Shown here: piece after piece, positions 1 to 64,000 of the stretch
How positions within the stretch are numbered: position 1 is the first letter of the stretch
Layout of the letters: the number at the start of each line of letters is the position of its first letter
Assembly (NCBI GenBank): GCA_964627245.1
Contig: CAZVGS010000001.1
Span: 89,256-153,255 of the forward strand
DNA: 64,000 bases
Source of the DNA: an uncultured Gammaproteobacteria bacterium
GTDB lineage: Bacteria > Patescibacteriota > Microgenomatia > Levybacterales > GWA1-39-11
Direction of reading: 5' to 3'
The notes under the pieces: generated by a model
Told to the model about the DNA's origin: nothing
Seen by the model: the letters and a program-made list of their open reading frames with translations, nothing else
The model's database searches: none
Made by a program: the position numbers and the translations under genes

Positions 1-132
1 ACAGAACCAGTATCAGGAGCACGCTACATTGATATTCTAGAATGTGGCATTACAATAATAAGAAAAAACGGGGATAAATATGAACTACTGAAAATCGGTG
101 ACATTTCCCATCTCTCTATTCCACTGATTTAA
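1..132 (+). CDS. 3' end of a plus-strand ORF running in from upstream (ends ...KIGDISHLSIPLI*). Function unknown.
   Basis: Frame-1 ORF open from position 1 to TAA at 130-132. No recognisable motif. Confidence 0.2.
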   Translation, partial: TEPVSGARYIDILECGITIIRKNGDKYELLKIGDISHLSIPLI

Positions 133-226
133 GCAATTGCTGCAAATGAATATTTGTAAAACTCAATCTCTTTCAGTGGTAGTTTGCTATAATAAGTTCG
201 AACATCGTTCTGTAGCTGACCCCAAT

Positions 227-967
227 TTAGTTCTGATCAGTGAATAGAAAAACTTTCCCTGGAATTTCCCTCAATATCCTAGCAGGTGTTGTAGCCAGAT
301 CTCCTTCTTCAGAAAGCAAACGCAAAACTGCTTCCTTTTTATTATTTCCCGCAACATAACATACCGCCACATCAATTTTTCTTATTAAATTCATTGTTGT
401 TGTTGCCCGCAATGGATACTGGTTTTTATCTCCAGCATCATACCCCACAACCAATTTTTCAGTGTTCCCACCATCAAACATCTCATAGAATTTTTGCGGA
501 TTTTCAGGATACGGCATCATGCCCGATACATGACCGTCTGCACCTACACCTACTGTTGCAACAATTTTCCCATCAGGATTTTCTTTTAACCAATCTAAAA
601 GTGCTTGGTTAAAGCGCTTTGCCAGATTTTCTTGACTCTCACCCTGCAAAACTCTAGTGTCTATCATGCCCGCCCCATTTTCGCGTGCTTTTCTAAAAAA
701 ATCCGTCTGGTCAATTTGCCCCATATTATTCTCTTCAGGATTTGTGCTGTACCTTTCATCGAAGGGACATATAGTAACAGCAGGAGAAATAAGGTCTTCA
801 TTTATTCCCGCTAAAATTTCCAACGACGATCCCCCCGATAGCAGAAGGAGAATTTTTTTTTGCTCCTCACCAGCCTCCTCAAGCAAGGCATTCATGCAAG
901 CTTTTGCCCCGTCTAATGGCCCCACTTTTTCTTTAATTTCGGGATTTTCTGTAGTTACTATAATCAT
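227..967 (-). CDS. pgl: 6-phosphogluconolactonase / glucosamine-6-phosphate deaminase family (NagB/Pgl fold)
   Basis: 246 aa. LLLSGGSS motif near the N-terminus and GVGADGHVSG motif, both typical of the Pgl/NagB family. Confidence 0.65.
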   Translation of the reverse strand: MIIVTTENPEIKEKVGPLDGAKACMNALLEEAGEEQKKILLLLSGGSSLEILAGINEDLISPAVTICPFDERYSTNPEENNMGQIDQTDFFRKARENGAGMIDTRVLQGESQENLAKRFNQALLDWLKENPDGKIVATVGVGADGHVSGMMPYPENPQKFYEMFDGGNTEKLVVGYDAGDKNQYPLRATTTMNLIRKIDVAVCYVAGNNKKEAVLRLLSEEGDLATTPARILREIPGKVFLFTDQN

Positions 968-970
968 GAC

Positions 971-2449
971 CTAAAAGCTGAACTTAATAAAAGAACAATT
1001 GTCCGTAGTAACACCCTGGGCAGGCGTAAAGGTCTTTAGCTGAAGCTGTTTTCTTTGAGCTTCTGTCAGAGTAGGAGTTGGCGTCGGAGCGTCTACATTA
1101 TTCTGCACATTCTGCTGACCAAAGCCGAATAACCCGGCAAAGAAATTAACAATTCTTCCCCATAGACTAACCGGCTTGACATCTTCCGCTGCAAGCACAA
1201 CCTTGGTTGGATAAGCGTTAAATATTGCGGCGGTTTTTCTGGAACAGTCGGGCTTTGCTTGTATTCTGTACGTTTGGGAAGTATCAAGATCTAAAGGTAA
1301 ATCCAAATTCCAAATAGCCTGATAACGCGCCAATGTCGGCGTGTCCTCAATAACGGTTGTTGGAACAGTTTCTTTCTTTACTTGGTCAACCACCGTCCCG
1401 CTGCCTTTATAAAAGACGAAGGTAAATGTCGGAATCTTTGCATAATTTGTATTCTCGCCTTCTACTTTCCCGTATGCAGTAACTTTTGTAGTTGTTCCTA
1501 GTGCTATCGAACCAAAATCAAGGCTGTCGCATTTGCACATCGACTCATCAAAAGGCAATGGTGTTGGTGTTGCTGTTGGAGTCGGGGTTGGACTCGATGT
1601 AGGTGTTGGTGTTGCTGTTGCAGTCGGAACCGGCGTTGAAGTTGGGCTTGGAGTCGAAGTAGGCGTGGGAGCATCAGTTGGTGTCGGAGTTGGTGTGGGG
1701 GTTGGCGACTTTGGGACAGTGGGTGTCGCCGATGGCTTTGTGGTTGGAGTCGACTGTGGAGGATTTGTCGGACAAACTCCGCAGTCCTGAGGACACGTGC
1801 TGCATGTTTCACCGCCGCTGCAAACATTATTTGGACATGTTTGAGAAGGTGTTGTTGGCGTAGGAATATTAGGCGGAGTTGTGGGAGTGGGTGTGTTGGG
1901 CTTGCACTGTGTAAAACAATAACCTGCTTGAGCGTTATTTGAATTATACTTTGATGAAGAACACCAATCGTCTCCGGCAGGATTCCAATTCGTAGCTCCA
2001 TTTGGACACGCTTTTGAAAAATTTCCATTTGAATCGGCGCAATAACCGGAACCTCCGGGACAAGGGGTTGGAGGAGCGGGACAAGTCAATTTTAACTGCA
2101 TGCTGATTGCATTACCGTTAGTACCGCATGTCGGACCGCTTAGCGTTGAGGTGCATCCGGGAGGAAATTGTGAAGTGGGAATGTTGACACATCCGGATGC
2201 ATAAGGCGGACAACTGCACCGGGTCAAATTTATTGTACCCCCGGGCCCGGCAGAACCTGACTCCCCTATGCAGTTTGCACCGTTGTCTCCGGGACAGCTT
2301 GCCGTAATCACCCCTCCGGGCCAATTCGTAGCCGAAACAGTAACACTCATTTTTAAGCAATTTGCCAAATTTTGAGCATTGGCGCTTTCGACTCGCAAAA
2401 AACCAAACAAGAATGCAGAAATTATAACTAGAAAAATTTTTAATTTCAT
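971..2449 (-). CDS. Secreted Cys-rich protein with a long Pro/Thr linker (cell-surface protein)
   Basis: 492 aa. N-terminal signal peptide (MKLKIFLVIISAFLFGFLRVESANA), a Cys-rich N-terminal domain, a (PTPT)n linker of about 70 aa, then a C-terminal globular domain. The opposite-strand ORFs (1533..1790 Gly/Val-rich; 1504..2028 His/Gln-rich) are repeat artefacts. Confidence 0.6.
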   Translation of the reverse strand: MKLKIFLVIISAFLFGFLRVESANAQNLANCLKMSVTVSATNWPGGVITASCPGDNGANCIGESGSAGPGGTINLTRCSCPPYASGCVNIPTSQFPPGCTSTLSGPTCGTNGNAISMQLKLTCPAPPTPCPGGSGYCADSNGNFSKACPNGATNWNPAGDDWCSSSKYNSNNAQAGYCFTQCKPNTPTPTTPPNIPTPTTPSQTCPNNVCSGGETCSTCPQDCGVCPTNPPQSTPTTKPSATPTVPKSPTPTPTPTPTDAPTPTSTPSPTSTPVPTATATPTPTSSPTPTPTATPTPLPFDESMCKCDSLDFGSIALGTTTKVTAYGKVEGENTNYAKIPTFTFVFYKGSGTVVDQVKKETVPTTVIEDTPTLARYQAIWNLDLPLDLDTSQTYRIQAKPDCSRKTAAIFNAYPTKVVLAAEDVKPVSLWGRIVNFFAGLFGFGQQNVQNNVDAPTPTPTLTEAQRKQLQLKTFTPAQGVTTDNCSFIKFSF

Positions 2450-3381
2450 AATTTTGAAATCTCTGAGGTATTATATATCACACCGGTTTCGATTTTAGAC
2501 TTCAGCCAAGAATCATAATCCACACTTTCGCCTTTTGTTACATCTATTACATTAATTACAGCCCCTCCTGAACCGTCCGGCCAAATCCCTTTTGCAACTT
2601 GTCCCTTTTGAGAACTAAAAAGAAGTGTAAAAAATGGCTTATCTTGATCATCCGCCTCGGCCTGCAAAACCCTTGGCTGGGCAGCATCTTCAGGCTTAAG
2701 GTTAGATACCAAAGCTCCATTTAGTCCCAATATTCCTTGAAAAAGAGGATACTTTTCAGCAGTGTCCTTTACTATTGAATACGGGTCATCGCCATTTCTA
2801 AAACGGGTTTGTATCTCATTTGCCATTTCGTTTTGCACCTTCCTTTGCTCCTCAAACTCAGGCAATTGCTCGTAGGGTTCGGGAGGAATCCACCAGCTGA
2901 TATCGTACTCCGTAACCGAAACAACTTTTCCTTGAGTCACTTCACTCTTAAGTTTTTGGTAAAACTCCGCGGGCTCACCCTCAATCTTAGTGTTAAGTCC
3001 CATTAGTTGAGCTTCATTTTCCAATATTGCTCTTTCAACAGCCACCGGAATCATTTCTTTAATTACAGAACTTGTTACTGCAGACCCCAGGTATGATTCG
3101 AGAGCTATCTTTTTTACGTCAGTGTATCTGACCTCTTTATCTCCAATAGTAGCTAAGAGTACGTTTGCGGGTTCAGGCGGGGGAAGGTTGGTTGTTTTAC
3201 TATTTGTAAAAAATATAAATGCAGCAACTGCGAATACCAATATTGAAACTAAAATTCCCGCAATTACAAACATTTTTTTGGACTTTTTTGTTGGCTGCTT
3301 TGGGCTTGTGGAACCGCCGTTTTCTAATGGTGTTTCAATTGCTTCTACATCAGTTTGAGGTTTTTTTACATCATTTTCCAT
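2446..3381 (-). CDS. Membrane-anchored hypothetical protein (N-terminal transmembrane helix, extracytoplasmic domain)
   Basis: 311 aa. Basic N-terminus followed by one transmembrane (TM) helix (FVIAGILVSILVFAVAAFIFF). Overlaps the upstream gene by 4 bp (ATGA), suggesting an operon. Confidence 0.5.
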   Translation of the reverse strand: MENDVKKPQTDVEAIETPLENGGSTSPKQPTKKSKKMFVIAGILVSILVFAVAAFIFFTNSKTTNLPPPEPANVLLATIGDKEVRYTDVKKIALESYLGSAVTSSVIKEMIPVAVERAILENEAQLMGLNTKIEGEPAEFYQKLKSEVTQGKVVSVTEYDISWWIPPEPYEQLPEFEEQRKVQNEMANEIQTRFRNGDDPYSIVKDTAEKYPLFQGILGLNGALVSNLKPEDAAQPRVLQAEADDQDKPFFTLLFSSQKGQVAKGIWPDGSGGAVINVIDVTKGESVDYDSWLKSKIETGVIYNTSEISKL

Positions 3382-3387
3382 AAGAAC

Positions 3388-3948
3388 TTATAACACAAAT
3401 AACAAGAAACCGCCTACTAGAAGGATTGCAATTCCCCCAATTATAGAAACAGTTTGAAAAATGCTTCCCGGAGGCTCTATTGTGGGGGTTGCTGTCGGGG
3501 GGACAGGTGTTGCGGTTGGCGGAACCGGGGTCGGTGTATCAATGATGGCATCAGCCTCACAGAGAAGCTGGTCGGTTCCTGCAGCAGACAACCCCCCGCA
3601 AGAGCTGACAGCAACAACATCACACTTGTAAGTTCTCCCTTGAGTTATAGCAAAACTAACCTTTGCCGTGGAAGATGTTTGGGACGCATTATTTATGATA
3701 ATAGTACCTGTCTCAACTTCGGTTACCGTCACATTGAAAGACGCAGCATCAGCCTGAGTACTCCACGCGCAACTTGCGGTAGTCAAATCACAACTCTCAC
3801 CATTACAGCCCGGGTATTCAACCGTAACGCCTGTAGGGGTTGCAGGCGCTGCGCAAGCTTGAGCGTATGAAGAGTCAACTTTGGTAAGAAAAAAAATAAT
3901 TCCAAAAAGAAATATTATCAAAAACTTTTTTAGCATAAACTCTAACAC
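3388..3948 (-). CDS. Small secreted surface protein with a PT-rich linker and a C-terminal hydrophobic anchor
   Basis: 186 aa. Signal peptide, Cys-containing beta-rich domain, TPTPVPPTATP repeats, C-terminal IIGGIAILLVGGFLLFVL. Confidence 0.5.
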   Translation of the reverse strand: MLEFMLKKFLIIFLFGIIFFLTKVDSSYAQACAAPATPTGVTVEYPGCNGESCDLTTASCAWSTQADAASFNVTVTEVETGTIIINNASQTSSTAKVSFAITQGRTYKCDVVAVSSCGGLSAAGTDQLLCEADAIIDTPTPVPPTATPVPPTATPTIEPPGSIFQTVSIIGGIAILLVGGFLLFVL

Positions 3949-4137
3949 ATAAATGTATGTGTGCTTCCTATAATATACTCAGAAAATAACTTGAAGGTCA
4001 AGAGGAAATGGAAAAAATTTGTGAGCATGATGAGTATAGAATGGAACACCTTAGAATCCTCATTCATGCGAATCTATAATACTCTGAATAAGTATAACAT
4101 AGCGGTTCCTGCGTTTGCGTCTGTAGTATAATGCCGT

Positions 4138-4809
4138 ATGGAACTCCCATACAGTGAATATGTCTGGTTCTCTCCGCGATTCGCGATGAATTACCTCACA
4201 GACTTGATGAGAAAATACACTCCTGATGTTGTACTGAGAAGCCCCAAATACAAGAAAGAAAAAGAAGCATGGATTATGGGCGTAGCACTCTTCGGGGTTA
4301 TTAAAATCACCCGTGTTAGGTGGTGGTTACAAGTGCCAACTGATGACCCACCAGACATGAAGGCTATGATGTTAACGCCAGACCATGATAAAAACCTCAA
4401 TATCATGAATTATCGTGAAGTTGAAATAATGCAAATCACCAAACATACTAACGGAACTATTGTTGAGGAGATTTTGAGAAAGTTAAAGGGTAATTCATAC
4501 CCCAAGGAATGGGCACTAGTCGTCTACTTAAACCGTGCAATGTTTATAGAAGATATGCGAAAAATATCAAACGAACTCGTTGAGGCAAAACCGAAAATCG
4601 CAGATATATGGGTAGTTGCCAGCACTACACCAAATGCGAATAAATACATACTATTTTCTCTTTTCCCAGAGGTTCAGACAGTTACATACGATATTGATGA
4701 GGAGATGAGAAATTTAGAAATTGGAGACTCTATTGACCTCATGCCATACCATAAAGGTACGACAATGACATTAATCCGCAATGTTAAACGCACAAAATTT
4801 ATTCCCTGA
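4138..4809 (+). CDS. Hypothetical protein, first gene of the plus-strand mobile-element block
   Basis: 223-aa ORF with no recognisable motif. TAGTATAAT -10-like sequence about 12 nt upstream. Strand switch relative to the upstream genes. Confidence 0.45.
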   Translation: MELPYSEYVWFSPRFAMNYLTDLMRKYTPDVVLRSPKYKKEKEAWIMGVALFGVIKITRVRWWLQVPTDDPPDMKAMMLTPDHDKNLNIMNYREVEIMQITKHTNGTIVEEILRKLKGNSYPKEWALVVYLNRAMFIEDMRKISNELVEAKPKIADIWVVASTTPNANKYILFSLFPEVQTVTYDIDEEMRNLEIGDSIDLMPYHKGTTMTLIRNVKRTKFIP

Positions 4810-4881
4810 CCTCTGAATTAGCTACTGCAAACCTCAAAAAAAACTTGACTTCCTGCCCGTTATCCGATTACGGTTATCAGT

Positions 4882-5037
4882 ATGAAGTCAACACGTGCGA
4901 CAATCATACTCTCTTCAGACGTTCATGAAGCCTTAAGACGAATGGCGTTTCAAAGACGGCTAAGCATCTCAAAACTGGTCCGACTTTCCCTCATTGACTT
5001 CCTTTTGAAGCATGGGGAGAAAAGACCGGAGGAATAG
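4882..5037 (+). CDS. Ribbon-helix-helix (CopG/antitoxin-like) DNA-binding protein, 51 aa
   Basis: MKSTRATIILSSDVHEALRRMAFQRRLSISKLVRLSLIDFLLKHGEKRPEE: a beta-strand then two helices, the classic RHH pattern. Preceded by the repeated TTGACTTCCTG motif. Confidence 0.45.
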   Translation: MKSTRATIILSSDVHEALRRMAFQRRLSISKLVRLSLIDFLLKHGEKRPEE

Positions 5038-5088
5038 TATGACAGGGGTGAGATTGTCCATCCTTGCCCCGCATACTAATGATTAGCT

Positions 5089-5208
5089 ATGAGCGCAAAA
5101 GATTTAACAATGATTATAGAAATACTGGTACAGATGGATTACATCAGGATTAAGCTCGATGAAAATCAGCGGGTACTTGAGATACTGGCCAAGAGACTGA
5201 AACGATAA
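5089..5208 (+). CDS. Small hypothetical protein (39 aa)
   Basis: Compact ORF (MSAKDLTMIIEILVQMDYIRIKLDENQRVLEILAKRLKR) abutting the next gene's start at 5210. Confidence 0.25.
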   Translation: MSAKDLTMIIEILVQMDYIRIKLDENQRVLEILAKRLKR

Positions 5209-5209
5209 T

Positions 5210-5509
5210 ATGAATTTAGAATTTAACAAAACATGCGAATTATGCAGGGATGAGTTTACCCTTACCCACAGGCCACACAGAGGCGGAACAATAGTCTCAC
5301 GGTTGTGTCCTAATTGTGAATCAATCAAACCTGAGATTGAAAAGGTAATGTACGGCAAATCCTACTCAAGCGCAACGGATGAGGATAAAGCCAGAATCTT
5401 CGAACGCGCACGGGAAAACAGAACAGTCAGACGCGGACCGTTCTTCAATCCCAAAGACAACGGAACGGGCGGAAAAGTTCAGTCAGAATACGAAAGGAGA
5501 AAAAGGTAA
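5210..5509 (+). CDS. Zinc-ribbon protein (CxxC...CxxC), mobile-element early gene
   Basis: 99 aa. CELC...CPNC. N-terminus resembles the 16194..16553 ORF (K-C-x-x-C-x-x-x-F-T-x-T). Confidence 0.45.
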   Translation: MNLEFNKTCELCRDEFTLTHRPHRGGTIVSRLCPNCESIKPEIEKVMYGKSYSSATDEDKARIFERARENRTVRRGPFFNPKDNGTGGKVQSEYERRKR

Positions 5510-5712
5510 TGCCGACAAGAAATAATACAGAAGGAAAGGTATTCGGTGATATTGAGGGACAGACAAACCACCCTGAGGGACTGGACATGACAAAACAGTT
5601 AAAAATGAGGGAAGGACAGCGCAGCGGATTGGTCAGAATGGGAGTACCGAAAAGCATCGTCAGAGCAAGTATCAATCAGGCTCAGTTTAAGCCTACAAGA
5701 AAGGGTAAATAA
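5509..5712 (+). CDS. Small hypothetical protein
   Basis: 67-aa ORF. Its ATG overlaps the upstream stop (ATGA), typical phage-like packing. Confidence 0.35.
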   Translation: MPTRNNTEGKVFGDIEGQTNHPEGLDMTKQLKMREGQRSGLVRMGVPKSIVRASINQAQFKPTRKGK

Positions 5713-5785
5713 TGATCACTTACTGTTCGGAATGCGGGTACAGACTTTTCCGGGGTAAATACCGATACTACTGTATTAACAAAGA

Positions 5786-5968
5786 ATGCTTATGATAGAT
5801 GAATTACTTGATGATATGGCAATTGAGATTGAACGGCTAATGGTAAGCGATGCGGTTAAAGCCCGCCTGAGATTACAGCTTGCAGAGCTTGCGGATAATA
5901 CCCAGGAGCTACGGCTGAAAGCACTATTTGACTGTATTCTGTTCGAGGCCAAAAAACTAAACACATGA
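5786..5968 (+). CDS. Small hypothetical protein
   Basis: 60-aa ORF overlapping the next gene by 4 bp. Confidence 0.3.
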   Translation: MLMIDELLDDMAIEIERLMVSDAVKARLRLQLAELADNTQELRLKALFDCILFEAKKLNT

Positions 5969-6264
5969 AACTATACGAAAAAGCAATAAAACAACTGGAG
6001 CGGGATAAACCTAAGGTAACTATTGAGGATAACACAGCCAAGAGAATAGAAATCCTGAACAAACTGTTACAGGCAGAATACGGATTCATTGAGCAGAACA
6101 AAGATGAAGTAACGAAAGAGCTGAAAGGACGGTTCAAAGAAACCCTGATAAATGAAGTACTTGAAGAGATTAAGAATCACAGCAATACCGGTAAAACACC
6201 GTACTATGTAGGACTACAGATCGCCAGCGATACGGTACAAAAACGAAAGGGAAAACAGCAATAA
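5965..6264 (+). CDS. Small hypothetical protein (charged, helical)
   Basis: 99-aa ORF, translationally coupled to its neighbours. Confidence 0.35.
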   Translation: MKLYEKAIKQLERDKPKVTIEDNTAKRIEILNKLLQAEYGFIEQNKDEVTKELKGRFKETLINEVLEEIKNHSNTGKTPYYVGLQIASDTVQKRKGKQQ

Positions 6265-6265
6265 T

Positions 6266-6613
6266 ATGAAACAAAATAAGACCATTTCCCCCTTAGAAGG
6301 AAATAATGAGGAAGCCGAACAGGCTACAAAAGAGATACGGTCAGGCAAGTCAGCTAGTGGAAAGAAATCTTCCCCCCCCGTTCCCCGTCCCCAACAAACA
6401 CCGTTTAAGATAAACAAACTCTCGGATATCCGCAAAGCAAGTAAGGTACTCATGACTGATTTAATCAACAAGGAGGGCAGGTTCACGGTTGCAGAAAGCA
6501 GAGTATTCAAGGACATGGCAGAGCTGTACTTTAAGGCGGAGGAGAACATTACAACCAAGAGACTAATGAATAAGCTGAAGAAAGAAAACGACACGGACAG
6601 AAAGGGGCGGTAG
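6266..6613 (+). CDS. Hypothetical protein with an internal C8 homopolymer tract
   Basis: 115-aa ORF. C8 run at 6372-6379 encodes SSPPVP. Confidence 0.35.
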   Translation: MKQNKTISPLEGNNEEAEQATKEIRSGKSASGKKSSPPVPRPQQTPFKINKLSDIRKASKVLMTDLINKEGRFTVAESRVFKDMAELYFKAEENITTKRLMNKLKKENDTDRKGR

Positions 6614-6760
6614 CGCAGGGGTATGGGTACTGAATAAACTGTACGGTATTTCAATGATGCTACACCACCCCCCACCTATACCTACACCCCGCGCGGTGGG
6701 ACACGGGTAAAGGGAGTGACATATAGAGGAAGTACTTAACGGTGTACAGAAGGTAACCCA

Positions 6761-7006
6761 TTGAAGCGAACTCTTATAAATTTTTTGGGAGATTTTTGTC
6801 ATAATAACTGTATGAATGATACCAACTTTCTAATTTCTCTGGCTATTGGTTTTGTTATATTTTTACTTTTTTCATTTAGTGGCCCAAAAACGCATCGCGA
6901 TCCATTCTATGGTGATATTGATAACATTTCGCATAGTATTGCTGTTGGATTGATCTGTATGGGGGCAACGTACAGTATTTTGCAAATTATTAGTAGTATG
7001 TTTTGA
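6761..7006 (+). CDS. Small membrane protein
   Basis: 81 aa with two hydrophobic helices. Confidence 0.3.
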   Translation: MKRTLINFLGDFCHNNCMNDTNFLISLAIGFVIFLLFSFSGPKTHRDPFYGDIDNISHSIAVGLICMGATYSILQIISSMF

Positions 7007-7042
7007 TGTCCCAATTTGACAAAGATTGATTAGCACGATACG

Positions 7043-7399
7043 GTGTATAAGCTTGGTAAAGGATACTATGGCAGTATTCTAATCTACAAAGGAGCATCTC
7101 TCAGGAGGTGCTTTTTTGTGTCTATTTGGTATAATGAATTAATGGATTATAAAACTGCCAGTGAGCTACTTAGAGAACTTTCTCTACTTTGGATATGGGA
7201 AGCCGGAAACTATAATAATAAAATTCCATCCAACTTGCTTACCCGGGATCTTTGTTATTATGACCAGGCGTGCGACTATTTACGACGATTTCCTAAAACA
7301 GGTGATCTTGAACGTGTGGCCCTCGCTCAAATGCAGATGAATTACATTGACGATATTGAGGGGAATAATGAAATGGAAAAATTATTTTCCATCCTCTAA
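7043..7399 (+). CDS. Hypothetical protein
   Basis: 118-aa ORF. Confidence 0.3.
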   Translation: MYKLGKGYYGSILIYKGASLRRCFFVSIWYNELMDYKTASELLRELSLLWIWEAGNYNNKIPSNLLTRDLCYYDQACDYLRRFPKTGDLERVALAQMQMNYIDDIEGNNEMEKLFSIL

Positions 7400-7528
7400 C
7401 CTTTTAATTACATCAGCTCTTCTCTTCCGTACTTCATCAAGGAGTTTCTTACGTCTTTCACGGACTTCATTGTACATGGGTTTTACTACTACTCGTGGCT
7501 TTCTAAACTTCCCGTATTCAGTCATACG

Positions 7529-7822
7529 TTAGTACTCTCCTACGCGTTCAGCCCATTGAGGAGGTGTTCTTTCGTCCTCTTCGCTATGTAATTGAGTTTC
7601 AAATGATATTTTCGAGGCGTGTTCTATAGTGGAATCTTTACCTACTTCGCCACCTATTCCGAGTACGGTAATTCCTACTTTTCCGCCTCCCTTGTCACTC
7701 TTGGTAACTGCAATATCAAATTTAACGGAGCTTGAAACATAATTACCGCCAGTGTGAGCGTCCTTTATCTGCCTGAGGCTTTCTTGTATGAAGTCTTTTA
7801 GTTCGTTATTTTCGTCTGCCAT
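7529..7822 (-). CDS. Small Gly-rich hypothetical protein
   Basis: 97-aa ORF (GGGKVGITVLGIGGEVGKD). Sits 1 nt downstream of the 7824..8291 gene's stop, possibly in the same operon. Confidence 0.35.
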   Translation of the reverse strand: MADENNELKDFIQESLRQIKDAHTGGNYVSSSVKFDIAVTKSDKGGGKVGITVLGIGGEVGKDSTIEHASKISFETQLHSEEDERTPPQWAERVGEY

Positions 7823-7823
7823 A

Positions 7824-8291
7824 TTATACGGTTACCTTCTTTTTCTTGAACCTTCTGTATCCTAAATATCCCAATCCCCCAAGTAGTGCCATTGCCACAA
7901 CCCCACCACCTCCACTATCTTCACTCGCTCCCTGAACGGCTATGGTTGGTGTAGGCTCTTTGGGCGAGGGTGTATTCGTGGGTTCATCCGTAGGTTCAGC
8001 GGTAGGAGTAGGAGTATTGGTAACAGCACGGGTTGGTATTCTCGAGGGTGCGGTTGTGTTTATCGGTGCAAATTGTTTTACGGGTGCGGTTGTTGCAACG
8101 GGTGCACTTTCAACCCTTTTTACGCTTCCGTCTGGGTTATGGTGGTGATATTCTCCAGAGCCTAAACCCCATTCTTCGCAATTAGTACGGCATCTATGAC
8201 CACCGCTCCCGTCGGTCCCTCCAGGATGGGCTTCTATAGGGGAAACAGATATATAGAAGAGCAGGGATAAGATAAGTAAAGTTTGATACAT
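7824..8291 (-). CDS. Secreted His/Cys-containing protein with a PT linker and a GlyGly-CTERM-like anchor
   Basis: 155 aa. Signal peptide, HPGGTDGSGGHRCRTNCEEW...YHHH, PT-rich linker, C-terminus SGGGGVVAMALLGGLGYLGYRRFKKKK. Confidence 0.5.
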   Translation of the reverse strand: MYQTLLILSLLFYISVSPIEAHPGGTDGSGGHRCRTNCEEWGLGSGEYHHHNPDGSVKRVESAPVATTAPVKQFAPINTTAPSRIPTRAVTNTPTPTAEPTDEPTNTPSPKEPTPTIAVQGASEDSGGGGVVAMALLGGLGYLGYRRFKKKKVTV

Positions 8292-8310
8292 TAACCAGTA
8301 TTATACTCCT

Positions 8311-10227
8311 TTAATCGTGCCAAATGTCATTACCTCTCGCATCCATACCTAACCACTGCTGAGATTTTTCTAATTCCTCACGCCAGTACCACCCGCCGGG
8401 AACTTTTTCTTCTGTCTTTTTCTTAATAGCTGGTTTCCGTGTTGGGGTCGGAGACGGAGCTTCAGTTGTTATCGGGCTAGGGGTAACTGATGGTATTGCG
8501 TTTACCGTTGCTACCGGAGAAAGAATTTCGAGAGCACTCACTTCTTTTATCTTTGTTGCCGAATCAAATAAATAGTAAGTAGTAAATCCAGATACAGTTG
8601 CAAATACAGAGATGAAAATAATGATTTGACTTACAGTGAGATAATTAGCTCTAATGTGTGAAAATGCATAATTAATCCGTTTTGATAGGGGTGGGATTTC
8701 ACTTAACCGTCTTTTGGTATTTCTCATCTGTACAACCAAAATAAACGTTATTATGAAATTCCAAAAAATCCAGAATTGAATAGAAAAATAATCAATATCA
8801 AATAAATGAATATCCCCTGTCCTTAGCCCAATCAGAATTAGAATAGTATAGAAAGTGAAATATATGGTTACAAACCGTGTCGTTTGTGAGAAAGCATGAG
8901 AGACAGATTTGTGTTTCGCGTTAGTTGAAACCCATCCGACAGATTTTTTGAACAATGCGGTTTTTACTGCGTGGGAATACGCATAAGTTCGAGCCATGAG
9001 AATTCCAAAATACCCGAATCGAAATTTAGCGACTGGGAATAACCACAGGTAAACAATTGCAAAAATTAAGTGAGGGTAAAAGAGCAAACTCTTACCGAGA
9101 GGAATATATTCATTGTATAAGAACAGTGTCCAAAAGAGATGGAAAGAGAAGAGGATCATCAAAGGGTGATGTAAATAGAACATAAACCCGGTAATAAAGC
9201 AGAATTTGGTTTTCCACGATGTCTTACCTTTCCAGAAAAATTTTGAAAGCATTAATCGCAAACTACCCATACACCATCTATGTTGTTGGTGGAAAAAGGC
9301 GTATTGATTATCCGGGCATAATCCAATAGATAGAAGTATCGGTACAAATAGAACCCTTAAACCTACTCTTGAAATAGCGTACCCAGTATGAGCATCTTCA
9401 CTGTATTCAATCTGATAGGGTCCGCCGATTGCCTCGATTGCACTTCTCCGATACAATGCACACGAACCACAGCATATAGCCCCCCCGAATCGACTTCTCG
9501 TCACTTGAATAAATCGGTAAAATGGCTCTTCGGCAAATGCTGCGTTATATGCGAATTTTGATTTTTTATATGCATTATCTGACAAATCAAAGTATTGAGG
9601 CGTTTGAACAATTCCGACAGTTGGATCATCCATATACGGGAGCGTTTCTTTTATAAAATCGGGATGGGGTGCGAAATCAGCATCAAAGATTGCGATAAAA
9701 TGACCATTAGACCTCTCAAAAGTATGTTTCAAATTTCCAGCCTTTTTCATATGTCCCTTATTCGGCCGTTCCATATAAACGAATCCAAAGTGTTGAGCCA
9801 ATTCTTTATGCGCCTCGAAATTTTCCTTCGAATCATCCAATACGTATACGGTTTTATTTTTATAGTTAATGTTTGATACGTGTTCCCAGGTATTTCTGAG
9901 TACGTCAACTTCTTCACCACAAATAGGCAAGAAAATATCAACGGGGGGTTCTTTGTCATATGATTTTACAAGTGCAAAGTGTTTCAGCAAGTCAAATTGA
10001 CGGTAAAACAAGTTAAGGCCAAAGCTGGCAAGGTGATAAATAGAGAGTAGTATAAAAATTGGAATGACAAAAAATGAATAAAACGGGTCTATCCCTATGA
10101 CGTTCCAGTACCCAAGCATAATCAAGATCCATGAGAAAATCCCAAATCCATACAGTAATCTAACTTTCCAGGTGGGAGTTTTTTCAATATACAGGTACTT
10201 ATTAATTGTCGAGGGGTTGGGGAGCAT
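8311..10227 (-). CDS. Processive family-2 glycosyltransferase (cellulose/chitin/hyaluronan-synthase-like), membrane-embedded
   Basis: 638 aa. Two N-terminal TM helices; catalytic motifs VLDDS, IFDADF, VGIVQTPQYF and QQHRWCMGS (QxxRW). Multiple C-terminal TM helices. PT-rich C-terminal tail ending ...PGGWYWREELEKSQQWLG. Confidence 0.75.
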   Translation of the reverse strand: MLPNPSTINKYLYIEKTPTWKVRLLYGFGIFSWILIMLGYWNVIGIDPFYSFFVIPIFILLSIYHLASFGLNLFYRQFDLLKHFALVKSYDKEPPVDIFLPICGEEVDVLRNTWEHVSNINYKNKTVYVLDDSKENFEAHKELAQHFGFVYMERPNKGHMKKAGNLKHTFERSNGHFIAIFDADFAPHPDFIKETLPYMDDPTVGIVQTPQYFDLSDNAYKKSKFAYNAAFAEEPFYRFIQVTRSRFGGAICCGSCALYRRSAIEAIGGPYQIEYSEDAHTGYAISRVGLRVLFVPILLSIGLCPDNQYAFFHQQHRWCMGSLRLMLSKFFWKGKTSWKTKFCFITGFMFYLHHPLMILFSFHLFWTLFLYNEYIPLGKSLLFYPHLIFAIVYLWLFPVAKFRFGYFGILMARTYAYSHAVKTALFKKSVGWVSTNAKHKSVSHAFSQTTRFVTIYFTFYTILILIGLRTGDIHLFDIDYFSIQFWIFWNFIITFILVVQMRNTKRRLSEIPPLSKRINYAFSHIRANYLTVSQIIIFISVFATVSGFTTYYLFDSATKIKEVSALEILSPVATVNAIPSVTPSPITTEAPSPTPTRKPAIKKKTEEKVPGGWYWREELEKSQQWLGMDARGNDIWHD

Positions 10228-10232
10228 ACGAA

Positions 10233-10532
10233 CTAGTTACCACCATTTCGTACACGGGACACAAAATCTCTAATTCTTTGTTGAAAGTCATTGTTATATT
10301 CTTTGAATTCTGGATTACGAACAGCTTTACAGCTTGGATAAGAAATTTGTCGATTAAATGGAAGTTCGCGTGTTACAGTCTGACAAACAATAGTTACAGG
10401 TGTATGAGGATTATCATAAATTGGCGGTGTTACTCCACCTCCACCATAAGCAGAAGCTGTTGGAACGTTAAATAAGAATACGGAGAGAATAAATGTGAGT
10501 ATAAATAACTTTTTCATCCTTAAAAGCATCAT
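10233..10532 (-). CDS. Small secreted protein
   Basis: 99 aa with a cleavable signal peptide (MKKLFILTFILSVFLFNVPTASA). Confidence 0.4.
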   Translation of the reverse strand: MMLLRMKKLFILTFILSVFLFNVPTASAYGGGGVTPPIYDNPHTPVTIVCQTVTRELPFNRQISYPSCKAVRNPEFKEYNNDFQQRIRDFVSRVRNGGN

Positions 10533-10789
10533 AACAGATGCATCTTATAATATCAATACCCATTTCTTACAATATTTTAATTTTTGAAAACTTGACTTCC
10601 TGTCCGTTAGTACGATAGGGTTTCATCATAAGCTAAACAGCCAAGCACTAGCACTTAGCGACTAATCGTATTTTCGAGAGGTCGCTTTTTTTGTGGCTGG
10701 AATGTTGAAAAGCGGGGGTTCCTCCTTCAACAAGGGGTCCATAATGCCCCCGCCTTTGAGCCTTTCAGTTAAATGATACAAGGTTAAAT

Positions 10790-11062
10790 ATGAAGAAAGT
10801 AAGCAGAAACAATTTATACAGAGAGATAGACAAATTATTCCTTTGGTTAATTCAGTTACCCGATACTGATGCCGATGAGGATAAGTCTTTGCGTGAAATT
10901 CAGAAACATCTTGTCAGGTTATCAAATCTGAAAAGTGAGGAATACACTCAGGAAGCTCCTGAACAGCCGGAACAACCGCAACAGCAGGAACCGCAAAAGC
11001 CGTTAACCGATATGCAACGAAAAATTATGAGCGGGGAAATCTCGATAGGAGGACAGGAATAA
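10790..11062 (+). CDS. Hypothetical protein (acidic, Q/P-rich C-terminus)
   Basis: 90-aa ORF, first gene after the second copy of the TTGACTTCCTG motif and the conserved leader. Confidence 0.4.
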   Translation: MKKVSRNNLYREIDKLFLWLIQLPDTDADEDKSLREIQKHLVRLSNLKSEEYTQEAPEQPEQPQQQEPQKPLTDMQRKIMSGEISIGGQE

Positions 11063-11063
11063 A

Positions 11064-12101
11064 ATGGCTTGGGGCGAACAGGGACAGAAAATTACATGGA
11101 CACCGAACGTAGTTTCAGACGATAAGAAACAACACGGCGGATGGTATGACAATCCTTCAACGGGATATAACCAACGGTGGTACTCAGGCGGTGCAACCAG
11201 TGAAAACGGTAACTCTTCCTCTAGTGGCTTCTCAATTCCTCAACCTGATATGGAAGCAATCAATCGGGAGTATCAGCCTATTTATGAGAATTATGCCCGT
11301 GATGAGCAGTTCTTAAAAGAATCCCAGGCAAGTGAGCAGGAAATGCTTAATGACAATTTTACTCTTGCCGATACCCGACTTGATAGGAATAAAACGGAGC
11401 GCGAGTTACACAACAAGGAACAGGAAACTACACTTAATAATCAATACCGCTCAGCGTACGAGGAAGTAGTACGCGCACAGAACGCATTAACACAGCAGGG
11501 AAATGTACGATTCGGAGGCACATCTTCAGCGGGTCGGGCTATGGGAGAAATCGCACAAAGTGAATTCTTCCGACAGTCAGGAAAAATACAGAATACCCAT
11601 CTTGAGAATATAGGCAGAATTCAGTCCGATTGGAGAAAATATCTTTCTTGGCATGCGGACGAAGAGCAAAGACTGGTCCAGGAGAAAAGACACGAAACCA
11701 CAAAACTTCAAAACACGTACAAACAGATGTATGTTCAGATTGCAAATAACCGTAACATCACAAAATCAGAACAGGCACGGGCACAGCGCAACGCTCAGGA
11801 AACATACCAGGCACGTAAGGCAGACCTTGAGAACTCTATCAAACTCAGACAGATGGCAATGGATGAGTACGCCCAAAAACTCAGAATGGAACTTGATGCG
11901 CAAATTGAGTTAGCGGGTAAAACAGCCTATTCGGTATCGGATAACACGTTTGCAAGTGATACTCAGTCAGATGTTGACGGTGTAAGTTATGTTCCTTCCG
12001 AGAACGGCAGTCTTATGAATATGAATACCAGTTATGTAAATCCGTTCGCACGCGCACGATACAGCGATGATGAATTTGAGGATAATCCTTATTTCGCTTA
12101 A
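11064..12101 (+). CDS. Hypothetical protein with a Q/N-rich coiled-coil region (possible virion/structural protein)
   Basis: 345-aa ORF abutting its neighbours. No enzymatic motif. Confidence 0.45.
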   Translation: MAWGEQGQKITWTPNVVSDDKKQHGGWYDNPSTGYNQRWYSGGATSENGNSSSSGFSIPQPDMEAINREYQPIYENYARDEQFLKESQASEQEMLNDNFTLADTRLDRNKTERELHNKEQETTLNNQYRSAYEEVVRAQNALTQQGNVRFGGTSSAGRAMGEIAQSEFFRQSGKIQNTHLENIGRIQSDWRKYLSWHADEEQRLVQEKRHETTKLQNTYKQMYVQIANNRNITKSEQARAQRNAQETYQARKADLENSIKLRQMAMDEYAQKLRMELDAQIELAGKTAYSVSDNTFASDTQSDVDGVSYVPSENGSLMNMNTSYVNPFARARYSDDEFEDNPYFA

Positions 12102-12106
12102 TAACT

Positions 12107-15100
12107 ATGGAATTAAAATCACTGCTCAGAGACGTTTCACGCCGTTATAACGAATATAACCGTAAACAGAAAAAACCACGCATACAGCCGAGTCTTATTG
12201 AAGATGTCGGGAACCGATTCCGCTCATTCGTAAAAGAACAGTCTCAGGAAGGCCAACCGCTCCACAAAATAACCCGCACCATTCAGGAATTACCGTTAGT
12301 TACACAACGCGAAGTAGATGAGGTCGGGACCCGCTTTCGCTCTTTCGTGGATGAAAGACAAAAAAATGTTGATGATGTGGGTAAACGATTCGGGGAATTC
12401 AAAGTAAAGGCTTCTCAGTTTTCAAAGGATTATGACCCGTTCAACTTTGATGAAAAAGCCCCGATAAATCAGCTTCCCGTTCTCGGCGATATCCGCAGAA
12501 CATTACAGCCGTATACAAATCCTTATAAATTAGGTCCTATGGAACTGATGCGCAGAAATACGGAACTCATGCAAAAAGAGAGTAAAGGAATTGCATTGAC
12601 CGATGAGGAAAAGGAATTTCAGAAGTATTACATGACCGAACAGGCTTCTATGGTTATGCCGATGGGTACGGTCGGTAAAGTGGCAAAACCCGCATTAACC
12701 GCATTGCAGAAAGAAGCCGTAAAGAAATTACCTAAAATACTCTATGAATTTGATGCTAAGACCGCAAACAAGGTAATTGATGAAGCAAAAGGAGCCTCTA
12801 AAGAATGGGTTGATGAATTCAAATCATGGGTAAATACCAGAGCATCCGCACAGCTTCAGGGACTGAATCAGCGGATGAAATTCAAGGATATGGATTCTGA
12901 GGGAATTGCAGGTATTTTTAAGTTCCAGGCAGGAGACAAGACGGGACGGTTTGCCGATGTGAAGAAATTTTTTGATTCCCGCTATTCAGAACTTCAGAAA
13001 GCAGGAGTTGAATTCAGATATAAACAGGAGTATCTACCGCAACTATGGCTTAATTCAAAAGAAGAGGTTGAGGAACGGCTCGGACGAACTCTTACTTCCC
13101 GTCCTTCCTTCTCTCTTCGATCAGTAATTGAGAATTATCAGAAAGGAATAGCTAACGGACTAAAACCGCGCTTTCAGACATTATCGGAACTTATCGGATG
13201 GTATGAGGCAAAAACGGCCAAAGTTATAGCGGATCAGAATTTTTACAACTACATGAAGAAGGCAAAGTATATTCTTCCTGAGGATACGGCTCCTGCATGG
13301 TGGAAAACGATAGATTCCGAGAAGTTTCCGAAGTTCACGGTTAAAGTAGGTTCGGAGGTTAAGAATCTGAACTATAAAGCTGAGGGAAGAATTGCGGATG
13401 CTATTAACAATTATCTTAATGACCCTGAAGGAGCATTACCAGCTTTTGCTGACTTTGCCACGAAGGTTAAGAATCTGGGATTATCGGCAGGCGTACCCCA
13501 TACTTCAATTAACTTTCACGGCTATAACATCTTCGTCCGTTCGGTCCTGGCAAGTAATAACCCCGTATCTTCTATTTTCAGAACAGGCCAATGGATGCTT
13601 AAACCCAAAATTGCGGAACGGTTTGTTATGAATAACCTTGAGGATGCGCAGTATTTTGTTAAAAACGGCATGACCATGAGTACCGAGGATTACGGACTGT
13701 TCGAGGCGGTTGAGAAGGTTAAAAAAAGCGGTGTAATTAATAAGACATTAGATAAATATGAGGAATGGTTCGGGGACCCTCTGTTTAAGAAATCCCTTCC
13801 CGCAATCAAAATTCAGTATACCCGCGCATTGTTTGATGATTTACTCAAAACATTGCCTGAAGAGGAAGCGGTAAAGATAGCCGTAAAAAGCGCAAATGAT
13901 GTATTCGGGGGAATTAATTTGAATGAACTGATGCGCAACAAACAAACACAAAATGTACTCCGTTCCGTTCTGCTCGCGCCAGACTGGGCTGAGTCTACAA
14001 TCAGAATGGGTAAAGGAATTGTTAAAGGAGTTGCCAACCCGTTAAGCCCCGAGTACAAAGCATACCGTACTTTTGCCAAAAACATGGTATTCGGGTATAT
14101 CACGGCCAACGTTGTGAATAAAGCTCTGTCAGGTCACTGGATGTTTGAAAATGAAGGTAACAATAAATTCAATATTGATACCGGTACATATACGGGAGAC
14201 GGTAAGAAACGGTACTTCAGAATCTGGGGTACGGCCGTTGATTTTGCCAGACTTCCTGTTGATATCGTTAACGGTCTCTCAAAAGGCGATCCGTCAGCAT
14301 TTGTCAGAACCTTCACTAACCGCTTATCCATGCCTGTAGGTTCAGCAGGACATTTACTATTCAATAAAGATTATCTCGGACGGCCCGTATACGGAAAAGA
14401 CCAATGGGGAAATGAAATCGACCCTATACAGTCAGCAGGAGGCATAACAAATGAAGTATTACGCGGTGTCGGAACTCCTACTCAGGTAATGGCGGGTATT
14501 GATTTACTTACAGGGCGTTCAAATCCCGAACAGGCTCTTGCTCAGTCACTTGAACTTCCGATGCGATATCAGGGAGGAGCAAGCTCGGACACACAGAAAA
14601 GAAGAAATGCAGCGTTTCAGTCTCTCGGCTTTGAAGGCGAAGCATTAGCCCGCGAAATGGAGAGAACAAAGGGTATGAGATATTCGGGAAGTCAGGGAGA
14701 AGAAAAGTCACTGCTTGACCATATCGGAGAAAAGTTCATGAGCGTATTCGGTAAGAAAGAACCTAACAGACCTCAGCCGAATGACCCGCTTACAAAGGCT
14801 TTTCTTGCGGATATCGAAAAGGATGAGAATGCTACCCGTGTAAGAGAAGTATTCAAATTAGGTTTAAGCAAGGAACAGACAGAACAGTTACTTGAAAAGG
14901 AAGGATTAGGTACGTATGAAGAAGCTGAATTGATAATTATGAAAGCTCTCGGTGTTGAGAACGGAACTCGTGGAAATTACATTCAGGAGATTACAAAGGG
15001 AATGGATGATGAAAGTAAAGAGGCCACTCTTTCCTATCTGGCCGAGAACGAAATTCTGACTACCTCAGTTATATCCCAATGGGTTGATGACGGGGAAATA

Positions 15101-15391
15101 ACAGACGAGGAAGCCGATTATCTGAAGGACCTGATTAAAAAAAGTAAAGGAACGTACAAAGGTCCGAAGGCAAAAGGCGGTAAGAAAGCGGGCGCAAAGA
15201 AAGTAACGGCAGGAAGTATCCCGACAATTAAGATTCCTACTTTTGCGGGCGGTACGGTTAAGAGTGTCAGCAAGGCATATTACAAACCGATACCAAAGAT
15301 TACCTATGAAAGACCTACGCCTACTTCAAAACAAAAAGTATCAGCTCCGAAGCCTGAGACTAATTTTAAATCATACGGAGGGAACAACTAA
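12107..15391 (+). CDS. Large (1094-aa) hypothetical protein of the mobile element, mostly helical with a Lys-rich C-terminus
   Basis: Long uninterrupted ORF. No Walker A motif and no TM segments, so it is neither a terminase nor a classic tape-measure protein. Size and position suggest a virion-associated or DNA-transfer protein. Confidence 0.5.
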   Translation: MELKSLLRDVSRRYNEYNRKQKKPRIQPSLIEDVGNRFRSFVKEQSQEGQPLHKITRTIQELPLVTQREVDEVGTRFRSFVDERQKNVDDVGKRFGEFKVKASQFSKDYDPFNFDEKAPINQLPVLGDIRRTLQPYTNPYKLGPMELMRRNTELMQKESKGIALTDEEKEFQKYYMTEQASMVMPMGTVGKVAKPALTALQKEAVKKLPKILYEFDAKTANKVIDEAKGASKEWVDEFKSWVNTRASAQLQGLNQRMKFKDMDSEGIAGIFKFQAGDKTGRFADVKKFFDSRYSELQKAGVEFRYKQEYLPQLWLNSKEEVEERLGRTLTSRPSFSLRSVIENYQKGIANGLKPRFQTLSELIGWYEAKTAKVIADQNFYNYMKKAKYILPEDTAPAWWKTIDSEKFPKFTVKVGSEVKNLNYKAEGRIADAINNYLNDPEGALPAFADFATKVKNLGLSAGVPHTSINFHGYNIFVRSVLASNNPVSSIFRTGQWMLKPKIAERFVMNNLEDAQYFVKNGMTMSTEDYGLFEAVEKVKKSGVINKTLDKYEEWFGDPLFKKSLPAIKIQYTRALFDDLLKTLPEEEAVKIAVKSANDVFGGINLNELMRNKQTQNVLRSVLLAPDWAESTIRMGKGIVKGVANPLSPEYKAYRTFAKNMVFGYITANVVNKALSGHWMFENEGNNKFNIDTGTYTGDGKKRYFRIWGTAVDFARLPVDIVNGLSKGDPSAFVRTFTNRLSMPVGSAGHLLFNKDYLGRPVYGKDQWGNEIDPIQSAGGITNEVLRGVGTPTQVMAGIDLLTGRSNPEQALAQSLELPMRYQGGASSDTQKRRNAAFQSLGFEGEALAREMERTKGMRYSGSQGEEKSLLDHIGEKFMSVFGKKEPNRPQPNDPLTKAFLADIEKDENATRVREVFKLGLSKEQTEQLLEKEGLGTYEEAELIIMKALGVENGTRGNYIQEITKGMDDESKEATLSYLAENEILTTSVISQWVDDGEITDEEADYLKDLIKKSKGTYKGPKAKGGKKAGAKKVTAGSIPTIKIPTFAGGTVKSVSKAYYKPIPKITYERPTPTSKQKVSAPKPETNFKSYGGNN

Positions 15392-15393
15392 TT

Positions 15394-15579
15394 ATGAATA
15401 AAAAGTGTCTTACATGCGGGACGGAATTACAGAAACGAAAACATGAAAGCCGGGCAAGATTTGAAAAAAAGCAGTTCTGTACGGCCGAACATGCCAGGAC
15501 ACATATGAAGGAAACAGGGCGTGGCTGGTGGAATCCGGAATTTGATAGAGGAAAACTCAGAGCAAAGGGGGTGAATTAA
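15394..15579 (+). CDS. Small zinc-ribbon protein
   Basis: 61 aa, CLTCG...C..H. Confidence 0.35.
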   Translation: MNKKCLTCGTELQKRKHESRARFEKKQFCTAEHARTHMKETGRGWWNPEFDRGKLRAKGVN

Positions 15580-15581
15580 AT

Positions 15582-15776
15582 ATGAACAAAGACCAATTAA
15601 GAGATGAAATGCAACAGGTAGCTTATGACACTATTCGGGGCGTTTCAGGACAACAGGTAAACGAGATTGATTACAAGAACGCGCTTGTATCAAAAACTCA
15701 GGAAGTCGTTGACGGAGCATATCAGCTCGGTTATAACGCGGGCTTTGAGGCGGGCAAAAACGCGCCACAAGGTTAA
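15582..15776 (+). CDS. Small hypothetical protein
   Basis: 64-aa ORF, 2 nt after the previous stop. Confidence 0.3.
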   Translation: MNKDQLRDEMQQVAYDTIRGVSGQQVNEIDYKNALVSKTQEVVDGAYQLGYNAGFEAGKNAPQG

Positions 15777-15808
15777 GAAATATTAAAAATGAAAGGAGGT
15801 GTAAAAAT

Positions 15809-16201
15809 ATGATTCGCAGAGATAAAACAAATTACGATCCTAACAAGGATAAATACAACTGGACGAACGACATGTACCGACAGGATGAGCTTTCTAACAG
15901 GGATTTAGAAGAACAGAAAGCGATAATCAATAACTGGCAGGCTATGAGTGAAAGTAAAAATGAAGCTGAAAAAGCCGAATGGGAACTGAACAGAAGAATT
16001 GCAGCGGTTACCGAAACGGATAATGCAGACATCAGACAGAAAGAGGCAATTAAGAGATACAAAATAGCCCAAAAATATGACGAGATAATCCGTAGCAAAA
16101 TGACAAGAGGCCAGACAGAGGAAGAATTTGAAGAAGAACGTCATGAATACGGAGCATTGCATCGCAGGGCTTTAAAAGAGGCTATGCGGTCAATTGAATA
16201 A
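15809..16201 (+). CDS. Hypothetical charged helical protein
   Basis: 130-aa ORF. Overlaps the next gene by 8 nt. Confidence 0.35.
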   Translation: MIRRDKTNYDPNKDKYNWTNDMYRQDELSNRDLEEQKAIINNWQAMSESKNEAEKAEWELNRRIAAVTETDNADIRQKEAIKRYKIAQKYDEIIRSKMTRGQTEEEFEEERHEYGALHRRALKEAMRSIE

Positions 16202-16553
16202 TATGAGGGACGAGAAATGTATTGAATGCAGTGAGCAATTCACGATTACGGAAAGTGAACAATCATTTTATGTAAAGATGGGGTTCTTTCTTCCGAAAAG
16301 ATGCGCTGATTGCAGAAGAAAAAGAAAAGCTCAATTCGGGCAGGAAAGGAGGTTTAACTTAATGAATAATTCAAAACTTACAACATCAAGAATTACAAAG
16401 GCCACGAAGCAGGAAGCACCTAAAAATGCTATAGATTTTGCTTCTGACCAGAGAAAGGGAGTAACCAACTCTCAGGCTCCTGAAATTCGTGCGAATAACG
16501 GAACCATCTCTAGCAACGGCGGACGGTTCGGCGGATTCCTTAAGAACCGCTAA
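16194..16553 (+). CDS. Zinc-ribbon protein, paralogue of the 5210..5509 ORF
   Basis: 119 aa. CIEC...CADC. N-terminal pattern K-C-x-E-C-x-x-x-F-T-x-T shared with the 5210 ORF. Confidence 0.4.
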   Translation: MNNMRDEKCIECSEQFTITESEQSFYVKMGFFLPKRCADCRRKRKAQFGQERRFNLMNNSKLTTSRITKATKQEAPKNAIDFASDQRKGVTNSQAPEIRANNGTISSNGGRFGGFLKNR

Positions 16554-17042
16554 CGGTAATTGGAGGGCAGGTTGTTGTTCGTGAGTTCAAACGGAAACGA
16601 GCAGTTTCCGGGTAATGTGTTCCTCATGAGCAACGCTCTGTCCTTCAGGACGGAATGGCTTACAGCCTGAGATTTCATAGCTCTCAGTCAACACCAACGG
16701 GCGGAGCGGGTAAAGAATGTGCAGGAAAATCAGTCTCACAATAATAACTTTACCTGCCCGCTACGAAGTGCATACTCTACGGCTCTGTAATGCCTCAAAA
16801 ACGAGAGGAAATGCCTGAATCATACACATATACCATTAACGGGGTAAGACACGAAAAACGAAACTATACGGCCTTCTGGACCATAGATGAATAATAAATA
16901 TATTATGTATGTACAGGCACATAATTAGTTAAGATAACAGTAATTACTTAACGTACTATAAGCTTGACAAGTCACTTCCAGCATGATACAAATAATATGT
17001 AGCAATAAAAAAGCTATCGGGTAATAAGTGTTTGAGCAAATG

Positions 17043-17111
17043 ACCCTTTTCGGGTGCTGTTGTTCTAACTGCTTCAAACACGGCACAGCACTACCCGAAA
17101 GGGGTTTTTTA
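17043..17111 (+). terminator. Intrinsic (Rho-independent) terminator ending the ORF-free region
   Basis: Imperfect long hairpin (ACCCTTTTCGGGTGCTGT ... ACAGCACTACCCGAAAGGGG) followed by TTTTTTATT. Confidence 0.55.
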
Positions 17112-17335
17112 TTGGCTTACTACTAGCCCTATTAGTAGTGCACATACGGTAGAGGCAATCAGATGAATCGCGTAAAAGCGGAAAATCGGTTGTCTCTTTT
17201 TTTGTGGCTTGAATGAGGGGAATCGTCAGCGCGTTCCTCTCCTTCAATTCGCAAGAATTGAGGTAAGTAGTTAAGTCCTTTGTCTGGCTGGCATTTGCTT
17301 CTTTGTCAGTCAGTCAAAGCATTTAAGGAAAGGGG

Positions 17336-17608
17336 GTGAAAATTATGGACAAAAGTAACGAAAACAACCTATGCAATCATTCATTCGGCGAAATAACTGA
17401 ATCAACTGACGGAGTATTTTTTATTGACTGTGAACTTTGCGAAAAGAGAGTAAGAATGACTGATGAACAGTCTGAAGAATTCATGAAATTTAGAGAAAGT
17501 ATGTGTCAGAAATGCAAATCGAATACGGCCGATTGCGGTGATTTATGTAAACGTTGTGACGGTATTTACAAAATTTTAGAGGCTACAAGAACGGAAGAAT
17601 CATGGTAA
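17336..17608 (+). CDS. Cys-rich small protein (multi-Cys zinc-binding)
   Basis: 90 aa. CNHSFGE...CELCEKR...CQKCKS...CGDLCKRCDG. Confidence 0.4.
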   Translation: MKIMDKSNENNLCNHSFGEITESTDGVFFIDCELCEKRVRMTDEQSEEFMKFRESMCQKCKSNTADCGDLCKRCDGIYKILEATRTEESW

Positions 17609-17689
17609 GAGCTGAGAGTTTGTGAGTTTTGCCTGGAGTGGTCCCGGATCACTTCAGACAAAGAACATAAGAGAAGGAGGTGTATTAAT

Positions 17690-18106
17690 ATGGAACACAA
17701 AATATTTAATAAAAAGCATGGATTTACGCAGATTGAAAACTGTATTCTGCGCAGTTCTGTTTTAAGCCAGTCAGCAAAGTTGGTTTATGCTGACCTCGTT
17801 TCTTATGACTTTAATAGTAAAGGAGTTTTCCCGGGACAAGACAGAATGGCATGGGATTTGAGAATGTCACTTAGAACCATCATCCGCGCAATTAAAGAAC
17901 TGGAATCCTGGGGTTTGATAACCGTTGAGCGAAGGGGTAGGAACAAACCCAACTTTTACATTATTGAAGAGGTCCCCCAGAAATTAAAAGATATGTTCAA
18001 CTTTACCCAGCTCGAATGGAAAATACAAAAGGATATGTCACCGGAACAAAGAGCTGAAAGAAACAAAGTTGTGAAAAAACAATGGAAAGAATTCGGCTGG
18101 ATTTGA
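17690..18106 (+). CDS. Winged-helix replication-initiator-like / replisome-organiser N-terminal domain protein
   Basis: 138 aa. FTQIENCILRS..LS..AKLVYADLVSY...GVFPGQDRMAWDLRMSLRTIIRAIKELESWGLITVER resembles the helix-turn-helix (HTH) domain of phage/plasmid replication initiators. Good GGAGG Shine-Dalgarno sequence upstream. Direct repeats immediately downstream. Confidence 0.5.
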   Translation: MEHKIFNKKHGFTQIENCILRSSVLSQSAKLVYADLVSYDFNSKGVFPGQDRMAWDLRMSLRTIIRAIKELESWGLITVERRGRNKPNFYIIEEVPQKLKDMFNFTQLEWKIQKDMSPEQRAERNKVVKKQWKEFGWI

Positions 18107-18422
18107 GCGGGATGTGACAAATGGGATACTTCAGGATGTGACACCAGAGTAACCGAAGAATACTAAGATCTAATAATACTAAGTCTCACACTCACTCGCT
18201 TTCGCTCGCTCGTTGGCGCAGCAGAAATAATTGTTTTACCACGAATGATTACTATTAAGTTTTCTTTCGAGGCTTTTCTTATTCTCGGCTATAACGACAA
18301 GAGGTTTTCGCTTATCATTAACTCTCACAAAAATGATCAATAGTGTTGAGTATATAAGATAAAAGTGCTATATTGTATATATCTTTTCTGATAGAACGTG
18401 AGAGGTTCTACTTACTCACGTT

Positions 18423-18560
18423 ATGACTATTCAGGAAAAAGAACAATTAAAAAATTTACCTCCCTTACCTGAAGAGGTTGAAGCTAAATTGCGTGCATTC
18501 GTTAATCTGATTATCGACCGCGTGCAGGAAGAACAGGCCAAGGGGGTAGTAAAAAAATGA
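18423..18560 (+). CDS. Small ORF (45 aa) translationally coupled to the recombinase; candidate recombination directionality factor (RDF) or accessory protein
   Basis: MTIQEKEQLKNLPPLPEEVEAKLRAFVNLIIDRVQEEQAKGVVKK. Its TGA overlaps the recombinase ATG (ATGA). Preceded by the inverted repeat AACGTGAG-n11-CTCACGTT. Confidence 0.3.
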   Translation: MTIQEKEQLKNLPPLPEEVEAKLRAFVNLIIDRVQEEQAKGVVKK

Positions 18561-20233
18561 AGTATCAGGCAGTTGCTTTACTCCGTGTATCATCGACAAA
18601 ACAGGGCCTTCAGGGCGATTCTCCAGACGACCAAAAAGTTCAGATTATAATCAAGGCTTCCACCTTCAACATCTTACCCGAACAGATTAAATTCTTTAAG
18701 CTCATACAGTCAGCATCGGGCGAAATTCAGCCCGCACAGGACGTTATAGACTTCTGTAAAACAAATCAGGTTGAATACTGCTTTATTAAATCCATTGACC
18801 GATTTACGCGCGGTGGTGCCGATTTTTATCCATATCTTAAGAATCAACTTATAAAAGTAGGTGTTCAGTTAGTAGATGTATTCGGTGTGATCAATCCGAC
18901 AGAAGTGAATACTCTTGAACATCTCGGAATGTCATTCAAGTGGAGCAAATACCACCCTTCCTATACCTCCGAATTACTGGAAGCCGAACGCGCAAAGTCT
19001 GAGGTCCGGGATATTCTTTCCAGACTTATCGGGGCGGAAATCCGTTATATCCGTATGGGTTATTGGGTAGGTCCACCGCCACAGGGATTAGTTACCGATA
19101 AGATAGAGACTGACTTTGACGGAAAAAGAACAATTCTTTCCCCTGACCCGAAGCGAAGCATCTTCTTTAAGCGGATGTTTGAACTTCGCGCTCAGGGTAA
19201 TCTTACCGACCATGAAATAGTTACCGCAATCAATGAAATGGGATATAAATCCCCTGAAAGACGAAGAAGAAAGAGCAAGCACGACCCGACCGTTATCGGA
19301 ATAATCGGTGGTACGCCGTTAACCTGCAAGCAGATGAGAAACTTTATCGAAAACCCCATATACGCGGGAATAATCGTTCACGGATTCTCACAATTCAAGC
19401 CCGTAAAAGCGAAGTTCGAAGGACTTGTGAGTGTTGGTACATGGAACAAGGCCAATAGAGGCAGAGCTACAATCGTAACAGACGGAGATACGATCAGAAT
19501 TCTCAGACAGGAACCTGAATCGTGGCAATTAACCAAGCAGAAGCAGAATCCTGAATTTCCGTACAGGGAGTTCGTATTATGTTCTGAGTGTAAACACCCG
19601 CTGAAAGGTTCATTCTCTACCGGGAAACTCGGCAAAAAGTATCCGGGATATCATTGTTCGCTCAGACATAAGCTTTATAGAATCCCGAGGAAGGACTTTG
19701 ATAAAACCATAGAGAAATTTGTATCAGAGGTAAAGTTCTCCGACCGATTCAAACTATATCTCAAAAAGTACGCGCTTGAGGAAATGGAGAAACGAAGAAT
19801 GCTTGCGGTTGATGATTCGCTGCATTTCCAACAACTCACGGCAAACCTGACGGCCGAGAAAAAACTAATCCTTGAGAAAGTGAAAATCCTCTCAAATCCT
19901 CTCATGCTCAAAGAACTTGAAAAACAGCTTGAAGATGTGGAGGCAAAGCTTATTCAGGCCAAGCAGAAGCGCAATAATAAGGAAGAAGCTGAGGTTCAAA
20001 TTGACACTTTAATTGCACATGCGAATTATTACATGGAACACCTCAAGGAATTACTCTTTTCAGGCACGAATCCGATACGGGACGCGGAGTTTTTCAGCCT
20101 GTTATTTGAAGAATTACCTACCTATAAAGAACTGGAGGATGGAACACCTAAATTAGATTGTCTGTTCAGGCTAAATGAAGCATTCAATACGCCTCAAAGT
20201 GATGTTGTGAGCGGCCAGGGACTCGAACCCTGA
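18557..20233 (+). CDS. Large serine recombinase (integrase)
   Basis: 558 aa. N-terminal resolvase catalytic domain (ALLRVSSTKQGLQGDSPDDQ, with the Ser nucleophile). Recombinase domain, zinc-ribbon (CSECKHPL...YPGYHCSLRH) and C-terminal coiled coil. The last ~26 nt overlap tRNA-Lys. Confidence 0.85.
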   Translation: MKYQAVALLRVSSTKQGLQGDSPDDQKVQIIIKASTFNILPEQIKFFKLIQSASGEIQPAQDVIDFCKTNQVEYCFIKSIDRFTRGGADFYPYLKNQLIKVGVQLVDVFGVINPTEVNTLEHLGMSFKWSKYHPSYTSELLEAERAKSEVRDILSRLIGAEIRYIRMGYWVGPPPQGLVTDKIETDFDGKRTILSPDPKRSIFFKRMFELRAQGNLTDHEIVTAINEMGYKSPERRRRKSKHDPTVIGIIGGTPLTCKQMRNFIENPIYAGIIVHGFSQFKPVKAKFEGLVSVGTWNKANRGRATIVTDGDTIRILRQEPESWQLTKQKQNPEFPYREFVLCSECKHPLKGSFSTGKLGKKYPGYHCSLRHKLYRIPRKDFDKTIEKFVSEVKFSDRFKLYLKKYALEEMEKRRMLAVDDSLHFQQLTANLTAEKKLILEKVKILSNPLMLKELEKQLEDVEAKLIQAKQKRNNKEEAEVQIDTLIAHANYYMEHLKELLFSGTNPIRDAEFFSLLFEELPTYKELEDGTPKLDCLFRLNEAFNTPQSDVVSGQGLEP

Positions 20234-20279
20234 ACCGATTCCTTAAGAGGGAATTGCTCTACCATTGAGCTAGCCGCCC
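20208..20279 (-). tRNA. tRNA-Lys (anticodon CTT)
   Basis: Reverse complement reads GGGCGGCTAGCTCAATGGTAGAGCAATTCCCTCTTAAGGAATCGGTTCAGGGTTCGAGTCCCTGGCCGCTCA. Cloverleaf with acceptor GGGCGGC/GCCGCTC (G2-U71), D-arm GCTC/GAGC, anticodon loop CTCTTAA, T-loop TTCGAGT. CCA not encoded. Confidence 0.8.
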
Positions 20280-20319
20280 GCGTAAAACTCACTGCGTTCG
20301 TCACGCGGTGAACCCTACT

Positions 20320-20607
20320 CTACATCTCACCGACCTTGTCACTGTGTGAATGATGTATTATATAATTTTTAAGTTGCTTTTTTAAGTAATTTCTTCCTGA
20401 ACCACTTTTTAAGAATTTTTCCTTTGAAGTGGCATCGGATCTGTTCAAATAGGCCTCACAGTATATAAGCTTCCAAGGCTTATAAGATTTAGTTGATTGA
20501 ACTAAACCCTTGTTATGTTTGCCCAAACGAACTATCACATTTGATGGTGTGAATCCGATATACCACTTTTTCGTGCTTATACTTTCTAGAACGTAAACTT
20601 TATACAT
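20320..20607 (-). CDS. GIY-YIG nuclease family protein (YhbQ/UPF0213-like), 95 aa
   Basis: MYKVYVLESISTKKWYIGFT...RLGKHNKG...KPWKLIYCEAY... matches the short stand-alone GIY-YIG family. I place the start at the internal Met (20607) so the gene does not overlap tRNA-Arg. Confidence 0.6.
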   Translation of the reverse strand: MYKVYVLESISTKKWYIGFTPSNVIVRLGKHNKGLVQSTKSYKPWKLIYCEAYLNRSDATSKEKFLKSGSGRNYLKKQLKNYIIHHSHSDKVGEM

Positions 20608-20655
20608 TCCGCTCTTGCTTGCAACGTGATCCCGCAATTGCGGGATTTTACGCTG

Positions 20656-20728
20656 CGCGCCCGAAGGGAGTCGAACCCCCAACCGTCTCGTCCGAAGCGA
20701 GATGCTCTATCCATTAAGCTACGGGCGC
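20656..20728 (-). tRNA. tRNA-Arg (anticodon TCG)
   Basis: Reverse complement reads GCGCCCGTAGCTTAATGGATAGAGCATCTCGCTTCGGACGAGACGGTTGGGGGTTCGACTCCCTTCGGGCGCG. Acceptor GCGCCCG/CGGGCGC, anticodon loop CTTCGGA. A GC hairpin (CCCGCAATTGCGGG) lies just past the 3' end. Confidence 0.7.
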
Positions 20729-20852
20729 CCGAACTCCTTCACTAAAAAAGCTATAGGTTTGAATGAACTTACTTATTTTACCAGAAAGTATGTTTTACCT
20801 CAATTCGTATATTTTTGGACTTTTTTTTGCTATACTCAGTTTGAGGTCAAAT

Positions 20853-21800
20853 ATGAATCCTGAATTTTCAGTTATAGTTCCTGTTTTTAACGAAGAAGAA
20901 AGTCTTTCCGAGCTTATAGCGCGTATTGGATCTGGTTTTAAGAGTTTTGGCAGAACTTACGAGATAATTTTTGTTGATGACGGATCAACAGATGCGTCAC
21001 TTGAGCTTTGCAAAAAATATGCACGTGATCACAAGAATATTCATGTGCTTTCATTTAGAAAAAATCTCGGAAAGTCTCCTGCATTAACAGTAGGTTTTGA
21101 GCATGCAAAAGGCGATTTTATTGTTACAATGGATGCCGATTTGCAAGACGATCCTAACAATATTCCCAAGTTGTTTGCAAAACTTGAAAAGGACAATTTA
21201 GATCTGGTGTCAGGATGGAGAAAAGAAAGACGTGACAGTTTTACAAAAAAAATCTCATCAAAACTATTTAATAAAGTTATTATTCCTGTTCTTTTTAACG
21301 TTAACTTTCATGATATGAATTGCGGACTCAAACTTTATAAAAAAAGCTTGGCAAAAGAGTTGAGGATTTACGGAGGAATGCACAGATTTATCCCTGTATT
21401 GGCATCTGAGATGGGATACAAGGCAGCAGAGGAAGCCATAGTCCATCATGCCAGAAAATACGGCTACTCAAAATACAAACCAACTAAAATACTAACGGAC
21501 ATCCCCGATATTTTTACGATGTTTTTCTTAACAAAGTACACAAGACGTCCTCTTCATTTCTTTTTCCAACTGGGTGCTATTTTGCTTTTTTTAGGATTTT
21601 CAATACTTTTATATTTAACATTTATCAAGTTGTTTCTTGGGGAAACTATTGGAGGTAGACCTCTTTTAATATTTGGCGTACTTTTTGTAATCGGAGGAGC
21701 ACAAACTATATTTACGGGTCTTCTTGCCGACTTGATAGTAAAAGTAAATGAAAAAAGCATTAATAACTATCTCATAAAATTTAAGTCGCCTTCTTTATGA
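20853..21800 (+). CDS. Polyprenyl-phosphate glycosyltransferase, GT2 family (GtrB/ArnC/DPM1-like)
   Basis: FSVIVPVFNEE, FVDDGSTD, TMDADLQDDP, plus two C-terminal TM helices. Start taken at the internal Met 20853; the ORF-track start 20763 adds an unlikely leader. Confidence 0.75.
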   Translation: MNPEFSVIVPVFNEEESLSELIARIGSGFKSFGRTYEIIFVDDGSTDASLELCKKYARDHKNIHVLSFRKNLGKSPALTVGFEHAKGDFIVTMDADLQDDPNNIPKLFAKLEKDNLDLVSGWRKERRDSFTKKISSKLFNKVIIPVLFNVNFHDMNCGLKLYKKSLAKELRIYGGMHRFIPVLASEMGYKAAEEAIVHHARKYGYSKYKPTKILTDIPDIFTMFFLTKYTRRPLHFFFQLGAILLFLGFSILLYLTFIKLFLGETIGGRPLLIFGVLFVIGGAQTIFTGLLADLIVKVNEKSINNYLIKFKSPSL

Positions 21801-24079
21801 ATTTGAAGAATCTGCTCCGTTTTTTCTTAGGAATTCCTCTAACAATAATTGCGTTCATTTTTATAGGAAAAATTTTTGTTGACGGACGCTATCAAATATT
21901 TGACTCAATCAAAACAATCAAGCCAGAGCTTTTTTTTCTTGGATTTTTATTTTATGCTACCTTTTTTGCGGTTAAGTCTTTTGCTTGGATTAAGATTTTA
22001 TCCGCGCGCGGACACAGCCCAGATCCCAGACAAACCATTTACCACTACTCTCTTTCCGAAATAAGAAGATACATACCCGGTAGTATTTTTGCATTCATCG
22101 GCAGGGTTGACACACACAAAACAATTCCTAAAAAAGAAACCCTGAAAGGAATTGGCATTGAAGCAATTCTTTTAGTAAGCTCTGCACTAATTGTTTCAAT
22201 GCCGGCACTTTTTTTCCTTGTACAAAAAACTCTTCCGCAGATATTGCTGGGTATGAAGATTTTAGTTATATCCCTTACTGTTTTTTTTATATTTTTGTCA
22301 TTATTTAAAAAGAAAGTTGGTACTATAGTAATAAAGTATATAAACTTATTTTTTATCTTCGTGATTGCCTGGTCCTTCTATGCTATTGGCAGTCTTCTTA
22401 TTTTTTTATCTCTCACTTTTGTAAATCCGCAAGATTATATAACAATAGCATCAATTTTTACGCTTTCATGGATGGGAGGATACTTACTTTTTATAACCCC
22501 TATGGGTCTTGGGGCAAGGGAACTTATTACGACTTTTGCACTCTCTTTTTATATTTCGCCTGCACTTGCAGGAGCGCTAGCCGTTATTACAAGACTTTCA
22601 ATGATATGCGGTGAATTATTTTACCTTGCATTTTCTTACTCTTTCTCAAAAGTAAAAAACAATTCTTTTATTGTTAAAGTAAATCCTTTTCTTACAATAG
22701 TTGTTGCGATTGCATTTCTTTATTTTATTTTTTTCTCCTACTACAGCATCGCAAAACACGACACTTTCTTGACTGGACGGTTTGATCTGGGGAATATGGA
22801 TCAGACCGTTTGGAATACTCTACACGGGAGATTTTTTGAACTTACAAATCCTGACGGGGTGAATAATATTTCAAGACTTGGAGTACATTCCGATATTTTT
22901 CTCATTTTTCTAGCTCCTCTTTATCTGCTTTGGGAAAGCCCAAAAATACTTCTTATCTTTCAATCATTATCTTTAGCCACAGCTGGAATTTTGATTTATC
23001 TAATCGCAAAAAAAATAACCGGTAAAGAAATAATTTCTTTTATCTTCGCCCTGTCTTTTTATTCAAATTTTTGGATTCATGAACAAAATCTCTTTGATTT
23101 TCATGCCGTATCAATTGCAACCATGCTACTGCTTGCTGCGTTTTACTTTCTTATTGAGAAGAAAGCACGGTTGTTTCTGTTTTTTCTTCTGCTTGCAGCA
23201 TCCACAAAAGAAAATATATTTTTTATTCTTTCTATATTCGGATTGTTCTTTCTCAAGAAAAAAGCCTGGGGTATTGGTCTAGTTTTAACCATTGTACCAA
23301 TTATAATTTTTTTCTTTCTGATAACTTATGCCATACCTGTAGCAAGAGGAGAAGAGCATTTTGCTCTTGATGCTTATCAATATCTCGGAAATTCACCGAT
23401 AAATATGCTAAAAAATGCAATACTAAATCCTTCAATAATAAGTCGTCAAATATTCAATTATTCTACTTTTGAGTATCTTAATAATCATTTTTTCCCTACT
23501 GGATATTTAACATTGCTTTCCCCTTTTTATATTCTTTTTGCATTACCCGATATGGCAATTTATCTATTCTCCGCAAATTTTGGCTACAGATCATACCAGT
23601 ACCATTTTGGAGCAGCAATTCTTCCCTTTATCTATATTGGCGCTATGTTTGGTTTTAATAAACTCATCACCAAATTTAAGAATTATAAATCAGAAAACAT
23701 TATTTACTATTACTTAGTATTTATAACCTTATATACTCTTTACTATTACTCGCCAATTCCGGGAATGAAGAATGGAGACGCCTCACCGCTTTATGTTAAA
23801 AACGCGGAAGTTATTGAAAAATATCTTACTTATATTCCGTCAACTATCGATGTTGCCGCGTCAAATTCGCTTGGAGCTCATTTATCCCAAAGAGAAAAAA
23901 TTTATGTTATCCCTTACGGAATAAATCGATCTACATATATAGCCCTGTATAAGGAACAGCAGGCAATACTTGACATGGTAGACTGGACTAAGTATGACTT
24001 TGTTATACGGGATGAAAAAAATAATTTTTTTATACTTAGGAGAAAATTCAATTTAACATGCGCGGACTGCATGCCCTAA
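21797..24079 (+). CDS. Large polytopic membrane protein. N-terminal flippase-like region (LPG-synthase-TM-like) fused to a GT-C-like / DUF2079-like domain; probable partner of the upstream GT2
   Basis: 760 aa with more than 15 predicted TM helices. 4-bp overlap with the GtrB-like gene. Confidence 0.45.
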   Translation: MNLKNLLRFFLGIPLTIIAFIFIGKIFVDGRYQIFDSIKTIKPELFFLGFLFYATFFAVKSFAWIKILSARGHSPDPRQTIYHYSLSEIRRYIPGSIFAFIGRVDTHKTIPKKETLKGIGIEAILLVSSALIVSMPALFFLVQKTLPQILLGMKILVISLTVFFIFLSLFKKKVGTIVIKYINLFFIFVIAWSFYAIGSLLIFLSLTFVNPQDYITIASIFTLSWMGGYLLFITPMGLGARELITTFALSFYISPALAGALAVITRLSMICGELFYLAFSYSFSKVKNNSFIVKVNPFLTIVVAIAFLYFIFFSYYSIAKHDTFLTGRFDLGNMDQTVWNTLHGRFFELTNPDGVNNISRLGVHSDIFLIFLAPLYLLWESPKILLIFQSLSLATAGILIYLIAKKITGKEIISFIFALSFYSNFWIHEQNLFDFHAVSIATMLLLAAFYFLIEKKARLFLFFLLLAASTKENIFFILSIFGLFFLKKKAWGIGLVLTIVPIIIFFFLITYAIPVARGEEHFALDAYQYLGNSPINMLKNAILNPSIISRQIFNYSTFEYLNNHFFPTGYLTLLSPFYILFALPDMAIYLFSANFGYRSYQYHFGAAILPFIYIGAMFGFNKLITKFKNYKSENIIYYYLVFITLYTLYYYSPIPGMKNGDASPLYVKNAEVIEKYLTYIPSTIDVAASNSLGAHLSQREKIYVIPYGINRSTYIALYKEQQAILDMVDWTKYDFVIRDEKNNFFILRRKFNLTCADCMP

Positions 24080-25426
24080 TTAGTCTTTCAAAACATTATA
24101 CTCTTTCGGAAAATATAAAAAAGAAGCAGGAACATCATCTGTTAAATACTTCTGAAAATCGGAATATATCTTTTTTCTCTCCTCAACATCTGTAATTGAT
24201 CTTCCGTCTTCAAGTAATTTATCTATTCTAAGATTTTTATAGAAAGTTATGTTATTAACTTGATCGGAATGCCAAAGTACGTATTGATCGGGATCCTTAG
24301 GAAGCTTAATTTTATACATGAAGGCTTGAAAGTCGGAAGGCATATCTCCCACAATTTTTATTTTTGAATCTATTCCAATTTTCTTCCAAGCTTTTTGCAC
24401 CTCTTCAGCAACCTTGTGATATTCATCTGTTGTTGAAATTTCGATAGGCTCTATCGGCTTATCCTCAACCATATCAAGTATAGTTTTTGCAAGCTCAAAA
24501 TCAGCAATTTTATAAGAGGGAGGCTGACTAAAATATTGGGAGGTCGGCGGTATGGGACCAAAAGCTCTCTCGCCTGCATCCAGGCCCCCCGGAAGAGCAT
24601 AATTTAAGGCTTGACGTATTTTTTTATTATTTAACACTGAGTCATTGCTGTTATAAAAAATTGCAACAAGGGAATCGTAATTAATGTAAGCCTCCGACTT
24701 AACCTTTCCCCACTTTGAAAGATCAGTATTGTCAATAAGAGTATTTGAAACTCCATAGATCCTGCTGACTTCACCTAACATAAAAGCAATTTTTAAGGCC
24801 CTTTGGGTTGGATAAAAGTATATTTTCTGCTTTTTTTCTTTTGACTTAGGATCCGACAAAGTCAAACTCCTGACATAACCTCCATTAAGATCAACGTCAG
24901 ATACCTTATACTTGCCTATTCCCGATAAATTTTTTCCGAATATAGGCCTGGAGGTGCTTACAAGAAAAGGTGAGTATGCGTTTTTTAGAGTATAAGAAAT
25001 AGTATATTTATCTACAGGTTTTACCAAAACATCCGCAAAATTGAGGTCAACATTCTCACTGGTTAGTTCTTTTCCATCATGAAATTTTATACCTTTCTTC
25101 AGCTTGAATGTATAAGTTTTTTCGTCTTTAACTGTCCATGACTCAGCAGCGCCCGGCTGAATTTCTCCTTTTTCGTTCACTTTGGTAAGTCCATAGCTTA
25201 CATTTTCCAATATGTCATCAGGCAGTGTTTGAATAGTATAAGTTCCGGCATAACCAATATCCTGACTCGTCTTGAAGATTAGTGGTCTGAAGTAATAATT
25301 TAGAAGCCCAATGAATGCAAAAAAAACAAATATCCCAAGAATCGCAGAACTTATTATAGTTTTGCTCATTTTCCTGAAATACGCCTTGATAAGCCACGCG
25401 TAGTAGCGCCTCTTTAAACTTGCCAT
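24080..25426 (-). CDS. Membrane-anchored solute-binding protein, family 5 (OppA/DppA-like)
   Basis: 448 aa. N-terminal TM anchor; ESWTVKDEKTYTFKLKKGIKFHDGKELTSENV matches the SBP_bac_5 signature. Confidence 0.5.
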   Translation of the reverse strand: MASLKRRYYAWLIKAYFRKMSKTIISSAILGIFVFFAFIGLLNYYFRPLIFKTSQDIGYAGTYTIQTLPDDILENVSYGLTKVNEKGEIQPGAAESWTVKDEKTYTFKLKKGIKFHDGKELTSENVDLNFADVLVKPVDKYTISYTLKNAYSPFLVSTSRPIFGKNLSGIGKYKVSDVDLNGGYVRSLTLSDPKSKEKKQKIYFYPTQRALKIAFMLGEVSRIYGVSNTLIDNTDLSKWGKVKSEAYINYDSLVAIFYNSNDSVLNNKKIRQALNYALPGGLDAGERAFGPIPPTSQYFSQPPSYKIADFELAKTILDMVEDKPIEPIEISTTDEYHKVAEEVQKAWKKIGIDSKIKIVGDMPSDFQAFMYKIKLPKDPDQYVLWHSDQVNNITFYKNLRIDKLLEDGRSITDVEERKKIYSDFQKYLTDDVPASFLYFPKEYNVLKD

Positions 25427-25433
25427 ATAAAAA

Positions 25434-25649
25434 CTACTGCAGTACGAGAGCTAAGATGGAGTTGGCCGCAAAAAGAACAGCTAGTATTATTGTTGCGTAA
25501 AATAAGAATTTTTCAAGACCCCGCTTGCTCCGAAAACTCTCTCCGCCGCCGCCAAATGCAATTCCTGCTTCACTTCCCCTTCTTTGAAGGGTAATGACCA
25601 GAACTAAACCTATTGATAAGAATACCTGAACAATAGCAAAAATATTCAT
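25434..25649 (-). CDS. secG: Preprotein translocase subunit SecG
   Basis: 71 aa. Two TM helices flanking GIAFGGGGESFRSKRG, the canonical SecG Gly-rich loop. Confidence 0.6.
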   Translation of the reverse strand: MNIFAIVQVFLSIGLVLVITLQRRGSEAGIAFGGGGESFRSKRGLEKFLFYATIILAVLFAANSILALVLQ

Positions 25650-25650
25650 T

Positions 25651-26055
25651 TTATTTCCCGAAAAGCCAGTTTATGACCTTAGTGATGAGGTATATTGTAA
25701 CAGAAATGAGCACGTAAGACAAAAGGGTTGTTACGTAAAATCGGTGGACTTCAATTCCCCAAAAACTATATCCGGAAAAGGTAAACGGCCTTATTTCAAT
25801 CGGAGGATATATAAGGGTTATTAGAAAGAGTATAAAAGCAATTATAAGCACGCTGAATAATCCAAGGCTTATTAAATTGAAAGGTAAAGAGATAATAGAC
25901 AATACAGGCTTTAACACTTTATAGCCTATTGCAAGAAGTATTCCCCCAATAAAAAGCGTGTTAAATCCTCCGTGAAGCACCAATCCCTCAAAAATAATTT
26001 GAGTTAAATAAAGAGCGAATGCGTAAAGCAGGATGTTTTTTAGAATTGCTTTCAT
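25651..26055 (-). CDS. DUF360 / phage-holin-4_2-family membrane protein (YvlD-like)
   Basis: 134 aa. Four TM helices with a GGFNTLFIGGILLAIGYKVLKPVL pattern characteristic of the family. Confidence 0.5.
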   Translation of the reverse strand: MKAILKNILLYAFALYLTQIIFEGLVLHGGFNTLFIGGILLAIGYKVLKPVLSIISLPFNLISLGLFSVLIIAFILFLITLIYPPIEIRPFTFSGYSFWGIEVHRFYVTTLLSYVLISVTIYLITKVINWLFGK

Positions 26056-26085
26056 CTATATAGAATAACATAAATGAAGGTGAAA

Positions 26086-27378
26086 TTATTGCTTCTTGGC
26101 TATAAAATTTCTCTTTCTGAGCAACCTATGATATGTAATTGCAAATCTGTGCGCTTCATCTCTAATCCTTCTTACTAAATTTATTCCTGGTGTTGATTTA
26201 GGAAGTCTGACTTCGGCAAATTCAAGACTCCTAATATTTTTAAGCGGTACTATTATTGTTTCTTCTTTTTTTGCGAGCCCAACAAGAGGAAATTTTACAC
26301 TTTGTGAAGCAAGAGACTTTAGCGCAGCACTTACTTGACCCTTTCCACCATCAATTATTACAAGATCTGGACTTGGCCAATCCTGTTTCTTAAATCTTCT
26401 TGCAAGCATTTCGCTCATCATAAAAAAATCGTCAGGAGTATCTTTTGTTTTTATCTTAAAACGTCTATACTCTGATGACTTTTTATCTCCGTTTTCAAAA
26501 ACAACCATGCTACCTGTAGCGTTTTTTCCCGAAATGTTTGAAATATCATAGCACTCAATTCTTGTAAGTTTTTTAAGATCGGGAAAATAAGGCTTAAGCA
26601 GCTCAACTAGAGATGTTAATTCATTTCTTATCCTTTCATAGTAAAAATCCGGCTTTTCAATGTAATGGAACGGCTCAAAGGTAGAACTCGTTATAAGATT
26701 TATCCTATCTATTCTTTCTTGAACAGCTGATGCATTTTCAAACTCTTCCTTCTTCGAAAAATCATCCCGCTCTTTTACAAGATTATTTATAACAAGCTCT
26801 TTCTTGCCCATCAAAAACTTTTCAATTGAGGAAAGATTTTTTTTGTAAACCTGAAGGTTTTGAGGCTCTGCAGGCACACACGGACAAAGACCAATATGAT
26901 AGTAAAGGCATTTTCTTTTTGGATGATTTTTTACGGATTGATAAGGAAATATTCTTCGGAGTAACCTTAACACTGCTTTAAGAGCCGAAGCATCGGAATA
27001 CGGTCCAAAATACTTTGCATTTTTATCAATTTTTTTTCGTGTAAGTGTAACTGATGGATTTCCATTATTTGTTACTTCAATCATCGGATAAGACTTGTCA
27101 TCAACTAGCTTGATATTGTAAAAAGGTCTGTGCTTTTTTATAAGCTCGGATTCCAGTAAAAAAGCTTCAATCTCAGAGGCTACACTGATAGTTTTAATAT
27201 CCCTAATTTGGCTGACAAGCGTAATGGTCTTTGCATCAAGTGCCTTATTTGAAAAATAGGAAGATACCCGCTTTTTAAGGTCCTTAGCTTTACCTACGTA
27301 TAGAATTTTTCTTTTTTCGTCTTTGAACAAGTAAACTCCCGGTGTGGAAGGTAACTGCCGCAGTAATGATTGATACAC
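26086..27378 (-). CDS. uvrC: Excinuclease ABC subunit C (short form lacking the C-terminal HhH domain)
   Basis: N-terminal GIY-YIG (PGVYLFKDEKRKILYVGKAKDLKKRVSSYF), UvrBC-interaction region and RNase-H-like endonuclease domain (EAHRFAITYHR). 430 aa. Confidence 0.8.
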   Translation of the reverse strand: MYQSLLRQLPSTPGVYLFKDEKRKILYVGKAKDLKKRVSSYFSNKALDAKTITLVSQIRDIKTISVASEIEAFLLESELIKKHRPFYNIKLVDDKSYPMIEVTNNGNPSVTLTRKKIDKNAKYFGPYSDASALKAVLRLLRRIFPYQSVKNHPKRKCLYYHIGLCPCVPAEPQNLQVYKKNLSSIEKFLMGKKELVINNLVKERDDFSKKEEFENASAVQERIDRINLITSSTFEPFHYIEKPDFYYERIRNELTSLVELLKPYFPDLKKLTRIECYDISNISGKNATGSMVVFENGDKKSSEYRRFKIKTKDTPDDFFMMSEMLARRFKKQDWPSPDLVIIDGGKGQVSAALKSLASQSVKFPLVGLAKKEETIIVPLKNIRSLEFAEVRLPKSTPGINLVRRIRDEAHRFAITYHRLLRKRNFIAKKQ

Positions 27379-29128
27379 CTATAATTCCTCCTAATATCAA
27401 AAGAAGTTTTATATCAGGAATAAAAGAAACACTTATATTCTTTTTATATCCCTTCTTTCCAACCTGAATTGTAATTATATATTTATCTTTTGTCAAAATA
27501 GGCGTATCCGAAAATGAGGTGGTTATCTCTTTGTGGCCATAAGGCGGAATATAGCCAATACTGAATTGTCTTTTTGAGCCCGTTGATGTCGTAATGTCTA
27601 CGGTCAAGTCCGAAAGAGGCGTATTCCCCGAGTTCTTAATTGAAACTGTTCCCTGAATTCCAAATTTGGGAAAAACAGCATTTGGAAAAGTATCACTAAT
27701 ACTTACTCCCTCAATCTTCTTAAACTCCTCAGCCGAAGCAAATTCTATTCCAACGTCCTTCGACTCTTTACTAAATTTGTAACCGCCTGCAGGAATTGGA
27801 TATTCACTGTCTTTCCCCTTTATCGCAAAAGCTACATGGGAAAAATCAAGTGAATTAAAATAGTCCATGCCATTTGTCGTATTCCCCCACGTTGGGTCTA
27901 TCATTATCCACTTTTTGCCTTTTGAATCGTAATACTCAGGCCATGCATGCAGTATGTCACTTACCAAAGAAAGCGGTCTTAGCTTCGAGTTGGTTGTATA
28001 AGCAAATCCCTCAACAGCTCTTGCCGGAATTCCGCTGGCTCTTGCGAGAGATATGAAAAGGTCGGTAAATTCTAGACAAACGCTATTTTTTGAGTCAGAA
28101 AGCGCTCCTTTCCCACCCAAGCGCAAATTGTCAGTCGCTATCTTATTTTTGTTATATAAAAGATTTGTTCTGACAAATTCATAAATCTGCTCAGGTGTTT
28201 TAAGGTCTCTGGACACCTCAATTATATCCGGATCGGATGCATCCCAGAATTTTTTACCCACAGTAAATTCCTGCTTTTTTTCATTATCAATATCTTCCAT
28301 CTTTGCCTCTGCAAGAACTTCAACTACACCCTTCACCTCAACCGTCTTTTTTTGCTGTGGCAACAGATTGTATTCCGCTATCCAATTACCATCATAATCT
28401 GCAGTTACGTTAAGCGGGTCTTCTGAGAAGGACGTAACTATAGTATTCTGGTAATTCGTTGTAGGGGGAAGTGCAATCTCAGTTGTTACTGGAAATAAAT
28501 TAGGGTTTGAAATATTGTACTTAAGGTGGAACTTGTAGTATTGCCTTAATCCAAAAAGGATATAAATACCCGACTTTCCAATTTCATTTTTGTCATATTT
28601 CAAAATTTTTGAATTAGCAACTTTTGAAGGTTTAGAAATTTTCGCTACCCCAAAAGTCTCAGGTACAGTAATTTGCGCGTAGTAAGAGTCAAATTCCGAA
28701 AGGTCTTCAATCCCGGGAACAGTAACCTCCCAAACCGACCCCTGTTTTTTTGCAATATCCTTTGTTACGAATTTAATTGTAAATTTATGGGTCTCACCAA
28801 GACCTGCGTACCTTTCCTGAAATGTTAACTTGATACTCTTGTTGTCGGGGTCTTTTGCATCAAAAGTTGCAGGTATTATACCGTCGTCATTGAATGCCTG
28901 AATATTTGATACATCTGAAAAACCTACCTTCATAGTGTAGCTTGGGGTGTAATAAAATTCGGTTTTGTTAGTTATTGATATATCTTGTGTAACCTCAGTT
29001 GACCCTTCTTCATCCACTTCATACAATGCCTCTACGTCAATTTCAAATTGTTCAGCAGCATATGAATTTTGGGGTAAAAAAACAAAAAGAAAAGCAAAAA
29101 GAAAAATTAGATAAAACTTCTTTGCCAT
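27290..29128 (-). CDS. Transglutaminase-like cysteine-protease-domain surface protein with a C-terminal TM anchor
   Basis: Signal peptide; core C(LEFTDLF)...H(AWPEYY)...D(PTWG) transglutaminase triad. C-terminal LLLILGGIIGVSIITAAV + RRKKK. 89-nt out-of-frame overlap with uvrC. Confidence 0.6.
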   Translation of the reverse strand: MAKKFYLIFLFAFLFVFLPQNSYAAEQFEIDVEALYEVDEEGSTEVTQDISITNKTEFYYTPSYTMKVGFSDVSNIQAFNDDGIIPATFDAKDPDNKSIKLTFQERYAGLGETHKFTIKFVTKDIAKKQGSVWEVTVPGIEDLSEFDSYYAQITVPETFGVAKISKPSKVANSKILKYDKNEIGKSGIYILFGLRQYYKFHLKYNISNPNLFPVTTEIALPPTTNYQNTIVTSFSEDPLNVTADYDGNWIAEYNLLPQQKKTVEVKGVVEVLAEAKMEDIDNEKKQEFTVGKKFWDASDPDIIEVSRDLKTPEQIYEFVRTNLLYNKNKIATDNLRLGGKGALSDSKNSVCLEFTDLFISLARASGIPARAVEGFAYTTNSKLRPLSLVSDILHAWPEYYDSKGKKWIMIDPTWGNTTNGMDYFNSLDFSHVAFAIKGKDSEYPIPAGGYKFSKESKDVGIEFASAEEFKKIEGVSISDTFPNAVFPKFGIQGTVSIKNSGNTPLSDLTVDITTSTGSKRQFSIGYIPPYGHKEITTSFSDTPILTKDKYIITIQVGKKGYKKNISVSFIPDIKLLLILGGIIGVSIITAAVTFHTGSLLVQRRKKKNSIRR

Positions 29129-32010
29129 TAGGTCATCTCCTTCGCAAGATATTGCCCCGTGTATGATTCCTTAATTTTTGAAACTTCTTCTGGGGTTCCG
29201 GATGCAATGATATTTCCCCCCTGATCTCCGCCTTCAGGACCCAAGTCGATAATGTAATCCGAATTTTTAATTAAATCCAAATTGTGCTCAATAACAACAA
29301 CCGTATTTCCTTTATCAACTAACCGCCTAAGAACAAGTATTAGTTTTTCGAGATCTGCAAAGTGGAGACCGGTTGTTGGCTCATCCAAAACGTATAGAGA
29401 CCCGCCTCCTCCTTTTTTCGAAAGCTCCGAAGCAAGTTTTATTCTTTGAGCTTCTCCCCCTGATAAGGTTGTAGCAGGCTGACCAAGTCTAATGTATGAA
29501 AGCCCTACCTCTTTAAGAGTTGTCAATCTTGAGGAAAGCGGCTCATGGAAGGAGAAAAAAGGGATAGCTTCTTCAACTGACATGTTGAGTATTTCTGAGA
29601 TATTTTTTCCCTCAAACTGAATTTCCAAGGTGTCTTGAGTGTATCTCGTTCCGTTGCATGATTCGCATTTAACATAAACGTCAGACAAAAATTGCATTTC
29701 TATTTTTATCTGACCTTCACCCTCGCAAGTCTCACATCTTCCTCCTTTAACGTTGAATGAAAACCTCCCTGGACCATACCCCCTCATCCTTGCATCTCTT
29801 GAATTTGCAAATATATCTCTAATATATGTGAATGCTCCCGTGTACGTTGCAGGGTTTGACCTTGGAGTTCTACCTATAGGACTTTGATCTATCATAAATA
29901 TTCTTTTTATCTCATCTTGTCCTGTAATCTCATCGAATTTACCCGGTCTTTCTTTATGGAACGGATTTTTGTAATGCGCAATCGCATGATAAAAGACATC
30001 ATTTATAAGCGTTGACTTTCCGCTTCCCGAAACACCGGTTATACAGATGAATTTGCCTAAAGGAAACTTTACGTTAACATTCTTTAAGTTGTGCTCGGAT
30101 ACTCCCGTTAAGGTTATATACCTTTGACTCTCGGGCTCAATAAGCTTTTCCTTTTTTATTTTTATCTTTACCTTTCCGGATAGATACTGACCGGTAATAG
30201 ACTTGTCGTCATTGATGATTTGTTTTGGAGTACCGTGCGCGATAATATGTCCCCCATGTTCTCCCGCCCCGGGGCCGAAATCAAATATATAATCGCTCTC
30301 TTCCATCATTTCTTTATCATGTTCCACAACCAAAACACTATTTCCAATATCCCTCAAGTGCTTTAGTGTGCCTATCAATTTAGTATTGTCTCTCGGATGA
30401 AGTCCTATGGAGGGCTCGTCCAAAACGTACAAAACACCCGACAGACCGCTTCCTATCTGCGACGCTAGCCTGATCCTTTGCGCTTCTCCTCCTGCCAATG
30501 ACTCGGCTGATCTTGAAAGTGTCAAATAGGAAAGACCGACATCGAATAAAAATTTAAGACGGGAATTGATCTCCTTTAGAATTATTGTCGCTATTTCAAG
30601 CTCCTTTCCGCTTAGCTTTTTATCAAGATTTTTCATAAAATCATAACAATTCTCAATAGACATATCCGATACTTCAACAATTGACTTGTCAAGTATAGTC
30701 ACAGCCAGTGATTCGACCTTTAGTCTGGCACCAAGACACATATCGCATATTTTTGCTGTCATAAATTTTTGGATTTCTTTTTTAATAAGCTCACTGTCAG
30801 TCTCTAAATACCTTGCCTGCAAATATCCGACAACTCCGGGATAAGGCTCATAAATGGAAGTGTTTTCCCCAAACCTGTTGCGCCCCTTAACCTTGTAAAC
30901 CCTATCCCCTGTGCCGTAAAGAATTATTTTCTTCTGCTCGTGAGTTAATGTCATGATAAGATCAGTCATCGGTATATCATTTTCCTCAAATGCGGTTTTT
31001 AGAGTTCTTGTAAGCCAGGTGTCTCTATCATATAGATTGGCAAAAGCCAAAATCCCGCCCTCTGCAATCGTCAGGTTGGGATTTAAGACCAAATCTTCAT
31101 CAACAGTCATAATAGTCCCAAGACCGTTACACTCGGGACACGCACCAAAGGGGGAGTTGAAGGAAAAAATCCTCGGCTCAATTTTTGGCATAGGCGTAGC
31201 ATCATACGGGCATGCAAACTTCTCAGAATAAAAAGTGTCCTCCATTTCAGCCGGATACTCGGGAAAACTAAAGCTTTTATCGTTTACTTTTGCAACTATT
31301 ACCTCGCCATTTCCAAGTGCTAAAGCCTGCTCCACAGAATCCAGTATCCTTTGTCTTTCATAATTTTTATCCAAAATTATCTTGTCAACAACCGCTTCAA
31401 TGCTGTGCTTGTTGGTCTTTATGAGGGAAATGTCCGAAGAAAGACTTAATACTTTTCCGTCAATTCTTACTTGCTGAAAAGATCTTTTCCGAAGATCCTT
31501 AAATAAATCAACGTACTCTCCTTTTCTTCCGGATACAATTGGAGACAGAATCATGATCTTGACTGGATGAACAAGCGCAAATTTCGAAATTATTTCTTCA
31601 ACTATTTTTTCCTTTGTAGTTCTTGTAATCTCACGCCCGCACTTAGGACAGTGAGGGTGTCCGATACGGGCATATAAAAGTCTTAAATAATCATATATCT
31701 CAGTAACCGTTCCAACTGTTGATCTGGGATTGTGTGAAGTTGTCTTTTGATCGATTGAAATTGCAGGGGACAGACCTTCAATAAAATCCACATTGGGCTT
31801 CTTCATAATACCCAAAAACTGCCGGGCATATGACGAAAGACTTTCAACATATCGGCGCTGTCCTTCCGCATAAATCGTGTCAAAAGCAAGGGACGACTTT
31901 CCGCTTCCTGAAAGTCCTGTAAAGACGACTAATTTGTCTTTGGGAATTTCGATATCGATATTTTTAAGATTGTGTTCCCTTGCTCCTTTAATTATTATTT
32001 TTTTCTCCAT
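29128..32010 (-). CDS. uvrA: Excinuclease ABC subunit A
   Basis: [23 protein letters not shown], two ABC ATPase modules (GLSGSGKSS; GVSGSGKST), zinc-finger Cys pairs. Start placed at the conserved Met (32010) rather than the ORF-track start at 32046. Confidence 0.9.
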
Positions 32011-32085
32011 GAAACGAGAGGATGATCCGGCAAAGTGTCCGGACAAAGTTAACTATTGTACACCCAAATGAGGACAAACTTCAAG

Positions 32086-33360
32086 CTATGCTGCGTGATC
32101 CCAGGTGTATCCGCGGAATTGGATCTGTGGTTTATCAGTTATTTCTCCAGCTATTGCCGCTTCTTGTCCTTCATCTTCCGCCATGTTTACCACTTTTCTT
32201 GCTTCCGCAATATTTTCTGTAACTACCAAAAGTCCAATCCCTCTATTCCATTGCTGACATGCAATTCTATCATTTAGATTAACTTCTTCTGCAAGTTTTG
32301 CGGGCAACTCGCTCGCAAGCTTCATAAGTGAAACAACAGCTGGGGGATCAGGAAATACAGCATCCACCGCAGCTCCAAGTCCATGCGGTTCGACCATCCT
32401 TTTGGCTTTTTCAGGAACTCCACCTCCCGAGATGTGCGCTACTCCGGTAATATTTACATTTGAAGGTTCGTCAATATTGCCTAACAAAGAATACATCACT
32501 CTCCCATAAAGTTTTGAGGGTAATAAAAGCTCTCTTGCTATTTCAGGATTTTTAACATGCCAAGGAGTCAATACCTGCTCAATTGTATCATGTCCAAAAA
32601 CTCTTTCCAAAGTGCCCGCAAGCCTATCCCTATCATTTACAGTAACAGCCTCATCGCGTTCTAATTCTTGAACGATATAATCAAGCTTTTCATCTAACCC
32701 AAGACTTGCTAAAAAAACTGCTTCTGCAATGCTTCGTGCTTTTGTTAATCCATTAGATCTTATTGATTTTTCTCCAAATGCAACAATGGGTTGCCCTGGT
32801 TTTAGCCTATCACCCAATATCAGTTTATCTTTGTTAAAAATACTGATAGCAACAGCATTCCAGTTGAGTCTGTCTTTCCCATATCCGCTGGTTCTGTAAC
32901 CAAGCTCAGCAGTCTCTCCATTTAAGATAGCGACTTGTTCTTCATTTGCTGCTTCACGCAAACCTCTCGCAGCATTTGAAGCAATATCGGGATTTTTAGC
33001 ATTGTTTACGTCAAAAATATTTGCAACTCCAACCGGGTATCTGCCAAATCGCCACTCGTCTGTAGTTACCATTGCGAGCAGATCCCTTGCAACTGATCTA
33101 AATAACTCAGGCTCTGGCTTGCCTGTCAACAAACTTAAATCATAAAGTCTTTCAGCCATTTCAGGCTTTGTACCTACACCATCTGCTGTTGGCCAAAATT
33201 CATAAGGAAAAAGGTTTATTCCAGCAATTGTGTAGTGAGGTGTTTCTAGATAAATGTTTGGTCGAAATCTTTTATCAGGAAAGTTGTTTGCGGTCTGTTT
33301 TATAACACCCCCAAATGTAATAGAGGCCAGCGCCTTCTCGTCATGTTGAATCTCATTCAT
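32086..33360 (-). CDS. PurM-superfamily (AIR-synthase-related) protein
   Basis: 424 aa with an ADGVGTK motif at about residue 60 and a Gly-rich C-terminal half, as in the PurM/HypE/SelD/ThiL fold. Exact function unclear. Confidence 0.45.
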   Translation of the reverse strand: MNEIQHDEKALASITFGGVIKQTANNFPDKRFRPNIYLETPHYTIAGINLFPYEFWPTADGVGTKPEMAERLYDLSLLTGKPEPELFRSVARDLLAMVTTDEWRFGRYPVGVANIFDVNNAKNPDIASNAARGLREAANEEQVAILNGETAELGYRTSGYGKDRLNWNAVAISIFNKDKLILGDRLKPGQPIVAFGEKSIRSNGLTKARSIAEAVFLASLGLDEKLDYIVQELERDEAVTVNDRDRLAGTLERVFGHDTIEQVLTPWHVKNPEIARELLLPSKLYGRVMYSLLGNIDEPSNVNITGVAHISGGGVPEKAKRMVEPHGLGAAVDAVFPDPPAVVSLMKLASELPAKLAEEVNLNDRIACQQWNRGIGLLVVTENIAEARKVVNMAEDEGQEAAIAGEITDKPQIQFRGYTWDHAA

Positions 33361-33417
33361 CGCAAAGGGGCAATTTGGAGTTAGTATAGATTATTGATAA
33401 TTCTTTGTAAATAGCTC

Positions 33418-34392
33418 TCATTTCCAAATTTTTTCAGTCGCGGCTAAACCTTTTTTACCAAGATTTAACCAGTGGTTATTTTCTTTAGAATCACGGCCTT
33501 CTTCTTTTTCCCTGGTTGCACGAATAACGTGCATAGCATGGGAAAGCTTTATAAATAAAGGCAAAACTTCTAATTCTTTTTTTGTCAGCTTTTCGTATTT
33601 TTGATATTCTTCAAGAAGCAATTTGTAATATTTTTCAACTCCTATTTTACCTGTTGGATCAAACATAACATCGCACATAAGCACTGCAAGCTCAACAATT
33701 CTTGGATAGAAATTCGCGACAGAATAATCGACGAAGTATATTTTTTCTTTAGATTTTATGATATTCGTACTTATTAAATCACCATGCACTAATGCGTGGG
33801 GCAGTGCTTTCACATCAAACTTATCAAACTCATCCTTCAACTTATCAAGAACTGCCAAATCATCCTCAGACAAATACTTTCTTGCCTTTTTCAATTCGTT
33901 ATTAAAATTAATAAGTGCCCAGCTGTCATAAAGAGGCGCCGGTTTATAATCAATTTTATTTGAGATAGCAGCCATTTTTATTATTTCTTTAAGATCGTCT
34001 AAAGCCGGGTTCTTTTTTAATTCATAGTAAGTTTTTCCTTCAATCCATTCAAATACTGCAAGCCTTATATTGAATTGCTCATATTGGTTTCTAAAAATAT
34101 AACCCACATCTCTTTTCAAAAATTGCGGATGGGAAATTCCCTTATCAAGGGCACTTTTTATGACATTAATAAGCCGTAGGCATTCTGCATCATCACGGTT
34201 GTCCGCGAAAATTTTTACAAAGTAGTTACCTTTTGAGGTAATAAGCTTTATATTTACGTCTTCGTATCCTGCTTTTATAAATCCAAAATCCAAAAAACTC
34301 CCGATTTTATAAGAACTTGAAACATCACTCAGAAGCTCGCTAAATTCTCCTTGAAAATTTATTCTATTACGAAGATGTGGGGGTATATTCAC
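33418..34392 (-). CDS. Phosphotransferase of the APH/choline-kinase fold
   Basis: 324 aa. LVHGDLISTNII...YFVDYS (Brenner HGDxxxxN motif plus a D-x-S metal-binding loop). Confidence 0.55.
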   Translation of the reverse strand: MNIPPHLRNRINFQGEFSELLSDVSSSYKIGSFLDFGFIKAGYEDVNIKLITSKGNYFVKIFADNRDDAECLRLINVIKSALDKGISHPQFLKRDVGYIFRNQYEQFNIRLAVFEWIEGKTYYELKKNPALDDLKEIIKMAAISNKIDYKPAPLYDSWALINFNNELKKARKYLSEDDLAVLDKLKDEFDKFDVKALPHALVHGDLISTNIIKSKEKIYFVDYSVANFYPRIVELAVLMCDVMFDPTGKIGVEKYYKLLLEEYQKYEKLTKKELEVLPLFIKLSHAMHVIRATREKEEGRDSKENNHWLNLGKKGLAATEKIWK

Positions 34393-34416
34393 ACTCCATT
34401 ATAGCATACTTTGAAG

Positions 34417-36390
34417 CTAATTTTGCTGCAGGAATTTAACCTTATCACGAATAAGCGCTGCGGTTTCAAAATCAAGGTCTTTGGCGGCTGCTATCATTTC
34501 TTTTCTCAAACTCTTTATCAGCTTCTCCTTTTCGTCAGGAAGCAAAACATCTTTTTCAATTAATGGCTTTAGGTCTTCCAAAATTCTTTCGCGCTCAATT
34601 AATTTTGCCCGTATCTCCTTTTCGACTGTTTTGGCAGTTATCCCATGGTCTTTGTTGTACTTTAGCTGATACTCCCGCCTTCTATTAACTTCCCCAATTG
34701 CTTCTTCCATGGATCCTGTCACATTATCCGCATATAGAATAACGTGTGAATCAACTCTTCTTGCCCCCCTTCCCATTATTTGAATGAGTGAACTTTTTGA
34801 ACGTAAAAACCCTTCCTTGTCAGCATCCAAAATTGCAACTAACCCCACTTCAGGAAGATCAAGACCTTCTCGAAGCAGATTTATACCGACCAATACGTCA
34901 TACACACCGGATCTCAAATCATCCAAAACGTCCTGTCTTGATAAAGTATCAACATCCGAATGAAGATAATTAACCTTTATTCCTTTTTCCTCTAAATATG
35001 TCGTCAAGTCTTCAGACATCCTTTTGGTCAATGTGTTGACGAGCACTCTTTCACCTTTTTTAATTACTCTTTCAATCTCTATTATCAAATCCTGTATCTG
35101 CCCTTCTGTTGATCTGACTTCTATTTCCGGGTCTACAACACCTGTCGGTCTTATCAATTGCTCCGCAATATTTTCTTTCCCCGATTTTTCGATTTCATAA
35201 TCACTTGGGGTTGCTGACATATAGATTGTCCGCTTCACTTTCGGCCAGAACTCCTCTGCCTTAAGAGGTCTGTTGTCGTATGCTGCAGGAAGCCGGAAGC
35301 CGTAATCAATCAATGTCGTTTTTCTTGCTCTATCCCCGTTATACATTCCTCTAACTTGCGGAATAGTCATGTGGGATTCATCCATTACAAGCAGCCAGTC
35401 TTTTGATACTTGGTTGAAGAATTCTAAAAGGGAATATGGAGGATCACCAGGGGATCTCCCGTCAAAATACCGTGAGTAATTTTCAATACCGTTGACATAG
35501 CCCAATTCTTTGATCATCTTAAGGTCATATTCAGTTCTTTGTCTGATTCTTTGCGCCTCAACCAATTTACCTGCTTTTTCAAACTTTTTGACCTGTCCTT
35601 TCATGTCAGATCTTATTTCATCAAACACCCTCTCGTATGTCGATGCATCCGTTACATAATGCTTGGCCGGATAAATAATGACTTCTTTTTCTTCTTTTAC
35701 TATGTCCCCTGTCAAAGGGTCTACCTGCTCAATTTTTTCAATAAAATCCCCATTGAAAGTAATCCTGAACGACTTGTCTTCATAGCCCGGTATTATTTCA
35801 ACAACATCTCCCCTGACCCGAAAAGTGCTTCTTGTGAAATTGTAATCATTTCTTTGATACATCAGATCCAAAAGCCTGTCTACGACTGAAGTGCGTGTTA
35901 TTTTCTCACCTATTGCGACGCGAAGAGTTAGCTTGCCGTATTCATCAGGAGAACCTAGATTGTATATGCACGACACTGATGCAACAACAATTGTGTCAGG
36001 TCTTGTCATTAGATTGGTTGTTGCTGCGAGCCTGAGCTTGTCAATCTCGTCATTTATTTCTGTCTCCTTTGCAATATATGTATCGGTTGTCGGAATATAC
36101 GCCTCTGGCTGGTAGTAGTCATAGTAAGAAACGAAATATGATACAGCATTATTGGGAAAAAAATCCCTCAACTCCTGATAAAGCTGAGCAGCAAGCGTTT
36201 TGTTGTGAGACATGACCAAGGTCGGTCTCCCGTAATTTTTGATGACATTAGCGATTGTATAAGTCTTTCCGCTTCCCGTAACCCCAAGGAGAACTTGATC
36301 TTTTTTATTTTTTTCCAAACCAGAAGATAATTTTGCAATGGCATTTGGCTGGTCTCCGGTTGGCTTGTATTTGCTTACTAAGTCAAACAT
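34417..36390 (-). CDS. uvrB: Excinuclease ABC subunit B
   Basis: 657 aa. N-terminus KPTGDQPNAIAKL, helicase motifs (GVTGSGKT, DESH), C-terminal UVR domain. Confidence 0.9.
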   Translation of the reverse strand: MFDLVSKYKPTGDQPNAIAKLSSGLEKNKKDQVLLGVTGSGKTYTIANVIKNYGRPTLVMSHNKTLAAQLYQELRDFFPNNAVSYFVSYYDYYQPEAYIPTTDTYIAKETEINDEIDKLRLAATTNLMTRPDTIVVASVSCIYNLGSPDEYGKLTLRVAIGEKITRTSVVDRLLDLMYQRNDYNFTRSTFRVRGDVVEIIPGYEDKSFRITFNGDFIEKIEQVDPLTGDIVKEEKEVIIYPAKHYVTDASTYERVFDEIRSDMKGQVKKFEKAGKLVEAQRIRQRTEYDLKMIKELGYVNGIENYSRYFDGRSPGDPPYSLLEFFNQVSKDWLLVMDESHMTIPQVRGMYNGDRARKTTLIDYGFRLPAAYDNRPLKAEEFWPKVKRTIYMSATPSDYEIEKSGKENIAEQLIRPTGVVDPEIEVRSTEGQIQDLIIEIERVIKKGERVLVNTLTKRMSEDLTTYLEEKGIKVNYLHSDVDTLSRQDVLDDLRSGVYDVLVGINLLREGLDLPEVGLVAILDADKEGFLRSKSSLIQIMGRGARRVDSHVILYADNVTGSMEEAIGEVNRRREYQLKYNKDHGITAKTVEKEIRAKLIERERILEDLKPLIEKDVLLPDEKEKLIKSLRKEMIAAAKDLDFETAALIRDKVKFLQQN

Positions 36391-36497
36391 AATTCTTTAT
36401 AAAGTTAACTTATAATTATAGCACAAATTTGAGGCTATACTACATTTGGTAAGATACCAAACTCAATACTGATATAGTTTGTAGTAATTTGCATATC

Positions 36498-36527
36498 TTG
36501 ACATACTTCTACTTTTTTTCGTATAAA
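36498..36527 (+). promoter_or_regulatory. lexA promoter (TTGACA-18-TATAAA) with a downstream palindrome TGTAGTT-n11-AACTACA (36533-36557) as a candidate operator
   Basis: -35 at 36498-36503, -10 at 36522-36527. The inverted repeat lies between the -10 and the ATG. Confidence 0.45.
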
Positions 36528-36571
36528 TTTAGTGTAGTTTACTAATAATTAACTACAACTTTTTTCTAATT

Positions 36572-37225
36572 ATGACAGCAGTTCTTTACAGACGAGAGCG
36601 TGAACTTTTAACATTTATCTGGCAATTCCAGGAAAGGAATGGGTACTCTCCTACTCTTCGTGAAATGGCAGATGCCATGAACAGACGGGCACCTTCAACA
36701 ATTCATTCACTCATTAGAGGGTTGGTGGAAAAAGGTTATCTTCAAAAAGTCGACGGAAATATGCGTACCCTAAAAATTCTCAAGAAAGAACAAATCGGTG
36801 CGCTCATTGGAGAAAAACTCAAAGGAGTAGGAACAACCATATCGCTACCTTTAATGGGCTATATTGCCGCGGGAGCACCCCTAGAACCCCATTCTGACCC
36901 TGAAGCCTCACTTGACGTAGCGTCATCAATGATATCGGGCAAAAAAACCTCATATGCTCTCCAAGTAAAAGGAAATTCTATGATAGAGGATGGGATATTT
37001 GACGGGGACTTTGTAGTTGTTGAGAAGACCGATGTCTGTAGCGAGGGAGATATTGTTGTAGCGTTGGTGGATGACAGCCTGGCGACTTTAAAAAGGTTTT
37101 ATAAAAAAGACGGCAGAATAGTTCTTATGCCTTCAAATAGCGAAATGGATCCAATTTATCCGAATGAATGCCGAATACAAGGAGTTGTTACAGGGCTTGT
37201 CAGGAAGTTTGGAACAGTCAACTAA
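36572..37225 (+). CDS. lexA: SOS repressor LexA (S24 autopeptidase)
   Basis: N-terminal winged HTH. Cleavage-site region AAGAPL, GNSM Ser, and the Lys of the catalytic dyad in ...LKRFYKKDGRIVLMPSN. Confidence 0.85.
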   Translation: MTAVLYRRERELLTFIWQFQERNGYSPTLREMADAMNRRAPSTIHSLIRGLVEKGYLQKVDGNMRTLKILKKEQIGALIGEKLKGVGTTISLPLMGYIAAGAPLEPHSDPEASLDVASSMISGKKTSYALQVKGNSMIEDGIFDGDFVVVEKTDVCSEGDIVVALVDDSLATLKRFYKKDGRIVLMPSNSEMDPIYPNECRIQGVVTGLVRKFGTVN

Positions 37226-37917
37226 CTCTTTTGTTTTTCTTTAACGGCTTTTTTTATTTCCTTATATGACGTTGCTGCCTCTTTCTCTTTTCTTTTTTGA
37301 AGTCTGTGCTTTATTACTTCAAATATCATCGGTAATAAAGAGACAAAAATAATTAAATAAATTGCATATTCGAAATTATCTTTCACTATTGGCAAATTTC
37401 CAAAGAAATAACCGGCAAAAACAAGACTTGTTACCCACACAAACCCACCAATGATATTGTAACTGAGAAAAACACTGTATTTCATATTCCCTATTCCAGC
37501 CACAAAGGGAGCAAATGTTCTAACAATTGGCACAAACCGTGCAATTATAATAGTTTTACCTCCGTATTTTTCATAAAACTCTTCAGTTTTCTTCAGATAT
37601 TTCCTGTTAAATATCTTTGAATTTTCATTTTTAAAAACTTTAGCACCGAGTTTGTTCCCAAACCAATAATTTGCTGTGTCTCCTAATACAGCCGCTATTA
37701 GCAAAATTACATAGGCAACCCAAATATTTAAGTGTCCTAGCCCAGCAAAAGCACCCACGATAAAAAGAAAAGAGTCTCCGGGTAAAAATGGAGTAACCAC
37801 AAAACCGGTTTCGGCGAATATCACTAGAAAAAGAATTATGTATGTCCAAACTCCAAAAATAGATATGATTTGCGTAAGATAATCACCAAGGTGCAAGAAG
37901 AGATCGATAATTTGCAT
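37222..37917 (-). CDS. DedA/SNARE-associated (VTT-domain) membrane protein
   Basis: 231 aa. FAETGFVVTPFLPGDSFLF motif, multiple TM helices, Lys-rich C-terminal tail. Confidence 0.65.
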   Translation of the reverse strand: MQIIDLFLHLGDYLTQIISIFGVWTYIILFLVIFAETGFVVTPFLPGDSFLFIVGAFAGLGHLNIWVAYVILLIAAVLGDTANYWFGNKLGAKVFKNENSKIFNRKYLKKTEEFYEKYGGKTIIIARFVPIVRTFAPFVAGIGNMKYSVFLSYNIIGGFVWVTSLVFAGYFFGNLPIVKDNFEYAIYLIIFVSLLPMIFEVIKHRLQKRKEKEAATSYKEIKKAVKEKQKS

Positions 37918-37975
37918 TGTAAAATTTTATCAAGAGTCGCTGGTAAATAGCAATCAGTTAAATTAAAATACAAAA

Positions 37976-38653
37976 ATGCACAACAAAGAAAATTTATACA
38001 TAGTTGCAACGCCGATTGGAAATCTCATGGACATAACTTTACGTGCCTTAGAAATCTTAAAAGAGGTCGGCACAATTGTCTGCGAAGACACTAGGGTGAC
38101 TTCAATACTCCTGAATAAGTACGGAATTAAAAAACCGCTTGTCCCGCTTAATGAATACAACGAAGAACAGACAGTTTATTCCATTCTTGCAAAACTTGAG
38201 ACTGAAAGCGTAGCACTGGTAAGTGATGCCGGAACACCGCTTATATCAGATCCAGGATTTAGACTTGTTTCAATGGCCAAAAAGAAGGGATTTAAGGTAA
38301 TACCAATACCCGGCCCCTCAGCACTTATTGCCTCGCTTAGCGCATCAGCACTTCCTACAGATAAATTTATTTTCTTAGGTTTTTTGCCAAAAACTCCTTC
38401 AAAAGCAGAAAGCGTACTTATGTCAGTCAAGAATCTTGGCATGACTGTTATTATCTACGAATCTCCGCATAGAATTCTTCAGACCTTAAAAGTCATTCAG
38501 GAGATTTTTGGAGACATAGAAATAACACTTGCGAGGGAGCTGACAAAAAAATTTGAAGAGATAAAAAACCTTAAGGTATCTCAACACTTACTAGAGTATG
38601 TATCCAAAAATCCGAAGGGAGAATTTACTATACTTTTTTCCTCCAAACCCTAG
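37976..38653 (+). CDS. rsmI: 16S rRNA (cytidine1402-2'-O)-methyltransferase RsmI (tetrapyrrole-methylase fold)
   Basis: LYIVATPIGNLMDITLRALEILKEVGTIVCEDTR matches the RsmI N-terminus. 225 aa. Confidence 0.75.
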   Translation: MHNKENLYIVATPIGNLMDITLRALEILKEVGTIVCEDTRVTSILLNKYGIKKPLVPLNEYNEEQTVYSILAKLETESVALVSDAGTPLISDPGFRLVSMAKKKGFKVIPIPGPSALIASLSASALPTDKFIFLGFLPKTPSKAESVLMSVKNLGMTVIIYESPHRILQTLKVIQEIFGDIEITLARELTKKFEEIKNLKVSQHLLEYVSKNPKGEFTILFSSKP

Positions 38654-39915
38654 ACAAATTTTCCCTGAGATAACTCCATAGAGATTGCGGAAAGCCTATT
38701 GTATTTTGCAATTCTTTCACGGGCCGGAGCTCCGAATTTAACATAGTCTGCATCAATTGCCGCCGCAAAATCAACAATAAAATCATCATCTGTTTCCCCG
38801 CTTCTGCCACTTACGATTATCTTTAACTGCTTAAACCTTGCGATTTCGGCAACTGCCAATGCTTCACTTACTGTCCCTATTTGATTTGGCTTTATCACGA
38901 TAGCATTCAAAATATTACTATTAAGTGCTGCCTGAAGTCTATAAGGATTTGTACTAGTCACTTCATCTCCTGAAACCAATACTTTTGAAGAAAATGCAGT
39001 GTACATTTTTTTCCAGCCGTCCCAATCGTCTTCAGCAAATGGATCCTCAAAATAAACCAACGAAAATTCATTCTGTAAATCCTGATAAATTTGTATCAGA
39101 TCATCTTGATCCAATTGACCATTCTTGTCTTTGATAACATATTTTTTGTTGGAAAGAATTGAATTTGCGCCAACATCTAGGCCCAAAAATACGTCTTTAA
39201 GAAATCCGAATTTGGATTGCTCAATAACTGTCTTAAGCATTTTCAAGGCATCCGCATTTGAAGCAAAAGAGGGAGCAAACCCTCCCTCATCCGCTACAAG
39301 AACCGACTGATTATTGTCGATCAAAAATGACCTTGTCTTTTTGTATATCGTAACCCCTATCTCCAATGCTTCGGAAAGCGTATGAGAAGTAGCAGGAATT
39401 ACCAAAAACTCCTGAAAATTTAGTGTATTTTCAGCATGTTTCCCTCCTTCAACGATATTAAACATTGGAGTCGGTATTTTATGCCTTGCGGAAGCTAGCG
39501 ATATAAACTGTCTTATATGAAGAACTAACGGAAGAAGCGAACTTTTTGCAGCTGCTTTGCAAACGGCTTGGGATATTGGAAGGATTGCGTTACTCCCCAA
39601 TTTTACTTTATTCTGTGTTCCATCAAGCTCTATCAATGCCTTGTCGATACTCTGCTGTTCATGCGCCTCCATGCCAACTATTTTAGGAGCAATAATTGTA
39701 TTAATATTATCAATTGCGCGCATAACCCCAAGTCCAAAATATCTTTCCGGATCTGCGTCTCTTAAGGGTTGAGCCTCATATGTTCCCTGGGATGCACCGG
39801 TTGGAACGCTTGAAGAAGCAACAGTCCCGTCATCGAGCGATACTATTGCCTCGACGGTAGGGTTACCTTTTGTATCAAGAATTTCTCTTGCTGTTATTTG
39901 TTCAATTTTTGCCAT
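38650..39915 (-). CDS. eno: Enolase (phosphopyruvate hydratase)
   Basis: IEQITAREILDTKGNPTVEA...SVPTGASQGTYEA and conserved enolase blocks throughout. 421 aa. Confidence 0.9.
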   Translation of the reverse strand: MAKIEQITAREILDTKGNPTVEAIVSLDDGTVASSSVPTGASQGTYEAQPLRDADPERYFGLGVMRAIDNINTIIAPKIVGMEAHEQQSIDKALIELDGTQNKVKLGSNAILPISQAVCKAAAKSSLLPLVLHIRQFISLASARHKIPTPMFNIVEGGKHAENTLNFQEFLVIPATSHTLSEALEIGVTIYKKTRSFLIDNNQSVLVADEGGFAPSFASNADALKMLKTVIEQSKFGFLKDVFLGLDVGANSILSNKKYVIKDKNGQLDQDDLIQIYQDLQNEFSLVYFEDPFAEDDWDGWKKMYTAFSSKVLVSGDEVTSTNPYRLQAALNSNILNAIVIKPNQIGTVSEALAVAEIARFKQLKIIVSGRSGETDDDFIVDFAAAIDADYVKFGAPARERIAKYNRLSAISMELSQGKFV

Positions 39916-39916
39916 T

Positions 39917-41095
39917 TTATGAAACGAGCATGCTGCCTCTTTTTATCTCTCCGGTTGTAGCGTTTAGACTGACCACGTCCCCTGTTGAGTAAAGCAGAGG
40001 TTTTTTATTTTTTCTTACTAGAGTTGGAATTCCGGCATTTTTCAACACGTCTGCTACTTCGGGCTCGGGTTCCTCACCCAAAACAATTCCCTTTGCCCTC
40101 TTTACTGTTTCGATCATTTTCCTGTCAAGTCTTTGTAAAACAACAATTTCATCACTGAGAATAACTCCTGAATGCTTTACCTCATCGATAACCTTGAGTT
40201 TTCCGACGGTTACCCCAGGATGAACGGTGATGTTCTCGATCAAAGAATTAAATGTATCTTTATAGTCTATCAGGTCACTATTTGCCAAGATTTTTGTTAC
40301 AAAAAAATTGTTCTCAAATTTTTCCCAAAATGCCGTATGGGGGTGATAAAATACCTCTTCTACCTTTTTTGCAGTATCAAGAAGCAATTTTATTTCGGAG
40401 GGCGTTAACGCGTCCTTAATTCCCCCAGGCAGTACTTCGCCTTTTTCAATTTTTCCGGAATGCTTATTGAAAGAAAATTTTACCATCGAATAAGCCTCAA
40501 TTTCATATTCATGCTTAGATAAAATCTTCACATGCCCCGAAAGAGTGTAATTAAACACAGGGAAAATGGCGATAACAACTCTGAACTCATGGTGATTTTG
40601 ATGATGTATTTTGTATGAAGCTAAATTCTTGACCGTAAATAAATCACTCCAGGCCTCTCTTACTTTTTCAACTACTGAAGCGTCCCCCTTCAAATCATTA
40701 AATTCTGCCGCTGAAATAAGTTTCTTTCCTTCATAATAATACGCCTTCAAAGAGATGCTCCTGTCTTCAAATGCCTCAAGTTTTTTATACATAGGCTTGT
40801 ATACTTCTTCAGGAATTTTTGATTTTAGAATAAGCTTTCGTATGTGATTTGAAATTTGCGAAACTGAATCGTGCCTATCGTGGTTGATTGATCCTAAAAG
40901 ATGCTTTATTTGCTCGTTGATATTATTAACTTCCTTAAAATAGATAAAAGAACTTGCAGTAACTACAAGGCGGGGCAAACATTCAATATTATTTCTCAAC
41001 AGTTCTCCAAATCCAGCCAACTCTTCACCGACTTCGTCTTTGTCATTAAATGACAGTTCTTTATCCCACACTACATAATCTCCGGGCAGAAGCAT
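39917..41095 (-). CDS. Hypothetical protein with weak resemblance to PEP-utilising enzyme modules
   Basis: 392 aa. The N-terminal segment resembles the PPDK/PEP-synthase nucleotide-binding region. No clear catalytic His motif, so low confidence. Confidence 0.3.
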   Translation of the reverse strand: MLLPGDYVVWDKELSFNDKDEVGEELAGFGELLRNNIECLPRLVVTASSFIYFKEVNNINEQIKHLLGSINHDRHDSVSQISNHIRKLILKSKIPEEVYKPMYKKLEAFEDRSISLKAYYYEGKKLISAAEFNDLKGDASVVEKVREAWSDLFTVKNLASYKIHHQNHHEFRVVIAIFPVFNYTLSGHVKILSKHEYEIEAYSMVKFSFNKHSGKIEKGEVLPGGIKDALTPSEIKLLLDTAKKVEEVFYHPHTAFWEKFENNFFVTKILANSDLIDYKDTFNSLIENITVHPGVTVGKLKVIDEVKHSGVILSDEIVVLQRLDRKMIETVKRAKGIVLGEEPEPEVADVLKNAGIPTLVRKNKKPLLYSTGDVVSLNATTGEIKRGSMLVS

Positions 41096-41159
41096 ATAGT
41101 TCTATTGTGGAGAATTTACAAGAAAAAAGCAAGAACAGATGAGGCTACATAACAGTGGT

Positions 41160-42092
41160 TTATGTTTGTGATTCAGATCCGGGAACTATGAGATCAAAGG
41201 ACTTCGTATCCGATCCATAAGCCTTAGGACCATAATCGCTAACATAATTTCCAATATTGTCTCTGAAATATTGCGGCTTCGATGCTTGGATTTTTCCTAC
41301 TATATAGTAGGTCATAGCCATCATGCCCGCAAAATTGATGTTCCCGCTTGGGAAAATATCCCAACGGCTCTGGGTTTCCCCAAAGAAGTCATTTTTACTG
41401 CCAATTGAAATTACAAGCTCATCTTTATCTCTTATAACAAATTTTGCATGTCTTGCATGTCCCTGGCTGAAAGCCCTTAAGGACAATTTTGGACCAAATA
41501 ACTCACTTTTTTTAATCTCTAGCATCGGGCAGATAGGCATAAATTTGTCAGGCAATACAAAAGCATATGAACTATAACTGCCGAAATTCTCAGGAAAACC
41601 AAGCGCTAGAACTTCTTCTTTAATCCCAGTAGGGTTTTCTTTTGTTGATGCCATAATCATGCCCATATATGTAGAAGTGTTATATGTGTATGGTTCTGCT
41701 ATTGATTTGAATACGTATACCTTATCCGCAATTTTAGCAGCATCTGACTCTCCTTTTGTAGTTAAGAGAGATGTTGTAAGCCCATGCTTCTTCGCAAGCT
41801 CAATCTCCCAGACCGAATCTTTGCCTCCTGAAGCTGAGATAACAACAGCTTGGGTTATCATTTTGTTTTCAATTGCTTTTTCATAAGAGACAATAATTTT
41901 TTTGAAATTGCTTTCATCGGCAAATATTGCAGAGCTTTCAGAAAAAAGGATAAGTCCGGTATTGTAAGCGTTGCCTGAACCGACAACAAACGGCAAATTA
42001 TAGTCAGACACTTCGAATGGAGGTGGGGTATTACCTGCAAAAAAATCTAGTGCCTTGATTACAACTTCATCTAAATTTAATATATTATCCAT
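41160..42092 (-). CDS. PP-loop superfamily ATP pyrophosphatase-like protein
   Basis: 310 aa with SASGGKDS (SGGxDS PP-loop) at about residue 87. Confidence 0.4.
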   Translation of the reverse strand: MDNILNLDEVVIKALDFFAGNTPPPFEVSDYNLPFVVGSGNAYNTGLILFSESSAIFADESNFKKIIVSYEKAIENKMITQAVVISASGGKDSVWEIELAKKHGLTTSLLTTKGESDAAKIADKVYVFKSIAEPYTYNTSTYMGMIMASTKENPTGIKEEVLALGFPENFGSYSSYAFVLPDKFMPICPMLEIKKSELFGPKLSLRAFSQGHARHAKFVIRDKDELVISIGSKNDFFGETQSRWDIFPSGNINFAGMMAMTYYIVGKIQASKPQYFRDNIGNYVSDYGPKAYGSDTKSFDLIVPGSESQT

Positions 42093-42094
42093 AA

Positions 42095-42934
42095 TTAGTC
42101 ATCCCCCAAATACTTACTTCTCTCAGCCCTTCTTACCTCATCTGTCTGATCACCTCTAGCGTATTTATCGTGAATTCTCCATGTGGTACTTCCATCCTCT
42201 GGTGTCGATACTTCATATACATCCATCTTGGATACCCCTTTATGCCTATGTCTTTGTCCAACTTTAGTAGTATATCCCTTATCATACTCTAACGGAAATT
42301 CAACAAGCTCCCTCTTCTGATTTTCCATAACCATCATGCAGCTGCCGTATGACATATAGTAGCTTTCAACTTTTACTGCGTGCGCCTGGAGTGAAAGCCA
42401 ACCGTCTTGCTCGATATGAAGTATCTTCATTGCTATCGGATCTCCTTCAGATTTTTTAGAGAATATAGGCTCATTACCCCATGGCTTGCTATAATCAACA
42501 GCTACAAATGGTTCGGCGGTAAATTTCCCGCTTTCAACTTTTTGACTTGGATTTTTTTCACTTCCCTCAATAATACGTGTTTTACCTTCTGTCTCAATGC
42601 CGTAGTTTTGCCCTGATTGAATTCTAAAACCGACAGCATATTCCATAGGCAGTCTTTGCATCACTCCATTTGCGTCTTCAAGAATAATTGTTCCTTTCCC
42701 ATCCCGAAGCGTTAGGATGCGGAATCTATCGCTCACATTAACCGGAATACTCCTTCCTTCATCGATTTGAAGTTCCTTTCCTAAATAATTAACGCTTTCA
42801 GGAGTCCAGGTAACGATTTTACCCCATTCAATTGCGTCTTCATGGCGATAGGGATCATTCGTAAAAGTAGAAGGATCATACTCATTCTTGTGATTTTCGT
42901 AGTCGGATAATGATTGCGCGGTCTTAGGATCCAT
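42095..42934 (-). CDS. Cupin-domain protein, mannose-6-phosphate isomerase (ManC C-terminal)-like; paralogue A
   Basis: 279 aa. KPWGNEPIF...KILHIEQDGWLSLQAHAVKVESYY cupin motif. Shares NDRFRIL, LEYDKGYTT.VGQRHR, STPE.G.TWR..D.Y.R.D.TDE with the neighbouring gene. Confidence 0.5.
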   Translation of the reverse strand: MDPKTAQSLSDYENHKNEYDPSTFTNDPYRHEDAIEWGKIVTWTPESVNYLGKELQIDEGRSIPVNVSDRFRILTLRDGKGTIILEDANGVMQRLPMEYAVGFRIQSGQNYGIETEGKTRIIEGSEKNPSQKVESGKFTAEPFVAVDYSKPWGNEPIFSKKSEGDPIAMKILHIEQDGWLSLQAHAVKVESYYMSYGSCMMVMENQKRELVEFPLEYDKGYTTKVGQRHRHKGVSKMDVYEVSTPEDGSTTWRIHDKYARGDQTDEVRRAERSKYLGDD

Positions 42935-42938
42935 ACCT

Positions 42939-43775
42939 CTAAAAACTCTGCCCTCTCTCTAATTTTCTTTGTTCATCTGTTTCATCCGGTCTTTCATAAT
43001 CATCCTGAACCCTCCATGTCTTGCCGTGCTCGGGTGTACTTACCTCAAAAACAGCACAATCAGTCATTCCCTGCTGTCTATGCCTTTGACCGACCGCAGT
43101 TGTATAACCTTTATCGTACTCCAAATTAAATGTAACCATTTGCCTGTCCGAATTCTCAGCTATCACATCGCACTGCCCATCAAGTATCCAATAGCTCTCT
43201 CTTTTTACTCTATGCGCCTTTTCGGATAGTCTGTCACCGGCGTTTATATGCAAGATCTTTACCATCAAAGGATCATCCTCTTTAGCAAAGTGAAGTTCGT
43301 GTCCCCAGGGTTTTCCTATACGCAAAACGTATTCCTCCGACTGGAAGTGATTGCGGTGCACCTCTCCATCCCAAGCCTCAGACATGGTACCCTCTAAAAT
43401 TCTGCTCACTACATGTGCCTCTATACTAAACCTTTGACCCTTGTGAAGTCTGTACCCAAGACCGGTCTCCATTTGTTCCTCAACAATATTTCCCTGCGGG
43501 TCTTCCATTCGAAGCGTTGCACGGCCGTCACGGAAAACAAGTATTCTAAATCTGTCATTTATCTGCTCGTCCATTTTCCCTCCTTCGTTAAACCTCAACT
43601 CAGAACCAATATACGGAAGCCCTTCGGGAGTAAAAAGATGTCTTTCTCCCCACGGGGCTGTTTCAACTTTTACAAAAGGGGTAACTGAAAAAGTTGAAGG
43701 ATCAAAATACCTTGCAGCATCCTGATAATTCAAGTTGTTAATGTCTATCTCTTCTTTTGTAGAATCCATGTTCAA
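42939..43775 (-). CDS. Cupin-domain protein, mannose-6-phosphate isomerase-like; paralogue B (tandem duplicate)
   Basis: 278 aa, collinear with the 42095..42934 ORF (KPWGHELHF...KILHINAGDRLSEKAHRVKRESYW). Confidence 0.5.
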   Translation of the reverse strand: MNMDSTKEEIDINNLNYQDAARYFDPSTFSVTPFVKVETAPWGERHLFTPEGLPYIGSELRFNEGGKMDEQINDRFRILVFRDGRATLRMEDPQGNIVEEQMETGLGYRLHKGQRFSIEAHVVSRILEGTMSEAWDGEVHRNHFQSEEYVLRIGKPWGHELHFAKEDDPLMVKILHINAGDRLSEKAHRVKRESYWILDGQCDVIAENSDRQMVTFNLEYDKGYTTAVGQRHRQQGMTDCAVFEVSTPEHGKTWRVQDDYERPDETDEQRKLERGQSF

Positions 43776-43851
43776 AATACGTCCACTCTTATCGTTGCAA
43801 GAATATCCTCAATTTTTTTTGGTTAAGAATTTTTCTGATCTCAGCCATGAG

Positions 43852-45234
43852 TTATTTAATAAGTGACTCTATGAGAGCTTTTAATTTATCTCTTTTTGCT
43901 TCCATCTCATTTTTATCAAAAGACTCAACATTTAACCTTAGAAGCGGCTCCGTATTTGACGTTCTGACAGACATTCTCCATGTCGGGTAAGAAATTGCGA
44001 CTCCATCCATTGTTTCAATCTCGCCGTCTGAATATTTCTCCTTCAGTGCATCAAGAATTTCCGGCGCATTTGTAACCTTAAAGTTAAATTCACCCGACTC
44101 AAAACTTCTTCTATTTTCCTCAACTATCTCAGAAAGCGGCCGCGCTTCTTCAGTCATGACCTGTAGAACGGTCAAAATCATAGGCATTTGACTTTCTGCG
44201 TTTCCTGTATTTCTAAAAAAGTAATGGCCTGAGGATTCGCCTGCAAAAATACCACCCGAATCATTCAATCCTTCAGTAATGTAAGCGTGTCCGACTTTGG
44301 TAACCATCATTTTTCCGCCATTCTCCTCAATGATTTTTTTAGGGGTAAGAAGGTACCTAATATCAACCAGTATCTGCTCACCCGGATTTTCCTTAAGAAG
44401 CTCTTTTGCAACTATTGAGGTAATTATTGTAGGAGGAATTATCTGGCCCTTTTCATCTATAAAAAATAGCCTGTCCCCATCCCCATCCGGCGCAAGACCA
44501 AGATCGGCATTTTCTTCTATAACTTTTTTCTGAAGATCAACCAGAGTCTCAGATTGCAACGGATCAGGCTGGTGCGCAGGGAAATTTCCATCTAAATCAA
44601 AGTTCATCTTGACTAAATCTGCATCAACTTTAGAAAAAATTGCGCCTATGTATTGTGCTCCCATAGCATTTGCGGTATCGGCAACAATCTTAAATTTATT
44701 AAAATTCGGATTACCTACAATTTTTAAGGCATTTTCCACTTCCTCCTCTAAGAAACCGTCCTTCTTGTCAACTTTTCCTCCTTCTTTTTCAGGCAAACTC
44801 TCTCCGGAAAGGGCCATCTTCTTTATTTCTTCCAGGCCTTGAGATCTTCCAATTTTCAACAGCCCTTTGGGACTGTTTTTTACGATTTTAATACCGTTCC
44901 ATTCTTTAGGATTGTGTGATGCCGTAACCTGAAAGCCCGCTTCGTATCCATAGTGACTGACACAAAAATAAAAGGTGGGAGTTGAGACAACCCCGATATC
45001 AATCACATGCGCTCCTAAAGAAACTAGTGTTTTAATAGCTGCTTCTGTTAATGACGGTGAGGATGTGCGCATATCCGTACCGACAACCAATTTTAACGGC
45101 TCGTTTTCGTCTTTTCCTTCGTGTAAAAATTTATAAATTGCCTTAACAATCGGAACTATTTTTTCTTCGTCCATCTCGTCCGGATATATTGCGCGGATAT
45201 CGTAACCTTTGAAGATGTGTTCGGGTATATTCAT
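43852..45234 (-). CDS. Phosphomannomutase/phosphoglucomutase (alpha-D-phosphohexomutase)
   Basis: 460 aa. Active-site TASHNP (phosphoserine loop), Mg loop DGDGDR, sugar-binding GESSGH. Confidence 0.8.
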   Translation of the reverse strand: MNIPEHIFKGYDIRAIYPDEMDEEKIVPIVKAIYKFLHEGKDENEPLKLVVGTDMRTSSPSLTEAAIKTLVSLGAHVIDIGVVSTPTFYFCVSHYGYEAGFQVTASHNPKEWNGIKIVKNSPKGLLKIGRSQGLEEIKKMALSGESLPEKEGGKVDKKDGFLEEEVENALKIVGNPNFNKFKIVADTANAMGAQYIGAIFSKVDADLVKMNFDLDGNFPAHQPDPLQSETLVDLQKKVIEENADLGLAPDGDGDRLFFIDEKGQIIPPTIITSIVAKELLKENPGEQILVDIRYLLTPKKIIEENGGKMMVTKVGHAYITEGLNDSGGIFAGESSGHYFFRNTGNAESQMPMILTVLQVMTEEARPLSEIVEENRRSFESGEFNFKVTNAPEILDALKEKYSDGEIETMDGVAISYPTWRMSVRTSNTEPLLRLNVESFDKNEMEAKRDKLKALIESLIK

Positions 45235-45242
45235 TCGGTAGA

Positions 45243-45920
45243 TTATGTTAACTTTGAAAGTATTAAGATGTCAAGATGCTTTGATAAACTGGTTGGTAAA
45301 GCCCCGGTCTTGAGTTTGATTTCCGTCTGCTTGAGCGCTTCGTAGAATGAAAAGAGACTTTCTTTCTTCCACATCTGAATTTGTCTTTTAAGATTTGATA
45401 GCTGCCATGGGGACATTTTTTCGGTTTCCTCGGTTCTTTCGCCTTTTGAGATCACAACCAGCTGTCTTACTCTTTTAAGTAGTGAATAGAAAACCTGCTC
45501 CGGTGCGTAGCTTTGTAAAAGCTCATGGTAAAGCTTAAAAGATTCTTTTTTACTTCTTGGGGAAAGTGTATCCAAAAATCTAAAATAATAGCTTGGAAGT
45601 AAAAATTCCTCAATTTTTGCGTTCTTAAGGGACGAAAAGCTGGTTTTTAATGCTTTTTTATCCTCCCATAAAATAATTGGAAATGTGGATTTTTCTGTAC
45701 TTAAATAGGAAAGGATTTCTTTTTTTTTCGGATTTTTAGTAATGTTTTCGACAACAACTGCCTTGTTCTCTTCAAAAAGCCCTGATGATAAAATGCTTTC
45801 CTCAAGTTCTTTTAACTGTAAATATTTACCGTCAAAAGTATTTGTGATCAATCCTTCACAAAGCGCAATCAAACGTTTGCGTGAGCTGGTTGTGTCGTCT
45901 CCATGCAGTATATAAATCAT
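45243..45920 (-). CDS. Hypothetical protein, possibly a DNA polymerase III delta (HolA)-like N-terminal domain
   Basis: 225 aa. The MIYILHGDD N-terminus resembles HolA, but the protein is short. Confidence 0.25.
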   Translation of the reverse strand: MIYILHGDDTTSSRKRLIALCEGLITNTFDGKYLQLKELEESILSSGLFEENKAVVVENITKNPKKKEILSYLSTEKSTFPIILWEDKKALKTSFSSLKNAKIEEFLLPSYYFRFLDTLSPRSKKESFKLYHELLQSYAPEQVFYSLLKRVRQLVVISKGERTEETEKMSPWQLSNLKRQIQMWKKESLFSFYEALKQTEIKLKTGALPTSLSKHLDILILSKLT

Positions 45921-46360
45921 AATTTTGCCGAATTTTTATATCTATCAAACAATGTATTAACCTCCCTGTCAATTCTTGTGTTTCCGTACTTATGGGGAAG
46001 AAGACTCCCGGAAAAGTTTTTCGGTATGTGTAAAAGCTCATGAATAATAACTTTTTTTCTGTCTTCATGATTTAGCCTGTCAAATTTTTCAGATATTATT
46101 TCCATGACATAAGCGGGATCTATCTCAAGCGCTGTCTGGAAGATCTTTGGAAATGACCAGATCCTGGCGTAAGCCCGGGCTTTTGAACCGGTAGTCCTGT
46201 AGCAAAAAACCCTCTTTGAATCTATATGAGACATATCAAGAGCGTCTATTATTTCTTCCATCTCCTTTTGAATTGCATGATCAACCTCCCATTCGAGCTT
46301 AACCGTTTTTTTTCTTTTAATAACTTTCTTTTTGGGTTTTGATGTAAAGAAAAATGTCAT
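45917..46360 (-). CDS. SprT/YgjP-like zinc metallopeptidase-fold protein
   Basis: 147 aa with IIHELLHI (HExxH) followed by a conserved His. Confidence 0.4.
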   Translation of the reverse strand: MTFFFTSKPKKKVIKRKKTVKLEWEVDHAIQKEMEEIIDALDMSHIDSKRVFCYRTTGSKARAYARIWSFPKIFQTALEIDPAYVMEIISEKFDRLNHEDRKKVIIHELLHIPKNFSGSLLPHKYGNTRIDREVNTLFDRYKNSAKL

Positions 46361-46361
46361 C

Positions 46362-47507
46362 TTAAAAGAACAGCTTAACGAATTCTACTACAACAATTTT
46401 TGATATGTCAGTATCATTCCTATTGCTTTCGAGTAATTTCCTAAATTCTGATATCTTTTCAACGGCTGCCCCTTTAACGGCCTCAAGAAGAGGCTGGCCT
46501 TTCTTCTTTTCCATCTTTTGACTTTGTTCATAATATTTTGTCTGCCTGCCATCCTTCACAAATGAAAATGTGTCAAACACTCCTCCCTGGGAACTCAAAA
46601 GAAAAGGGGTAATTGCAACGATTTTGTCACTGTCGTTATTCCAAAAATTCTCATAAGCAATTTTATAGTAATTGGCTATTAGACTTTCAGGGAGCTTGGT
46701 GCTGTCCCATCCGGTCTCCGTAATAAAGGCGGGTTTTTTACCATTTGTGTGCGAGTTTATGAGGTTGTATTCGAATTGATACGTTGTTATTCCGACTGGC
46801 TTATTTTTTAAGGGAGGCGCTACAAACCCGGGATTAGGATATGAATGAGAAGCAAAACCGTCAATTTTGTTAAAAATTTCCGGATTATACTCAACCATTT
46901 CTTCCAGAAAAACCATATTATCCATATACTTCACCCTGTCATTTGGCGACGCATTATCAAGCCCCGCCATGATCATGTAGAAATTTGTATTTCTATTTTT
47001 AAATATCTCTACTGCATAAGAAAGGATGTCAGCATATTCTTTCGGATTTGGAGGCTCACCGGACCATTCATCAAACCTGTTTACTTCGTTGAAAAGTATC
47101 ACATACCTATTCTCAACCGGCCACGAAAGACTATCTAAAAAATTGGCAAAGTCCAAAACATCAAGCGTTGTGGGCTTAGACCAAACCGAGGTATTTTGAT
47201 AATCCGCTTGAGTTGCAAGCCTAATAATCGGTATCAACTTATAAGTCTTACAATCGTTCATGAATTTTTGCCATTTCTCAAGATCTTTGTCTCCTGCCTG
47301 AATGGGAATCGTTACATAACCCCATTCGCCTGTTTTGGAATTAACAAGATTTGCGGCATCAGAAAGCTCGGAAGGAAATAAAATGTGAATGCCGTGGAAA
47401 TTATTCGGACGCGACAAAGGATCAAAAAAAGCTCTTGAGTAATTCTTAGGGTAAAAAAGAAAAAGAATTAGTAAAAATAACCATACAAAAAAAACTATTT
47501 TTCTCAT
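46362..47507 (-). CDS. Secreted glycoside hydrolase, clan GH-A (GH5-like TIM barrel)
   Basis: 381 aa. N-terminal signal/anchor; ILFNEVN (NE acid/base motif) and FITETGW (nucleophile motif). Confidence 0.45.
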   Translation of the reverse strand: MRKIVFFVWLFLLILFLFYPKNYSRAFFDPLSRPNNFHGIHILFPSELSDAANLVNSKTGEWGYVTIPIQAGDKDLEKWQKFMNDCKTYKLIPIIRLATQADYQNTSVWSKPTTLDVLDFANFLDSLSWPVENRYVILFNEVNRFDEWSGEPPNPKEYADILSYAVEIFKNRNTNFYMIMAGLDNASPNDRVKYMDNMVFLEEMVEYNPEIFNKIDGFASHSYPNPGFVAPPLKNKPVGITTYQFEYNLINSHTNGKKPAFITETGWDSTKLPESLIANYYKIAYENFWNNDSDKIVAITPFLLSSQGGVFDTFSFVKDGRQTKYYEQSQKMEKKKGQPLLEAVKGAAVEKISEFRKLLESNRNDTDISKIVVVEFVKLFF

Positions 47508-47549
47508 CGTGAATAATCATAAAGGAATTGAGGCTTGAGGTCAAACGTA

Positions 47550-47810
47550 TTAGCTTTTTTTCCTTGAGCTTTTTTCAGGTAAAAACCAAAGGATAACTCC
47601 GCCGACAGCAAAAAGTGCGCCGGTCAACTGACTTCCTTCTGAGGTAAATTGCTGAAATTGGGGGTAAAAATAAATGATAACTCCAACTACTACTAAAATT
47701 AGGGCAAGATTGCGCTTGTTCATATCCCATTTAGCGTACCACCTTTCAAAAAAAATTGTCAATAGGTAAAAAAAGATAAAGTATAATACAGTATGAAATT
47801 TTCTTGGCAA
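47550..47810 (-). CDS. Small two-TM-helix membrane protein
   Basis: 86-aa ORF. Confidence 0.3.
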   Translation of the reverse strand: MPRKFHTVLYFIFFYLLTIFFERWYAKWDMNKRNLALILVVVGVIIYFYPQFQQFTSEGSQLTGALFAVGGVILWFLPEKSSRKKS

Positions 47811-48770
47811 AATATAGAAAAACCCTTTTTTGTACTAGCTCCCATGGAGGGAGGGACAGACACTGTTTTTAGACAAATCGTCGCTTCTTGCGGCAGACCT
47901 GATGTGATGTTTACTGAATTTACGAATGTTGAGGGGCTTATGTCCAAAGGCAGGGATGACGTTGCAATAAGACTTAAATTTGAAAAATTTGAAAAACCTT
48001 TGATTGCACAAATCTGGGGAAAAGATCCCAATTCTTATTTTGAAGTTGCAAAACAGCTGGTTGAAATGGGGTTTGACGGGATAGATATCAATATGGGATG
48101 CCCGGAGCGCACGGTTGTTAGAAATGGATGCTGCTCTGCCCTTATTGAAAACCACGCACTTGCTAAAGAAATAATTGACGCAGTCAAAAAAGGAGCAGAA
48201 AACCTACCCGTTAGTGTCAAAACACGCATCGGATTTAAAACTATCCAAACAGAAGAGTGGCTCGGTTTTCTTCTGCAACAAAATCTCGATGCCCTGACGA
48301 TCCATTTCCGTACTCAAAAAGAAATGTCATTGGTTCCTGCCCACTGGGAAGAAGCGAAAATGGCTGTGAGCATGCGCAATAATATCTCAAAACAAACTGT
48401 AATTATTGGAAATGGAGACGTAATGAGCCGTAATCAAGGCATAGAGTTGGCACAAAAATACAGCTTGGACGGGATCATGATAGGACGCGGAGTTTTTCAC
48501 AATCCATACGTATTTGACGAATCGGTAAATTATGAATTACAGACTAAACAGGAGAAAATAGAACTGTTAAAAAAACACCTGAATCTTTTTGAAAAAACCT
48601 GGAAAGATAAGTACAAAGTCGATGAAAAAACTTATAACAAGCTTTATCCTCCCCTAAAAAGGTTTTTCAATATATATATAAGTGGATTCGACGGAGCAGC
48701 TGAGCTTAGAGGTGAATTAATGTTTACCACAAATATCGAAGAGGCAAGACTGATTTTTTCTAAAATGTAA
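47793..48770 (+). CDS. dus: tRNA-dihydrouridine synthase
   Basis: 325 aa. FVLAPMEGGTDTVFRQ N-terminal motif, TIM-barrel FMN-binding blocks. Confidence 0.8.
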   Translation: MKFSWQNIEKPFFVLAPMEGGTDTVFRQIVASCGRPDVMFTEFTNVEGLMSKGRDDVAIRLKFEKFEKPLIAQIWGKDPNSYFEVAKQLVEMGFDGIDINMGCPERTVVRNGCCSALIENHALAKEIIDAVKKGAENLPVSVKTRIGFKTIQTEEWLGFLLQQNLDALTIHFRTQKEMSLVPAHWEEAKMAVSMRNNISKQTVIIGNGDVMSRNQGIELAQKYSLDGIMIGRGVFHNPYVFDESVNYELQTKQEKIELLKKHLNLFEKTWKDKYKVDEKTYNKLYPPLKRFFNIYISGFDGAAELRGELMFTTNIEEARLIFSKM

Positions 48771-48783
48771 TCAAGCGATATGC

Positions 48784-49287
48784 TTGTGCTATTATTTACA
48801 GGTGAGAATACTCGGAATCGACCCCGGAATTGGGCGTATGGGGTGGGGAATAATCGACAAGGAGGGACAAAAAGTAGCCCCGGTTGATTTTGGCTGCTCG
48901 ACAACCGAGTCGACAACCGATATAGCCACAAGGCTCAAAGAGATACACAGATGTGTTGCCGATTTGATCGCAAAATACGAGCCTACTGAATTTGCAATTG
49001 AAGAGCTCTTCTTCAATACCAATGCAAAAACAGCTTTTGTCGTTGGCCAAGCACGGGGAGTTATACTTCTTGCCGCAGGGCAAAACAATCTTACGCCTGC
49101 CATATACACCCCCCTGCAAGTAAAAATTGCGCTCACAGGATACGGCAGAGCCGAAAAAAGACAGGTGGGAGAGATGGTCAAAAACAGTCTCAAGCTTGAA
49201 AAAATACCAACCCCCGACGACACGGCGGACGCATTAGCAGTAGCCCTTACCCATGCCTTTTCAGTTAAGCAGAAAAGGGTGCTATAA
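48784..49287 (+). CDS. ruvC: Holliday-junction resolvase RuvC
   Basis: 167 aa. ILGIDPGIGRMGWGII and the catalytic-acid pattern. Confidence 0.8.
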   Translation: MCYYLQVRILGIDPGIGRMGWGIIDKEGQKVAPVDFGCSTTESTTDIATRLKEIHRCVADLIAKYEPTEFAIEELFFNTNAKTAFVVGQARGVILLAAGQNNLTPAIYTPLQVKIALTGYGRAEKRQVGEMVKNSLKLEKIPTPDDTADALAVALTHAFSVKQKRVL

Positions 49288-49294
49288 TCACTTC

Positions 49295-49867
49295 ATGATC
49301 GGACTTGTTAAAGGAACAGTTGATACCATACGCTCATCATTTATCCTGATTGATACCGGACCTGTTGGCTACAAAGTACTCGTAACCCAAAATATCCTGG
49401 CAAAAAAAAAGGTAGGAGACAGCATCAAGTTATATACATATACCCATGTCAGGGAAGACGCTTTGGATCTTTTCGGATTTAGTACCGTTGAAGATTTATC
49501 TCTTTTCGAACTTTTCTTGACTGTTCCAGGAGTAGGACCCAAAACTGCACTCGGCATTTTTTCAGCAGGAGATTCAAAGCAGATAACAAACGCGGTACTG
49601 ACCGCAGATGTTGCCTTTTTTGCAAAAGTGCCCAGGCTCGGAAAAAAGAACGCTCAAAAGGTAATTCTTGAGCTGAGAGGCAAATTGGGAGACACCGAAT
49701 CAACTTTGGACTTTGCAGCGCAAGACGAAGAAAAAGAGATATCAGCGGCTCTGAAAGGCTTTGGATTTAAGCCTGAGGAAATTTCCGAAGTTCTCAAAAA
49801 AATCCGCGGACACGACGGGACAGTCGAGCAAAAAATGAAACTGGCTCTCAAGCAATTGGCAAAATGA
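49295..49867 (+). CDS. ruvA: Holliday-junction branch-migration protein RuvA
   Basis: MIGLVKGTV...GYKVLV OB domain, HhH pairs (LLTVPGVGPKTAL), C-terminal RuvB-interaction domain. Start at the internal Met 49295. Confidence 0.8.
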   Translation: MIGLVKGTVDTIRSSFILIDTGPVGYKVLVTQNILAKKKVGDSIKLYTYTHVREDALDLFGFSTVEDLSLFELFLTVPGVGPKTALGIFSAGDSKQITNAVLTADVAFFAKVPRLGKKNAQKVILELRGKLGDTESTLDFAAQDEEKEISAALKGFGFKPEEISEVLKKIRGHDGTVEQKMKLALKQLAK

Positions 49868-50892
49868 CACAAGATACAAAACCCAAAAAAAAGGCAGACG
49901 TCATAGACTCAGAGGAAGAAGTGGTATTTACCTCTCTTCGTGCCACTTCGTGGGATGAATTTTGCGGCCAGGCGACTGTCAAAAAATCCCTCCAGATAGC
50001 AATTGCAGCAGCACAAAATAGATCGGAGGCGATCGAGCACGTACTTCTTTACGGCCCTCCCGGTCTTGGAAAAACGAGCCTTTCACACCTGATCGCCCGC
50101 GAGATGAATTCAAATATCAGAATGACTTCAGGACCTGCGATCGTTAGGGTCGGGGATTTGGCAGCAATTTTAACCAACCTTGAAAAGGGAGATGTGTTAT
50201 TTATCGATGAAATCCACCGGCTTAATACGGCGGTTGAGGAAACACTTTACTCTGCTATGGAAGATTACGCTCTTGATGTAATTATGGGAAAGGGTCCCTC
50301 CGCCCGTACTTTACGCCTTGATCTTCCTCAATTTACCGTAATAGGTGCAACGACTAGGGTAGGCATGCTCTCCGCTCCCCTCAGAGACAGATTTGGTGTT
50401 ATTCATCACCTCACCTTTTACAATCCGTCAGAGCTTTCGGTCATCATAAAAAAGGCCGCCAAAAAACTCACCATCGGAATCGATGACGATGCTGTGGGGG
50501 AATTAGCAAAAAGAGCGCGGGGCACACCTAGAATAGCATTAAGACTACTCAAAAGGGCACGCGACTACGCAAGCGTGCACGAAAAAACAACGGTTAACTG
50601 CGATGTGGTAATCGATGCTTTAGATCTTATCGAGATCGACCCACTAGGACTGGATCCCATCGACAGGCACTATCTGAATGCTGTTATCAACAAACACGGT
50701 GGAGGGCCTGTGGGAGTGGAGACAATAGCTGCAAGCATTTCAGAGGATGTAGAGACAATCGAGGAAGTAGTCGAGCCGTATCTCATGCAGATAGGGTTTA
50801 TTAAGAGATCCCCAAGAGGAAGAGTAGCAACTGACGCTTCCTATTATCACTTGGGAATAAACCTGCCGAAAGAGAGAGTTAGCGAAAAATAA
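49864..50892 (+). CDS. ruvB: Holliday-junction helicase RuvB
   Basis: 342 aa. AAA+ motifs LLYGPPGLGKTS, DEIHRL, sensor regions, C-terminal winged helix. Confidence 0.9.
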   Translation: MTQDTKPKKKADVIDSEEEVVFTSLRATSWDEFCGQATVKKSLQIAIAAAQNRSEAIEHVLLYGPPGLGKTSLSHLIAREMNSNIRMTSGPAIVRVGDLAAILTNLEKGDVLFIDEIHRLNTAVEETLYSAMEDYALDVIMGKGPSARTLRLDLPQFTVIGATTRVGMLSAPLRDRFGVIHHLTFYNPSELSVIIKKAAKKLTIGIDDDAVGELAKRARGTPRIALRLLKRARDYASVHEKTTVNCDVVIDALDLIEIDPLGLDPIDRHYLNAVINKHGGGPVGVETIAASISEDVETIEEVVEPYLMQIGFIKRSPRGRVATDASYYHLGINLPKERVSEK

Positions 50893-50939
50893 AGCAAAGA
50901 TAGACAGCAAAACCTGTCAATAGCCTCCACAGTATCTGT

Positions 50940-51671
50940 TTATTTTTTGGAAATATTGAGGACTTTTTTTACAGGTGTTGCTTTTTTTGAAAGTGTTTTT
51001 TTAACAATCTCATTAATTATTATTCCATCTTTAAGCTCAATATTTCTCTGAGCTAATTTAGCGTACTCAGATTCATGAGTAACCATAATAATAGTTTGAC
51101 CCTGCCGATGCAAATCTAAAAAAATATCCAGCACTTTTTCAGAGGATTCGGAATCAAGATTTGCGGTAGGCTCATCGGCAAAAAGAATTTTTGGATTGTG
51201 AACAATTGCCCTTGCAATACTTACGCGTTGTTGCTGCCCGCCGGAAAGTTGGCTTGGAAGATTATCCAACCTATCCTGAAGATCAACCTTCATAAGAGCA
51301 TCTATAGCTTTTTTTTGAGCCACGCTTTCATCTAAACCCTGCATGAGAAGTGGCATCATGACATTTTCTTTGGCAGTAAGCATAGGAAGGATGGCATAGT
51401 CTTGGAAGATATATCCCAAATTTTTTAGCCTAAATGATATTTTTTCCTCACTCGTCAGTTTAGTTGTGTCTATGTCCTCAATAGTAACAGTGCCCTGATT
51501 TGGTGTGTCAAGCAAGCTAAGCTGATATAATAATGTGCTCTTGCCGGACCCTGACATGCCTGTAATTGCTAAGAACTGTCCACCCGGTACACTAAAGCTA
51601 ATTTTTTTTAATGCCGTTAGTGTGTTGTCACCGATTGTAAATATTCTCGTTACGTCTTTTACTGTGATCAT
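50940..51671 (-). CDS. ABC transporter ATP-binding protein (MacB/LolD-type)
   Basis: 243 aa. Walker A GMSGSGKST, signature LSGGQQQRVSIARA, Walker B ILFADEPT. Confidence 0.85.
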   Translation of the reverse strand: MITVKDVTRIFTIGDNTLTALKKISFSVPGGQFLAITGMSGSGKSTLLYQLSLLDTPNQGTVTIEDIDTTKLTSEEKISFRLKNLGYIFQDYAILPMLTAKENVMMPLLMQGLDESVAQKKAIDALMKVDLQDRLDNLPSQLSGGQQQRVSIARAIVHNPKILFADEPTANLDSESSEKVLDIFLDLHRQGQTIIMVTHESEYAKLAQRNIELKDGIIINEIVKKTLSKKATPVKKVLNISKK

Positions 51672-51674
51672 ATA

Positions 51675-52949
51675 TTATCTTCCTAAAATCGCATCTAACG
51701 TATTTTGTTTGGTTACCATTCTTGCCGGAACATACCCCGAGATAAATGCGGTTAGAGTCAGGATAAGGCCTCGCATAACAAGCCCGCTTGTGGTAACTGC
51801 TAACTTCCCTTCCGTTACCGGGAATTTGAGAGGGTGAATATCAAACCAAGGCGCTAAAAACCAGATAATAATAAGACTTGAAAAAATTATTCCAGATAAG
51901 GCATAAAATAGTGACTGCATCACATACGAGACCTCAATTGACCGAGCTGATATCCCAATACCCTTCATGATACCTATATATTTTCTTCTTGTTATGGCAT
52001 TTACAAAAATTACAATAAAAATTGTAATAGCGCCTACAATAAGAGAAATTACACCCACAATATTACCCAGCATTGAAAAAGTCTTTTTCATATCAGATAT
52101 AGCTTTTGGCAATGTTTCTTCTGCGGTTTCGACAATAACGTCGGTGTCATAAGAGAAATTTTTTAGTATATACTCCTTTGCTTCTTCCCTGCTTGAGTCA
52201 GGGTTCAACAATACTGCAATTTCACTAGCATTAAGACTATGATTGTTGATAAGTGGACGCATTGTACTTTCAAGCATGAATGCACGGCCGTCGACCGTGC
52301 TATTTCCTGTATCAACTATTCCCCTCACAAAAACGTCGATATCCTCATTGCCAATAATCAGCTTTAGTCGAGATCCAATGGTTATATCCTTCAACCGTGG
52401 CTCTGTTGAGGAGCCCTGAGAGTATTCTACAAGAAGACTTTTTCCCAGTATAATTCCATCCGTGTCATATTCCTTCAAATATTCGCCTAAAATAATTTCA
52501 GAGGATATTCCCGTAACTGCATCTTCATCTTTCGGATTAATTCCAACTATCGTGCTGTTTACTCTCTGTCCAATATCAATAGCGCGGATTTTTACTTTAT
52601 TTTCATTTTCTAGTATTGCTGGTGTCGTGTATCTGCTTGAAGACGCCTGATAAGAAGGCAGGCTTTTTATCACAGAATTCAACATGCTAGACTGCGATAT
52701 TGAGACGTACTGAGTAGCTGGTTTTATTAAAATGTCTGACGAATAATAAGTCTTAAAAGAATTCATCATACCTTCAGCCAAACCGGTCAAAATTCCACCC
52801 ATCAACACCATATTAAGGAAAGTTAGTGACATTACAAAAATAATAAGAGCAGTTGACCAGGGATTATTACGTTTTAATTCTCGGAAAGCTAAGAATTGAC
52901 CTACAAATATATCTTTCTGAAATTTACTGAAGAGATCTAGTATTTTCAT
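51675..52949 (-). CDS. ABC transporter permease, FtsX/MacB-type
   Basis: 424 aa. N-terminal TM, large periplasmic domain, three C-terminal TM helices (FtsX fold). Confidence 0.7.
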   Translation of the reverse strand: MKILDLFSKFQKDIFVGQFLAFRELKRNNPWSTALIIFVMSLTFLNMVLMGGILTGLAEGMMNSFKTYYSSDILIKPATQYVSISQSSMLNSVIKSLPSYQASSSRYTTPAILENENKVKIRAIDIGQRVNSTIVGINPKDEDAVTGISSEIILGEYLKEYDTDGIILGKSLLVEYSQGSSTEPRLKDITIGSRLKLIIGNEDIDVFVRGIVDTGNSTVDGRAFMLESTMRPLINNHSLNASEIAVLLNPDSSREEAKEYILKNFSYDTDVIVETAEETLPKAISDMKKTFSMLGNIVGVISLIVGAITIFIVIFVNAITRRKYIGIMKGIGISARSIEVSYVMQSLFYALSGIIFSSLIIIWFLAPWFDIHPLKFPVTEGKLAVTTSGLVMRGLILTLTAFISGYVPARMVTKQNTLDAILGR

Positions 52950-53899
52950 GGACTTTTACTATCTGGCCTTGCAAGAACTTCTGTTCCATTATTAAGACCG
53001 GATAGTATTTCGGCTTTTACAAATCCTTTTTCACCAATTTTTACTTCTGTAAGCTGACCGTCTCTGTCTTCAGCTTTTTGTACATATATTTTTCCGTCTC
53101 TATAAATTAAAGCACTCATAGGAACAGTAAGCGTATCTTCTTTGCGGATAAGTTGAATTGTAGCTATTGCAGTCATATTTGGTTTTACACTTGCAGGCAG
53201 GTCGTTAACTTGAATTTTTGATTCAAAAGTCACAACTCCTCCATCGATGGCTCCAGCTGTATCGATAGATTTGACTTTTCCCGACAAAGACAAGTCTTTA
53301 ATCGCATCAAAAGTGATATCCACTTTTTGTCCGGAAGAGATTTTTGGAGCATATATCTCATTGATATAAACAGTTAAATATGGCTCATCTTCCAAAGTAT
53401 CTTCATACGCAATCTTTGCCAGATTTACTTGAGCTTGAGCTGCTGAAATAGCAATGTCTGCCTCCTTGTACTTTGTTTCTGCTGATCGGAAATCTTTTTC
53501 TGCTTCAACAAGGACAGAGTCTATGCTTAATTTTTCGAGGGTTGTATACTCATCCTTAGTAGCCGGATTGGTCGTATTATCATTTTTATAATTCACACTG
53601 TTTTCTGCATCCAAAACTGCCTGTCTTTTCACCCACATCGCAGCATCTGCAGCCTGTTTGTTTTGCTTTGCGGTAGCTAATGAGTTAATTGCGCTTTGAT
53701 ATTCTGCGTATGCTGACGCTTTTTCTGTATCGGTTGCTGTCTTATGAAATGTGCCGCTTACCTGAACAGTTTCAAGAAAGGTTTCTTTTTGTACCGTATG
53801 CAACAGACGGGTATCAGGCTTTTGCAATACCAGAAATTTAAATCCGATGGCAGATATTACTATAAAAGCGACGACAAAATAAATTTTACGTAGTTTCAT
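52946..53899 (-). CDS. Periplasmic adaptor / membrane-fusion protein (HlyD/MacA-like)
   Basis: 317 aa. N-terminal anchor, coiled-coil region, beta-barrel C-terminus. 4-bp overlap with the permease. Confidence 0.55.
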   Translation of the reverse strand: MKLRKIYFVVAFIVISAIGFKFLVLQKPDTRLLHTVQKETFLETVQVSGTFHKTATDTEKASAYAEYQSAINSLATAKQNKQAADAAMWVKRQAVLDAENSVNYKNDNTTNPATKDEYTTLEKLSIDSVLVEAEKDFRSAETKYKEADIAISAAQAQVNLAKIAYEDTLEDEPYLTVYINEIYAPKISSGQKVDITFDAIKDLSLSGKVKSIDTAGAIDGGVVTFESKIQVNDLPASVKPNMTAIATIQLIRKEDTLTVPMSALIYRDGKIYVQKAEDRDGQLTEVKIGEKGFVKAEILSGLNNGTEVLARPDSKSP

Positions 53900-53900
53900 G

Positions 53901-54338
53901 TTATTTAATTTTAGCTTGAGAGTCCAATATGCTGGTAAATATTCTTATCATCTCTTTGATGTCATTTTCAGGAATGGCTTTAAAGACATTAAAATGAGTT
54001 TTTTGTAGTTGATCTTTAAACACTTTTGTCTGTTTTACCCCATCTTGAGTAATAGAAAGACAAATAATTCTGCGGTCGGATGAGCTATTTTCTCTTTTAA
54101 TGAAATTTCCCTCAGCAAGACGATTGGTAAGTTGAGTTGTTGCGGATATTGACATCGATAACTCATCTGCAAGAGACCCGACAGAAGCATTAGGATTCTC
54201 GTAGATGAATGAAAGTGCCTGGGCTTGAAGAAGCGTTACTGCCTTGTCTTCAAAAGAACTTGTTTGCTCGATGAGCTTTCGGACCTTGATTGCTTTGCTA
54301 AAAAATTCAGACAATAATTTTGGGTTAATATTTTTCAT
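53901..54338 (-). CDS. MarR-family transcriptional regulator
   Basis: 145 aa. Winged HTH (LTQAQALSFIYENPNASVGSLADELSMSISATTQLTNRLAEGNFIKRENSSSDRR). Confidence 0.75.
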   Translation of the reverse strand: MKNINPKLLSEFFSKAIKVRKLIEQTSSFEDKAVTLLQAQALSFIYENPNASVGSLADELSMSISATTQLTNRLAEGNFIKRENSSSDRRIICLSITQDGVKQTKVFKDQLQKTHFNVFKAIPENDIKEMIRIFTSILDSQAKIK

Positions 54339-54617
54339 TCTTTTAAGAAGATAGTTTATGACATAAATATTTTATAGTATAAACTATATTCTGTCAAGGA
54401 ACGATTTCATAATACAGATTTTAAATTCAAACCTTTTTACCTAAATACTTATTTGTAAGCAGTGCTTTCGAATATAGAAATTCAGGTATATCCTAAATGT
54501 AATCTTATTGGAGAAAGACTGTCAACCTAAGTAATCAAAAAAAGTTAAGATATTCCGCCAATGTGGTATAATTTGTCCACAAAAATACCAAAGAAGTACT
54601 CAGACCAGTAATATTCT

Positions 54618-55601
54618 ATGGAAAGACACATTAGTGAATTGGACTCTCAATATACTCCCGAAGTTCTAAAAACTGTAAGGCAGGACCCATTTCTTGCGAA
54701 TTTGAAGGAAATTAATGAAATCACTCCTGTTTCAAATGGTGTTTCTCATTACGTATATAAAATTACTACAGACAAAGATAATTTTTTTTTGAAGATACGA
54801 GAGAATCACTTTTCAAGGCTTCCTGAAATTGCAATAAGACCAGAGGACATTAAGAGTGAATATAAAGCACTAACCATTTACGAATCTTTCATGCCAAATA
54901 ATTTCCCCCAAATAGTCTCTTTTAGTGACCAAAAACACTACCTAATAACTACAGACGCAACATTCAATGGTATGTTGTTCCAGGAAACTTTAATAAGTGG
55001 AGACGCTACAGGAGAAATGGTTTATAATCTTGGATCAACATTGAAGGAGATTCATACTTCAACTGCAGCATACACGGATGATATCAGGGAAGAGGGGGAT
55101 AGCACCCATTATGATCTGAAGCTATTGCATAGATTTGAATTCGCTAAAAACGATGGACTCGATGAGGTAGTTGAGAAATTAAAAAAACAAAAAAAACAAT
55201 TAATTTTGGGGGACCCAGCCCCTAAAAACATTGGCATCAATAATAATGGACTACTCTTTATCTTCTTTGATCTCGAAGATGCTCATCAAGGTAATCCCAT
55301 CTTTGACTGTGGCTATTTGCTTGGTCATATATTATTACATAATCTTTTGGATCCAAAAAAAGCGAGCGAATTAGCGGATGACTATACAAGCGGTTATGGA
55401 ATAGAAAAGTTTGATGAAGATATGCTTAAAAAAATTGCATTGGGAATAGTAAGATACCGATTAGGAGGTAAAATTCCATATCCGGCACCAAATATTCCGC
55501 AAGACATGAAAATACCGATAATGAATAGAATCGAAAACATTTTTCAGGTAAATCTCAAAACTTCAGATTGGACTACAATATTTACTTATTTGAAAGCGTG
55601 A
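54618..55601 (+). CDS. Protein-kinase-like fold phosphotransferase (APH/CotS/choline-kinase family)
   Basis: 327 aa. LILGDPAPKNIGI ... IFFDLEDAH (catalytic-loop D...N and DxE metal loop). Distantly similar to the 33418..34392 gene. Confidence 0.5.
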   Translation: MERHISELDSQYTPEVLKTVRQDPFLANLKEINEITPVSNGVSHYVYKITTDKDNFFLKIRENHFSRLPEIAIRPEDIKSEYKALTIYESFMPNNFPQIVSFSDQKHYLITTDATFNGMLFQETLISGDATGEMVYNLGSTLKEIHTSTAAYTDDIREEGDSTHYDLKLLHRFEFAKNDGLDEVVEKLKKQKKQLILGDPAPKNIGINNNGLLFIFFDLEDAHQGNPIFDCGYLLGHILLHNLLDPKKASELADDYTSGYGIEKFDEDMLKKIALGIVRYRLGGKIPYPAPNIPQDMKIPIMNRIENIFQVNLKTSDWTTIFTYLKA

Positions 55602-55615
55602 AAAAATTAAATTTA

Positions 55616-57040
55616 ATGCTTATTGGCGTGGGTCCGCATGCAAAGCGGATTTATTATCCAATTTGCAAACAGGAAAAGTCTTTAGGCGTTAAAATTGTAT
55701 GTGGGGTTGATTTAATAGAAAAAAGGAACGACATTGAGGAATACTTTGAAAAATATCAAGATAGAATGCCCATGCATTATGTGGCTAAGAATGCATATTC
55801 TAAAAAACTAACAAAACAAACAGCAGCAGCACTTAACAAGCTTGTACGAAAATATCAAGTCGATGGAGTAATCATTTCAACTGATCCTTTAGCTCACCTT
55901 CGCTATGGCTTGTGGGCCATTAGCCAAAATCTTCACGTATTGATGGATAAACCTATCTCTGCAGTCCCAGGATCATCAGTAAATGAGACAGCAGCAAGTG
56001 AAATTCTTTCTGATTTTTATTTACTGAAGAAAGCTCATATCAAAACAGGTAAAGATGCAATATTTAGTATCATGGCTCAAAGGCGGTTTCATCAAACATA
56101 TATAAAAGTACGCAAAATGGTAGAGGAAATTTTCAAAAAAACTAATTGTCCTATTACTTCTATTCAAACCGCTCACTCTGACGGTCAATGGAGACTTCCA
56201 TCGGAAATAATTGATATGGATTATCATTCTTTTGATCAGGGCTTAGGCAAGATTTCTCATTCTGGGTATCACTTCCTAGATATGATTTGCTGGCTTATAA
56301 GCGCTGCTACTACAGAGAAGAAGAAGGTAAATAATGTTGACATTTTTGCGCAAGCAATGCGTCCTACTGATTTTATCTCTCAAATAAATTTTTCTGATTA
56401 CAAAAATTTATTTGCAGATTTTTCCAAAATAAACAAATATTCCGAAAAAGAATTTAGAGAAATAACAAAAAAATACGGAGAAATTGACACATTTATCAAT
56501 TTCGCTTTCAAACATAATTCTGATGTAATTACTTTGAGTAGCTCAAATTTAATGCATAATGGTTTCTCTCAGCGAGGTTGGCTATTACCTAAGAAAGATT
56601 TGTACAAGGGAAATGGAAGAGTGAGACAGGAAGCAATGTTCATCGAACAAGGCCCCTTTCAGTCTATTTCGCTCGTCTCTTATCAGTCAAATGAAATAAA
56701 TAAAAATTCTAATAAAAAAGTTTATGATATAGGCGGTGAGTACCACTTGGACGTACATGTTTTTAGAAATAACAATTATAATCCAGAGTGGAAAGACTAT
56801 GAAAAGTTCTCGGTTGAGGATTTATCAGAAAATAGACTAAGAGGTTATTCTAGGGGTCATCAAGAAGATGCACGAAGAAACTCGATTATTGAATTTATAG
56901 AATGCGCGAAAGGTAATCACATAAAACAAAAATCTAGTCTGCTATCTCATGAATCTACTGTTAAACTTATGAGTGGAACATATCTTTCAATGGCGAAAAA
57001 ATTTAATTCTGAAAATCCTGTTGTAAATATCAGGCTCTAG
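55616..57040 (+). CDS. Rossmann-fold NAD(P)-binding oxidoreductase (Gfo/Idh/MocA-like N-terminus) with a long C-terminal domain
   Basis: MLIGVGPHAKRIYYPI (GxGxxA), then a beta-strand with acidic DLIEKR. About 475 aa from the internal Met. Confidence 0.45.
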   Translation: MLIGVGPHAKRIYYPICKQEKSLGVKIVCGVDLIEKRNDIEEYFEKYQDRMPMHYVAKNAYSKKLTKQTAAALNKLVRKYQVDGVIISTDPLAHLRYGLWAISQNLHVLMDKPISAVPGSSVNETAASEILSDFYLLKKAHIKTGKDAIFSIMAQRRFHQTYIKVRKMVEEIFKKTNCPITSIQTAHSDGQWRLPSEIIDMDYHSFDQGLGKISHSGYHFLDMICWLISAATTEKKKVNNVDIFAQAMRPTDFISQINFSDYKNLFADFSKINKYSEKEFREITKKYGEIDTFINFAFKHNSDVITLSSSNLMHNGFSQRGWLLPKKDLYKGNGRVRQEAMFIEQGPFQSISLVSYQSNEINKNSNKKVYDIGGEYHLDVHVFRNNNYNPEWKDYEKFSVEDLSENRLRGYSRGHQEDARRNSIIEFIECAKGNHIKQKSSLLSHESTVKLMSGTYLSMAKKFNSENPVVNIRL

Positions 57041-57043
57041 TCC

Positions 57044-57739
57044 ATGAGATTTCAAATACTAGGAAGGAATACTATTGAGAAGGCTTCAGGTCTCGTTGTG
57101 GTAATAGACGTCCTCAGAGCGTTTACAACAGCATGCTACATATTTTCAAAAGGAGCAAAAGAAATCGTGCTTGCATCAACTCCCGAGGAGGGACTTCTTT
57201 TGAAAAAGCAGTATCCTAAATATCTTTTAGTAGGTGAGCGTAAGGGGCTAAAACTCACAGGATATGATTATGGAAACTCTCCATTTGAAATAAAACAAGC
57301 CAGTCTTTTAGATAAGACTGTCGTGATGACAACTTCCCTGGGGACCTCAACTCTTCTTGATTTGTACACATTATCAAAAGGCAAAGAATTTATTACTGGA
57401 AGTTTTGTTAATGCATCGGCCATTATTAACTACATAAAAAAAAGCAAATATGAAATAGTGAGCCTTATATGCACAGACGACTCCTTCAATGATAACGAGG
57501 ATTACATGTGTGCAAAATATATAGTAAGCAACTTTATAGGAAAATCTCTTGACTTTCAAAAAATAAAGGAAGATTTGACCAAACATCCAATATCTGAAGG
57601 GTTTCTTAAAAAACCTTTAACTAAATACGCACCAGATGATTTCAATCTGTGTTTGCAAGTGAATAAATTTAGGTTTATTATAATGTCAAATAGATCAGCT
57701 GAGAGAATACTTTTGAAGCCTATAAATTATGAGCGCTGA
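57044..57739 (+). CDS. 2-phosphosulfolactate phosphatase family (ComB-like)
   Basis: 231 aa. VVIDVLRAFTTA ... GERKG ... DYGNSPFE blocks typical of the ComB family (PF04029). Confidence 0.6.
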   Translation: MRFQILGRNTIEKASGLVVVIDVLRAFTTACYIFSKGAKEIVLASTPEEGLLLKKQYPKYLLVGERKGLKLTGYDYGNSPFEIKQASLLDKTVVMTTSLGTSTLLDLYTLSKGKEFITGSFVNASAIINYIKKSKYEIVSLICTDDSFNDNEDYMCAKYIVSNFIGKSLDFQKIKEDLTKHPISEGFLKKPLTKYAPDDFNLCLQVNKFRFIIMSNRSAERILLKPINYER

Positions 57740-59201
57740 AAGAAGTCAAGGTGCACCCAATAGATTTACGCTCCGAAAAGAATACTTTGGCGGTCTGGTC
57801 CTTGATTCCCATTCACCCAAGAATGAATTTATCCAGCCAGATGAATATGAGTTTTTAAGCGAATTAAAAGAAACAGAAGCGGCTATATATGATCAAGTCG
57901 CCCAAAATAATCCCAATTTAGCCCAAAGAGTTGATGCTTTTGCCCAGACTGGATTTGTGGAAAAAGGTCCTAATGGTGAAATTCTTTTGACAAACATCAG
58001 ACTTGTGGATCCTCCTCAAACAATCCGCGAAGGCGTTCTTACCGCTCCCATACGTGTATACGATATGTATACCAGAAAATGCAATCTCACCTGCGAACAT
58101 TGCTACGCTGCAAGCAATCCATTTATTAAAGAGGATAGACGCACCTTAGATCAGACAGCAGATATCATGAGGAAGTTTTATGATGCCGGAGCTATAGAAT
58201 GGCGCTTCACGGGTGGGGAACCCACAGTTTACCCTGACTTATTTGACGCTATTGATGTTGCGCAAGGATTAGGTATGAATGTTAGCCTGAATTCAAATGG
58301 ATGGTGGAGCGAAAATACTGCAAAAAAAGTACTTAGTGCTGGAATATCAGAAATGGTAATTAGCATTGAAGGTGAACCAGGAACAAATGACTTAAGAAGA
58401 AAGGTGGGTTCTTATGATCATGTAGTCGACACTCTCGATAAAGTGGCGCATCACAATAAATTATATCCGGATAAATATATGAATGTAATTATAAATACCG
58501 CGGTAGGCAGGGATAATATAAATGACGTAGAATTTGTGGTAAGACTGGCTGCAAAATATGGACACGATATGAACTTTCTTCCATTAAAACCCAGCGGAAG
58601 AGCAAGACATGGACTGCAAACCACGATGCTAAGCCCAAGGGAATGGATGGAATTTTCAAGAAAAGTAAACGAACTTAGATCGGATCCCGAAATAAAAGAT
58701 TCAGGAATTAAACTCAGTCATAAATATAAAGATCTGTTCTGCCCTACTGCTCCTGATCAATCCAATAAACCTTATCCCTTTAACTATGCTGAGTGTGGAG
58801 CAACAACCACAGCTATAAGCATGTTTCCAGATGGAAGGGTTTTCGCATGCCCCTTCGTAATAGAATTTGATGTTAATAATAAATTCGTTGGCCCCAATAT
58901 GATTACGTCATCAGTGGAAGACGCATGGAACGACTTACATATTGACACATTCAGAACTGCCGAGAAAACGCAAGGCTGCTCTAATTGCGGACATCTATCA
59001 AAAGGGTGCAGGGGTGCATGCAAGGCAACAGTTCTTGGGTATGGAGGAGAAATATCGGACGGTAAATTAAAAGGAGAAGATCCGTATTGCTATGCAAATC
59101 TCATGAACGAGAATGGCAAAAACATAGTAATTCCTGAAGACAAAAAGCAAGGACGCCAAATGCTCCCACTTATTGCAATAGATGATATCCCCACACTATA
59201 A
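57729..59201 (+). CDS. Radical SAM enzyme with a C-terminal SPASM domain and a ~110-aa N-terminal extension
   Basis: 490 aa. CNLTCEHCY (CxxxCxxC) at about residue 119, a GGEP motif, and SPASM cysteines C...GRVFAC...CSNCGHLSKGCRGAC. 11-nt overlap with the ComB-like gene. Confidence 0.8.
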   Translation: MSAERSQGAPNRFTLRKEYFGGLVLDSHSPKNEFIQPDEYEFLSELKETEAAIYDQVAQNNPNLAQRVDAFAQTGFVEKGPNGEILLTNIRLVDPPQTIREGVLTAPIRVYDMYTRKCNLTCEHCYAASNPFIKEDRRTLDQTADIMRKFYDAGAIEWRFTGGEPTVYPDLFDAIDVAQGLGMNVSLNSNGWWSENTAKKVLSAGISEMVISIEGEPGTNDLRRKVGSYDHVVDTLDKVAHHNKLYPDKYMNVIINTAVGRDNINDVEFVVRLAAKYGHDMNFLPLKPSGRARHGLQTTMLSPREWMEFSRKVNELRSDPEIKDSGIKLSHKYKDLFCPTAPDQSNKPYPFNYAECGATTTAISMFPDGRVFACPFVIEFDVNNKFVGPNMITSSVEDAWNDLHIDTFRTAEKTQGCSNCGHLSKGCRGACKATVLGYGGEISDGKLKGEDPYCYANLMNENGKNIVIPEDKKQGRQMLPLIAIDDIPTL

Positions 59202-59617
59202 GTTCTATTAAAAATCTTGATACTTTCAGATTTTATATTTGGATTAATCCAGACAATTCCGCATAATAACTTCAATCTCGTAGAATAACTAGGTTAATAA
59301 CCTTGAATAGTCACCCATTCAACATGTTAATCAAATTAATATTATATGAAAAACTGATTGGGAACGAGAAAATATACTAAAATTAGGCTATCTAAGGTCA
59401 ATTACTTAAATTTTGTTATTAAATCCTGATTTGTTTGAGGCATTAATTTAGTTGGTCGCATAACTGTTGTGAGCTACCCGACCCTATTTTCGAACGGATT
59501 GTTTCTCACGCTTTAAAGGTTTGGGAAGTGTACCAGCAGCTTCTCTAGCTAGGAAATCATCAGCTAGTAATTCTGCAAGCTCATCTAATATTTCATCTTC
59601 AGTTTTCTTTTTCTTAA

Positions 59618-60103
59618 CTACCTGACGGGACATAATATAAAAGCATGATGATGAACAATAGTATTTTTATATTCTATTGATTCAAGAGAGGTAGTAACAC
59701 TTGTTTCAGGGTAACTACCGGTTAGTTTATATCTGTATTGCCAATCTCCCTCAGGTTCAGGTTCACAATCTTCCATTAATCTAGTCTTCTCTCCAAGTTC
59801 TAATATCATATGTTTTAAATATGAGCCCACTTCTTTATCAGATATACCTAATGACGATAAAACTTCATCATTTGGTGTTCCGCCAGCATACAAACGAGTA
59901 AAGGTTTCATCTCCTACACGGACCAGTTCCTGTCCCCCACCAGAGCTACTAGCAAACCACTCGTCATGATAAGTTGCACCCTCTGGAAGCTCAACATGAC
60001 TCACATTACCAGAAAAATCTCCACGATTTATACTTTCAGGTTTGCCTCCAGCATACCCAGCGTTTAGACCGTTTGTTAAAGCTGATTTAAATTCCTGTTT
60101 CAC
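59618..60103 (-). pseudogene. Hypothetical gene apparently split by a -1 frameshift (161-aa ORF plus a 49-aa ORF at 59484..59633)
   Basis: The two ORFs overlap out of frame at 59618-59633. The downstream piece (MSRQVVKKKKTEDEILDELAELLADDFLAREAAGTLPKPLKREKQSVRK) has clear coding character. Confidence 0.35.
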
Positions 60104-60221
60104 TAAGTTGATTATACACCACAGCCATAAGGGACTCGAACGAAAAGTGAAGCTATAAATTAAAAGTTAAAAGTGGAAATAGTGTTTTCGAACCAAGTTT
60201 TGAGGTCAAAAAGAAATGTTG

Positions 60222-60293
60222 TGATCCGGCAGGGACTCGAACCCTGAACCCAAAGCTTAAAAGGCTTTTGCTCTACCATTGAGCTACCGGACC
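60222..60293 (-). tRNA. tRNA-Lys (anticodon TTT)
   Basis: Reverse complement reads GGTCCGGTAGCTCAATGGTAGAGCAAAAGCCTTTTAAGCTTTGGGTTCAGGGTTCGAGTCCCTGCCGGATCA. Full cloverleaf, anticodon loop CTTTTAA. Confidence 0.8.
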
Positions 60294-60441
60294 ATTCGGC
60301 TCAACCTTGGCCTTGTTCCACATAACCTCAATTGAACCGACCCTAATTTTACCAAATTTAGCCTTGTCTACGCAAATACCCCGTTAATTTGACAAAAAGT
60401 AAAAAGTTGCCCATACTATGCGTGAAAGGAGGTGAAAGATA

Positions 60442-61098
60442 ATGAATAGTGTTAATGACATTTTAATTAACACCCTCAACGGCTCGGTCACAACAATAAT
60501 ATCTTTTATTCCGCTCTTTCTATCAGGCTTCATAATTCTTCTAATTGGAGTAATAGCTTCAACTTTTTTAAGACAAATTGTAAGAGAAAGCTTGAAATTT
60601 ATTAAGTTCGAGAGTTTTCTAAGAAAATACGGAGTACCGCAAACAAAAGAAGCAGCCGACTGGAGCACAATCCTATCAGAAATCGCCAGATGGTTTATTA
60701 TAATTGTCTTTCTGATACCAGCAGCTCAAATCTGGGGACTTGGAAAATTTGGAGATGTTTTGAATAACTTACTTCTCTTCTTACCAAATGTTTTTATATC
60801 TGTATTACTGCTTTTGGTAGGATTTGTTGTATCAAAGCTTGTTTATGACCTTTTGATTGCATCTGTACAAGGGCTTTCTAGAGACGGTGCCAAGAGCATT
60901 GCTTTAACCGGGAAATGGGCTGTCTTGGCATTTGTTTTTTTGATAGTATTAAATCAGCTTGGTATTGCAAGCGATCTAATACAAATTCTCTTCTCTGGAA
61001 TTGTAGCAATGATCGCTATTGCAGGAGGTCTGGCTTTTGGGCTTGGAGGTAAAGATACCGCCAAAGATATTATCGAAAAATTTAAAAAAAGACTTTGA
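60442..61098 (+). CDS. Polytopic membrane protein of unknown function
   Basis: 218 aa with 5-6 hydrophobic helices. Confidence 0.45.
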   Translation: MNSVNDILINTLNGSVTTIISFIPLFLSGFIILLIGVIASTFLRQIVRESLKFIKFESFLRKYGVPQTKEAADWSTILSEIARWFIIIVFLIPAAQIWGLGKFGDVLNNLLLFLPNVFISVLLLLVGFVVSKLVYDLLIASVQGLSRDGAKSIALTGKWAVLAFVFLIVLNQLGIASDLIQILFSGIVAMIAIAGGLAFGLGGKDTAKDIIEKFKKRL

Positions 61099-61128
61099 TT
61101 TGAGTTGAAACAAAATTTTTCGTATAAT
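61099..61128 (+). promoter_or_regulatory. Sigma70-like promoter of tRNA-Glu (TTGAGT-18-TATAAT)
   Basis: -35 at 61099-61104, -10 at 61123-61128, 15 nt upstream of the tRNA. Confidence 0.5.
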
Positions 61129-61143
61129 ACGATTGCAACAAAA

Positions 61144-61217
61144 GGCCCCATCGTCTAGTGGCCTAGGACGTCGGGCTTTCATCCCGAAAATCGCGGGTTC
61201 GACTCCCGCTGGGGTCA
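61144..61217 (+). tRNA. tRNA-Glu (anticodon TTC)
   Basis: GGCCCCATCGTCTAGTGGCCTAGGACGTCGGGCTTTCATCCCGAAAATCGCGGGTTCGACTCCCGCTGGGGTCA. Anticodon loop CTTTCAT. The ORF-track ORF that starts at 61133 reads through it. Confidence 0.8.
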
Positions 61218-61258
61218 CAATTAACTTGCTCACTTTGGTTGAGATTTATTTTGTCATT

Positions 61259-62533
61259 ATGGGTGTAGTACTTATTTTAGGAACTCAGTGGGGAGATGAG
61301 GGAAAGGGAAAAGTTATCGATGCGCTGAGCAAAAACTCGGAATTCGTTGTCCGCTTCCAGGGCGGTAACAACGCAGGACATACGGTCATAAATCCTCTTG
61401 GAGAATTCAAACTTCACCTAATTCCTGCTGGTGTATTTGAAAAAAAATCAAAAGTAGCAATAGCAAATGGTGTTGTAATTGATCCTGAAGTACTTGTTGA
61501 AGAAATTGAAAGTCTTGAAAAAGCAGGAATTGATCTCAAAAATAGGCTATACATATCTCCAAGATGCCATATTATTTTGCCTTATCATAAGCTTTTGGAA
61601 AAGGTGTATGAGGAGGCAAAAGGAAAAGGCAAAACAGGAACCACGGGGCGTGGAATAGGTCCTGTCTATTCGGATAAAGTCGGCTACAACGGCATCAGAC
61701 TTTATGACTTAATGGATCCTAAAAAATTTAAGAACAAGCTTGAAATTCAGCTTGGGTTAAAAAATGCAATTCTTAAATCATACGGAATAAAACCTTTGTC
61801 ATTTAGCACCATAGAAAAAACAATGAAACCTATACGAAAAAAGTTGCTGCCGTATATTAATGAACCCTTTCCCTTCATCCAAGAAGCATTAAAGAAAAAT
61901 AAAAAAATTATGATCGAGGGCGCGCAAGCTGTTTTTCTTGACAACGACTGGGGAACCTACCCATTCGTGACTGCTTCAACCATCGTTTCTGGCGGCATAA
62001 CGGGAGGTGCGGGAATTGCACCTAAATACCTGAAAGAAATTATTGGAGTAATCAAAGCATATACCACAAGAGTTGGTGAAGGACCTTTTCCGACTGAATT
62101 TGATGCTAGCGAAAGTGAGCATATCAGAAACCTTGGCCTGGAATTTGGAGCAACGACAGGAAGGGCAAGAAGGTGCGGATGGCTTGATTTGGAGATGGTA
62201 AGATTTGCAGTCGAGTTGAATGGAATTACTGACCTTGCACTAACCAAAATTGATGTCCTAGATACATACAAAGAAATAAAGCTCTGCACCGGCTACAAAT
62301 TGGAAGGCAAAATCCTGAGGTATTATGACGGTGATGAAATCTTTCTTGATAACGTAGAACCTGTATACAAGACGATGAAAGGCTGGCAATCAAGCACAAA
62401 AGGCGTAACCTTATTTGATAAGCTTCCTAGAGAAGCAAAAGCTTACATCGCGGAGATTGAAAAGCAGACAGGAGTAAAAGTCGCATACATCTCAACAGGT
62501 CCTTCAAGGGAAGAGATGATAGCAAGAAGCTAG
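61259..62533 (+). CDS. purA: Adenylosuccinate synthetase
   Basis: MGVVLILGTQWGDEGKGKVIDAL P-loop, GGNNAGHT, TTGRGIGP, C-terminal conserved blocks. Start at the Met 61259. Confidence 0.9.
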   Translation: MGVVLILGTQWGDEGKGKVIDALSKNSEFVVRFQGGNNAGHTVINPLGEFKLHLIPAGVFEKKSKVAIANGVVIDPEVLVEEIESLEKAGIDLKNRLYISPRCHIILPYHKLLEKVYEEAKGKGKTGTTGRGIGPVYSDKVGYNGIRLYDLMDPKKFKNKLEIQLGLKNAILKSYGIKPLSFSTIEKTMKPIRKKLLPYINEPFPFIQEALKKNKKIMIEGAQAVFLDNDWGTYPFVTASTIVSGGITGGAGIAPKYLKEIIGVIKAYTTRVGEGPFPTEFDASESEHIRNLGLEFGATTGRARRCGWLDLEMVRFAVELNGITDLALTKIDVLDTYKEIKLCTGYKLEGKILRYYDGDEIFLDNVEPVYKTMKGWQSSTKGVTLFDKLPREAKAYIAEIEKQTGVKVAYISTGPSREEMIARS

Positions 62534-62994
62534 TCTATTTTTATAATCATATAGAAGACTTCGCCTTTCGGAGCATTTAGCACTGCCATATCTCCAACTT
62601 TTTTACCAATAAGTACCTTTCCCAAAGGTGAATGCTGAGAAATTTTTCTATTTGAAGGATCAGCTTCATAGTCTCCTACTATTGAAAAGACCGCTTGGTT
62701 TTTATTGTTTTCCACGGTAACTTTTGACCCTATACATACTCTATCCGAACCTGCTGTATCAGAAACTTCAGCAAGCTTTATCTGAATATCGAGTCTGAAT
62801 ATTTGGTTGTCAATTGACCTAAGCCTTGCTTTAGCAGCAGTATATAGCCCGTTTTCCGAAAGATCCCCCATACCTCGAGCATCAGCCAAGGTTCTGACTG
62901 CCTCAGGTCTTTCTTTTTTGAGTTTTTGAAGCTCATCTTGAAGTTTTTGGTATCCCTCCTTTGTTACGGGAATTCTTTTAATTTTCTTAATCAC
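62530..62994 (-). CDS. greA: Transcription elongation factor GreA
   Basis: 154 aa. N-terminal coiled coil with acidic tip (GDLSENG...), C-terminal FKBP-like domain. Confidence 0.85.
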   Translation of the reverse strand: MIKKIKRIPVTKEGYQKLQDELQKLKKERPEAVRTLADARGMGDLSENGLYTAAKARLRSIDNQIFRLDIQIKLAEVSDTAGSDRVCIGSKVTVENNKNQAVFSIVGDYEADPSNRKISQHSPLGKVLIGKKVGDMAVLNAPKGEVFYMIIKID

Positions 62995-63044
62995 AATAAA
63001 GTGTATTATACCCTATTCTGTGGTATAATTAACACATACTACAG

Positions 63045-63070
63045 GACACGAGCAACTCGTGTCTTTTTTT
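63045..63070 (+). terminator. Terminator-like hairpin GACACGAG-caa-CTCGTGTC + T7 in the typA leader, downstream of an extended -10 (TGgTATAAT at 63021-63029)
   Basis: Perfect 8-bp stem with a 3-nt loop followed by seven T, 7 nt before the typA ATG. Confidence 0.5.
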
Positions 63071-63077
63071 GACTAAC

Positions 63078-64000
63078 ATGGACAGCGATCAAATAAGAAA
63101 TATTGCAATAATTGCTCACGTCGACCACGGCAAAACAACCCTTGTCGATTCTATGCTCAAGCAAACTCATACATTCAGGGATAACCAAAAAGAAATGAGT
63201 GAAAATCTTATCATGGACTCAAATGATCTTGAGAAAGAAAAAGGTATTACAATTCTGTCAAAAAATAACTCGGTTAAATATAACAATGACAGTATGCCAC
63301 ACGGTGTAAAAATAAATATTATCGATACTCCAGGGCATGCCGATTTTGGCGGTGAAGTTGAGAGGATACTCAATATGGCGGATGGAGCAATTCTATTGGT
63401 TGACGCAGTTGAAGGACCTCTTCCCCAAACCAAATTCGTACTTAAAAAAGCTCTTGAGAGACATCTTAAAATAATTCTTCTTATTAATAAAATAGACAAA
63501 AAAGACGCACGCCCCAATGAAATTATTCAGGAAGTCGAAGGACTTTTTCTAGAATTAGCAACACACGATGACCACCTAAATTTCAAAACCCTATATGCTG
63601 TGGGCCGTGATGGCAAGGCTTTTGACAAGCTTCCTCAGAATTACGACACAAATACGCAAGGGGATCTCAAACCATTGTTTGAAGCGATTGTTTCAGAAAT
63701 TCCGAACAGTATTAAAGATCAGAATAAACCTTTTCAAATGCTTATCTCAACACTTGATGCAGATCCTCATGTCGGAAAGATATGTATCGGAAAGGTAACT
63801 CAGGGAAAATTGAAAAAAGGAGACATGGTAGCGCTGGTTGATGAGGATAGAGTAATTGGAACCAACAGGGTCCAGAAATTATTTACAAGCATCGGTCTTG
63901 AGAGGGTTGAAGTTGATGAAGTAACTGCAGGAGATATTGTAGCAATTGCAGGAATTCCAAATCTTACAATTGGCCAAACCGTCGCAGACCCTTCAAATCC
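63078..64000 (+). CDS. typA: Translational GTPase TypA/BipA (5' part; runs off the window end)
   Basis: IRNIAIIAHVDHGKTTLVD (G1), DTPGHADFGGE (G3), NKIDK (G4), then the EF-G-like domain II. Confidence 0.85.
   Translation, partial: MDSDQIRNIAIIAHVDHGKTTLVDSMLKQTHTFRDNQKEMSENLIMDSNDLEKEKGITILSKNNSVKYNNDSMPHGVKINIIDTPGHADFGGEVERILNMADGAILLVDAVEGPLPQTKFVLKKALERHLKIILLINKIDKKDARPNEIIQEVEGLFLELATHDDHLNFKTLYAVGRDGKAFDKLPQNYDTNTQGDLKPLFEAIVSEIPNSIKDQNKPFQMLISTLDADPHVGKICIGKVTQGKLKKGDMVALVDEDRVIGTNRVQKLFTSIGLERVEVDEVTAGDIVAIAGIPNLTIGQTVADPSN

Follow-up and report, generated by a model that had tools for sequence, protein, structure and literature searches.

Between two plus-strand gene blocks lies a set of minus-strand genes, one of which encodes a membrane polysaccharide synthase. 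Did this set arrive as cargo of a mobile element, or is it host DNA left between separate insertions, and what would it do for the cell that carries it? The window analysed here is a 64,000-nucleotide stretch of DNA, and positions are counted from its first letter. The original prediction had placed the set inside one element, as inverted cargo.

A five-gene operon within a serine-recombinase element

The integrated element is about 15.4 kb long (approximately 4810-20233), encodes a serine recombinase and adjoins tRNA-Lys(CTT), the last 27 nt of the recombinase gene overlapping the tRNA gene. Its features are collected in Table 1. The predicted arrangement, a minus-strand block flanked by two plus-strand blocks (called A and B below), was observed, and all four minus-strand ORFs first reported were recovered. 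The operon, which spans 7382-10532, nevertheless contains five tightly packed ORFs rather than four: the gaps between the four, from 10532 down to 7529, are 5, 19 and 1 nt, and the fifth begins 3 nt past the stop codon of the 97-aa ORF.

Table 1. Coordinates of the element, its cargo operon and flanking genes in the window.
Feature	Position	Strand	Description
Flank gene, 223 aa	4138-4809	+	Probable host gene, left-hand limit of the insertion; no Pfam match
Repeat copy 1, promoter-like, 23 nt	4840-4862	+	AAAACTTGACTTCCTG[C/T]CCGTTA; left end of the element
Element block A	4882-7399	+	Small ORFs; GC3 0.425
Fifth cargo ORF	7382-7525	-	47 aa, basic, Lys/Arg-rich
Gly-rich protein	7529-7822	-	97 aa
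YHYH-domain protein	7824-8291	-	155 aa
BcsA-like GT2	8311-10227	-	638 aa
Small secreted partner	10233-10532	-	99 aa as ORF
Promoter-like site, cargo operon	10528-10556	-	TTGATA-17-TG-TATGAT; extended TG, sigma-70-like
Backbone restart	10587-10789	+	Repeat copy 2 and structured leader of about 180 nt before the 90-aa gene
Element block B, hallmark module	10790-16553	+	ORFs of 90, 345 and 1094 aa, then 61, 64, 130 and 119 aa
wHTH protein, 138 aa	17690-18106	+	PF13730 HTH_36 3.5e-10; phrog_270 7e-13; phrog_186 3e-12
Large serine recombinase	18557-20233	+	At the element's right end; Pfam Recombinase match above cutoff (3.6e-7)
tRNA-Lys(CTT)	20207-20279	-	Intact; ARAGORN and Rfam, 68 bits
Host GIY-YIG gene	20320-20682	-	PF01541 2.2e-12; beside tRNAs, synteny marker

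Transcription of the operon appears to start at a promoter-like site of its own and to diverge from that of the backbone. This site has the top score between 3800 and 11200 (10/12); it is a match to the consensus only and overlaps the upstream ATG, and the total of such sites in this interval does not exceed the shuffle expectation. No clear terminator was seen for the operon.

Both plus-strand blocks are headed by the same 23-nt promoter-like repeat, which has 2 matches in 64 kb where shuffles expect 0, and similarity between the two copies stretches to about 45 nt with gaps. The first copy precedes a 51-aa ORF (4882-5037) that reads, judging by its sequence only, like a ribbon-helix-helix regulator, with no Pfam match; the ORFs of block A as a whole matched nothing in Pfam, PHROG or PADLOC. 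The leader that follows the second copy has a terminator-like hairpin with a T7 run after it, plus a second GC hairpin, and found no credible Rfam match. In block B, one ORF matched zf_Tbcl, and the 1094-aa hallmark protein belongs to a family with 3393 representatives at E≤1e-3. Further on, the wHTH protein resembles phage replication initiators in their N-terminal domain, and the recombinase also gave sub-threshold matches to Resolvase and Zn_ribbon_recom. No capsid, terminase, portal, tail or conjugation gene was recognised in the window with Pfam and PHROG, and the phage collection returned no match. As hints of phage, we noted that a low-confidence model of the 1094-aa protein resembles phage "large polyvalent protein associated domain" (LPD) proteins, and that a related element, L005, is listed in IMG/VR and has a borderline Terminase_6N match.

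The ends of the element are approximate, as neither carries an att repeat or inverted-repeat signature, which is expected for serine recombinases. The left boundary in particular is ambiguous, at about 3950-4137 or about 4810-4845. Homologues of the 223-aa flank gene (61-67% identity) sit in chromosomal neighbourhoods, one of them (L105) near trigger factor, ThrRS, IF3, L20/L35 and PheRS; despite this host reading, the GC3 of the gene (0.411) is backbone-like.

Cargo of one element, or host DNA between two insertions

Comparison with related elements supports the view that the cargo operon lies inside one integrated element, in a slot that varies among relatives. The case for inverted cargo is borne out by a single recombinase at tRNA-Lys, by a swap of the slot's content in a relative and by an empty-site-like locus. 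The swap is found in the closest related element, L006, where a restriction-modification cassette (M-R.HinP1I-Vsr) occupies the cargo slot. DNA homology to L006 begins exactly at position 10588 of the window and is, by eye, >80% identical through the leader, and the genes of block B keep the order they have in L006, their proteins being 41-68% identical. The 1094-aa hallmark protein is present also in L005, L007 and L008, the hallmark module being preceded by a primase-helicase in L007 and by three small ORFs in L008. In L008 a plus block, a minus three-gene block and the hallmark module follow in this order, all to the same side of the recombinase. L007, a copy of 15.2 kb that ends in tRNA fragments, has its recombinase arranged as in the window element; other contigs with the hallmark protein measure 14.3-16.5 kb. 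GT2 is absent from these four related elements (L005-L008), and is thus not needed for the life cycle of the element.

The empty-site-like relative, L103, has a homologue of the flank gene, immediately after it two tRNAs, and then a GIY-YIG gene 40% identical to that of the window, with no GT2 and no insert; it is a distant relative (67% amino acid identity), whose tRNAs differ from those of the window. Block A is common to no relative, and blocks A and B were contiguous in none that was found. Because block A is shared with no relative, the left edge of the cargo slot is undefined.

This lack of a contiguous A-B arrangement would also suit a different history, in which block A on one side, and block B with the recombinase on the other, inserted independently and caught host DNA between them. 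Codon usage agrees with it as well: GC3 is 0.344 for the cargo, 0.425 for block A, 0.415 for block B and 0.338 for the host, and on per-gene values (Mann-Whitney) the cargo differs from the backbone (p=0.008) and is indistinguishable from the host (p=0.79). Furthermore, the pair formed by GT2 and its partner is chromosomal in other CPR, since a 67%-identical GT2 with its partner sits elsewhere among GatCAB, DnaE and M48 peptidase genes. An operon captured from a CPR chromosome as a "moron", which is probably what happened, has the same host-like codon usage as two insertions predict. Against two insertions stands the organisation of the plus-strand blocks and of their relatives. No recombinase is encoded in block A, whose small ORFs occupy 2.5 kb; the promoter sequence that heads both blocks occurs nowhere else in the 64 kb; and both have the same GC3 (0.42). 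The plus/minus/plus order recurs within one element in L008, other cargo is borne at the identical junction in L006, the flank gene stands directly beside tRNAs and GIY-YIG without GT2 in L103, and the total size fits that of the 14-16.5-kb relatives. Taken together, these comparisons speak against two insertions around host DNA, a history that we regard as very improbable.

A BcsA-type processive synthase

The 638-aa protein had been described as a GT2 with the motifs of processive synthases and a PT-rich C-terminal extension, and both features were found. Its motifs are DDS131, KAGN162, DAD182, QTPQYF208, CCGS252, SED276 (the TED position) and QQHRW314, so that every catalytic motif of BcsA (D, DxD, (T/S)ED, QxxRW) is represented. 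It keeps 40 of the 40 family-invariant residues, E277 and D278 of SED276 being invariant across the family, and Pfam GT2 families match it at 1e-20 to 3e-13. A sequence search of the PDB returned BcsA (E 2e-33), and the HMMER alignment to BcsA 4hg6/5ej1 spans KAGN, DAD, QTPxxF, xxCGS, (T/S)ED, QxxRW and the gating-loop TxAK. The segment WVSTNAK (432-438) aligns to the BcsA gating loop FAVTAK, as a variant of the FxVTxK that comes after IF3; W432, T435 and K438 are at least 90% conserved in the GT2 family.

The suggested comparison of predicted structures gave the same answer. With an AF2 model of pLDDT 85.6 and pTM 0.81, the best 8 Foldseek matches in the PDB were all BcsA (E 4e-22 to 6e-17, TM about 0.5 over 540-580 columns; 9b8v_E at 4e-22, 4p00_A at 2e-20), followed by plant CesA and Chlorella virus HAS. 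The protein consists of two N-terminal TM helices, a GT-A domain, interface helices, four TM helices, a ninth helix and a tail. This ninth helix (514-563) comes after the last BcsA-equivalent one and puts the tail beyond it outside the cell; the tail, a PT-rich linker (about 566-605) and then a Trp-rich segment of about 30 aa, is disordered in the model. Motifs, sequence and predicted fold thus support a BcsA-type processive GT2. At about 20% identity, BcsA (R. sphaeroides 4hg6/4p00, E. coli 9b8v) is its best match in sequence and fold, sharing the GT-A motifs, KAGN, xxCGS, TxAK, the interface helices and the TM channel; the window enzyme differs in having no more than two TM helices N-terminal to the GT domain, an added C-terminal TM helix with its outward tail, and neither PilZ nor BcsB.

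An assignment as BcsA proper was considered and rejected. Scores lay below equivalog level for TIGR03030 CelA (E 1.4e-51, 175.4 bits versus a cutoff of 699.1) and for NF008558 (131.2 bits versus 992), Pfam found GT2 families only and no PilZ domain, and no BcsB or other Bcs family (BcsZ/BcsC) was matched among the cargo-block and element ORFs scanned. With PilZ and BcsB both missing, the product and regulation of BcsA are not transferable to this GT2.

The enzyme could then combine a BcsA fold with another product: a short glycolipid, a glucan with beta-1,3 or mixed linkages, or a polymer that contains GlcNAc and resembles chitin, PNAG or hyaluronan. Besides the low equivalog scores and the missing Bcs components, this reading draws on Foldseek matches of probability 1.0 to HAS, chitin synthases and CslF6, and on the best viral structural match, M1HTG7, which has no assigned product. 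On the other hand, the CelA model outscores by far those of NodC (70 bits), PgaC (40 bits) and MdoH (28 bits), and KAGN, xxCGS and the gating-loop TxAK align to BcsA. We consider another product possible, at rather less than even chances; the substrate would most likely be UDP-glucose, and the product a beta-glucan.

The small cargo proteins

The signal-peptide protein reported beside GT2 is present, with a corrected start: translation probably begins at M6 (ATG at 10517), giving 94 aa that open with MKKLF. It has a signal peptide ending in ASA before YGGGG, two conserved Cys and a C-terminal helix. At 8 loci (L001, L089, L002-4, L100, L101, L102), all in the closest GT2 subclade, the gene immediately before GT2 encodes a homologue (31-39% identity), which is missing upstream of more distant GT2s; on a phage contig, L108, a signal-peptide-AYGGGGGG protein takes the partner's position. 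From this co-occurrence we infer that the YGGGG protein may interact with GT2 as a clade-specific partner subunit.

The 155-aa protein matches NF033223 YHYH_alt just above the cutoff (30.5 bits versus 30). Reading its sequence, we find a signal peptide, the YHYH domain, a PT-rich linker, a C-terminal TM anchor and a KKKK tail. It had been described as a His/Cys-rich secreted protein with a sorting-like tail; the signal peptide holds, while the tail is an anchor followed by KKKK, with no LPXTG-type sorting signal. The YHYH domain is a predicted Zn-binding, phage-tail-associated hydrolase (PMC7824862). The predicted small Gly-rich protein is there too, with a Trypco2 match below threshold (E 0.0075, 16.9 bits versus a cutoff of 24.2), no signal peptide by eye and no PADLOC or PHROG match. 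The 47-aa ORF matched no family, PADLOC and PHROG scans included.

Could these genes serve the element itself, either in its spread or maintenance, through a glycan for a particle, a vesicle or cell-cell contact, or in anti-phage defence? The slot of the closest relative holds a restriction-modification system. In prophages and satellites, slots of this type usually carry genes for defence. The phage-tail association of YHYH domains points the same way, as does a weak resemblance of the GT2 tail motif to the 345-aa protein of block B at its N-terminus, which however reached only 12.6 bits in a tiny database. Against such a service stand the four relatives devoid of GT2, and PADLOC, which matched none of the four smaller cargo proteins (the ones scanned). 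We judge it unlikely.

Distribution of the GT2 family

The GT2 family numbers 2691 homologues at E≤1e-5. Among the best 120 of these, the homologues whose source is named come almost all from CPR lineages (Paceibacterota, Uhr-, Zambryski-, Kaiser-, Gottesman- and Taylorbacteria), and the non-self matches listed among these 120 go from 73% down to 43% identity. The idea that reduced genomes seldom have such synthases has therefore to be abandoned. Glycosyltransferases are reported to be common in CPR viruses (PMC11310336), and IMG/VR holds 24 contigs with relatives of this GT2 family, among them the phage contig L108, which has matches to terminase and to a head protein. Matches to GT2 at 31-35% identity also come from two GVMAG contigs and from three IMG/VR contigs 288-331 kb in length. 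Some family members are found in plain chromosomal contexts. Paralogues carry PF01471 PG_binding_1, C-terminal in the tail sequences read, and the Trp-rich tail of about 30 aa is common to P0002, P0003 and P0011. A polytopic membrane protein of about 570 aa, missing from the window operon, is adjacent to GT2 in L100 and L102, and apparently fused to it in P0012 and P0037 (similar C-termini by eye).

Comparison with known systems

Chromosomal CPR GT2s, many of which end in PG_binding_1, share family and core with the window enzyme, and those of the closest subclade also have the small upstream partner; the window copy differs in being on a mobile element and in having the Trp-rich tail where others have PG_binding_1. 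Virus GT2s, such as Chlorella virus HAS (7sp6 and related), have the same membrane-embedded BcsA/HAS fold. The closest in structure is the 520-aa BFVD protein M1HTG7, with 32% identity across 507 aligned columns (TM 0.72/0.88), and a "putative cellulose synthase" of Synechococcus phage S-CBWM1 is 27% identical (E 2e-37). Their carriers are lytic giant viruses or a large cyanomyovirus, whereas here a 15-kb integrated element of a CPR host, devoid of recognisable virion genes, is concerned.

Prophage morons and seroconversion cassettes (gtrABC) resemble the operon in forming an opposite-strand unit with its own promoter-like site and a composition unlike the backbone. The replacement by a restriction-modification cassette in the nearest relative is reminiscent of prophage and satellite cargo hotspots, the surface effect being presumed. 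GtrB, in contrast, is a non-processive GT2 making a lipid-linked sugar, and the window enzyme is of the processive synthase-translocase type. Streptomyces CslA is a PilZ-less BcsA-like GT2 from a single-membrane bacterium, and the accessory proteins that it works with, small or extracytoplasmic, come from neighbouring genes. Compared with this system as generally described, the window operon has no GlxA-type oxidase and sits on a mobile element, its partners being a secreted YGGGG protein of about 70 aa and the YHYH protein.

Proposed role

We think it likely that the operon is an accessory, "moron"-type unit in the variable slot of the 15.4-kb element, and that its PilZ-less BcsA-family GT2 alters a surface glycan. 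The recipient of the element, at tRNA-Lys(CTT), is a small-genome bacterium of the CPR with a Microgenomates/Levyibacteria-like chromosome. By homology, GT2 would polymerise a UDP-sugar at the cytoplasmic face and, as the chain lengthens, pass the beta-glycan out through a TM channel formed by the enzyme itself, with the membrane-anchored YHYH protein as a possible second extracytoplasmic component. The carrier cell would thereby gain or alter a surface glycan. Such a change of the host surface is plausible, an idea already published in general form for CPR viruses (PMC11310336), and its benefit may lie in receptor masking, superinfection exclusion or adhesion.

This case is a new example of mobile DNA with surface-sugar genes, and no new kind of system. 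More tentatively, and with a good deal of doubt, the element could belong to an undescribed, widespread class of tRNA-adjacent serine-recombinase elements of about 15 kb, with a hallmark protein of about 1100 aa that has thousands of uncharacterised relatives, and a slot in which defence and surface genes are swapped among CPR. On this more tentative reading, the operon would make an exopolysaccharide that changes phage recognition or host attachment of the episymbiotic CPR cell, and CPR surface glycans would be a horizontally mobile trait.

Extent of the element and related elements

The integrated element was placed at about 4810-20233, roughly 15.4 kb. At its right end, a large serine recombinase gene overlaps an intact tRNA-Lys(CTT) gene by its last 27 nt (20207-20233). 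Three observations place the left limit at about 4810. Homologues of the adjoining 223-aa gene, 61-67% identical, have unremarkable chromosomal neighbours (trigger factor, ThrRS, IF3, L35/L20, PheRS). In a distant relative, locus L103, two minus-strand tRNA genes come straight after the 223-aa homologue, and after them a GIY-YIG gene 40% identical to that of the window; judged from gene order, this is the arrangement expected with about 4810-20206 taken out. Finally, codon usage of the genes at 971-3948 is host-like (RSCU r=0.87). The GC3 of the 223-aa gene, 0.411, would set a fallback limit at about 3950-4137. As listed, the GIY-YIG ORF of the window overlaps a tRNA-Arg (20655-20682), and its true start is probably the internal Met preceding YKVYVLES.

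Inclusion of 971-3948 in the element, considered because of its raised GC, was dropped, since GC3 and RSCU are host-like there and the GC is due to PT-rich codons. Long PT-rich linkers are found in the products of all three genes, which are signal-peptide or membrane proteins; one of them (492 aa) is rich in Cys, and one has a hydrophobic anchor at its C-terminus. The PT codons lift GC to 0.45-0.48, and the region could pass for foreign DNA.

A search for tRNA-derived att repeats or inverted att half-sites gave only chance-level k-mers; undetectable att repeats are normal for serine recombinases. A replication-initiator-like wHTH protein is encoded, and no capsid, terminase or conjugation gene was recognised in the element. 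A scan with a 345-aa GT2 of the host as query was too generic (80 loci, many phyla); only one of these (L009, Levyibacteriota, 63% identity) was syntenic, and it has no tRNA site.

Coordinates of the element, its cargo operon and flanking features (window positions)
Feature	Position	Strand	Remark
Three host-like genes	971-3948	-	PT-rich linkers
223-aa gene	4138-4809		probable host flank gene
23-nt repeat, first copy	4840-4862		heads block A
Block A	4882-7399	+	small ORFs
47-aa basic ORF	7382-7525	-
97-aa Gly-rich protein	7529-7822	-
155-aa secreted, tail-anchored protein	7824-8291	-	YHYH domain NF033223
638-aa GT2	8311-10227	-	Pfam GT2 families
99-aa signal-peptide protein	10233-10532	-
Sigma-70-like site	10556-10528		TTGATA-17-TATGAT, extended TG
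23-nt repeat, second copy	10587-10609		heads block B
Leader	10610-10789		L006 2457-2650
Block B	10790-16553	+	hallmark module
1094-aa protein	12107-15391
Leader terminator, recurrence	17192-17215		within 17150-17260
Large serine recombinase	18557-20233
tRNA-Lys(CTT)	20207-20279
GIY-YIG ORF	20320-20682

Block B encodes proteins of 90, 345 and 1094 aa together with small ORFs. A word-indexed search gave 7 relatives of the 1094-aa protein, whose loci carry the same module adjoining a serine recombinase. The closest relative, L006, is colinear with block B at 41-68% identity; other related elements are L007 (a 15.2-kb contig of 15,214 bp), L008 (integrated in a 66-kb contig) and L005 (a 16.5-kb IMG/VR contig). 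L007 opens (1-32) with a tRNA 3′ end beside its recombinase and closes (15175-15214) on the 5′ portion of another tRNA; it is thus a copy of about 15.1 kb integrated between tRNA genes, its assembly broken at the tRNAs. The replication module is swapped among relatives, with a DnaG/DnaB-type primase-helicase in L007 and a prim-pol plus D5 helicase in L005. Region 4705-9216 of L005 holds, besides the prim-pol and D5-like helicase, a 265-aa protein that barely reaches the Terminase_6N cutoff (22.5 bits against 22), the sole hint of packaging in this element family.

By exhaustive profile search, the family of the 1094-aa protein comprised 3393 representatives at E<=1e-3, 802 of them at E<=1e-30. 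Neither this protein nor the 345-aa one matched a Pfam or PHROG family or gave an informative PDB sequence match; the 1094-aa protein also went unmatched in the phage collection, and Pfam on five long homologues returned only one unrelated HATPase_c domain. The 1094-aa protein has three N-terminal VGxRFxxFV repeats and a Lys-rich C-terminus. Its AlphaFold2 model is poor (pLDDT 53.9), and the resemblance of this model to phage 'large polyvalent protein associated domain' proteins is a lead only.

The GT2 operon as probable cargo in a variable slot

Between the two plus-strand blocks lie five minus-strand ORFs with intergenic gaps of 1-19 nt. The GT2 and three small neighbours of the original prediction were all recovered; the 47-aa ORF had been overlooked. 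The top-scoring sigma-70-like site of 3800-11200, a consensus match only, adjoins on the upstream side the probable real start of the first cargo gene, M6 at 10517 (MKKLF...ASA/YGGGG). Family searches with the 97-aa and 47-aa proteins gave nothing significant, and PADLOC found no match for the four smaller cargo proteins.

Such a block could also be host DNA caught between two separate insertions. Codon composition of the cargo is indeed host-like, as that model predicts: GC3 is 0.344 in the cargo and 0.338 in the host, compared to 0.425 in block A and 0.415 in block B (per-gene Mann-Whitney, p=0.008 for cargo versus backbone, p=0.79 for cargo versus host). The same values fit a recent capture from a CPR chromosome, given that the GT2 and its signal-peptide partner occur as a pair among GatCAB, DnaE and M48 peptidase genes in CPR chromosomes (loci L002 and L003). 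Alignment with L006 DNA was decisive for the right junction of the slot. The precise start of homology is window 10588, where the -35 of the backbone promoter lies (AAACTTGAC); from there it continues at >80% (by eye) across a structured leader of ~180-190 nt into the 90-aa gene. Left of 10588, the window has the minus-strand GT2 operon and L006 has plus-strand genes for a DNA methylase, R.HinP1I and Vsr. At the same position in L008, three unrelated minus-strand ORFs separate a plus-strand small-ORF block from the hallmark module; block, ORFs and module all lie on one side of the recombinase.

The two plus-strand blocks are moreover headed by a 23-nt repeat, AAAACTTGACTTCCTG[C/T]CCGTTA, present in just 2 copies in 64 kb. 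The copies are 22/23 identical, within ~45 nt of gapped similarity, and contain a TTGACT -35 box. The first lies 31 nt past the stop of the host flank gene, ahead of a 51-aa ORF whose sequence looks like that of a ribbon-helix-helix regulator. The repeat may be a shared operator-promoter, and its presence at both heads places the two blocks in one regulatory scheme. Two insertions flanking host DNA would require a second insertion without a recombinase, coincidental identity of the two block promoters, and chance agreement with the size and layout of related elements, and we regard this history as improbable. We conclude that the block is most likely an accessory operon that a small integrative element has captured in a variable slot and that would be transcribed from a promoter of its own.

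The leader upstream of the hallmark operon is, by eye, more conserved relative to L006 than the neighbouring proteins (41-68% amino acid identity). It contains a terminator-like hairpin, GCGAC..GTCGC with a T7 run, followed by a second hairpin, GCGGGGG..CCCCCGC; the terminator plus 24 nt recurs between block B and the recombinase. The leader could act as an attenuator or antitermination RNA. No credible Rfam match was obtained for it.

The GT2 resembles BcsA

Pfam assigned the 638-aa protein to GT2 families (1e-20 to 3e-13) and to no other family; no PilZ domain was found. Among NCBIfam models, those for cellulose synthase ranked first (TIGR03030, 1.4e-51; NF008558, 3e-38), ahead of NodC (2e-19), then HpnI, PgaC and MdoH, with equivalog cutoffs missed widely (175 vs 699 bits and 131 vs 992 bits, respectively). 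With phmmer against the PDB, BcsA alone (R. sphaeroides and E. coli) was matched at high significance, about 2e-33, over an alignment spanning the KAGN motif, DAD, QTPxxF, xxCGS, (T/S)ED, QxxRW and the gating-loop TxAK. The corresponding motifs are DDS131, KAGN162, DAD182, QTPQYF208, CCGS252, SED276 and QQHRW314, and all 40 invariant columns of a 70-sequence family alignment, catalytic residues included, are conserved.

An AlphaFold2 model built on this alignment was confident (pLDDT 85.6, pTM 0.81). The structural comparison proposed in the original prediction was carried out with Foldseek against the PDB: the first eight matches were BcsA chains (E 4e-22 to 6e-17), followed by plant CesA, Chlorella virus hyaluronan synthase, CslF6 and chitin synthases. 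In the model, 2 transmembrane helices precede the GT domain, and BcsA-equivalent interface and transmembrane helices follow; unlike BcsA, the protein then has an additional long helix (514-563). Next come a disordered PT-rich linker (566-~605) and a Trp-rich motif of ~30 aa, GGWYW..L.K.Q.W.G.D..G.DIW.D, shared with family members P0002, P0003 and P0011. Helix count puts this predicted tail outside the cell, in agreement with the peptidoglycan-binding domain PF01471 carried by many paralogues, C-terminally in the tail sequences read.

Relative to BcsA proper, the protein has no PilZ, has no BcsB among the scanned ORFs of the block and the element, and scores below the equivalog level; it is set apart by these defining tests. 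On the basis of motifs and fold, it is predicted to function in BcsA fashion, as a processive synthase that moves its product through a translocation channel of its own. It is a predicted beta-glycan synthase, of a sugar specificity that is not readable from sequence.

Residues 594-638 of the tail (8311-8445; GGWYW..Q.W.G.D) weakly resemble GGWYDNPSTGYNQRWY, which is aa 21-40, near the N-terminus, of the element's 345-aa protein (11124-11183) and is conserved in L006. This link was dropped, as a score of 12.6 bits in a tiny database may be chance.

Companion proteins of the GT2

Comparison across loci indicates that the GT2 has a genuine, conserved companion in the small signal-peptide protein. 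Homologues of this small protein, 31-39% identical, share the cleavage site and mature N-terminus (A/YGGG), two Cys and a C-terminal helix, and lie directly upstream of the GT2 in eight loci (L001, L089, L002-L004, L100, L101 and L102), where the GT2s are 57-69% identical to that of the window. None was found upstream of the other GT2s tested, 46-57% identical (L091-L094, L096-L098).

Genes downstream of the GT2 are not conserved with it across loci. The 155-aa protein matches the YHYH domain just at cutoff and also has a PT linker and, at its C-terminus, a membrane anchor; the YHYH domain is a predicted Zn-binding hydrolase tied to phage tails (Iyer et al., PMC7824862). In the loci of the closest full-length relatives, a polytopic membrane protein of ~570 aa directly follows the GT2 (L100 2920-4632, L102 4724-5578); the window operon lacks it. 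The C-termini of two longer family members, P0012 (1091 aa) and P0037 (1112 aa), resemble this protein by eye, an apparent fusion that suggests a functional link.

Distribution of the GT2 family

The GT2 family comprised 2691 proteins at E<=1e-5, and among the best 120 of these, source-named proteins nearly all came from CPR lineages. The argument that such synthases are uncommon in reduced genomes therefore fails. Looked up by exact sequence, neither the window GT2 nor family member P0001 matched a recorded gene.

Scans of viral contigs with single-protein queries (the GT2 or the 223-aa protein) returned nothing, and an alignment-based query was needed: in IMG/VR it found 24 contigs with GT2 relatives at 31-48% identity. 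One of 35.9 kb (L108) also has matches to the PHROG families of the terminase large subunit (2e-28) and the major head protein (1.6e-8), and a signal-peptide-AYGGGGGG protein of 98 aa precedes its GT2. Matches were also seen on three contigs of 288-331 kb and on two GVMAG contigs. The best structural match in BFVD was an unnamed 520-aa protein, M1HTG7 (32% identity, TM 0.72/0.88). Among 50,697 deposited phage records, the sole genuine phage genome with a homologue was Synechococcus phage S-CBWM1 ('putative cellulose synthase'). In L001 (421-5611) and L089 (7479-12977), a 69%-identical GT2 and its partner have a diversity-generating retroelement (DGR; bAvd, RVT_1) on one side and a large serine recombinase of another kind, unrelated to that of the window, on the other, with a tRNA-Ser about 7 kb beyond; these loci may be another mobile context of the module. 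Mobile or viral carriage of the family is thus not unique to this element. According to published surveys, CPR viruses commonly encode glycosyltransferases, read as surface modification (PMC11310336; see also PMC12911398). No paper dealing specifically with cellulose-synthase-like genes of CPR mobile elements was found.

Proposed role and significance

We propose that the cargo operon would be transcribed from its own promoter, and that its PilZ-less BcsA-type synthase would make and export a beta-glycan while tethered to the wall through its outward-facing tail and assisted by the small secreted subunit. CPR bacteria rely on the cell surface for host attachment and phage resistance. The restriction-modification system in the same slot of L006 suggests that the slot gathers genes protecting or benefiting the carrier cell. 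The best guesses at what the operon brings are therefore receptor masking or superinfection exclusion, or else a change in adhesion.

The finding is real and well delimited, and it adds a member to two known kinds, the synthases of the BcsA superfamily and the moron or cargo genes of integrated elements. Its value is incremental, because glycosyltransferase carriage by mobile elements and viruses, CPR included, is already established. In a family of small integrative elements, the locus defines a cargo slot whose junction is exact and which could be mined for further defence or surface genes. To our knowledge, there is almost no experimental work on CPR envelope glycans, and the locus offers a compact, testable module of a GT2, a ~70-aa partner and a YHYH protein. 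This module represents a BcsA variant, PilZ-less and presumably wall-tethered, that is frequent in CPR; in the present locus it is most likely mobile.

Follow-up and report, generated by a model that had tools for sequence, protein, structure and literature searches.

We report a four-gene operon of a Levybacteria-like CPR bacterium that codes, in order, for a kinase (A), an oxidoreductase (B), a phosphohydrolase (C) and a radical SAM/SPASM enzyme (D), with B being the invariant core of the system. Based on comparative genomics we tentatively propose that these genes may specify a pathway, not described before, in which the ribose moiety of a small molecule (a nucleoside, nucleotide or pentose phosphate) is remodeled, with deoxygenation as its plausible net chemistry. 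Positions below refer to the window, i.e. the whole 64,000-nucleotide stretch of DNA that was analysed.

Architecture of the operon

The four genes lie head to tail on the plus strand (A, 54618-55601; B, 55598-57040; C, 57044-57739; D, 57729-59201) behind a single promoter-like site at 54545-54572 on the same strand. This consensus match comprises TTAAGA, a 16-nt spacer and TATAAT with a TG extension (TGgTATAAT), and is located 45 nt ahead of gene A; with a score of 10/12 plus the TG motif it is the only such plus-strand site in the 279-nt intergenic region. The first-pass annotation of this DNA had described four consecutive plus-strand frames, this extended -10 element as a putative promoter, and spacings of +3 and -11 nt for B-C and C-D, all of which we recovered. 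It had further placed the start of B at an internal methionine, ATG 55616, 15 nt beyond A; the spacing to that codon is in fact +14, and we replaced it with GTG 55598 on the basis of the start arrangement in the two closest homologous loci. In these the stop of A and the start of B overlap as ATGA, an arrangement equivalent to the GTGA seen here, and the proteins begin MNNLNLM or MKNLNLM as against MKKLNLM in the window. GTG 55598, rather than TTG 55568 or ATG 55616, thus appears to be the best-supported start, giving a B of 480 residues and a 4-nt overlap with A. The start and stop codons likewise overlap at the C/D junction, by 11 nt.

Upstream and divergent is a MarR-HlyD-FtsX-ABC ATPase operon (50940-54338, minus strand) whose first gene codes for the MarR regulator (53901-54338; Pfam match). 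It has its own promoter-like sequence, TTGACA-17-TAAAAT at 54397-54369, and a 22-nt inverted repeat (54346-54392) overlaps this sequence. A divergently encoded MarR regulator and export system had been noted previously, and indeed MarR heads the exporter operon; the link to A-B-C-D is, however, not conserved, as neither MarR nor the exporter is found beside these genes in the homologous loci examined. This operon is probably a separate unit.

Sequence and structure features of the four proteins

Gene A codes for a 327-residue phosphotransferase of the APH/choline-kinase fold (Pfam APH, PF01636; e-value 2e-11; 44.6 bits, cut-off 23.2). Its family alignment retains the lysine of the LKIR motif, the catalytic-loop D-x-x-P-K-N signature and the metal-binding aspartate of F-F-D-x-E. 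No sequence match to A was recovered from PDB, and a word-indexed protein search returned only 13 clusters of homologs at E <= 1e-3; in the loci examined, B adjoins the A homolog every time.

The product of gene B is a Gfo/Idh/MocA-fold NAD(P) oxidoreductase, identified through a weak N-terminal GFO_IDH_MocA Pfam match together with a structure model. Sequence profiles recognize the Rossmann segment alone, and NCBIfam gives a weak match to IolG. The AF2 model (pLDDT 88.9, pTM 0.91), when used in Foldseek searches against PDB, recovered glucuronide 3-dehydrogenase, RgNanOx, DgpA, GFOR and levoglucosan dehydrogenase (E 1e-15 to 1e-13; 10-13% identity). The modeled protein is thus predicted to adopt a complete Gfo/Idh/MocA fold that is closest in structure to sugar 3-dehydrogenases, and what had been taken for a long unique C-terminal domain is the ordinary C-terminal domain of this fold with inserts. 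The alignment of the family, which comprises 1464 clusters at 90% identity and 398 clusters at 50% identity (E <= 1e-30), contains 79 invariant columns, including the motifs QRRxH, YKGNGRxRxE and SRGHQEDARR; these basic Arg/His motifs would suit a phosphorylated ligand.

Gene C codes for a 231-residue phosphohydrolase of the ComB family, with the 2-phosphosulfolactate-phosphatase fold (Pfam 2-ph_phosp, PF04029; e-value 8e-43; 146.7 bits) and relatives in PDB (2yyv and 1vr0; 1e-19). The family motifs DVLRAF, GE..G, NSP, T.S.GT and TD..NED are all retained in 21 homologs.

Gene D codes for a 490-residue enzyme with Radical_SAM (1e-16) and SPASM (2e-5) Pfam matches. The CX3CX2C motif of the radical SAM [4Fe-4S] cluster (CNLTCEHC; residues 118-125; 58080-58103, plus strand) has its cysteines C118, C122 and C125 invariant in 26 sequences. 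The SPASM domain (residues 356-454; 58794-59090, plus strand) carries seven invariant cysteines (C356, C374, C417, C420, C427, C431 and C454), enough, we infer, for two auxiliary Fe-S clusters. Preceding the catalytic core is an RRE/PqqD-like domain (residues 13-93; 57765-58007, plus strand) with three beta strands, three helices and further strands, and the motif R-x-E-Y-F-G-G...D, in which R16, E18, Y19, F20, G21, G22 and D26 are invariant. The AF2 model of D has a pLDDT of 83.9, rising to 87-96 in the RRE-like domain; its best Foldseek matches are SuiB, SkfB, CteB and PqqE, of which SuiB and CteB, both RRE-bearing maturases, align over the full length. The predicted domain architecture of D is therefore that of RiPP maturases. 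Three of the four N-terminal domains tested gave weak matches to the MftB HMM (E 0.02-0.08), and the best NCBIfam match of D is to MftC, with 100 bits where the family cut-off lies at 265; DesII and BlsE occur among its lower structural and sequence matches. Homologs of D, about 107 at no less than 39% identity, are mostly from Patescibacteria, with some from Omnitrophota.

Two other assignments of D were considered and rejected. RiPP maturases outrank anaerobic sulfatase-maturating enzymes (anSME) in the structural search, and a sulfatase-maturase model is absent from the best 25 of the 61 NCBIfam matches. The likeness to BtrN-type enzymes suggested by the first-pass annotation is likewise discarded: D combines a full seven-cysteine SPASM domain, rather than one of the twitch type, with an N-terminal RRE-like domain, and BtrN lies outside its top matches.

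All four proteins stay below the NCBIfam equivalog cut-offs (for C, the best ComB score is 115 against 235 bits), so that the set fits no curated pathway model; this also counts against the nucleotide reading set out below. A literature search likewise found no description of an A-B-C-D pathway, in keeping with the earlier view that the combination is not a standard one.

Gene contexts in other genomes

The A-B-C-D order is repeated in the closest genome, a Ca. Levybacteria in which D is 81% identical, and in many divergent patescibacterial loci in which the proteins are only 35-57% identical and the flanks change. Such recurrence puts the adjacency far beyond chance, and the tight coupling of four co-oriented genes extends to distant relatives. 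That these are unrelated housekeeping genes thrown together in a compact genome without a common function is accordingly highly improbable. CPR genomes are admittedly gene-dense with frequent overlaps between neighbors, and some of what flanks the set, for instance the aminoacyl-tRNA synthetase genes beside B-D, looks like inherited synteny. However, the order of these four genes has outlasted changes in the flanks, B is fused to the same classes of partners that also neighbor it, and the A/B and C/D junctions have overlapping start and stop codons; the genes co-occur rather than being scattered independently.

We surveyed 31 dereplicated loci in which B is flanked by 3 kb or more on either side, from a sample biased by its retrieval through similarity to D or to the B of the window. 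In 13 of these, C and D are accompanied by a kinase, either A or a second one of APH-like type, and D is the lone partner of B in five. In 11 others, Tmk-like (thymidylate-kinase-like) and/or NUDIX genes occur without D (nine with NUDIX and Tmk, one with NUDIX, ThyA and Tmk, and one with ThyA and Tmk), and none of the 31 belongs both to the loci with D and to those with NUDIX/Tmk genes. Across CPR and related lineages B recurrently pairs with a kinase and a phosphohydrolase, with each class being replaced by non-homologous members: APH-like A, the fructosamine-kinase-like c75 or Tmk-like kinases on the one hand, and ComB, NUDIX, HAD, HD or HIT proteins on the other. One lineage has a true UMP kinase after D-B (loci L008/L009). 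B is also found fused to NUDIX (four cases), HAD (two), HD (two) and Tmk-like (two) domains, although as metagenome gene calls these could include run-through errors.

In 19 loci (15 after dereplication, with B 49-86% identical among them), an atypical class-II-like ribonucleotide reductase (RNR) gene is encoded divergently from A at a distance of -2 to 93 nt; an RNR-like gene also adjoins B in the rearranged locus L012. Further neighbors of B or D include ThyA-like, cytidine/deoxycytidylate-deaminase-family, phosphoribosyltransferase and 2H phosphoesterase genes, and a weak nucleoside deoxyribosyltransferase-like match. Certain B or D loci (L008, L012, L040 and L096-L100) are flanked by genes for glycosyltransferases, UDP-glucose dehydrogenase, NTP_transferase and methyltransferases.

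Functional prediction and alternatives

The RNR-like, Tmk-like, UMP kinase, NUDIX, HD, HAD, HIT, ThyA-like, deoxycytidylate-deaminase-family, phosphoribosyltransferase and 2H-phosphoesterase neighbors, together with the fusions of B, point to a nucleos(t)ide or pentose-phosphate context. As RNR, NUDIX, Tmk-like, HIT and ThyA-like genes are all absent from the window, this argument draws on other genomes. In the proposed ribose-remodeling pathway, whose substrate class, step order and product are inferred, A would phosphorylate a sugar hydroxyl and C would remove the phosphate by hydrolysis or by elimination to a keto-deoxy sugar. B would catalyze the adjacent keto/alcohol redox step at C3' (or C2'), and D would act on the same scaffold by radical chemistry, in the simplest case a diol dehydration that would also feed a keto-deoxy intermediate to B. 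The net product would be a deoxygenated, or alternatively an epimerized, nucleos(t)ide; the choice between hydrolysis and elimination by C and the direction of the B reaction are guesses. Of the two readings offered previously, the small-molecule one, with its kinase-dehydrogenase-phosphatase-radical logic, is the better, but the context favors nucleos(t)ides or pentose phosphates over cyclitols.

The other earlier reading, peptide maturation, finds its footing in D, whose confidently modeled RRE topology and likeness to SuiB, SkfB and CteB fit a peptide substrate better than a nucleotide. D would bind a ribosomal peptide through the RRE-like domain and cross-link or decarboxylate it, like the enzymes of mycofactocin, PQQ or streptide synthesis, and the peptide would be tailored by A, B and C (e.g. 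through phosphorylation of Ser/Thr, elimination and reduction); in another version, B would be a nicotinoprotein and the product its redox mediator. The PqqE resemblance, the MftC and MftB matches, the full two-cluster SPASM domain and the ABC exporter adjoining the operon in the window agree with such a RiPP or peptide-derived cofactor pathway. Nevertheless, we consider it unlikely. The short precursor-peptide gene expected in the flanks was sought across more than 25 divergent loci, but neither the cluster nor its borders yielded a conserved small ORF, the apparent families being off-frame artefacts inside the RNR gene or products of near-identical loci; in many loci the intergenic gaps are too small for one. 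The RxEYFGG..D motif is invariant across phyla, which is unusual for domains co-evolving with variable leader peptides, C retains all its enzyme motifs and has no core-peptide-like tail, and B, which is far commoner without D and then has NUDIX and Tmk-like genes as its partners, shows no D-specific residues. Moreover, the MftC score falls well below its cut-off, and the exporter is not conserved.

An envelope or storage sugar pathway, which corresponds to the earlier phospho-sugar or cyclitol reading, is another explanation to which we assign a low probability. Here the substrate of B would be a hexose phosphate, an NDP-sugar or a cyclitol, on which B would act as a 3-dehydrogenase or ketoreductase in the manner of NtdC/NtdB in the kanosamine pathway or of UDP-sugar 3-dehydrogenases. 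The phosphorylation state would be set by A and C, and D would be a BtrN- or DesII-like sugar radical enzyme. NtdC is a Gfo/Idh/MocA glucose-6-phosphate 3-dehydrogenase partnered by a HAD phosphatase. The sugar and inositol dehydrogenases among the structural neighbors of B, its IolG match, and the DesII and BlsE matches of D accord with such a role, and the glycosyltransferase, UDP-glucose dehydrogenase and NTP-transferase surroundings noted above are compatible with it, counting to that extent against the nucleotide reading. Those surroundings, though, are confined to a few of the sampled loci, whereas the recurrent partners and fusions of B are typical of nucleotide metabolism; no recurring aminotransferase, sugar isomerase or inositol-phosphate synthase was seen at the loci examined, and the architecture of D is not that of BtrN.

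Comparison with known systems

The deoxygenation proposed for the ribose-remodeling pathway rests on a logic that parallels cordycepin biosynthesis and the AprD4/AprD3 pair. In the former, a kinase generates 3'-AMP, an HD phosphohydrolase converts it to 2'-keto-3'-deoxyadenosine and an oxidoreductase yields 3'-deoxyadenosine (PMC8869658). Like the present operon, Cns1-Cns3 of Cordyceps militaris bring a kinase (there of nucleosides/nucleotides) together with a phosphohydrolase and an oxidoreductase of the NAD(P) type; in the fungus these deoxygenate ribose, with a phosphate ester and a keto-deoxy compound as intermediates (PMC8869658). The cordycepin cluster also includes an ABC transporter, and the HD-domain proteins fused to or beside B elsewhere belong to the superfamily of Cns2. 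The present system differs in its APH-fold kinase, ComB-fold phosphohydrolase, additional radical SAM enzyme and occurrence in CPR bacteria, and B would parallel Cns1 in pathway role.

In the C3' deoxygenation of apramycin a sugar 1,2-diol is dehydrated by the radical SAM enzyme AprD4, and AprD3 reduces the resulting ketone (PMC5461906). This division of labor between a radical SAM enzyme and a nicotinamide-dependent reductase resembles the B-D pair, the minimal conserved unit of the present system, which stands alone in the five dereplicated loci mentioned above. The likeness is one of reaction logic; D differs in its RRE-like and full SPASM domains, and the substrate of the B-D system is probably not an aminoglycoside. 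As a further precedent, the phosphotransferase GenP is described as phosphorylating the 3' position before the 3',4'-dideoxygenation attributed to GenB3 (PMC7941887).

D shares its RRE-type domain, radical SAM core and two-cluster SPASM domain with MftC/MftB, PqqE/PqqD, SuiB and CteB. In contrast to mycofactocin clusters, there is here no MftA-like or other precursor gene and no MftD, MftE or MftF, and D is accompanied instead by kinase, phosphatase and Gfo/Idh/MocA genes. C belongs to the same Pfam family as ComB, the 2-phosphosulfolactate phosphatase of coenzyme M biosynthesis, and retains its motifs, but its neighborhood lacks ComA and ComC and is nucleotide-related. Finally, B shares over its whole length the two-domain fold of sugar C3 dehydrogenases (glucuronide 3-dehydrogenase, 8tdi; RgNanOx, 6z3c; DgpA; levoglucosan dehydrogenase; GFOR) along with their GxGxxA and (E/D)KP-type motifs, while being set apart from them by its low sequence identity, about 100 extra residues in inserts and a unique set of invariant Arg/His motifs.

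Organization of the locus

The locus holds four consecutive forward-strand genes, and the Pfam classes of three of them (A, C and D) are those given in the first-pass annotation. Gene A (54618-55601) codes for a 327 aa kinase of the APH fold (Pfam APH, 2e-11), B (55598-57040 with a revised start) for a 480 aa Gfo/Idh/MocA oxidoreductase whose N-terminal GFO_IDH_MocA match falls below threshold, C (57044-57739) for a 231 aa phosphohydrolase of the 2-phosphosulfolactate phosphatase (ComB) family (Pfam, 8e-43), and D (57729-59201) for a 490 aa enzyme combining the Pfam Radical_SAM and SPASM domains. The extended -10 promoter annotated 5' of A was recovered as a promoter-like site, TTAAGA-16-TGgTATAAT, on the same strand (54545-54572; 45 nt 5' of A). 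The gene spacings first reported were correct to within one base, but the start of B requires a change from the internal Met at 55616 to a GTG at 55598, to which the homologous loci point. In the two closest of these the start of B overlaps the stop of A as ATGA and the proteins open with MNNLNLM or MKNLNLM; the window reads GTGA at 55598-55601, and B read from there opens with MKKLNLM. Given this match, B most likely spans 55598-57040 and has 480 aa. The junctions then become -4 (A-B), +3 (B-C) and -11 nt (C-D), which is the pattern of translationally coupled genes.

The host belongs to the Patescibacteria (CPR) and is Levybacteria-like. The nearest genome locus, from Ca. Levybacteria RIFCSPHIGHO2_02_FULL_40_18, displays the same gene order with a D protein 81% identical to that of the window. 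The remainder of the window contains ordinary chromosomal genes (UvrA-, UvrB-, RuvB-, GreA- and PurA-like ORFs) and tRNAs. In the stretch 61133-61260, the listed PurA ORF (TTG 61133) begins within a tRNA-Glu gene (61144-61218), and the true start of adenylosuccinate synthetase probably lies at the internal Met from which the product reads MGVVLILGTQWGDEGKGK. Convergent to D are overlapping reverse-strand genes for 161-aa and 49-aa products (59484-60103), the latter Lys/Glu-rich, which have neither a Pfam, NCBIfam or PADLOC match nor a counterpart beside the operon in the other loci. The G+C content at 54001-58000 is 0.345, against 0.42 in the flanking 48-52 kb, and is also below that of the first 20 kb of the window; either a foreign origin or local composition would be consistent with this. 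Farther away, in the stretch 18557-20279, a 558-aa serine recombinase ORF abuts or ends within a tRNA-Lys(ctt) gene (20207-20279), and near 20 kb the GC content passes from 0.41-0.43 to 0.34-0.37 and the skews switch sign. Upstream of the recombinase lies a 1094-aa ORF (12107-15391) that has no Pfam match. This region may be an element integrated at a tRNA gene.

The divergent MarR regulator and exporter noted previously are present in the window as a MarR-HlyD-FtsX-ABC operon with MarR as its first gene and a TTGACA-17-TAAAAT promoter, but none of these genes was found beside A-B-C-D in the other loci compared. A 22-nt inverted repeat (54346-54392; 82% complementary with a 3-nt spacer) covers the -10/-35 region of this promoter and, from its sequence and position, is likely to be a MarR autoregulatory operator. 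We rejected MarR as the regulator of the A-B-C-D operon, given that the operator-like palindrome overlaps MarR's own promoter about 170 nt away and that the MarR-exporter genes lack conservation at this position. It is possible that the exporter carries the product of the pathway in this organism; the comparative data give no support for such a role.

Conservation of the operon across genomes

We assembled 107 homologous loci, called their ORFs and clustered the products by BLASTP. Rather than being scattered independently in relatives, the genes recur in the A-B-C-D order in many loci whose proteins are only 35-57% identical to those of the window and whose other flanking genes differ. For a survey of locus types we retained the 31 loci that remained after dereplication at 90% B identity and had at least 3 kb on each side of B; retrieval was by similarity to D or to the window B, and the proportions that follow are biased accordingly. 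A, C and D accompany B in 11 of the 31, a second APH/fructosamine-kinase-like kinase with C and D in two, and D alone in five. Another 11 loci have a Tmk-like (thymidylate-kinase-like P-loop) kinase and/or a NUDIX hydrolase without D, and of the last two, one has only a ThyA-like gene and one none of the tracked families. The loci with D and those with NUDIX or Tmk-like genes show zero overlap. Thus B comes with a kinase and a phosphohydrolase, with D alone or, as in the window, with all of them. The recurrence of the gene order and this survey together indicate that A-D form a conserved functional unit of which B is the universal core.

Homologues of D number about 107 (39-81% identity) and come mainly from Patescibacteria, with some from Omnitrophota. 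The B family is larger, with 1464 homologous clusters at the 90% identity level; at 50% identity, 398 clusters reach E <= 1e-30. Neither B nor D was found in IMG/VR viral contigs, and PADLOC returned only generic radical SAM core matches of D to pVip and no match for A, B, C or the ribonucleotide reductase (RNR)-like protein encoded at some loci; accordingly, we set aside a role in anti-phage defence. Each of the four proteins belongs to a known superfamily, none is orthologous to a characterised enzyme, and none reaches an NCBIfam equivalog cut-off. We found no description of the A-B-C-D combination in the literature searched, and conclude that the operon is real, conserved and undescribed.

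The oxidoreductase, kinase and phosphohydrolase

The window B protein scores 19.4 bits against PF01408 (gathering cut-off 24), while many close homologues carry a precomputed match to this model and fused homologues score 30-44 bits. By sequence profile, B could be connected to solved structures through its Rossmann segment only. Its AF2 model (pLDDT 88.9, pTM 0.91) displays the complete two-domain Gfo/Idh/MocA fold, with a Rossmann domain and a C-terminal alpha/beta sheet, and Foldseek matched it to over 50 structures of the family with probability 1.0 (E 1e-15 to 1e-11; ~470-500 aligned columns). The "long unique C-terminal domain" of the first-pass annotation is hence a normal C-terminal domain of this family with about 100 residues of inserts. 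The structural neighbours are sugar C3-type dehydrogenases and related enzymes, the best in PDB being glucuronide 3-dehydrogenase (8tdi), RgNanOx, DgpA, levoglucosan dehydrogenase and GFOR, at 10-13% identity. An alignment of 33 sequences (47-70% identity to the window B) revealed 79 invariant columns, including GxGxxA, an Asp ending strand 2, MDKP, QRRxH, HSDGQWR, YKGNGRxRxE and SRGHQEDARR. The invariant Asp would suggest that NAD(H) is preferred, and the numerous invariant Arg and His residues might constitute a site for a phosphorylated ligand.

Protein A scores 44.6 bits against PF01636 (cut-off 23.2), and the ATP-binding Lys (LKIR), the catalytic-loop D-x-x-P-K-N and the metal-binding Asp (F-F-D-x-E) are retained in 17 members of its family; with these motifs it is predicted to be an active kinase of small molecules or hydroxyl groups. 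Protein C scores 146.7 bits against PF04029 (cut-off 26.4) and retains every ComB-family motif across 21 homologues. We rejected it as an orthologue of the coenzyme-M enzyme ComB, given that it falls short of the NCBIfam ComB equivalogs (best 115.3 versus a cut-off of 235; TIGR00298, 76.6 versus 175) and that no ComA- or ComC-like neighbours occur in any collected locus.

Gene-neighborhoods and fusions linking B to nucleotide metabolism

A class-II-like RNR of 567-594 aa is encoded divergently, -2 to 93 nt from A, in 19 loci (15 dereplicated), the B proteins of the latter sharing 49-86% identity with one another; in the rearranged locus L012 the RNR-like gene again directly adjoins B. No RNR gene is present in the window. 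Class I and class II RNRs share the Asn of the NPCGE active-site motif; in the canonical class II enzymes a reducing Cys pair normally sits in the C-terminal tail. All 14 RNR-like copies (e.g. L034:5427-7148 on the reverse strand, L013:1522-3285 and L035:4622-6406) have PPC[AS]E at the position of N320-P-C322-G-E324 in Thermotoga maritima NrdJ, and they end about eight residues past the VYRDGS motif. Judged from its sequence, the protein is therefore an RNR homologue without the conserved active-site Asn and the usual C-terminal tail; against NrdJ_Z it scores 314 bits (cut-off 400).

Other nucleotide enzymes adjoining B elsewhere include Tmk-like kinases, three groups of NUDIX proteins, HIT, a ThyA-like protein, a cytidine/deoxycytidylate-deaminase-family protein and a bona fide UMP kinase (297 bits versus a cut-off of 244), along with a phosphoribosyltransferase, a 2H (2'-5' RNA ligase superfamily) phosphoesterase, a HAD phosphatase and weak HD matches. 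Some B loci instead contain glycosyltransferases, UDP-glucose dehydrogenase, NTP_transferase and methyltransferases. Among the best 150 B-family representatives we examined proteins longer than the usual ~480 aa for fusions, and found B fused to NUDIX (P0305, P0336, P0347 and P0379), HAD (P0369 and P0379), HD (P0255 and P0263) and Tmk-like kinase (P0327 and P0401) domains. These observations give a consistent picture of a recurrent triad of a kinase, B and a phosphohydrolase, in which the kinase and the phosphohydrolase have each been repeatedly swapped for non-homologous enzymes, and which is embedded in nucleotide, in particular deoxynucleotide and pyrimidine, neighborhoods.

Variant sub-clusters in two loci (L015:8731-12539 and L034:10323-14803) comprise C with a 2H phosphoesterase and D, a HAD phosphatase and a second copy of A, representing further phosphate-ester and ribose enzymes; in L034 a phosphoribosyltransferase comes after B.

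The radical SAM enzyme

In protein D the cysteines of the CX3CX2C motif (C118, C122 and C125) and of the SPASM domain (C356, C374, C417, C420, C427, C431 and C454) are invariant, and the Pfam Radical_SAM and SPASM models both score above cut-off. Its structural model (pLDDT 83.9) contains at residues 13-93 a three-strand, three-helix RRE/PqqD-like domain (pLDDT ~90), with the predicted beta3-alpha3 RRE topology at residues 13-74, and weak MftB HMM matches (E 0.02-0.08) were recovered for three of the four N-terminal domains searched. D thus appears to carry a domain of the RRE (PqqD-like) type, for which peptide recognition is a prediction. In Foldseek comparisons it aligns along its full length with the RRE-containing RiPP maturases SuiB and CteB, which, with SkfB and PqqE, rank above BlsE, anSME, viperin, MoaA and DesII.

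The best NCBIfam match of D is the mycofactocin maturase MftC (TIGR03962); we rejected it as a true MftC, given its score of 100.5 bits against a cut-off of 265 and the lack of a conserved small ORF that could represent mftA. The first-pass annotation had raised the prospect that D might be an anaerobic sulfatase-maturating enzyme. This identity is contradicted by the structural ranking, in which anSMEcpe comes only 12th (E 1e-11) after the RiPP maturases, and by the NCBIfam searches, which placed no anSME model among the best 25 of 61 matches; no sulfatase is encoded in the window neighborhood. Enzymes of the BtrN type have one auxiliary cluster in a short 'twitch' domain and occur in aminoglycoside or cyclitol clusters. 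The BtrN-type radical dehydrogenation suggested for D does not agree with its full seven-Cys SPASM domain and RRE-like N-terminal domain, nor with its 50 best structural matches, among which BtrN does not appear. The collected loci showed no neighbouring genes for an aminotransferase or a cyclitol synthase.

In one locus (L018:155-2904) the D homologue is split in two by a ~1.36-kb insertion with a 400-aa ORF that, from the look of its N-terminal sequence, may be a transposase. More distant D paralogues (38-42% identity) occur in Berkelbacteria, Bathyarchaeota and another MAG (L022:7703-14263, L023:9989-15025 and L024:7673-14378), in clusters with four apparent radical SAM genes: two D-like, one of ~430 aa and one of ~330 aa, the latter two resembling by eye a B12-binding radical SAM protein and a further radical SAM protein. 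These clusters contain a DUF4922-like protein and no B, and look like a different, natural-product-like system.

Functional predictions

The peptide-maturase-like domain architecture of D is the sole basis for reading it as the maturase of a ribosomal peptide or a peptide-derived cofactor, one of the two possibilities put forward in the first-pass annotation, under which a short precursor gene would be expected in the flanks. We looked for it among ORFs of 15-90 aa lying up to 700 nt from the cluster at every D locus, which were clustered by BLASTP, as well as among ORFs of at least 12 aa 3' of D and among the small ORFs of the window itself. This search, which has little power to detect precursors that are very short, divergent or encoded at a distance, revealed no conserved ORF family in the flanks or gaps of at least 30 loci (ORFs of at least 12-15 aa); all that it returned were off-frame artefacts within the RNR gene and families confined to near-identical loci. 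The window's small ORFs and the 49-aa and 161-aa downstream genes showed no conservation elsewhere, and in many loci the intergenic gaps are too small for a precursor gene. Nor do B and C appear to offer a substrate: no residue separates the B proteins of D-containing from those of D-free loci and their C-termini are alike, and C, with all its enzyme motifs intact and no conserved or core-like tail, is not a disguised precursor or scaffold. Moreover, the hairpin motif RxEYFGG..D of the RRE-like domain is invariant across phyla, which is more suggestive of a conserved ligand, for instance a small molecule or partner protein, than of a leader peptide, which would evolve fast. We retain peptide or cofactor maturation by D as a rival reading of low probability, for which a precursor might be encoded elsewhere. 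To the radical SAM field, an RRE-bearing radical SAM enzyme with no peptide detected poses a puzzle in its own right.

The small-molecule logic of the other earlier proposal, a phospho-sugar or cyclitol pathway, appears broadly right, but the substrate class is likely to be a nucleotide sugar and not a cyclitol. The glycosyltransferase-rich B loci and the structural neighbours of B would favor an envelope sugar or cyclitol as the substrate, a reading to which we assign a similarly low probability as to peptide maturation.

For action on a nucleotide sugar, we infer the mechanism, substrate, order of steps and product of A-D as follows. A would phosphorylate a ribose hydroxyl of a nucleos(t)ide or pentose phosphate, C would take the phosphate off, possibly by elimination, B would perform the neighbouring keto/alcohol redox step, and D would add a radical dehydration or related step. 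The same enzymes could just as simply drive an epimerisation through phosphorylation and dephosphorylation. A more specific and rather improbable version, which we offer as a speculation, is that CPR and DPANN convert ribonucleotides to 2'-deoxyribonucleotides in two steps, outside the canonical RNR mechanism, with the B family as the NAD(P)H-dependent 3'-ketoreductase. The 3'-keto-2'-deoxy intermediate of this route could arise by phosphorylation and phosphate elimination (A and C here; a Tmk-like kinase with NUDIX, HD or HAD enzymes elsewhere), or else by a radical dehydration that either D or the neighbouring atypical class-II-like RNR carries out.

The genomes of CPR bacteria and DPANN archaea are tiny; these organisms rely on scavenging for building blocks and possess many conserved genes without an assigned function. 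B is one such family, with about 400 clusters at 50% identity; gene order and fusion tie it to a kinase and a phosphohydrolase, and its neighborhoods tie it to RNR-like, thymidylate and pyrimidine genes, turning a 'predicted dehydrogenase' into a testable hypothesis on nucleotide sugar chemistry. Should the product prove to be a deoxynucleotide or some other modified nucleotide, the operon could represent a new route of DNA-precursor supply in a large share of microbial diversity, or else could yield chain-terminating nucleoside analogues, compounds of relevance to biocatalysis and to conflicts between symbiont and host or with phages.

Comparison with known systems

The operon lies outside the mycofactocin, anSME and BtrN families. 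The triad appears to match known chemical logic for the removal of sugar hydroxyls, as seen in two natural-product pathways. In cordycepin synthesis a kinase makes 3'-AMP, the HD phosphohydrolase Cns2 yields 2'-keto-3'-deoxyadenosine and Cns1 reduces this to 3'-deoxyadenosine (PMC8869658). In gentamicin synthesis the phosphotransferase GenP phosphorylates the 3' position of intermediates, and the published account attributes 3',4'-dideoxygenation to GenB3 (PMC7941887). The alternative, radical logic is that of AprD4, a radical SAM diol dehydratase that acts with the reductase AprD3 (PMC5461906). The comparative data would fit both the phosphate-ester and the radical deoxygenation logics, and by analogy the operon probably works most like the cordycepin and AprD4/AprD3 systems, while being a member of neither. 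The enzyme classes that a cordycepin-type deoxygenation of a nucleoside ribose would combine, a kinase, a phosphohydrolase and an oxidoreductase, co-occur in the collected loci and are fused in some B-family proteins, with nucleotide enzymes as neighbours, and the cordycepin cluster likewise holds an ABC transporter, as the exporter adjoins the operon in the window.

Follow-up and report, generated by a model that had tools for sequence, protein, structure and literature searches.

Several radical SAM (rSAM) peptide maturases that carry an RRE domain have been described, among them SuiB, CteB, TigE and SkfB. These enzymes share a three-domain plan, which consists of a βββ-ααα RRE, an rSAM barrel and a SPASM domain with seven cysteines, and they contain two auxiliary clusters. 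In known RRE systems, the precursor gene is almost always adjacent, and an RRE domain is taken, irrespective of class, as a pointer to a gene cluster for a peptide natural product. Here, we describe an rSAM enzyme that has this plan in common with the maturases and that is encoded by the last gene of a four-gene operon of CPR bacteria (Table 1). The operon lies in the window, i.e. the whole stretch of 64,000 nucleotides that was analysed. It had been missed in the original prediction, which was concerned with the rSAM gene, and in view of the operon a role in a classical RiPP pathway is unlikely, although the RRE domain itself is genuine. Literature searches turned up neither this operon nor RRE-rSAMs in a comparable setting.

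Table 1 Features of the operon and of the rSAM enzyme in the window
Feature	Position	Strand	Basis
Promoter-like site TTAAGA-16-TATAAT with TG extended -10	54545..54572	+	Best match on the + strand between the genes; lies 45 nt before the kinase start
Cistron 1, APH-fold small-molecule kinase, 327 aa	54618..55601	+	Pfam APH, 44.6 bits
Cistron 2, GFO490, putative divergent Gfo/Idh/MocA-type NAD(P) dehydrogenase, ~485-490 aa	55568..57040	+	Weak GFO_IDH_MocA and iolG matches
Cistron 3, ComB-fold (2-phosphosulfolactate-phosphatase family) phosphatase, 231 aa	57044..57739	+	Pfam 2-ph_phosp PF04029
Cistron 4, radical SAM/SPASM protein, 490 aa	57729..59201	+	Open reading frame with ATG start
PqqD/RRE-type domain (rSAM residues 1-105)	57729..58043	+	AF2 models, fold search, profile link to PqqD, conserved motif
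rSAM core (residues ~108-330)	58050..58718	+	Pfam Radical_SAM; CxxxCxxC at 58080-58103; GGEP-type motif T161-G-G-E164
SPASM domain (residues 356-460)	58794..59108	+	Pfam SPASM; seven invariant Cys
Disordered, clade-specific C-terminal tail (residues 461-490, '...RQMLPLIAIDDIPTL') and stop codon	59109..59201	+	pLDDT ~50

The rSAM enzyme and its N-terminal domain

The rSAM gene with its SPASM domain was found exactly as the original prediction had described it, and its start overlaps the stop of the preceding gene by 11 nt (tATGAGCGCTGA). An open reading frame of 490 codons in DNA of ~36-39 % GC, which belongs to a deep family of homologues, is far beyond chance. The Pfam model Radical_SAM (PF04055) matches residues 115-270 with 61.8 bits (cut-off 29.5) and the SPASM model (PF13186) residues 356-420 with 25.3 bits (cut-off 21.5). 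The CxxxCxxC motif, which had been placed from about residue 119, is indeed present, but its first residue is residue 118 (C118-x3-C122-x2-C125). All three cysteines are invariant among 79 aligned homologues and, together with the PF04055 score above the gathering score, they place the protein in the radical SAM superfamily. The predicted seven-cysteine pattern at the C-terminus holds as well: C356, C374, C417, C420, C427, C431 and C454 are invariant in the same alignment. Their spacing (C356-x12-G369-x4-C374 ... C417-x2-C420-x6-C427-x3-C431 ... C454) fits the pattern Cx9-15Gx4C ... Cx2Cx5Cx3C ... C of the SPASM subfamily, to which the protein belongs by this motif and the PF13186 match, except that the third spacing is x6 instead of x5. 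Judged from the sequence, seven cysteines should be enough for two auxiliary [4Fe-4S] clusters. The C-terminal tail is common only to P0001, P0003 and P0059 in the alignment of homologues, and it is conserved as far as the stop codon in the 81 %-identical relative L007. An interrupted rSAM gene in L015 was considered as an intron, an intein or a naturally split RRE; it turned out to be an IS insertion.

The additional N-terminal domain had been predicted to comprise about 110 residues and to be RRE-like. These ~105 residues recur, with a conserved motif, in more than 100 homologues (40-81 % identity, ~455 aa), and therefore the extension is not a start-codon artefact. In the motif 'RFTLRKEYFGGL..D', R16, E18 and G21 are invariant, and Y19, F20, G22 and D26 are invariant or nearly so; the 'R.E.FGG' part may resemble MftB. 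The domain is present in all members of the cassette. In an RRE, the secondary-structure elements follow each other in the strict order βββ-ααα (PMC12710340). This very order is predicted by AF2 (β13-18, β21-26, β32-35, α37-49, α54-60, α62-74, then a β-hairpin) with a pLDDT of 82 for the domain alone and of >88 for the same domain in the full-length model. A direct hmmscan of 30 N-termini of the family against Pfam gave no PqqD (PF05402) match at E <= 5, and the link to PqqD is a transitive one: the profile of the domain retrieves P0269 (E 3.6e-5 in 1.84e9 proteins), whose score of 39.3 bits on PF05402 exceeds the cut-off of 23.4; P0275 reaches 21.9 bits. HHalign, as a further profile link to PqqD, gave 98.7 %. 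Searching the PDB with the profile yielded only an insignificant match to MecI, and Foldseek of the isolated domain only weak matches (all E > 0.1), mostly to winged-helix regulators, the best PDB folds being the DNA-binding proteins AspA, IdeR and MarR. The predicted element order, the full-length fold matches described below, the profile link via P0269 and the HHalign result bear out the RRE-like nature of the extension and indicate that it is a genuine PqqD/RRE-type domain by homology.

When the full-length model was compared with the PDB, the RRE-rSAM-SPASM peptide maturases SuiB, CteB and TigE came out on top; they align over nearly the entire protein (461-491, 453-459 and 489 columns, respectively), as compared to ~310-420 columns for enzymes lacking an RRE. 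For SuiB, the maturase of streptide, the match has an E value of 3.5e-19 and TM scores of 0.63/0.72. Indeed, the nearest structural relatives (SuiB, SkfB, CteB, PqqE and anSME) are all modifiers of peptides or proteins. Among curated HMMs, MftC (TIGR03962) is the best match (E 1e-28) with 100.5 bits against a cut-off of 265; AhbD scores 81.6 (cut-off 500) and PqqE (TIGR02109) 56.9 (cut-off 381). All 61 NCBIfam matches stay far below their cut-offs, and neither a maturase family nor any other curated SPASM family, anSME and NirJ included, is reached. The enzyme belongs to no curated family and its operon is uncharacterised.

The operon and its nucleotide-enzyme neighbourhood

The four genes are translationally coupled by overlaps of 4-37 nt. 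The identical order of kinase, dehydrogenase, phosphatase and rSAM genes occurs in the window, in L007, L010, L011, L014 and L016 and in many metagenome loci, and the ~4.6-kb operon has been kept across Patescibacteria (Microgenomates, Parcubacteria, Berkelbacteria and others). The homologues fall into 38 dereplicated rSAM groups, 20 of which have enough flanking sequence for counting partners: GFO490 is present in 18/20, the ComB-type phosphatase in 13/20 and the APH-fold kinase in 11/20. GFO490 is the most constant partner, and together with the rSAM enzyme it makes up the minimal conserved module. Nevertheless, the rSAM enzyme is not strictly tied to its partners locally, because L004 has kept it without GFO490, APH and ComB at a site that is occupied in L003; the rSAM protein is identical in both (P0043). 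A probable operon promoter precedes the kinase gene. Upstream of the operon, nothing but its -10 region is conserved with L007, yet promoter-like sites are no more frequent there than expected by chance, which leaves the promoter suggestive only. Neither a riboswitch nor another RNA element was found flanking the cassette.

All partners have folds of small-molecule enzymes. The kinase occupies the same position in most cassettes, has no NCBIfam match and its profile finds only PsiK as the best match in the PDB (E 0.006), which points to a new APH subfamily. The phosphatase reaches the family level with 146.7 bits on PF04029 (cut-off 26.4) and its profile matches the ComB structures 2yyv (E 3e-32) and 1vr0 (E 9e-30), but it stays below all NCBIfam ComB equivalog cut-offs (115 vs 235) and is assigned to the family, not to the function of ComB. 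The start of GFO490 is ambiguous and may be TTG at 55568 or, in agreement with the database protein P0201, ATG at 55616. Gfo/Idh/MocA oxidoreductases are characterised by an N-terminal Rossmann motif of the GxGxxG type and by an 'EKP' motif; the GFO490 family, with a mean column identity of 62 %, has the invariant motifs G20-x-G22-x-H-A and L-M-D127-K128-P129. GFO490 scores 19.4 bits on PF01408, which is below the cut-off of 24; the iolG model is matched by 24/24 members around LMDKP with up to ~25 bits, and YhhX is found in the PDB with E 3e-4 over ~50 residues.

The variable accessory genes of the cassettes encode HIT, sugar-1-P nucleotidyltransferase-like, PyrE-like PRTase, HAD-IIB, 2H phosphoesterase, true UMP kinase and NUDIX proteins, all of which are enzymes acting on nucleotides or phospho-sugars. 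Furthermore, a class II-like RNR gene is divergently oriented to the kinase-GFO490 unit in 14/31 representative loci, and this pairing is retained where the unit is inverted. In a clade of their own, the cassette-linked RNRs have Asn replaced by Pro in the catalytic finger loop, lack the pair of redox cysteines at the C-terminus and end in a conserved 'YRDGS...QP.KL' motif. They are not class Ø RNRs (eLife 2022), from which they differ in size, partner and hosts. The window's own cassette has no RNR, NUDIX or Tmk gene next to it, and RNR is also absent near L007 and all loci with only GFO490 and rSAM.

The constancy of the GFO490-rSAM module and the linked RNR clade would also suit a protein maturase or activase. 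By analogy with anSME/sulfatase, QhpD/QhpC and NrdG/NrdD, the RRE may dock a terminal segment of GFO490 or of the divergent RNR, in which the rSAM enzyme would install a modification or a radical. There are SPASM enzymes with whole proteins as substrates, and the fold matches include anSME. Set against this are the loci L079, L080, L082 and L083, where GFO490 occurs without any rSAM within 7-9 kb, and the loci devoid of RNR; moreover, the kinase and the phosphatase would be left unexplained. We consider this explanation distinctly unlikely.

In the rSAM-free loci, GFO490 is flanked by a dTMP-kinase-like protein and by a NUDIX protein resembling (d)NTP pyrophosphatases, and these triads are located on phage-like or mobile contigs; scans of viral contigs for the rSAM enzyme and GFO490 yielded no matches. 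The GFO490 modules of the phage-like or mobile contigs adjoin DNA methyltransferases, the accessory 2H, HIT and NUDIX proteins are also enzymes of RNA or DNA ends, and the best PDB fold matches of the isolated N-terminal domain are DNA-binding proteins. It is conceivable, by analogy with phage thymidine-hypermodification systems (kinase, rSAM and oxidoreductases), that this domain binds nucleic acid and that the operon hypermodifies nucleotides at the level of the DNA or RNA polymer. We regard this as highly improbable: all winged-helix matches are weak, winged-helix regulators are a known class of false positives in RRE searches, the sequence profiles favour PqqD over regulators, and the triad partners resemble enzymes of free (d)NTPs and (d)NMPs.

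The search for a precursor peptide

The original prediction included no convincing substrate gene, and this now stands on firmer ground, as no small open reading frame recurs across the 38 dereplicated loci. Two candidates had been named, a 16-aa and an 18-aa reading frame, neither of which is conserved in L007. The former (at about 54562) overlaps the extended -10 box, and the latter (at about 59326) lies where the sequence loses all conservation past the rSAM stop codon; both were rejected as substrates. The overlaps between the genes leave no space for a precursor gene within the operon, there is no consistent feature among the same-strand reading frames immediately 3' of the rSAM gene, and the flanks of the cassette are not conserved even at 81 % identity (window vs L007). 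An all-vs-all comparison of small intergenic and edge reading frames (15, then 23 loci) recovered only out-of-frame shadows of real neighbouring genes; it was by such shadows that the RNR beside the cassette came to light. Moreover, there is no leader peptidase or exporter among the conserved neighbour families, nor do MftA, MftD, MftE or MftF have look-alikes among the cassette neighbours. The MarR-HlyD-ABC efflux operon of the window, which is not found beside other cassettes, was rejected as part of the system. Taken as a RiPP cluster, the cassette loci lack both the precursor gene and the conserved leader peptidase and/or exporter.

These results bear on the possibility that the enzyme is a peptide maturase after all. 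Its RRE would then bind a ribosomal precursor that is encoded elsewhere or too short or variable to be detected, and the kinase, dehydrogenase and phosphatase would tailor a peptide-derived product, for instance a mycofactocin- or PQQ-like redox cofactor serving GFO490, which could be a cofactor-dependent dehydrogenase. The genuine PqqD/RRE domain and the best HMM similarity to MftC are in line with this idea, as are remote relatives of the domain that are encoded directly behind obvious repeat-type precursors (P0267, Cys-rich; P0285, WPYDW repeats). However, no conserved small open reading frame lies within, upstream or downstream of the cassette, unlike in known RRE systems with their adjacent precursors, a conserved peptidase or transporter is missing, the scores for MftC and PqqE are far under the cut-offs, and the neighbours are nucleotide enzymes. 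A peptide maturase thus appears unlikely.

Proposed role and comparison with known systems

We tentatively favour the view that the rSAM enzyme is the radical component of a conserved CPR operon, and that this operon most probably serves to convert a phosphorylated small molecule from the class of the nucleosides/(deoxy)nucleotides or phospho-sugars. This view is based on the coupled and conserved operon, the partner counts, the small-molecule folds, the nucleotide-related accessory genes, the divergent RNR, the rSAM-free GFO490 triads, the lack of a small open reading frame, peptidase or exporter and the unconserved flanks. It is weakened by the strong conservation of the RRE, the peptide- and protein-modifying relatives, MftC as the best albeit sub-threshold match, the window's cassette without RNR, NUDIX and Tmk, and L004. 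From the observed architecture, RRE homology, operon conservation, lack of an adjacent precursor gene and nucleotide-enzyme neighbourhood, we infer the substrate class, by guilt by association, and the order of the reactions. The kinase would phosphorylate a hydroxyl group, the phosphatase would remove a phosphate and GFO490, with NAD(P)(H), may oxidise a secondary alcohol or reduce a ketone. The rSAM enzyme would perform the difficult step by means of a 5'-deoxyadenosyl radical, with the two auxiliary clusters for electron transfer; on the same scaffold, this step could be a hydrogen abstraction that leads to dehydration or deoxygenation, to oxidation or to the formation of a C-C bond. The N-terminal domain was probably inherited from peptide-maturase ancestors. 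Since no cognate precursor gene is adjacent, it may have been repurposed as a structural cap or for docking the tail of a partner protein, or it may bind a peptide encoded elsewhere.

A bolder reading, which we see as a long shot, is that CPR bacteria make or modify DNA precursors through this operon in an rSAM-dependent way, in functional coupling with the atypical class II-like RNR. In its boldest version, the RNR (or GFO490) would be docked by its tail to the RRE and would receive a radical or a modification from the rSAM enzyme. This would mean either that a class II-type RNR is run without cobalamin or that a new chemistry, of deoxygenation or hypermodification, is shared with CPR phages (dTMP-kinase-like-GFO490-NUDIX). 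CPR bacteria have minimal genomes and depend on salvaged nucleotides. An operon of this size is probably important to the biology of its hosts, given that it is widely kept among them and that their mobile elements have part of it. The presence of an RRE-rSAM-SPASM enzyme in a precursor-less operon suggests either that pathways without a peptide can recruit RREs, with consequences for the assumptions of genome mining, or that an unseen peptide or protein substrate ties radical chemistry to nucleotide metabolism in CPR bacteria. Separately, the linked RNR clade offers a clue to the making of deoxynucleotides in these bacteria.

No account of an RRE-fused rSAM enzyme acting on a free small molecule was found in the literature, which also speaks against the favoured view. 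As compared to SuiB, CteB and TigE, the enzyme is only 14-19 % identical and lacks the genes for a precursor, a peptidase and an exporter, being encoded instead with a kinase, a dehydrogenase and a phosphatase. The mycofactocin system likewise has a link to a dehydrogenase partner, but its RRE is a separate protein (MftB), whereas it is fused in the enzyme described here. The original prediction would have been contradicted by an unrelated N-terminal fold together with clustering among carbohydrate-active rSAM dehydrogenases. BtrN-type enzymes of this kind have a twitch domain and no RRE, whereas the present enzyme has an RRE fold and a complete SPASM domain. Moreover, the best matches listed for HMMs, PDB sequences and folds include no BtrN-type entry, and the enzyme thus appears distinct from this group. 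The nucleotide-acting rSAM enzymes viperin, MoaA and BlsE do occur in the fold and HMM match lists (viperin, 54.7 vs cut-off 180; MoaA, 61.7 vs 284), but they align only over the ~310-aa core and lack an RRE, and viperin also lacks a SPASM domain. The viperin gene is also paired with a nucleotide kinase. In phages, nucleotide-pool modules combine a dNTP pyrophosphatase, a modifying enzyme and a dNMP kinase, e.g. gp56, gp42 and gp1 of T4. In the present system, the modifier is a Gfo/Idh/MocA-type oxidoreductase and not a thymidylate-synthase-like hydroxymethylase, and the kinase and phosphatase of the window have APH and ComB folds. The parallel to the phage modules is provided by the NUDIX, GFO490 and dTMP-kinase-like triads of the phage-like or mobile contigs, and in the cellular cassette by the trio of phosphatase, GFO490 (with the rSAM enzyme) and kinase.

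The radical SAM protein and its N-terminal domain

The open reading frame of the radical SAM/SPASM protein (rSAM) could be confirmed: it begins with ATG, encodes 490 aa and overlaps by 11 nt with the end of the upstream gene at the stop codon. Pfam assigns a Radical_SAM domain (residues 115-270) and a SPASM domain (356-420), each above the gathering score. The cluster motif is C118-x3-C122-x2-C125, and the seven cysteines of the predicted SPASM pattern (C356, C374, C417, C420, C427, C431 and C454) are invariant in an alignment of 79 sequences. A search of 5.8 billion proteins recovered more than 100 homologues of about 455 aa with 40-81 % identity, which stem mainly from MAGs of Patescibacteria/CPR and are annotated merely as 'radical SAM protein'; among genomes, a Candidatus Levybacteria MAG gives the nearest match (81 %). 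The rSAM scores below the curated cut-off with all 61 NCBIfam models that it matches.

Homologues span the N-terminal extension of about 105 residues and share the conserved motif 'RFTLRKEYFGGL..D'; thus, the extension is real. R16, E18 and G21 are invariant across sets, and Y19, F20, G22 and D26 show little or no variation. No family was matched in a Pfam scan of 30 N-termini of the rSAM family, and a profile search of the PDB gave merely an insignificant winged-helix match. The original prediction had suggested that the extension might be a RiPP recognition element (RRE) and proposed structure prediction as a check. Both the model of the isolated domain (pLDDT 82) and that of the full-length protein (pLDDT 91.6, pTM 0.91) have the order β13-18, β21-26, β32-35, α37-49, α54-60 and α62-74, followed by a β-hairpin. 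This is the βββ-ααα order by which RREs are strictly defined (PMC12710340). With the isolated domain, Foldseek returned only weak matches (E > 0.1), mostly winged-helix regulators, a known false-positive class in RRE searches; SuiB and a lasso-peptide B1 RRE were in the same list. The predicted full-length structure was decisive on the RRE question: in the PDB it is closest to SuiB (E 3.5e-19, 461-491 aligned columns), SkfB and CteB (453-459), with TigE (489) also among its best matches. SuiB, CteB and TigE are peptide maturases of the RRE-rSAM-SPASM type, and their alignments cover essentially the entire query; those to the RRE-less PqqE, anSME, BlsE, viperin and MoaA comprise only about 300-420 columns.

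Moreover, a profile of the domain found just 60 matches (E <= 0.001) among 1.84 billion representative proteins. Two of these, P0269 (82 aa) and P0275, score 39.3 and 21.9 bits with Pfam PqqD (cut-off 23.4), and profile-profile comparison links the domain family to these stand-alone proteins with 98.7 % probability. From the models, the fold matches and the PqqD link we conclude that the extension belongs to a rare, divergent branch of the PqqD/RRE superfamily. In the remote matches P0267 and P0285, a read-through ORF joins an RRE of this subfamily to a repetitive peptide immediately before it, Cys-rich (CCVGECCV...) in P0267 and Trp/Tyr-rich (WPYDW...) in P0285. These peptides are likely unannotated RiPP precursors beside related maturases in other organisms.

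The rSAM and three relatives end in a tail of about 30 residues that is predicted to be disordered. The tail in the window (59109-59198, '...RQMLPLIAIDDIPTL') is kept in the Levybacteria relative, and the tails of P0003 and P0059 carry similar short '(L/I)(L/I)P(L/V)' motifs; the tail may serve in cis-docking or partner binding. In one locus (L015:437-1821), an IS element with a 400-aa transposase splits the rSAM gene exactly at the RRE/core boundary, and the gene is therefore probably inactive there.

Operon partners and the search for a precursor

Altogether, 81 loci were gathered from genome, metagenome and assembly collections. The 59 loci with rSAM-family genes fall into 38 groups at 90 % identity, 20 of which have enough flanking sequence. 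GFO490 accompanies the rSAM in 18 of these, the ComB-fold phosphatase in 13 and the APH-fold kinase in 11, nearly always in the same order, and GFO490-rSAM is the minimal module. GFO490 itself varies little (62 % mean column identity). Its relationship to the Gfo/Idh/MocA sugar and inositol dehydrogenases is remote and centres on an LMDKP motif that is invariant. No solved kinase is close to the APH-fold kinase (best match PsiK, E 0.006); the phosphatase matches ComB structures (E 3e-32) and reaches no ComB equivalog cut-off. Variant cassettes contain genes for HIT, sugar-1-phosphate nucleotidyltransferase-like, methyltransferase, second APH, PyrE-like PRTase, HAD-IIB phosphatase, 2H phosphoesterase, true UMP kinase and NUDIX proteins.

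Coordinates of the cassette genes and of related clusters
Feature	Location	Strand
Cistron 1, APH-fold kinase	window 54618-55601	
Cistron 2, GFO490, 490 aa	window 55568-57040	
Cistron 3, ComB-fold phosphatase	window 57044-57739	
Cistron 4 (last), rSAM	window 57729-59201	+
Divergent RNR (example)	L031:830-2530	-
Divergent RNR (example)	L010:1525-3285	-
Divergent RNR (example)	L009:15200-16921	+
Divergent RNR (example)	L037:9064-10782	+
Divergent RNR	10 further loci	
dTMP-kinase-like/GFO490/NUDIX module without rSAM	L083:6381-8814	
dTMP-kinase-like/GFO490/NUDIX module without rSAM	L082:6366-8829	
dTMP-kinase-like/GFO490/NUDIX module without rSAM	L079:8373-10829	
dTMP-kinase-like/GFO490/NUDIX module without rSAM	L080:9001-11710	
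Second cluster type	L019:7703-14263; also L051, L052, L020, L021	

A caution on partner dependence comes from two loci with an identical rSAM protein (P0043) and the same neighbourhood. A GFO490-APH-ComB block of about 3.3 kb lies between PyrH and the GSDH gene in L003 (7612-11658) and is absent from L004 (6398-7181), which is a strain-level presence/absence polymorphism; the rSAM can therefore persist locally without its partners. In L016 (6858-7848) and L042 (3858-4839), the kinase gene consists of two ORFs (204 and 100 aa) in otherwise intact cassettes, which may reflect a frameshift or a pseudogene.

The architecture and ancestry of the rSAM point to a peptide maturase, whose substrate might be a peptide encoded elsewhere. 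However, neither precursor, peptidase nor exporter goes with the cassette, and we consider a peptide substrate unlikely. In most loci, each of the four cistrons overlaps or adjoins the next (spacing -37 to +15 nt), which leaves no room for a precursor gene inside the operon. All-vs-all comparison of small intergenic ORFs from 15 and then 23 loci yielded no conserved peptide, in agreement with the earlier failure to find a convincing substrate ORF, and same-strand ORFs right after the rSAM stop share no feature and are absent altogether in four loci. Between the window and its 81 %-identical relative, conservation stops at the rSAM stop codon, and on the 5' side a putative extended -10 promoter element is the sole shared part. 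The two substrate candidates initially named were rejected: the 16-aa ORF overlaps this element, whereas the DNA around the 18-aa ORF is unconserved in the relative. No peptidase or exporter is conserved among the neighbour families, the divergent MarR-HlyD-ABC operon of the window was not found beside other cassettes, and no riboswitch is present at the cassette.

Several other features lie nearby. The intergenic region that separates the kinase gene from the divergent MarR gene contains a perfect inverted repeat, TATAGT-ATAA-ACTATA (54373-54388). It might serve as a MarR operator, and it probably belongs to the MarR-HlyD-ABC efflux operon, not to the cassette. A highly charged 49-aa ORF on the reverse strand (59484-59633, MSRQVVKKKKTEDEILDELAELLADDFLAREAAGTLPKPLKREKQSVRK) overlaps by 16 nt with the 3' end of a 161-aa gene (59618-60103); it matches nothing in Pfam, and the other loci lack a counterpart. 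The mechanically listed TTG start (61133) of the adenylosuccinate synthetase ORF overlaps tRNA-Glu (61144-61218; region 61133-61260), and translation probably begins at the Met further downstream that precedes 'GVVLILGTQWGDEGKGK'.

Nucleotide-related neighbours and the proposed substrate

A small-molecule pathway, specifically a nucleotide-related one, is indicated by the partner genes of the operon, by its variable neighbours and by the missing precursor, peptidase and exporter; this evidence conflicts with that from architecture and ancestry. A class II-like ribonucleotide reductase (RNR) of 570-590 aa is encoded immediately upstream of the kinase-GFO490 unit, in divergent orientation, in 14 of 31 representative loci. 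The arrangement persists even in loci with this unit inverted relative to ComB-rSAM; the window lacks an RNR. These short RNRs form a distinct clade, with scores of 277-321 bits against an NrdJ cut-off of 400. The thiyl Cys, the Glu and the redox Cys are retained. The nine full-length members examined all have Pro in the finger loop in place of the catalytic Asn (PPC[AS]E), and the C-terminus has a conserved 'YRD(G/N/K)S...QP.(K/N)L' and no Cys pair.

GFO490 has at least 120 close orthologues. It also occurs without any rSAM, in a triad with a dTMP-kinase-like kinase and a NUDIX protein most similar to (d)NTP pyrophosphatases. One such contig is phage-like (L083; endolysin, DnaD-like protein, DNA methyltransferase, terminase) and two resemble mobile elements (L082, resolvase; L079, T4SS), which suggests nucleotide-pool or DNA-precursor modification. 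Distant rSAM-family members (about 38-47 % identity) occur in a second, different conserved cluster type of CPR bacteria and DPANN-labelled MAGs. It comprises a B12-binding rSAM, a 330-aa SPASM rSAM, the RRE-rSAM, a DUF4922 protein that we read from its HxHxQ motif as HIT/GalT-like, a second RRE-type rSAM-SPASM and a MazG-like protein; no precursor is visible in it.

GFO490 recurs together with a (pyro)phosphatase and a kinase, and this trio exists in two versions, NUDIX/Tmk-like on mobile elements and ComB/APH in cells. Phage DNA-precursor modification follows a 'dephosphorylate, modify, re-phosphorylate' logic, and the trio shares it; the divergent RNR would feed deoxynucleotides into the trio. 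We therefore tentatively favour a pathway in which the rSAM performs a radical step on an intermediate (a nucleoside, a (deoxy)nucleotide or a phospho-sugar) and GFO490 the adjacent redox step. Pairs of an rSAM dehydratase and a reductase act in deoxysugar formation, and by analogy deoxygenation would be one plausible outcome. The RRE would then be repurposed or dock a partner. That the rSAM instead modifies a protein, such as GFO490 or the RNR, seems slightly less probable than a peptide substrate, and modification at the nucleic-acid level is the least probable.

Comparison with known systems

Our literature searches returned no description of this operon, nor of any RRE-rSAM in a kinase/dehydrogenase/phosphatase setting. 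MftC is the best NCBIfam match of the rSAM, yet it scores 100 against a cut-off of 265. Unlike RiPP clusters, the cassette comes without a conserved precursor, peptidase or exporter gene. The rSAM itself probably works like the RRE-rSAM-SPASM maturases and descends from them.
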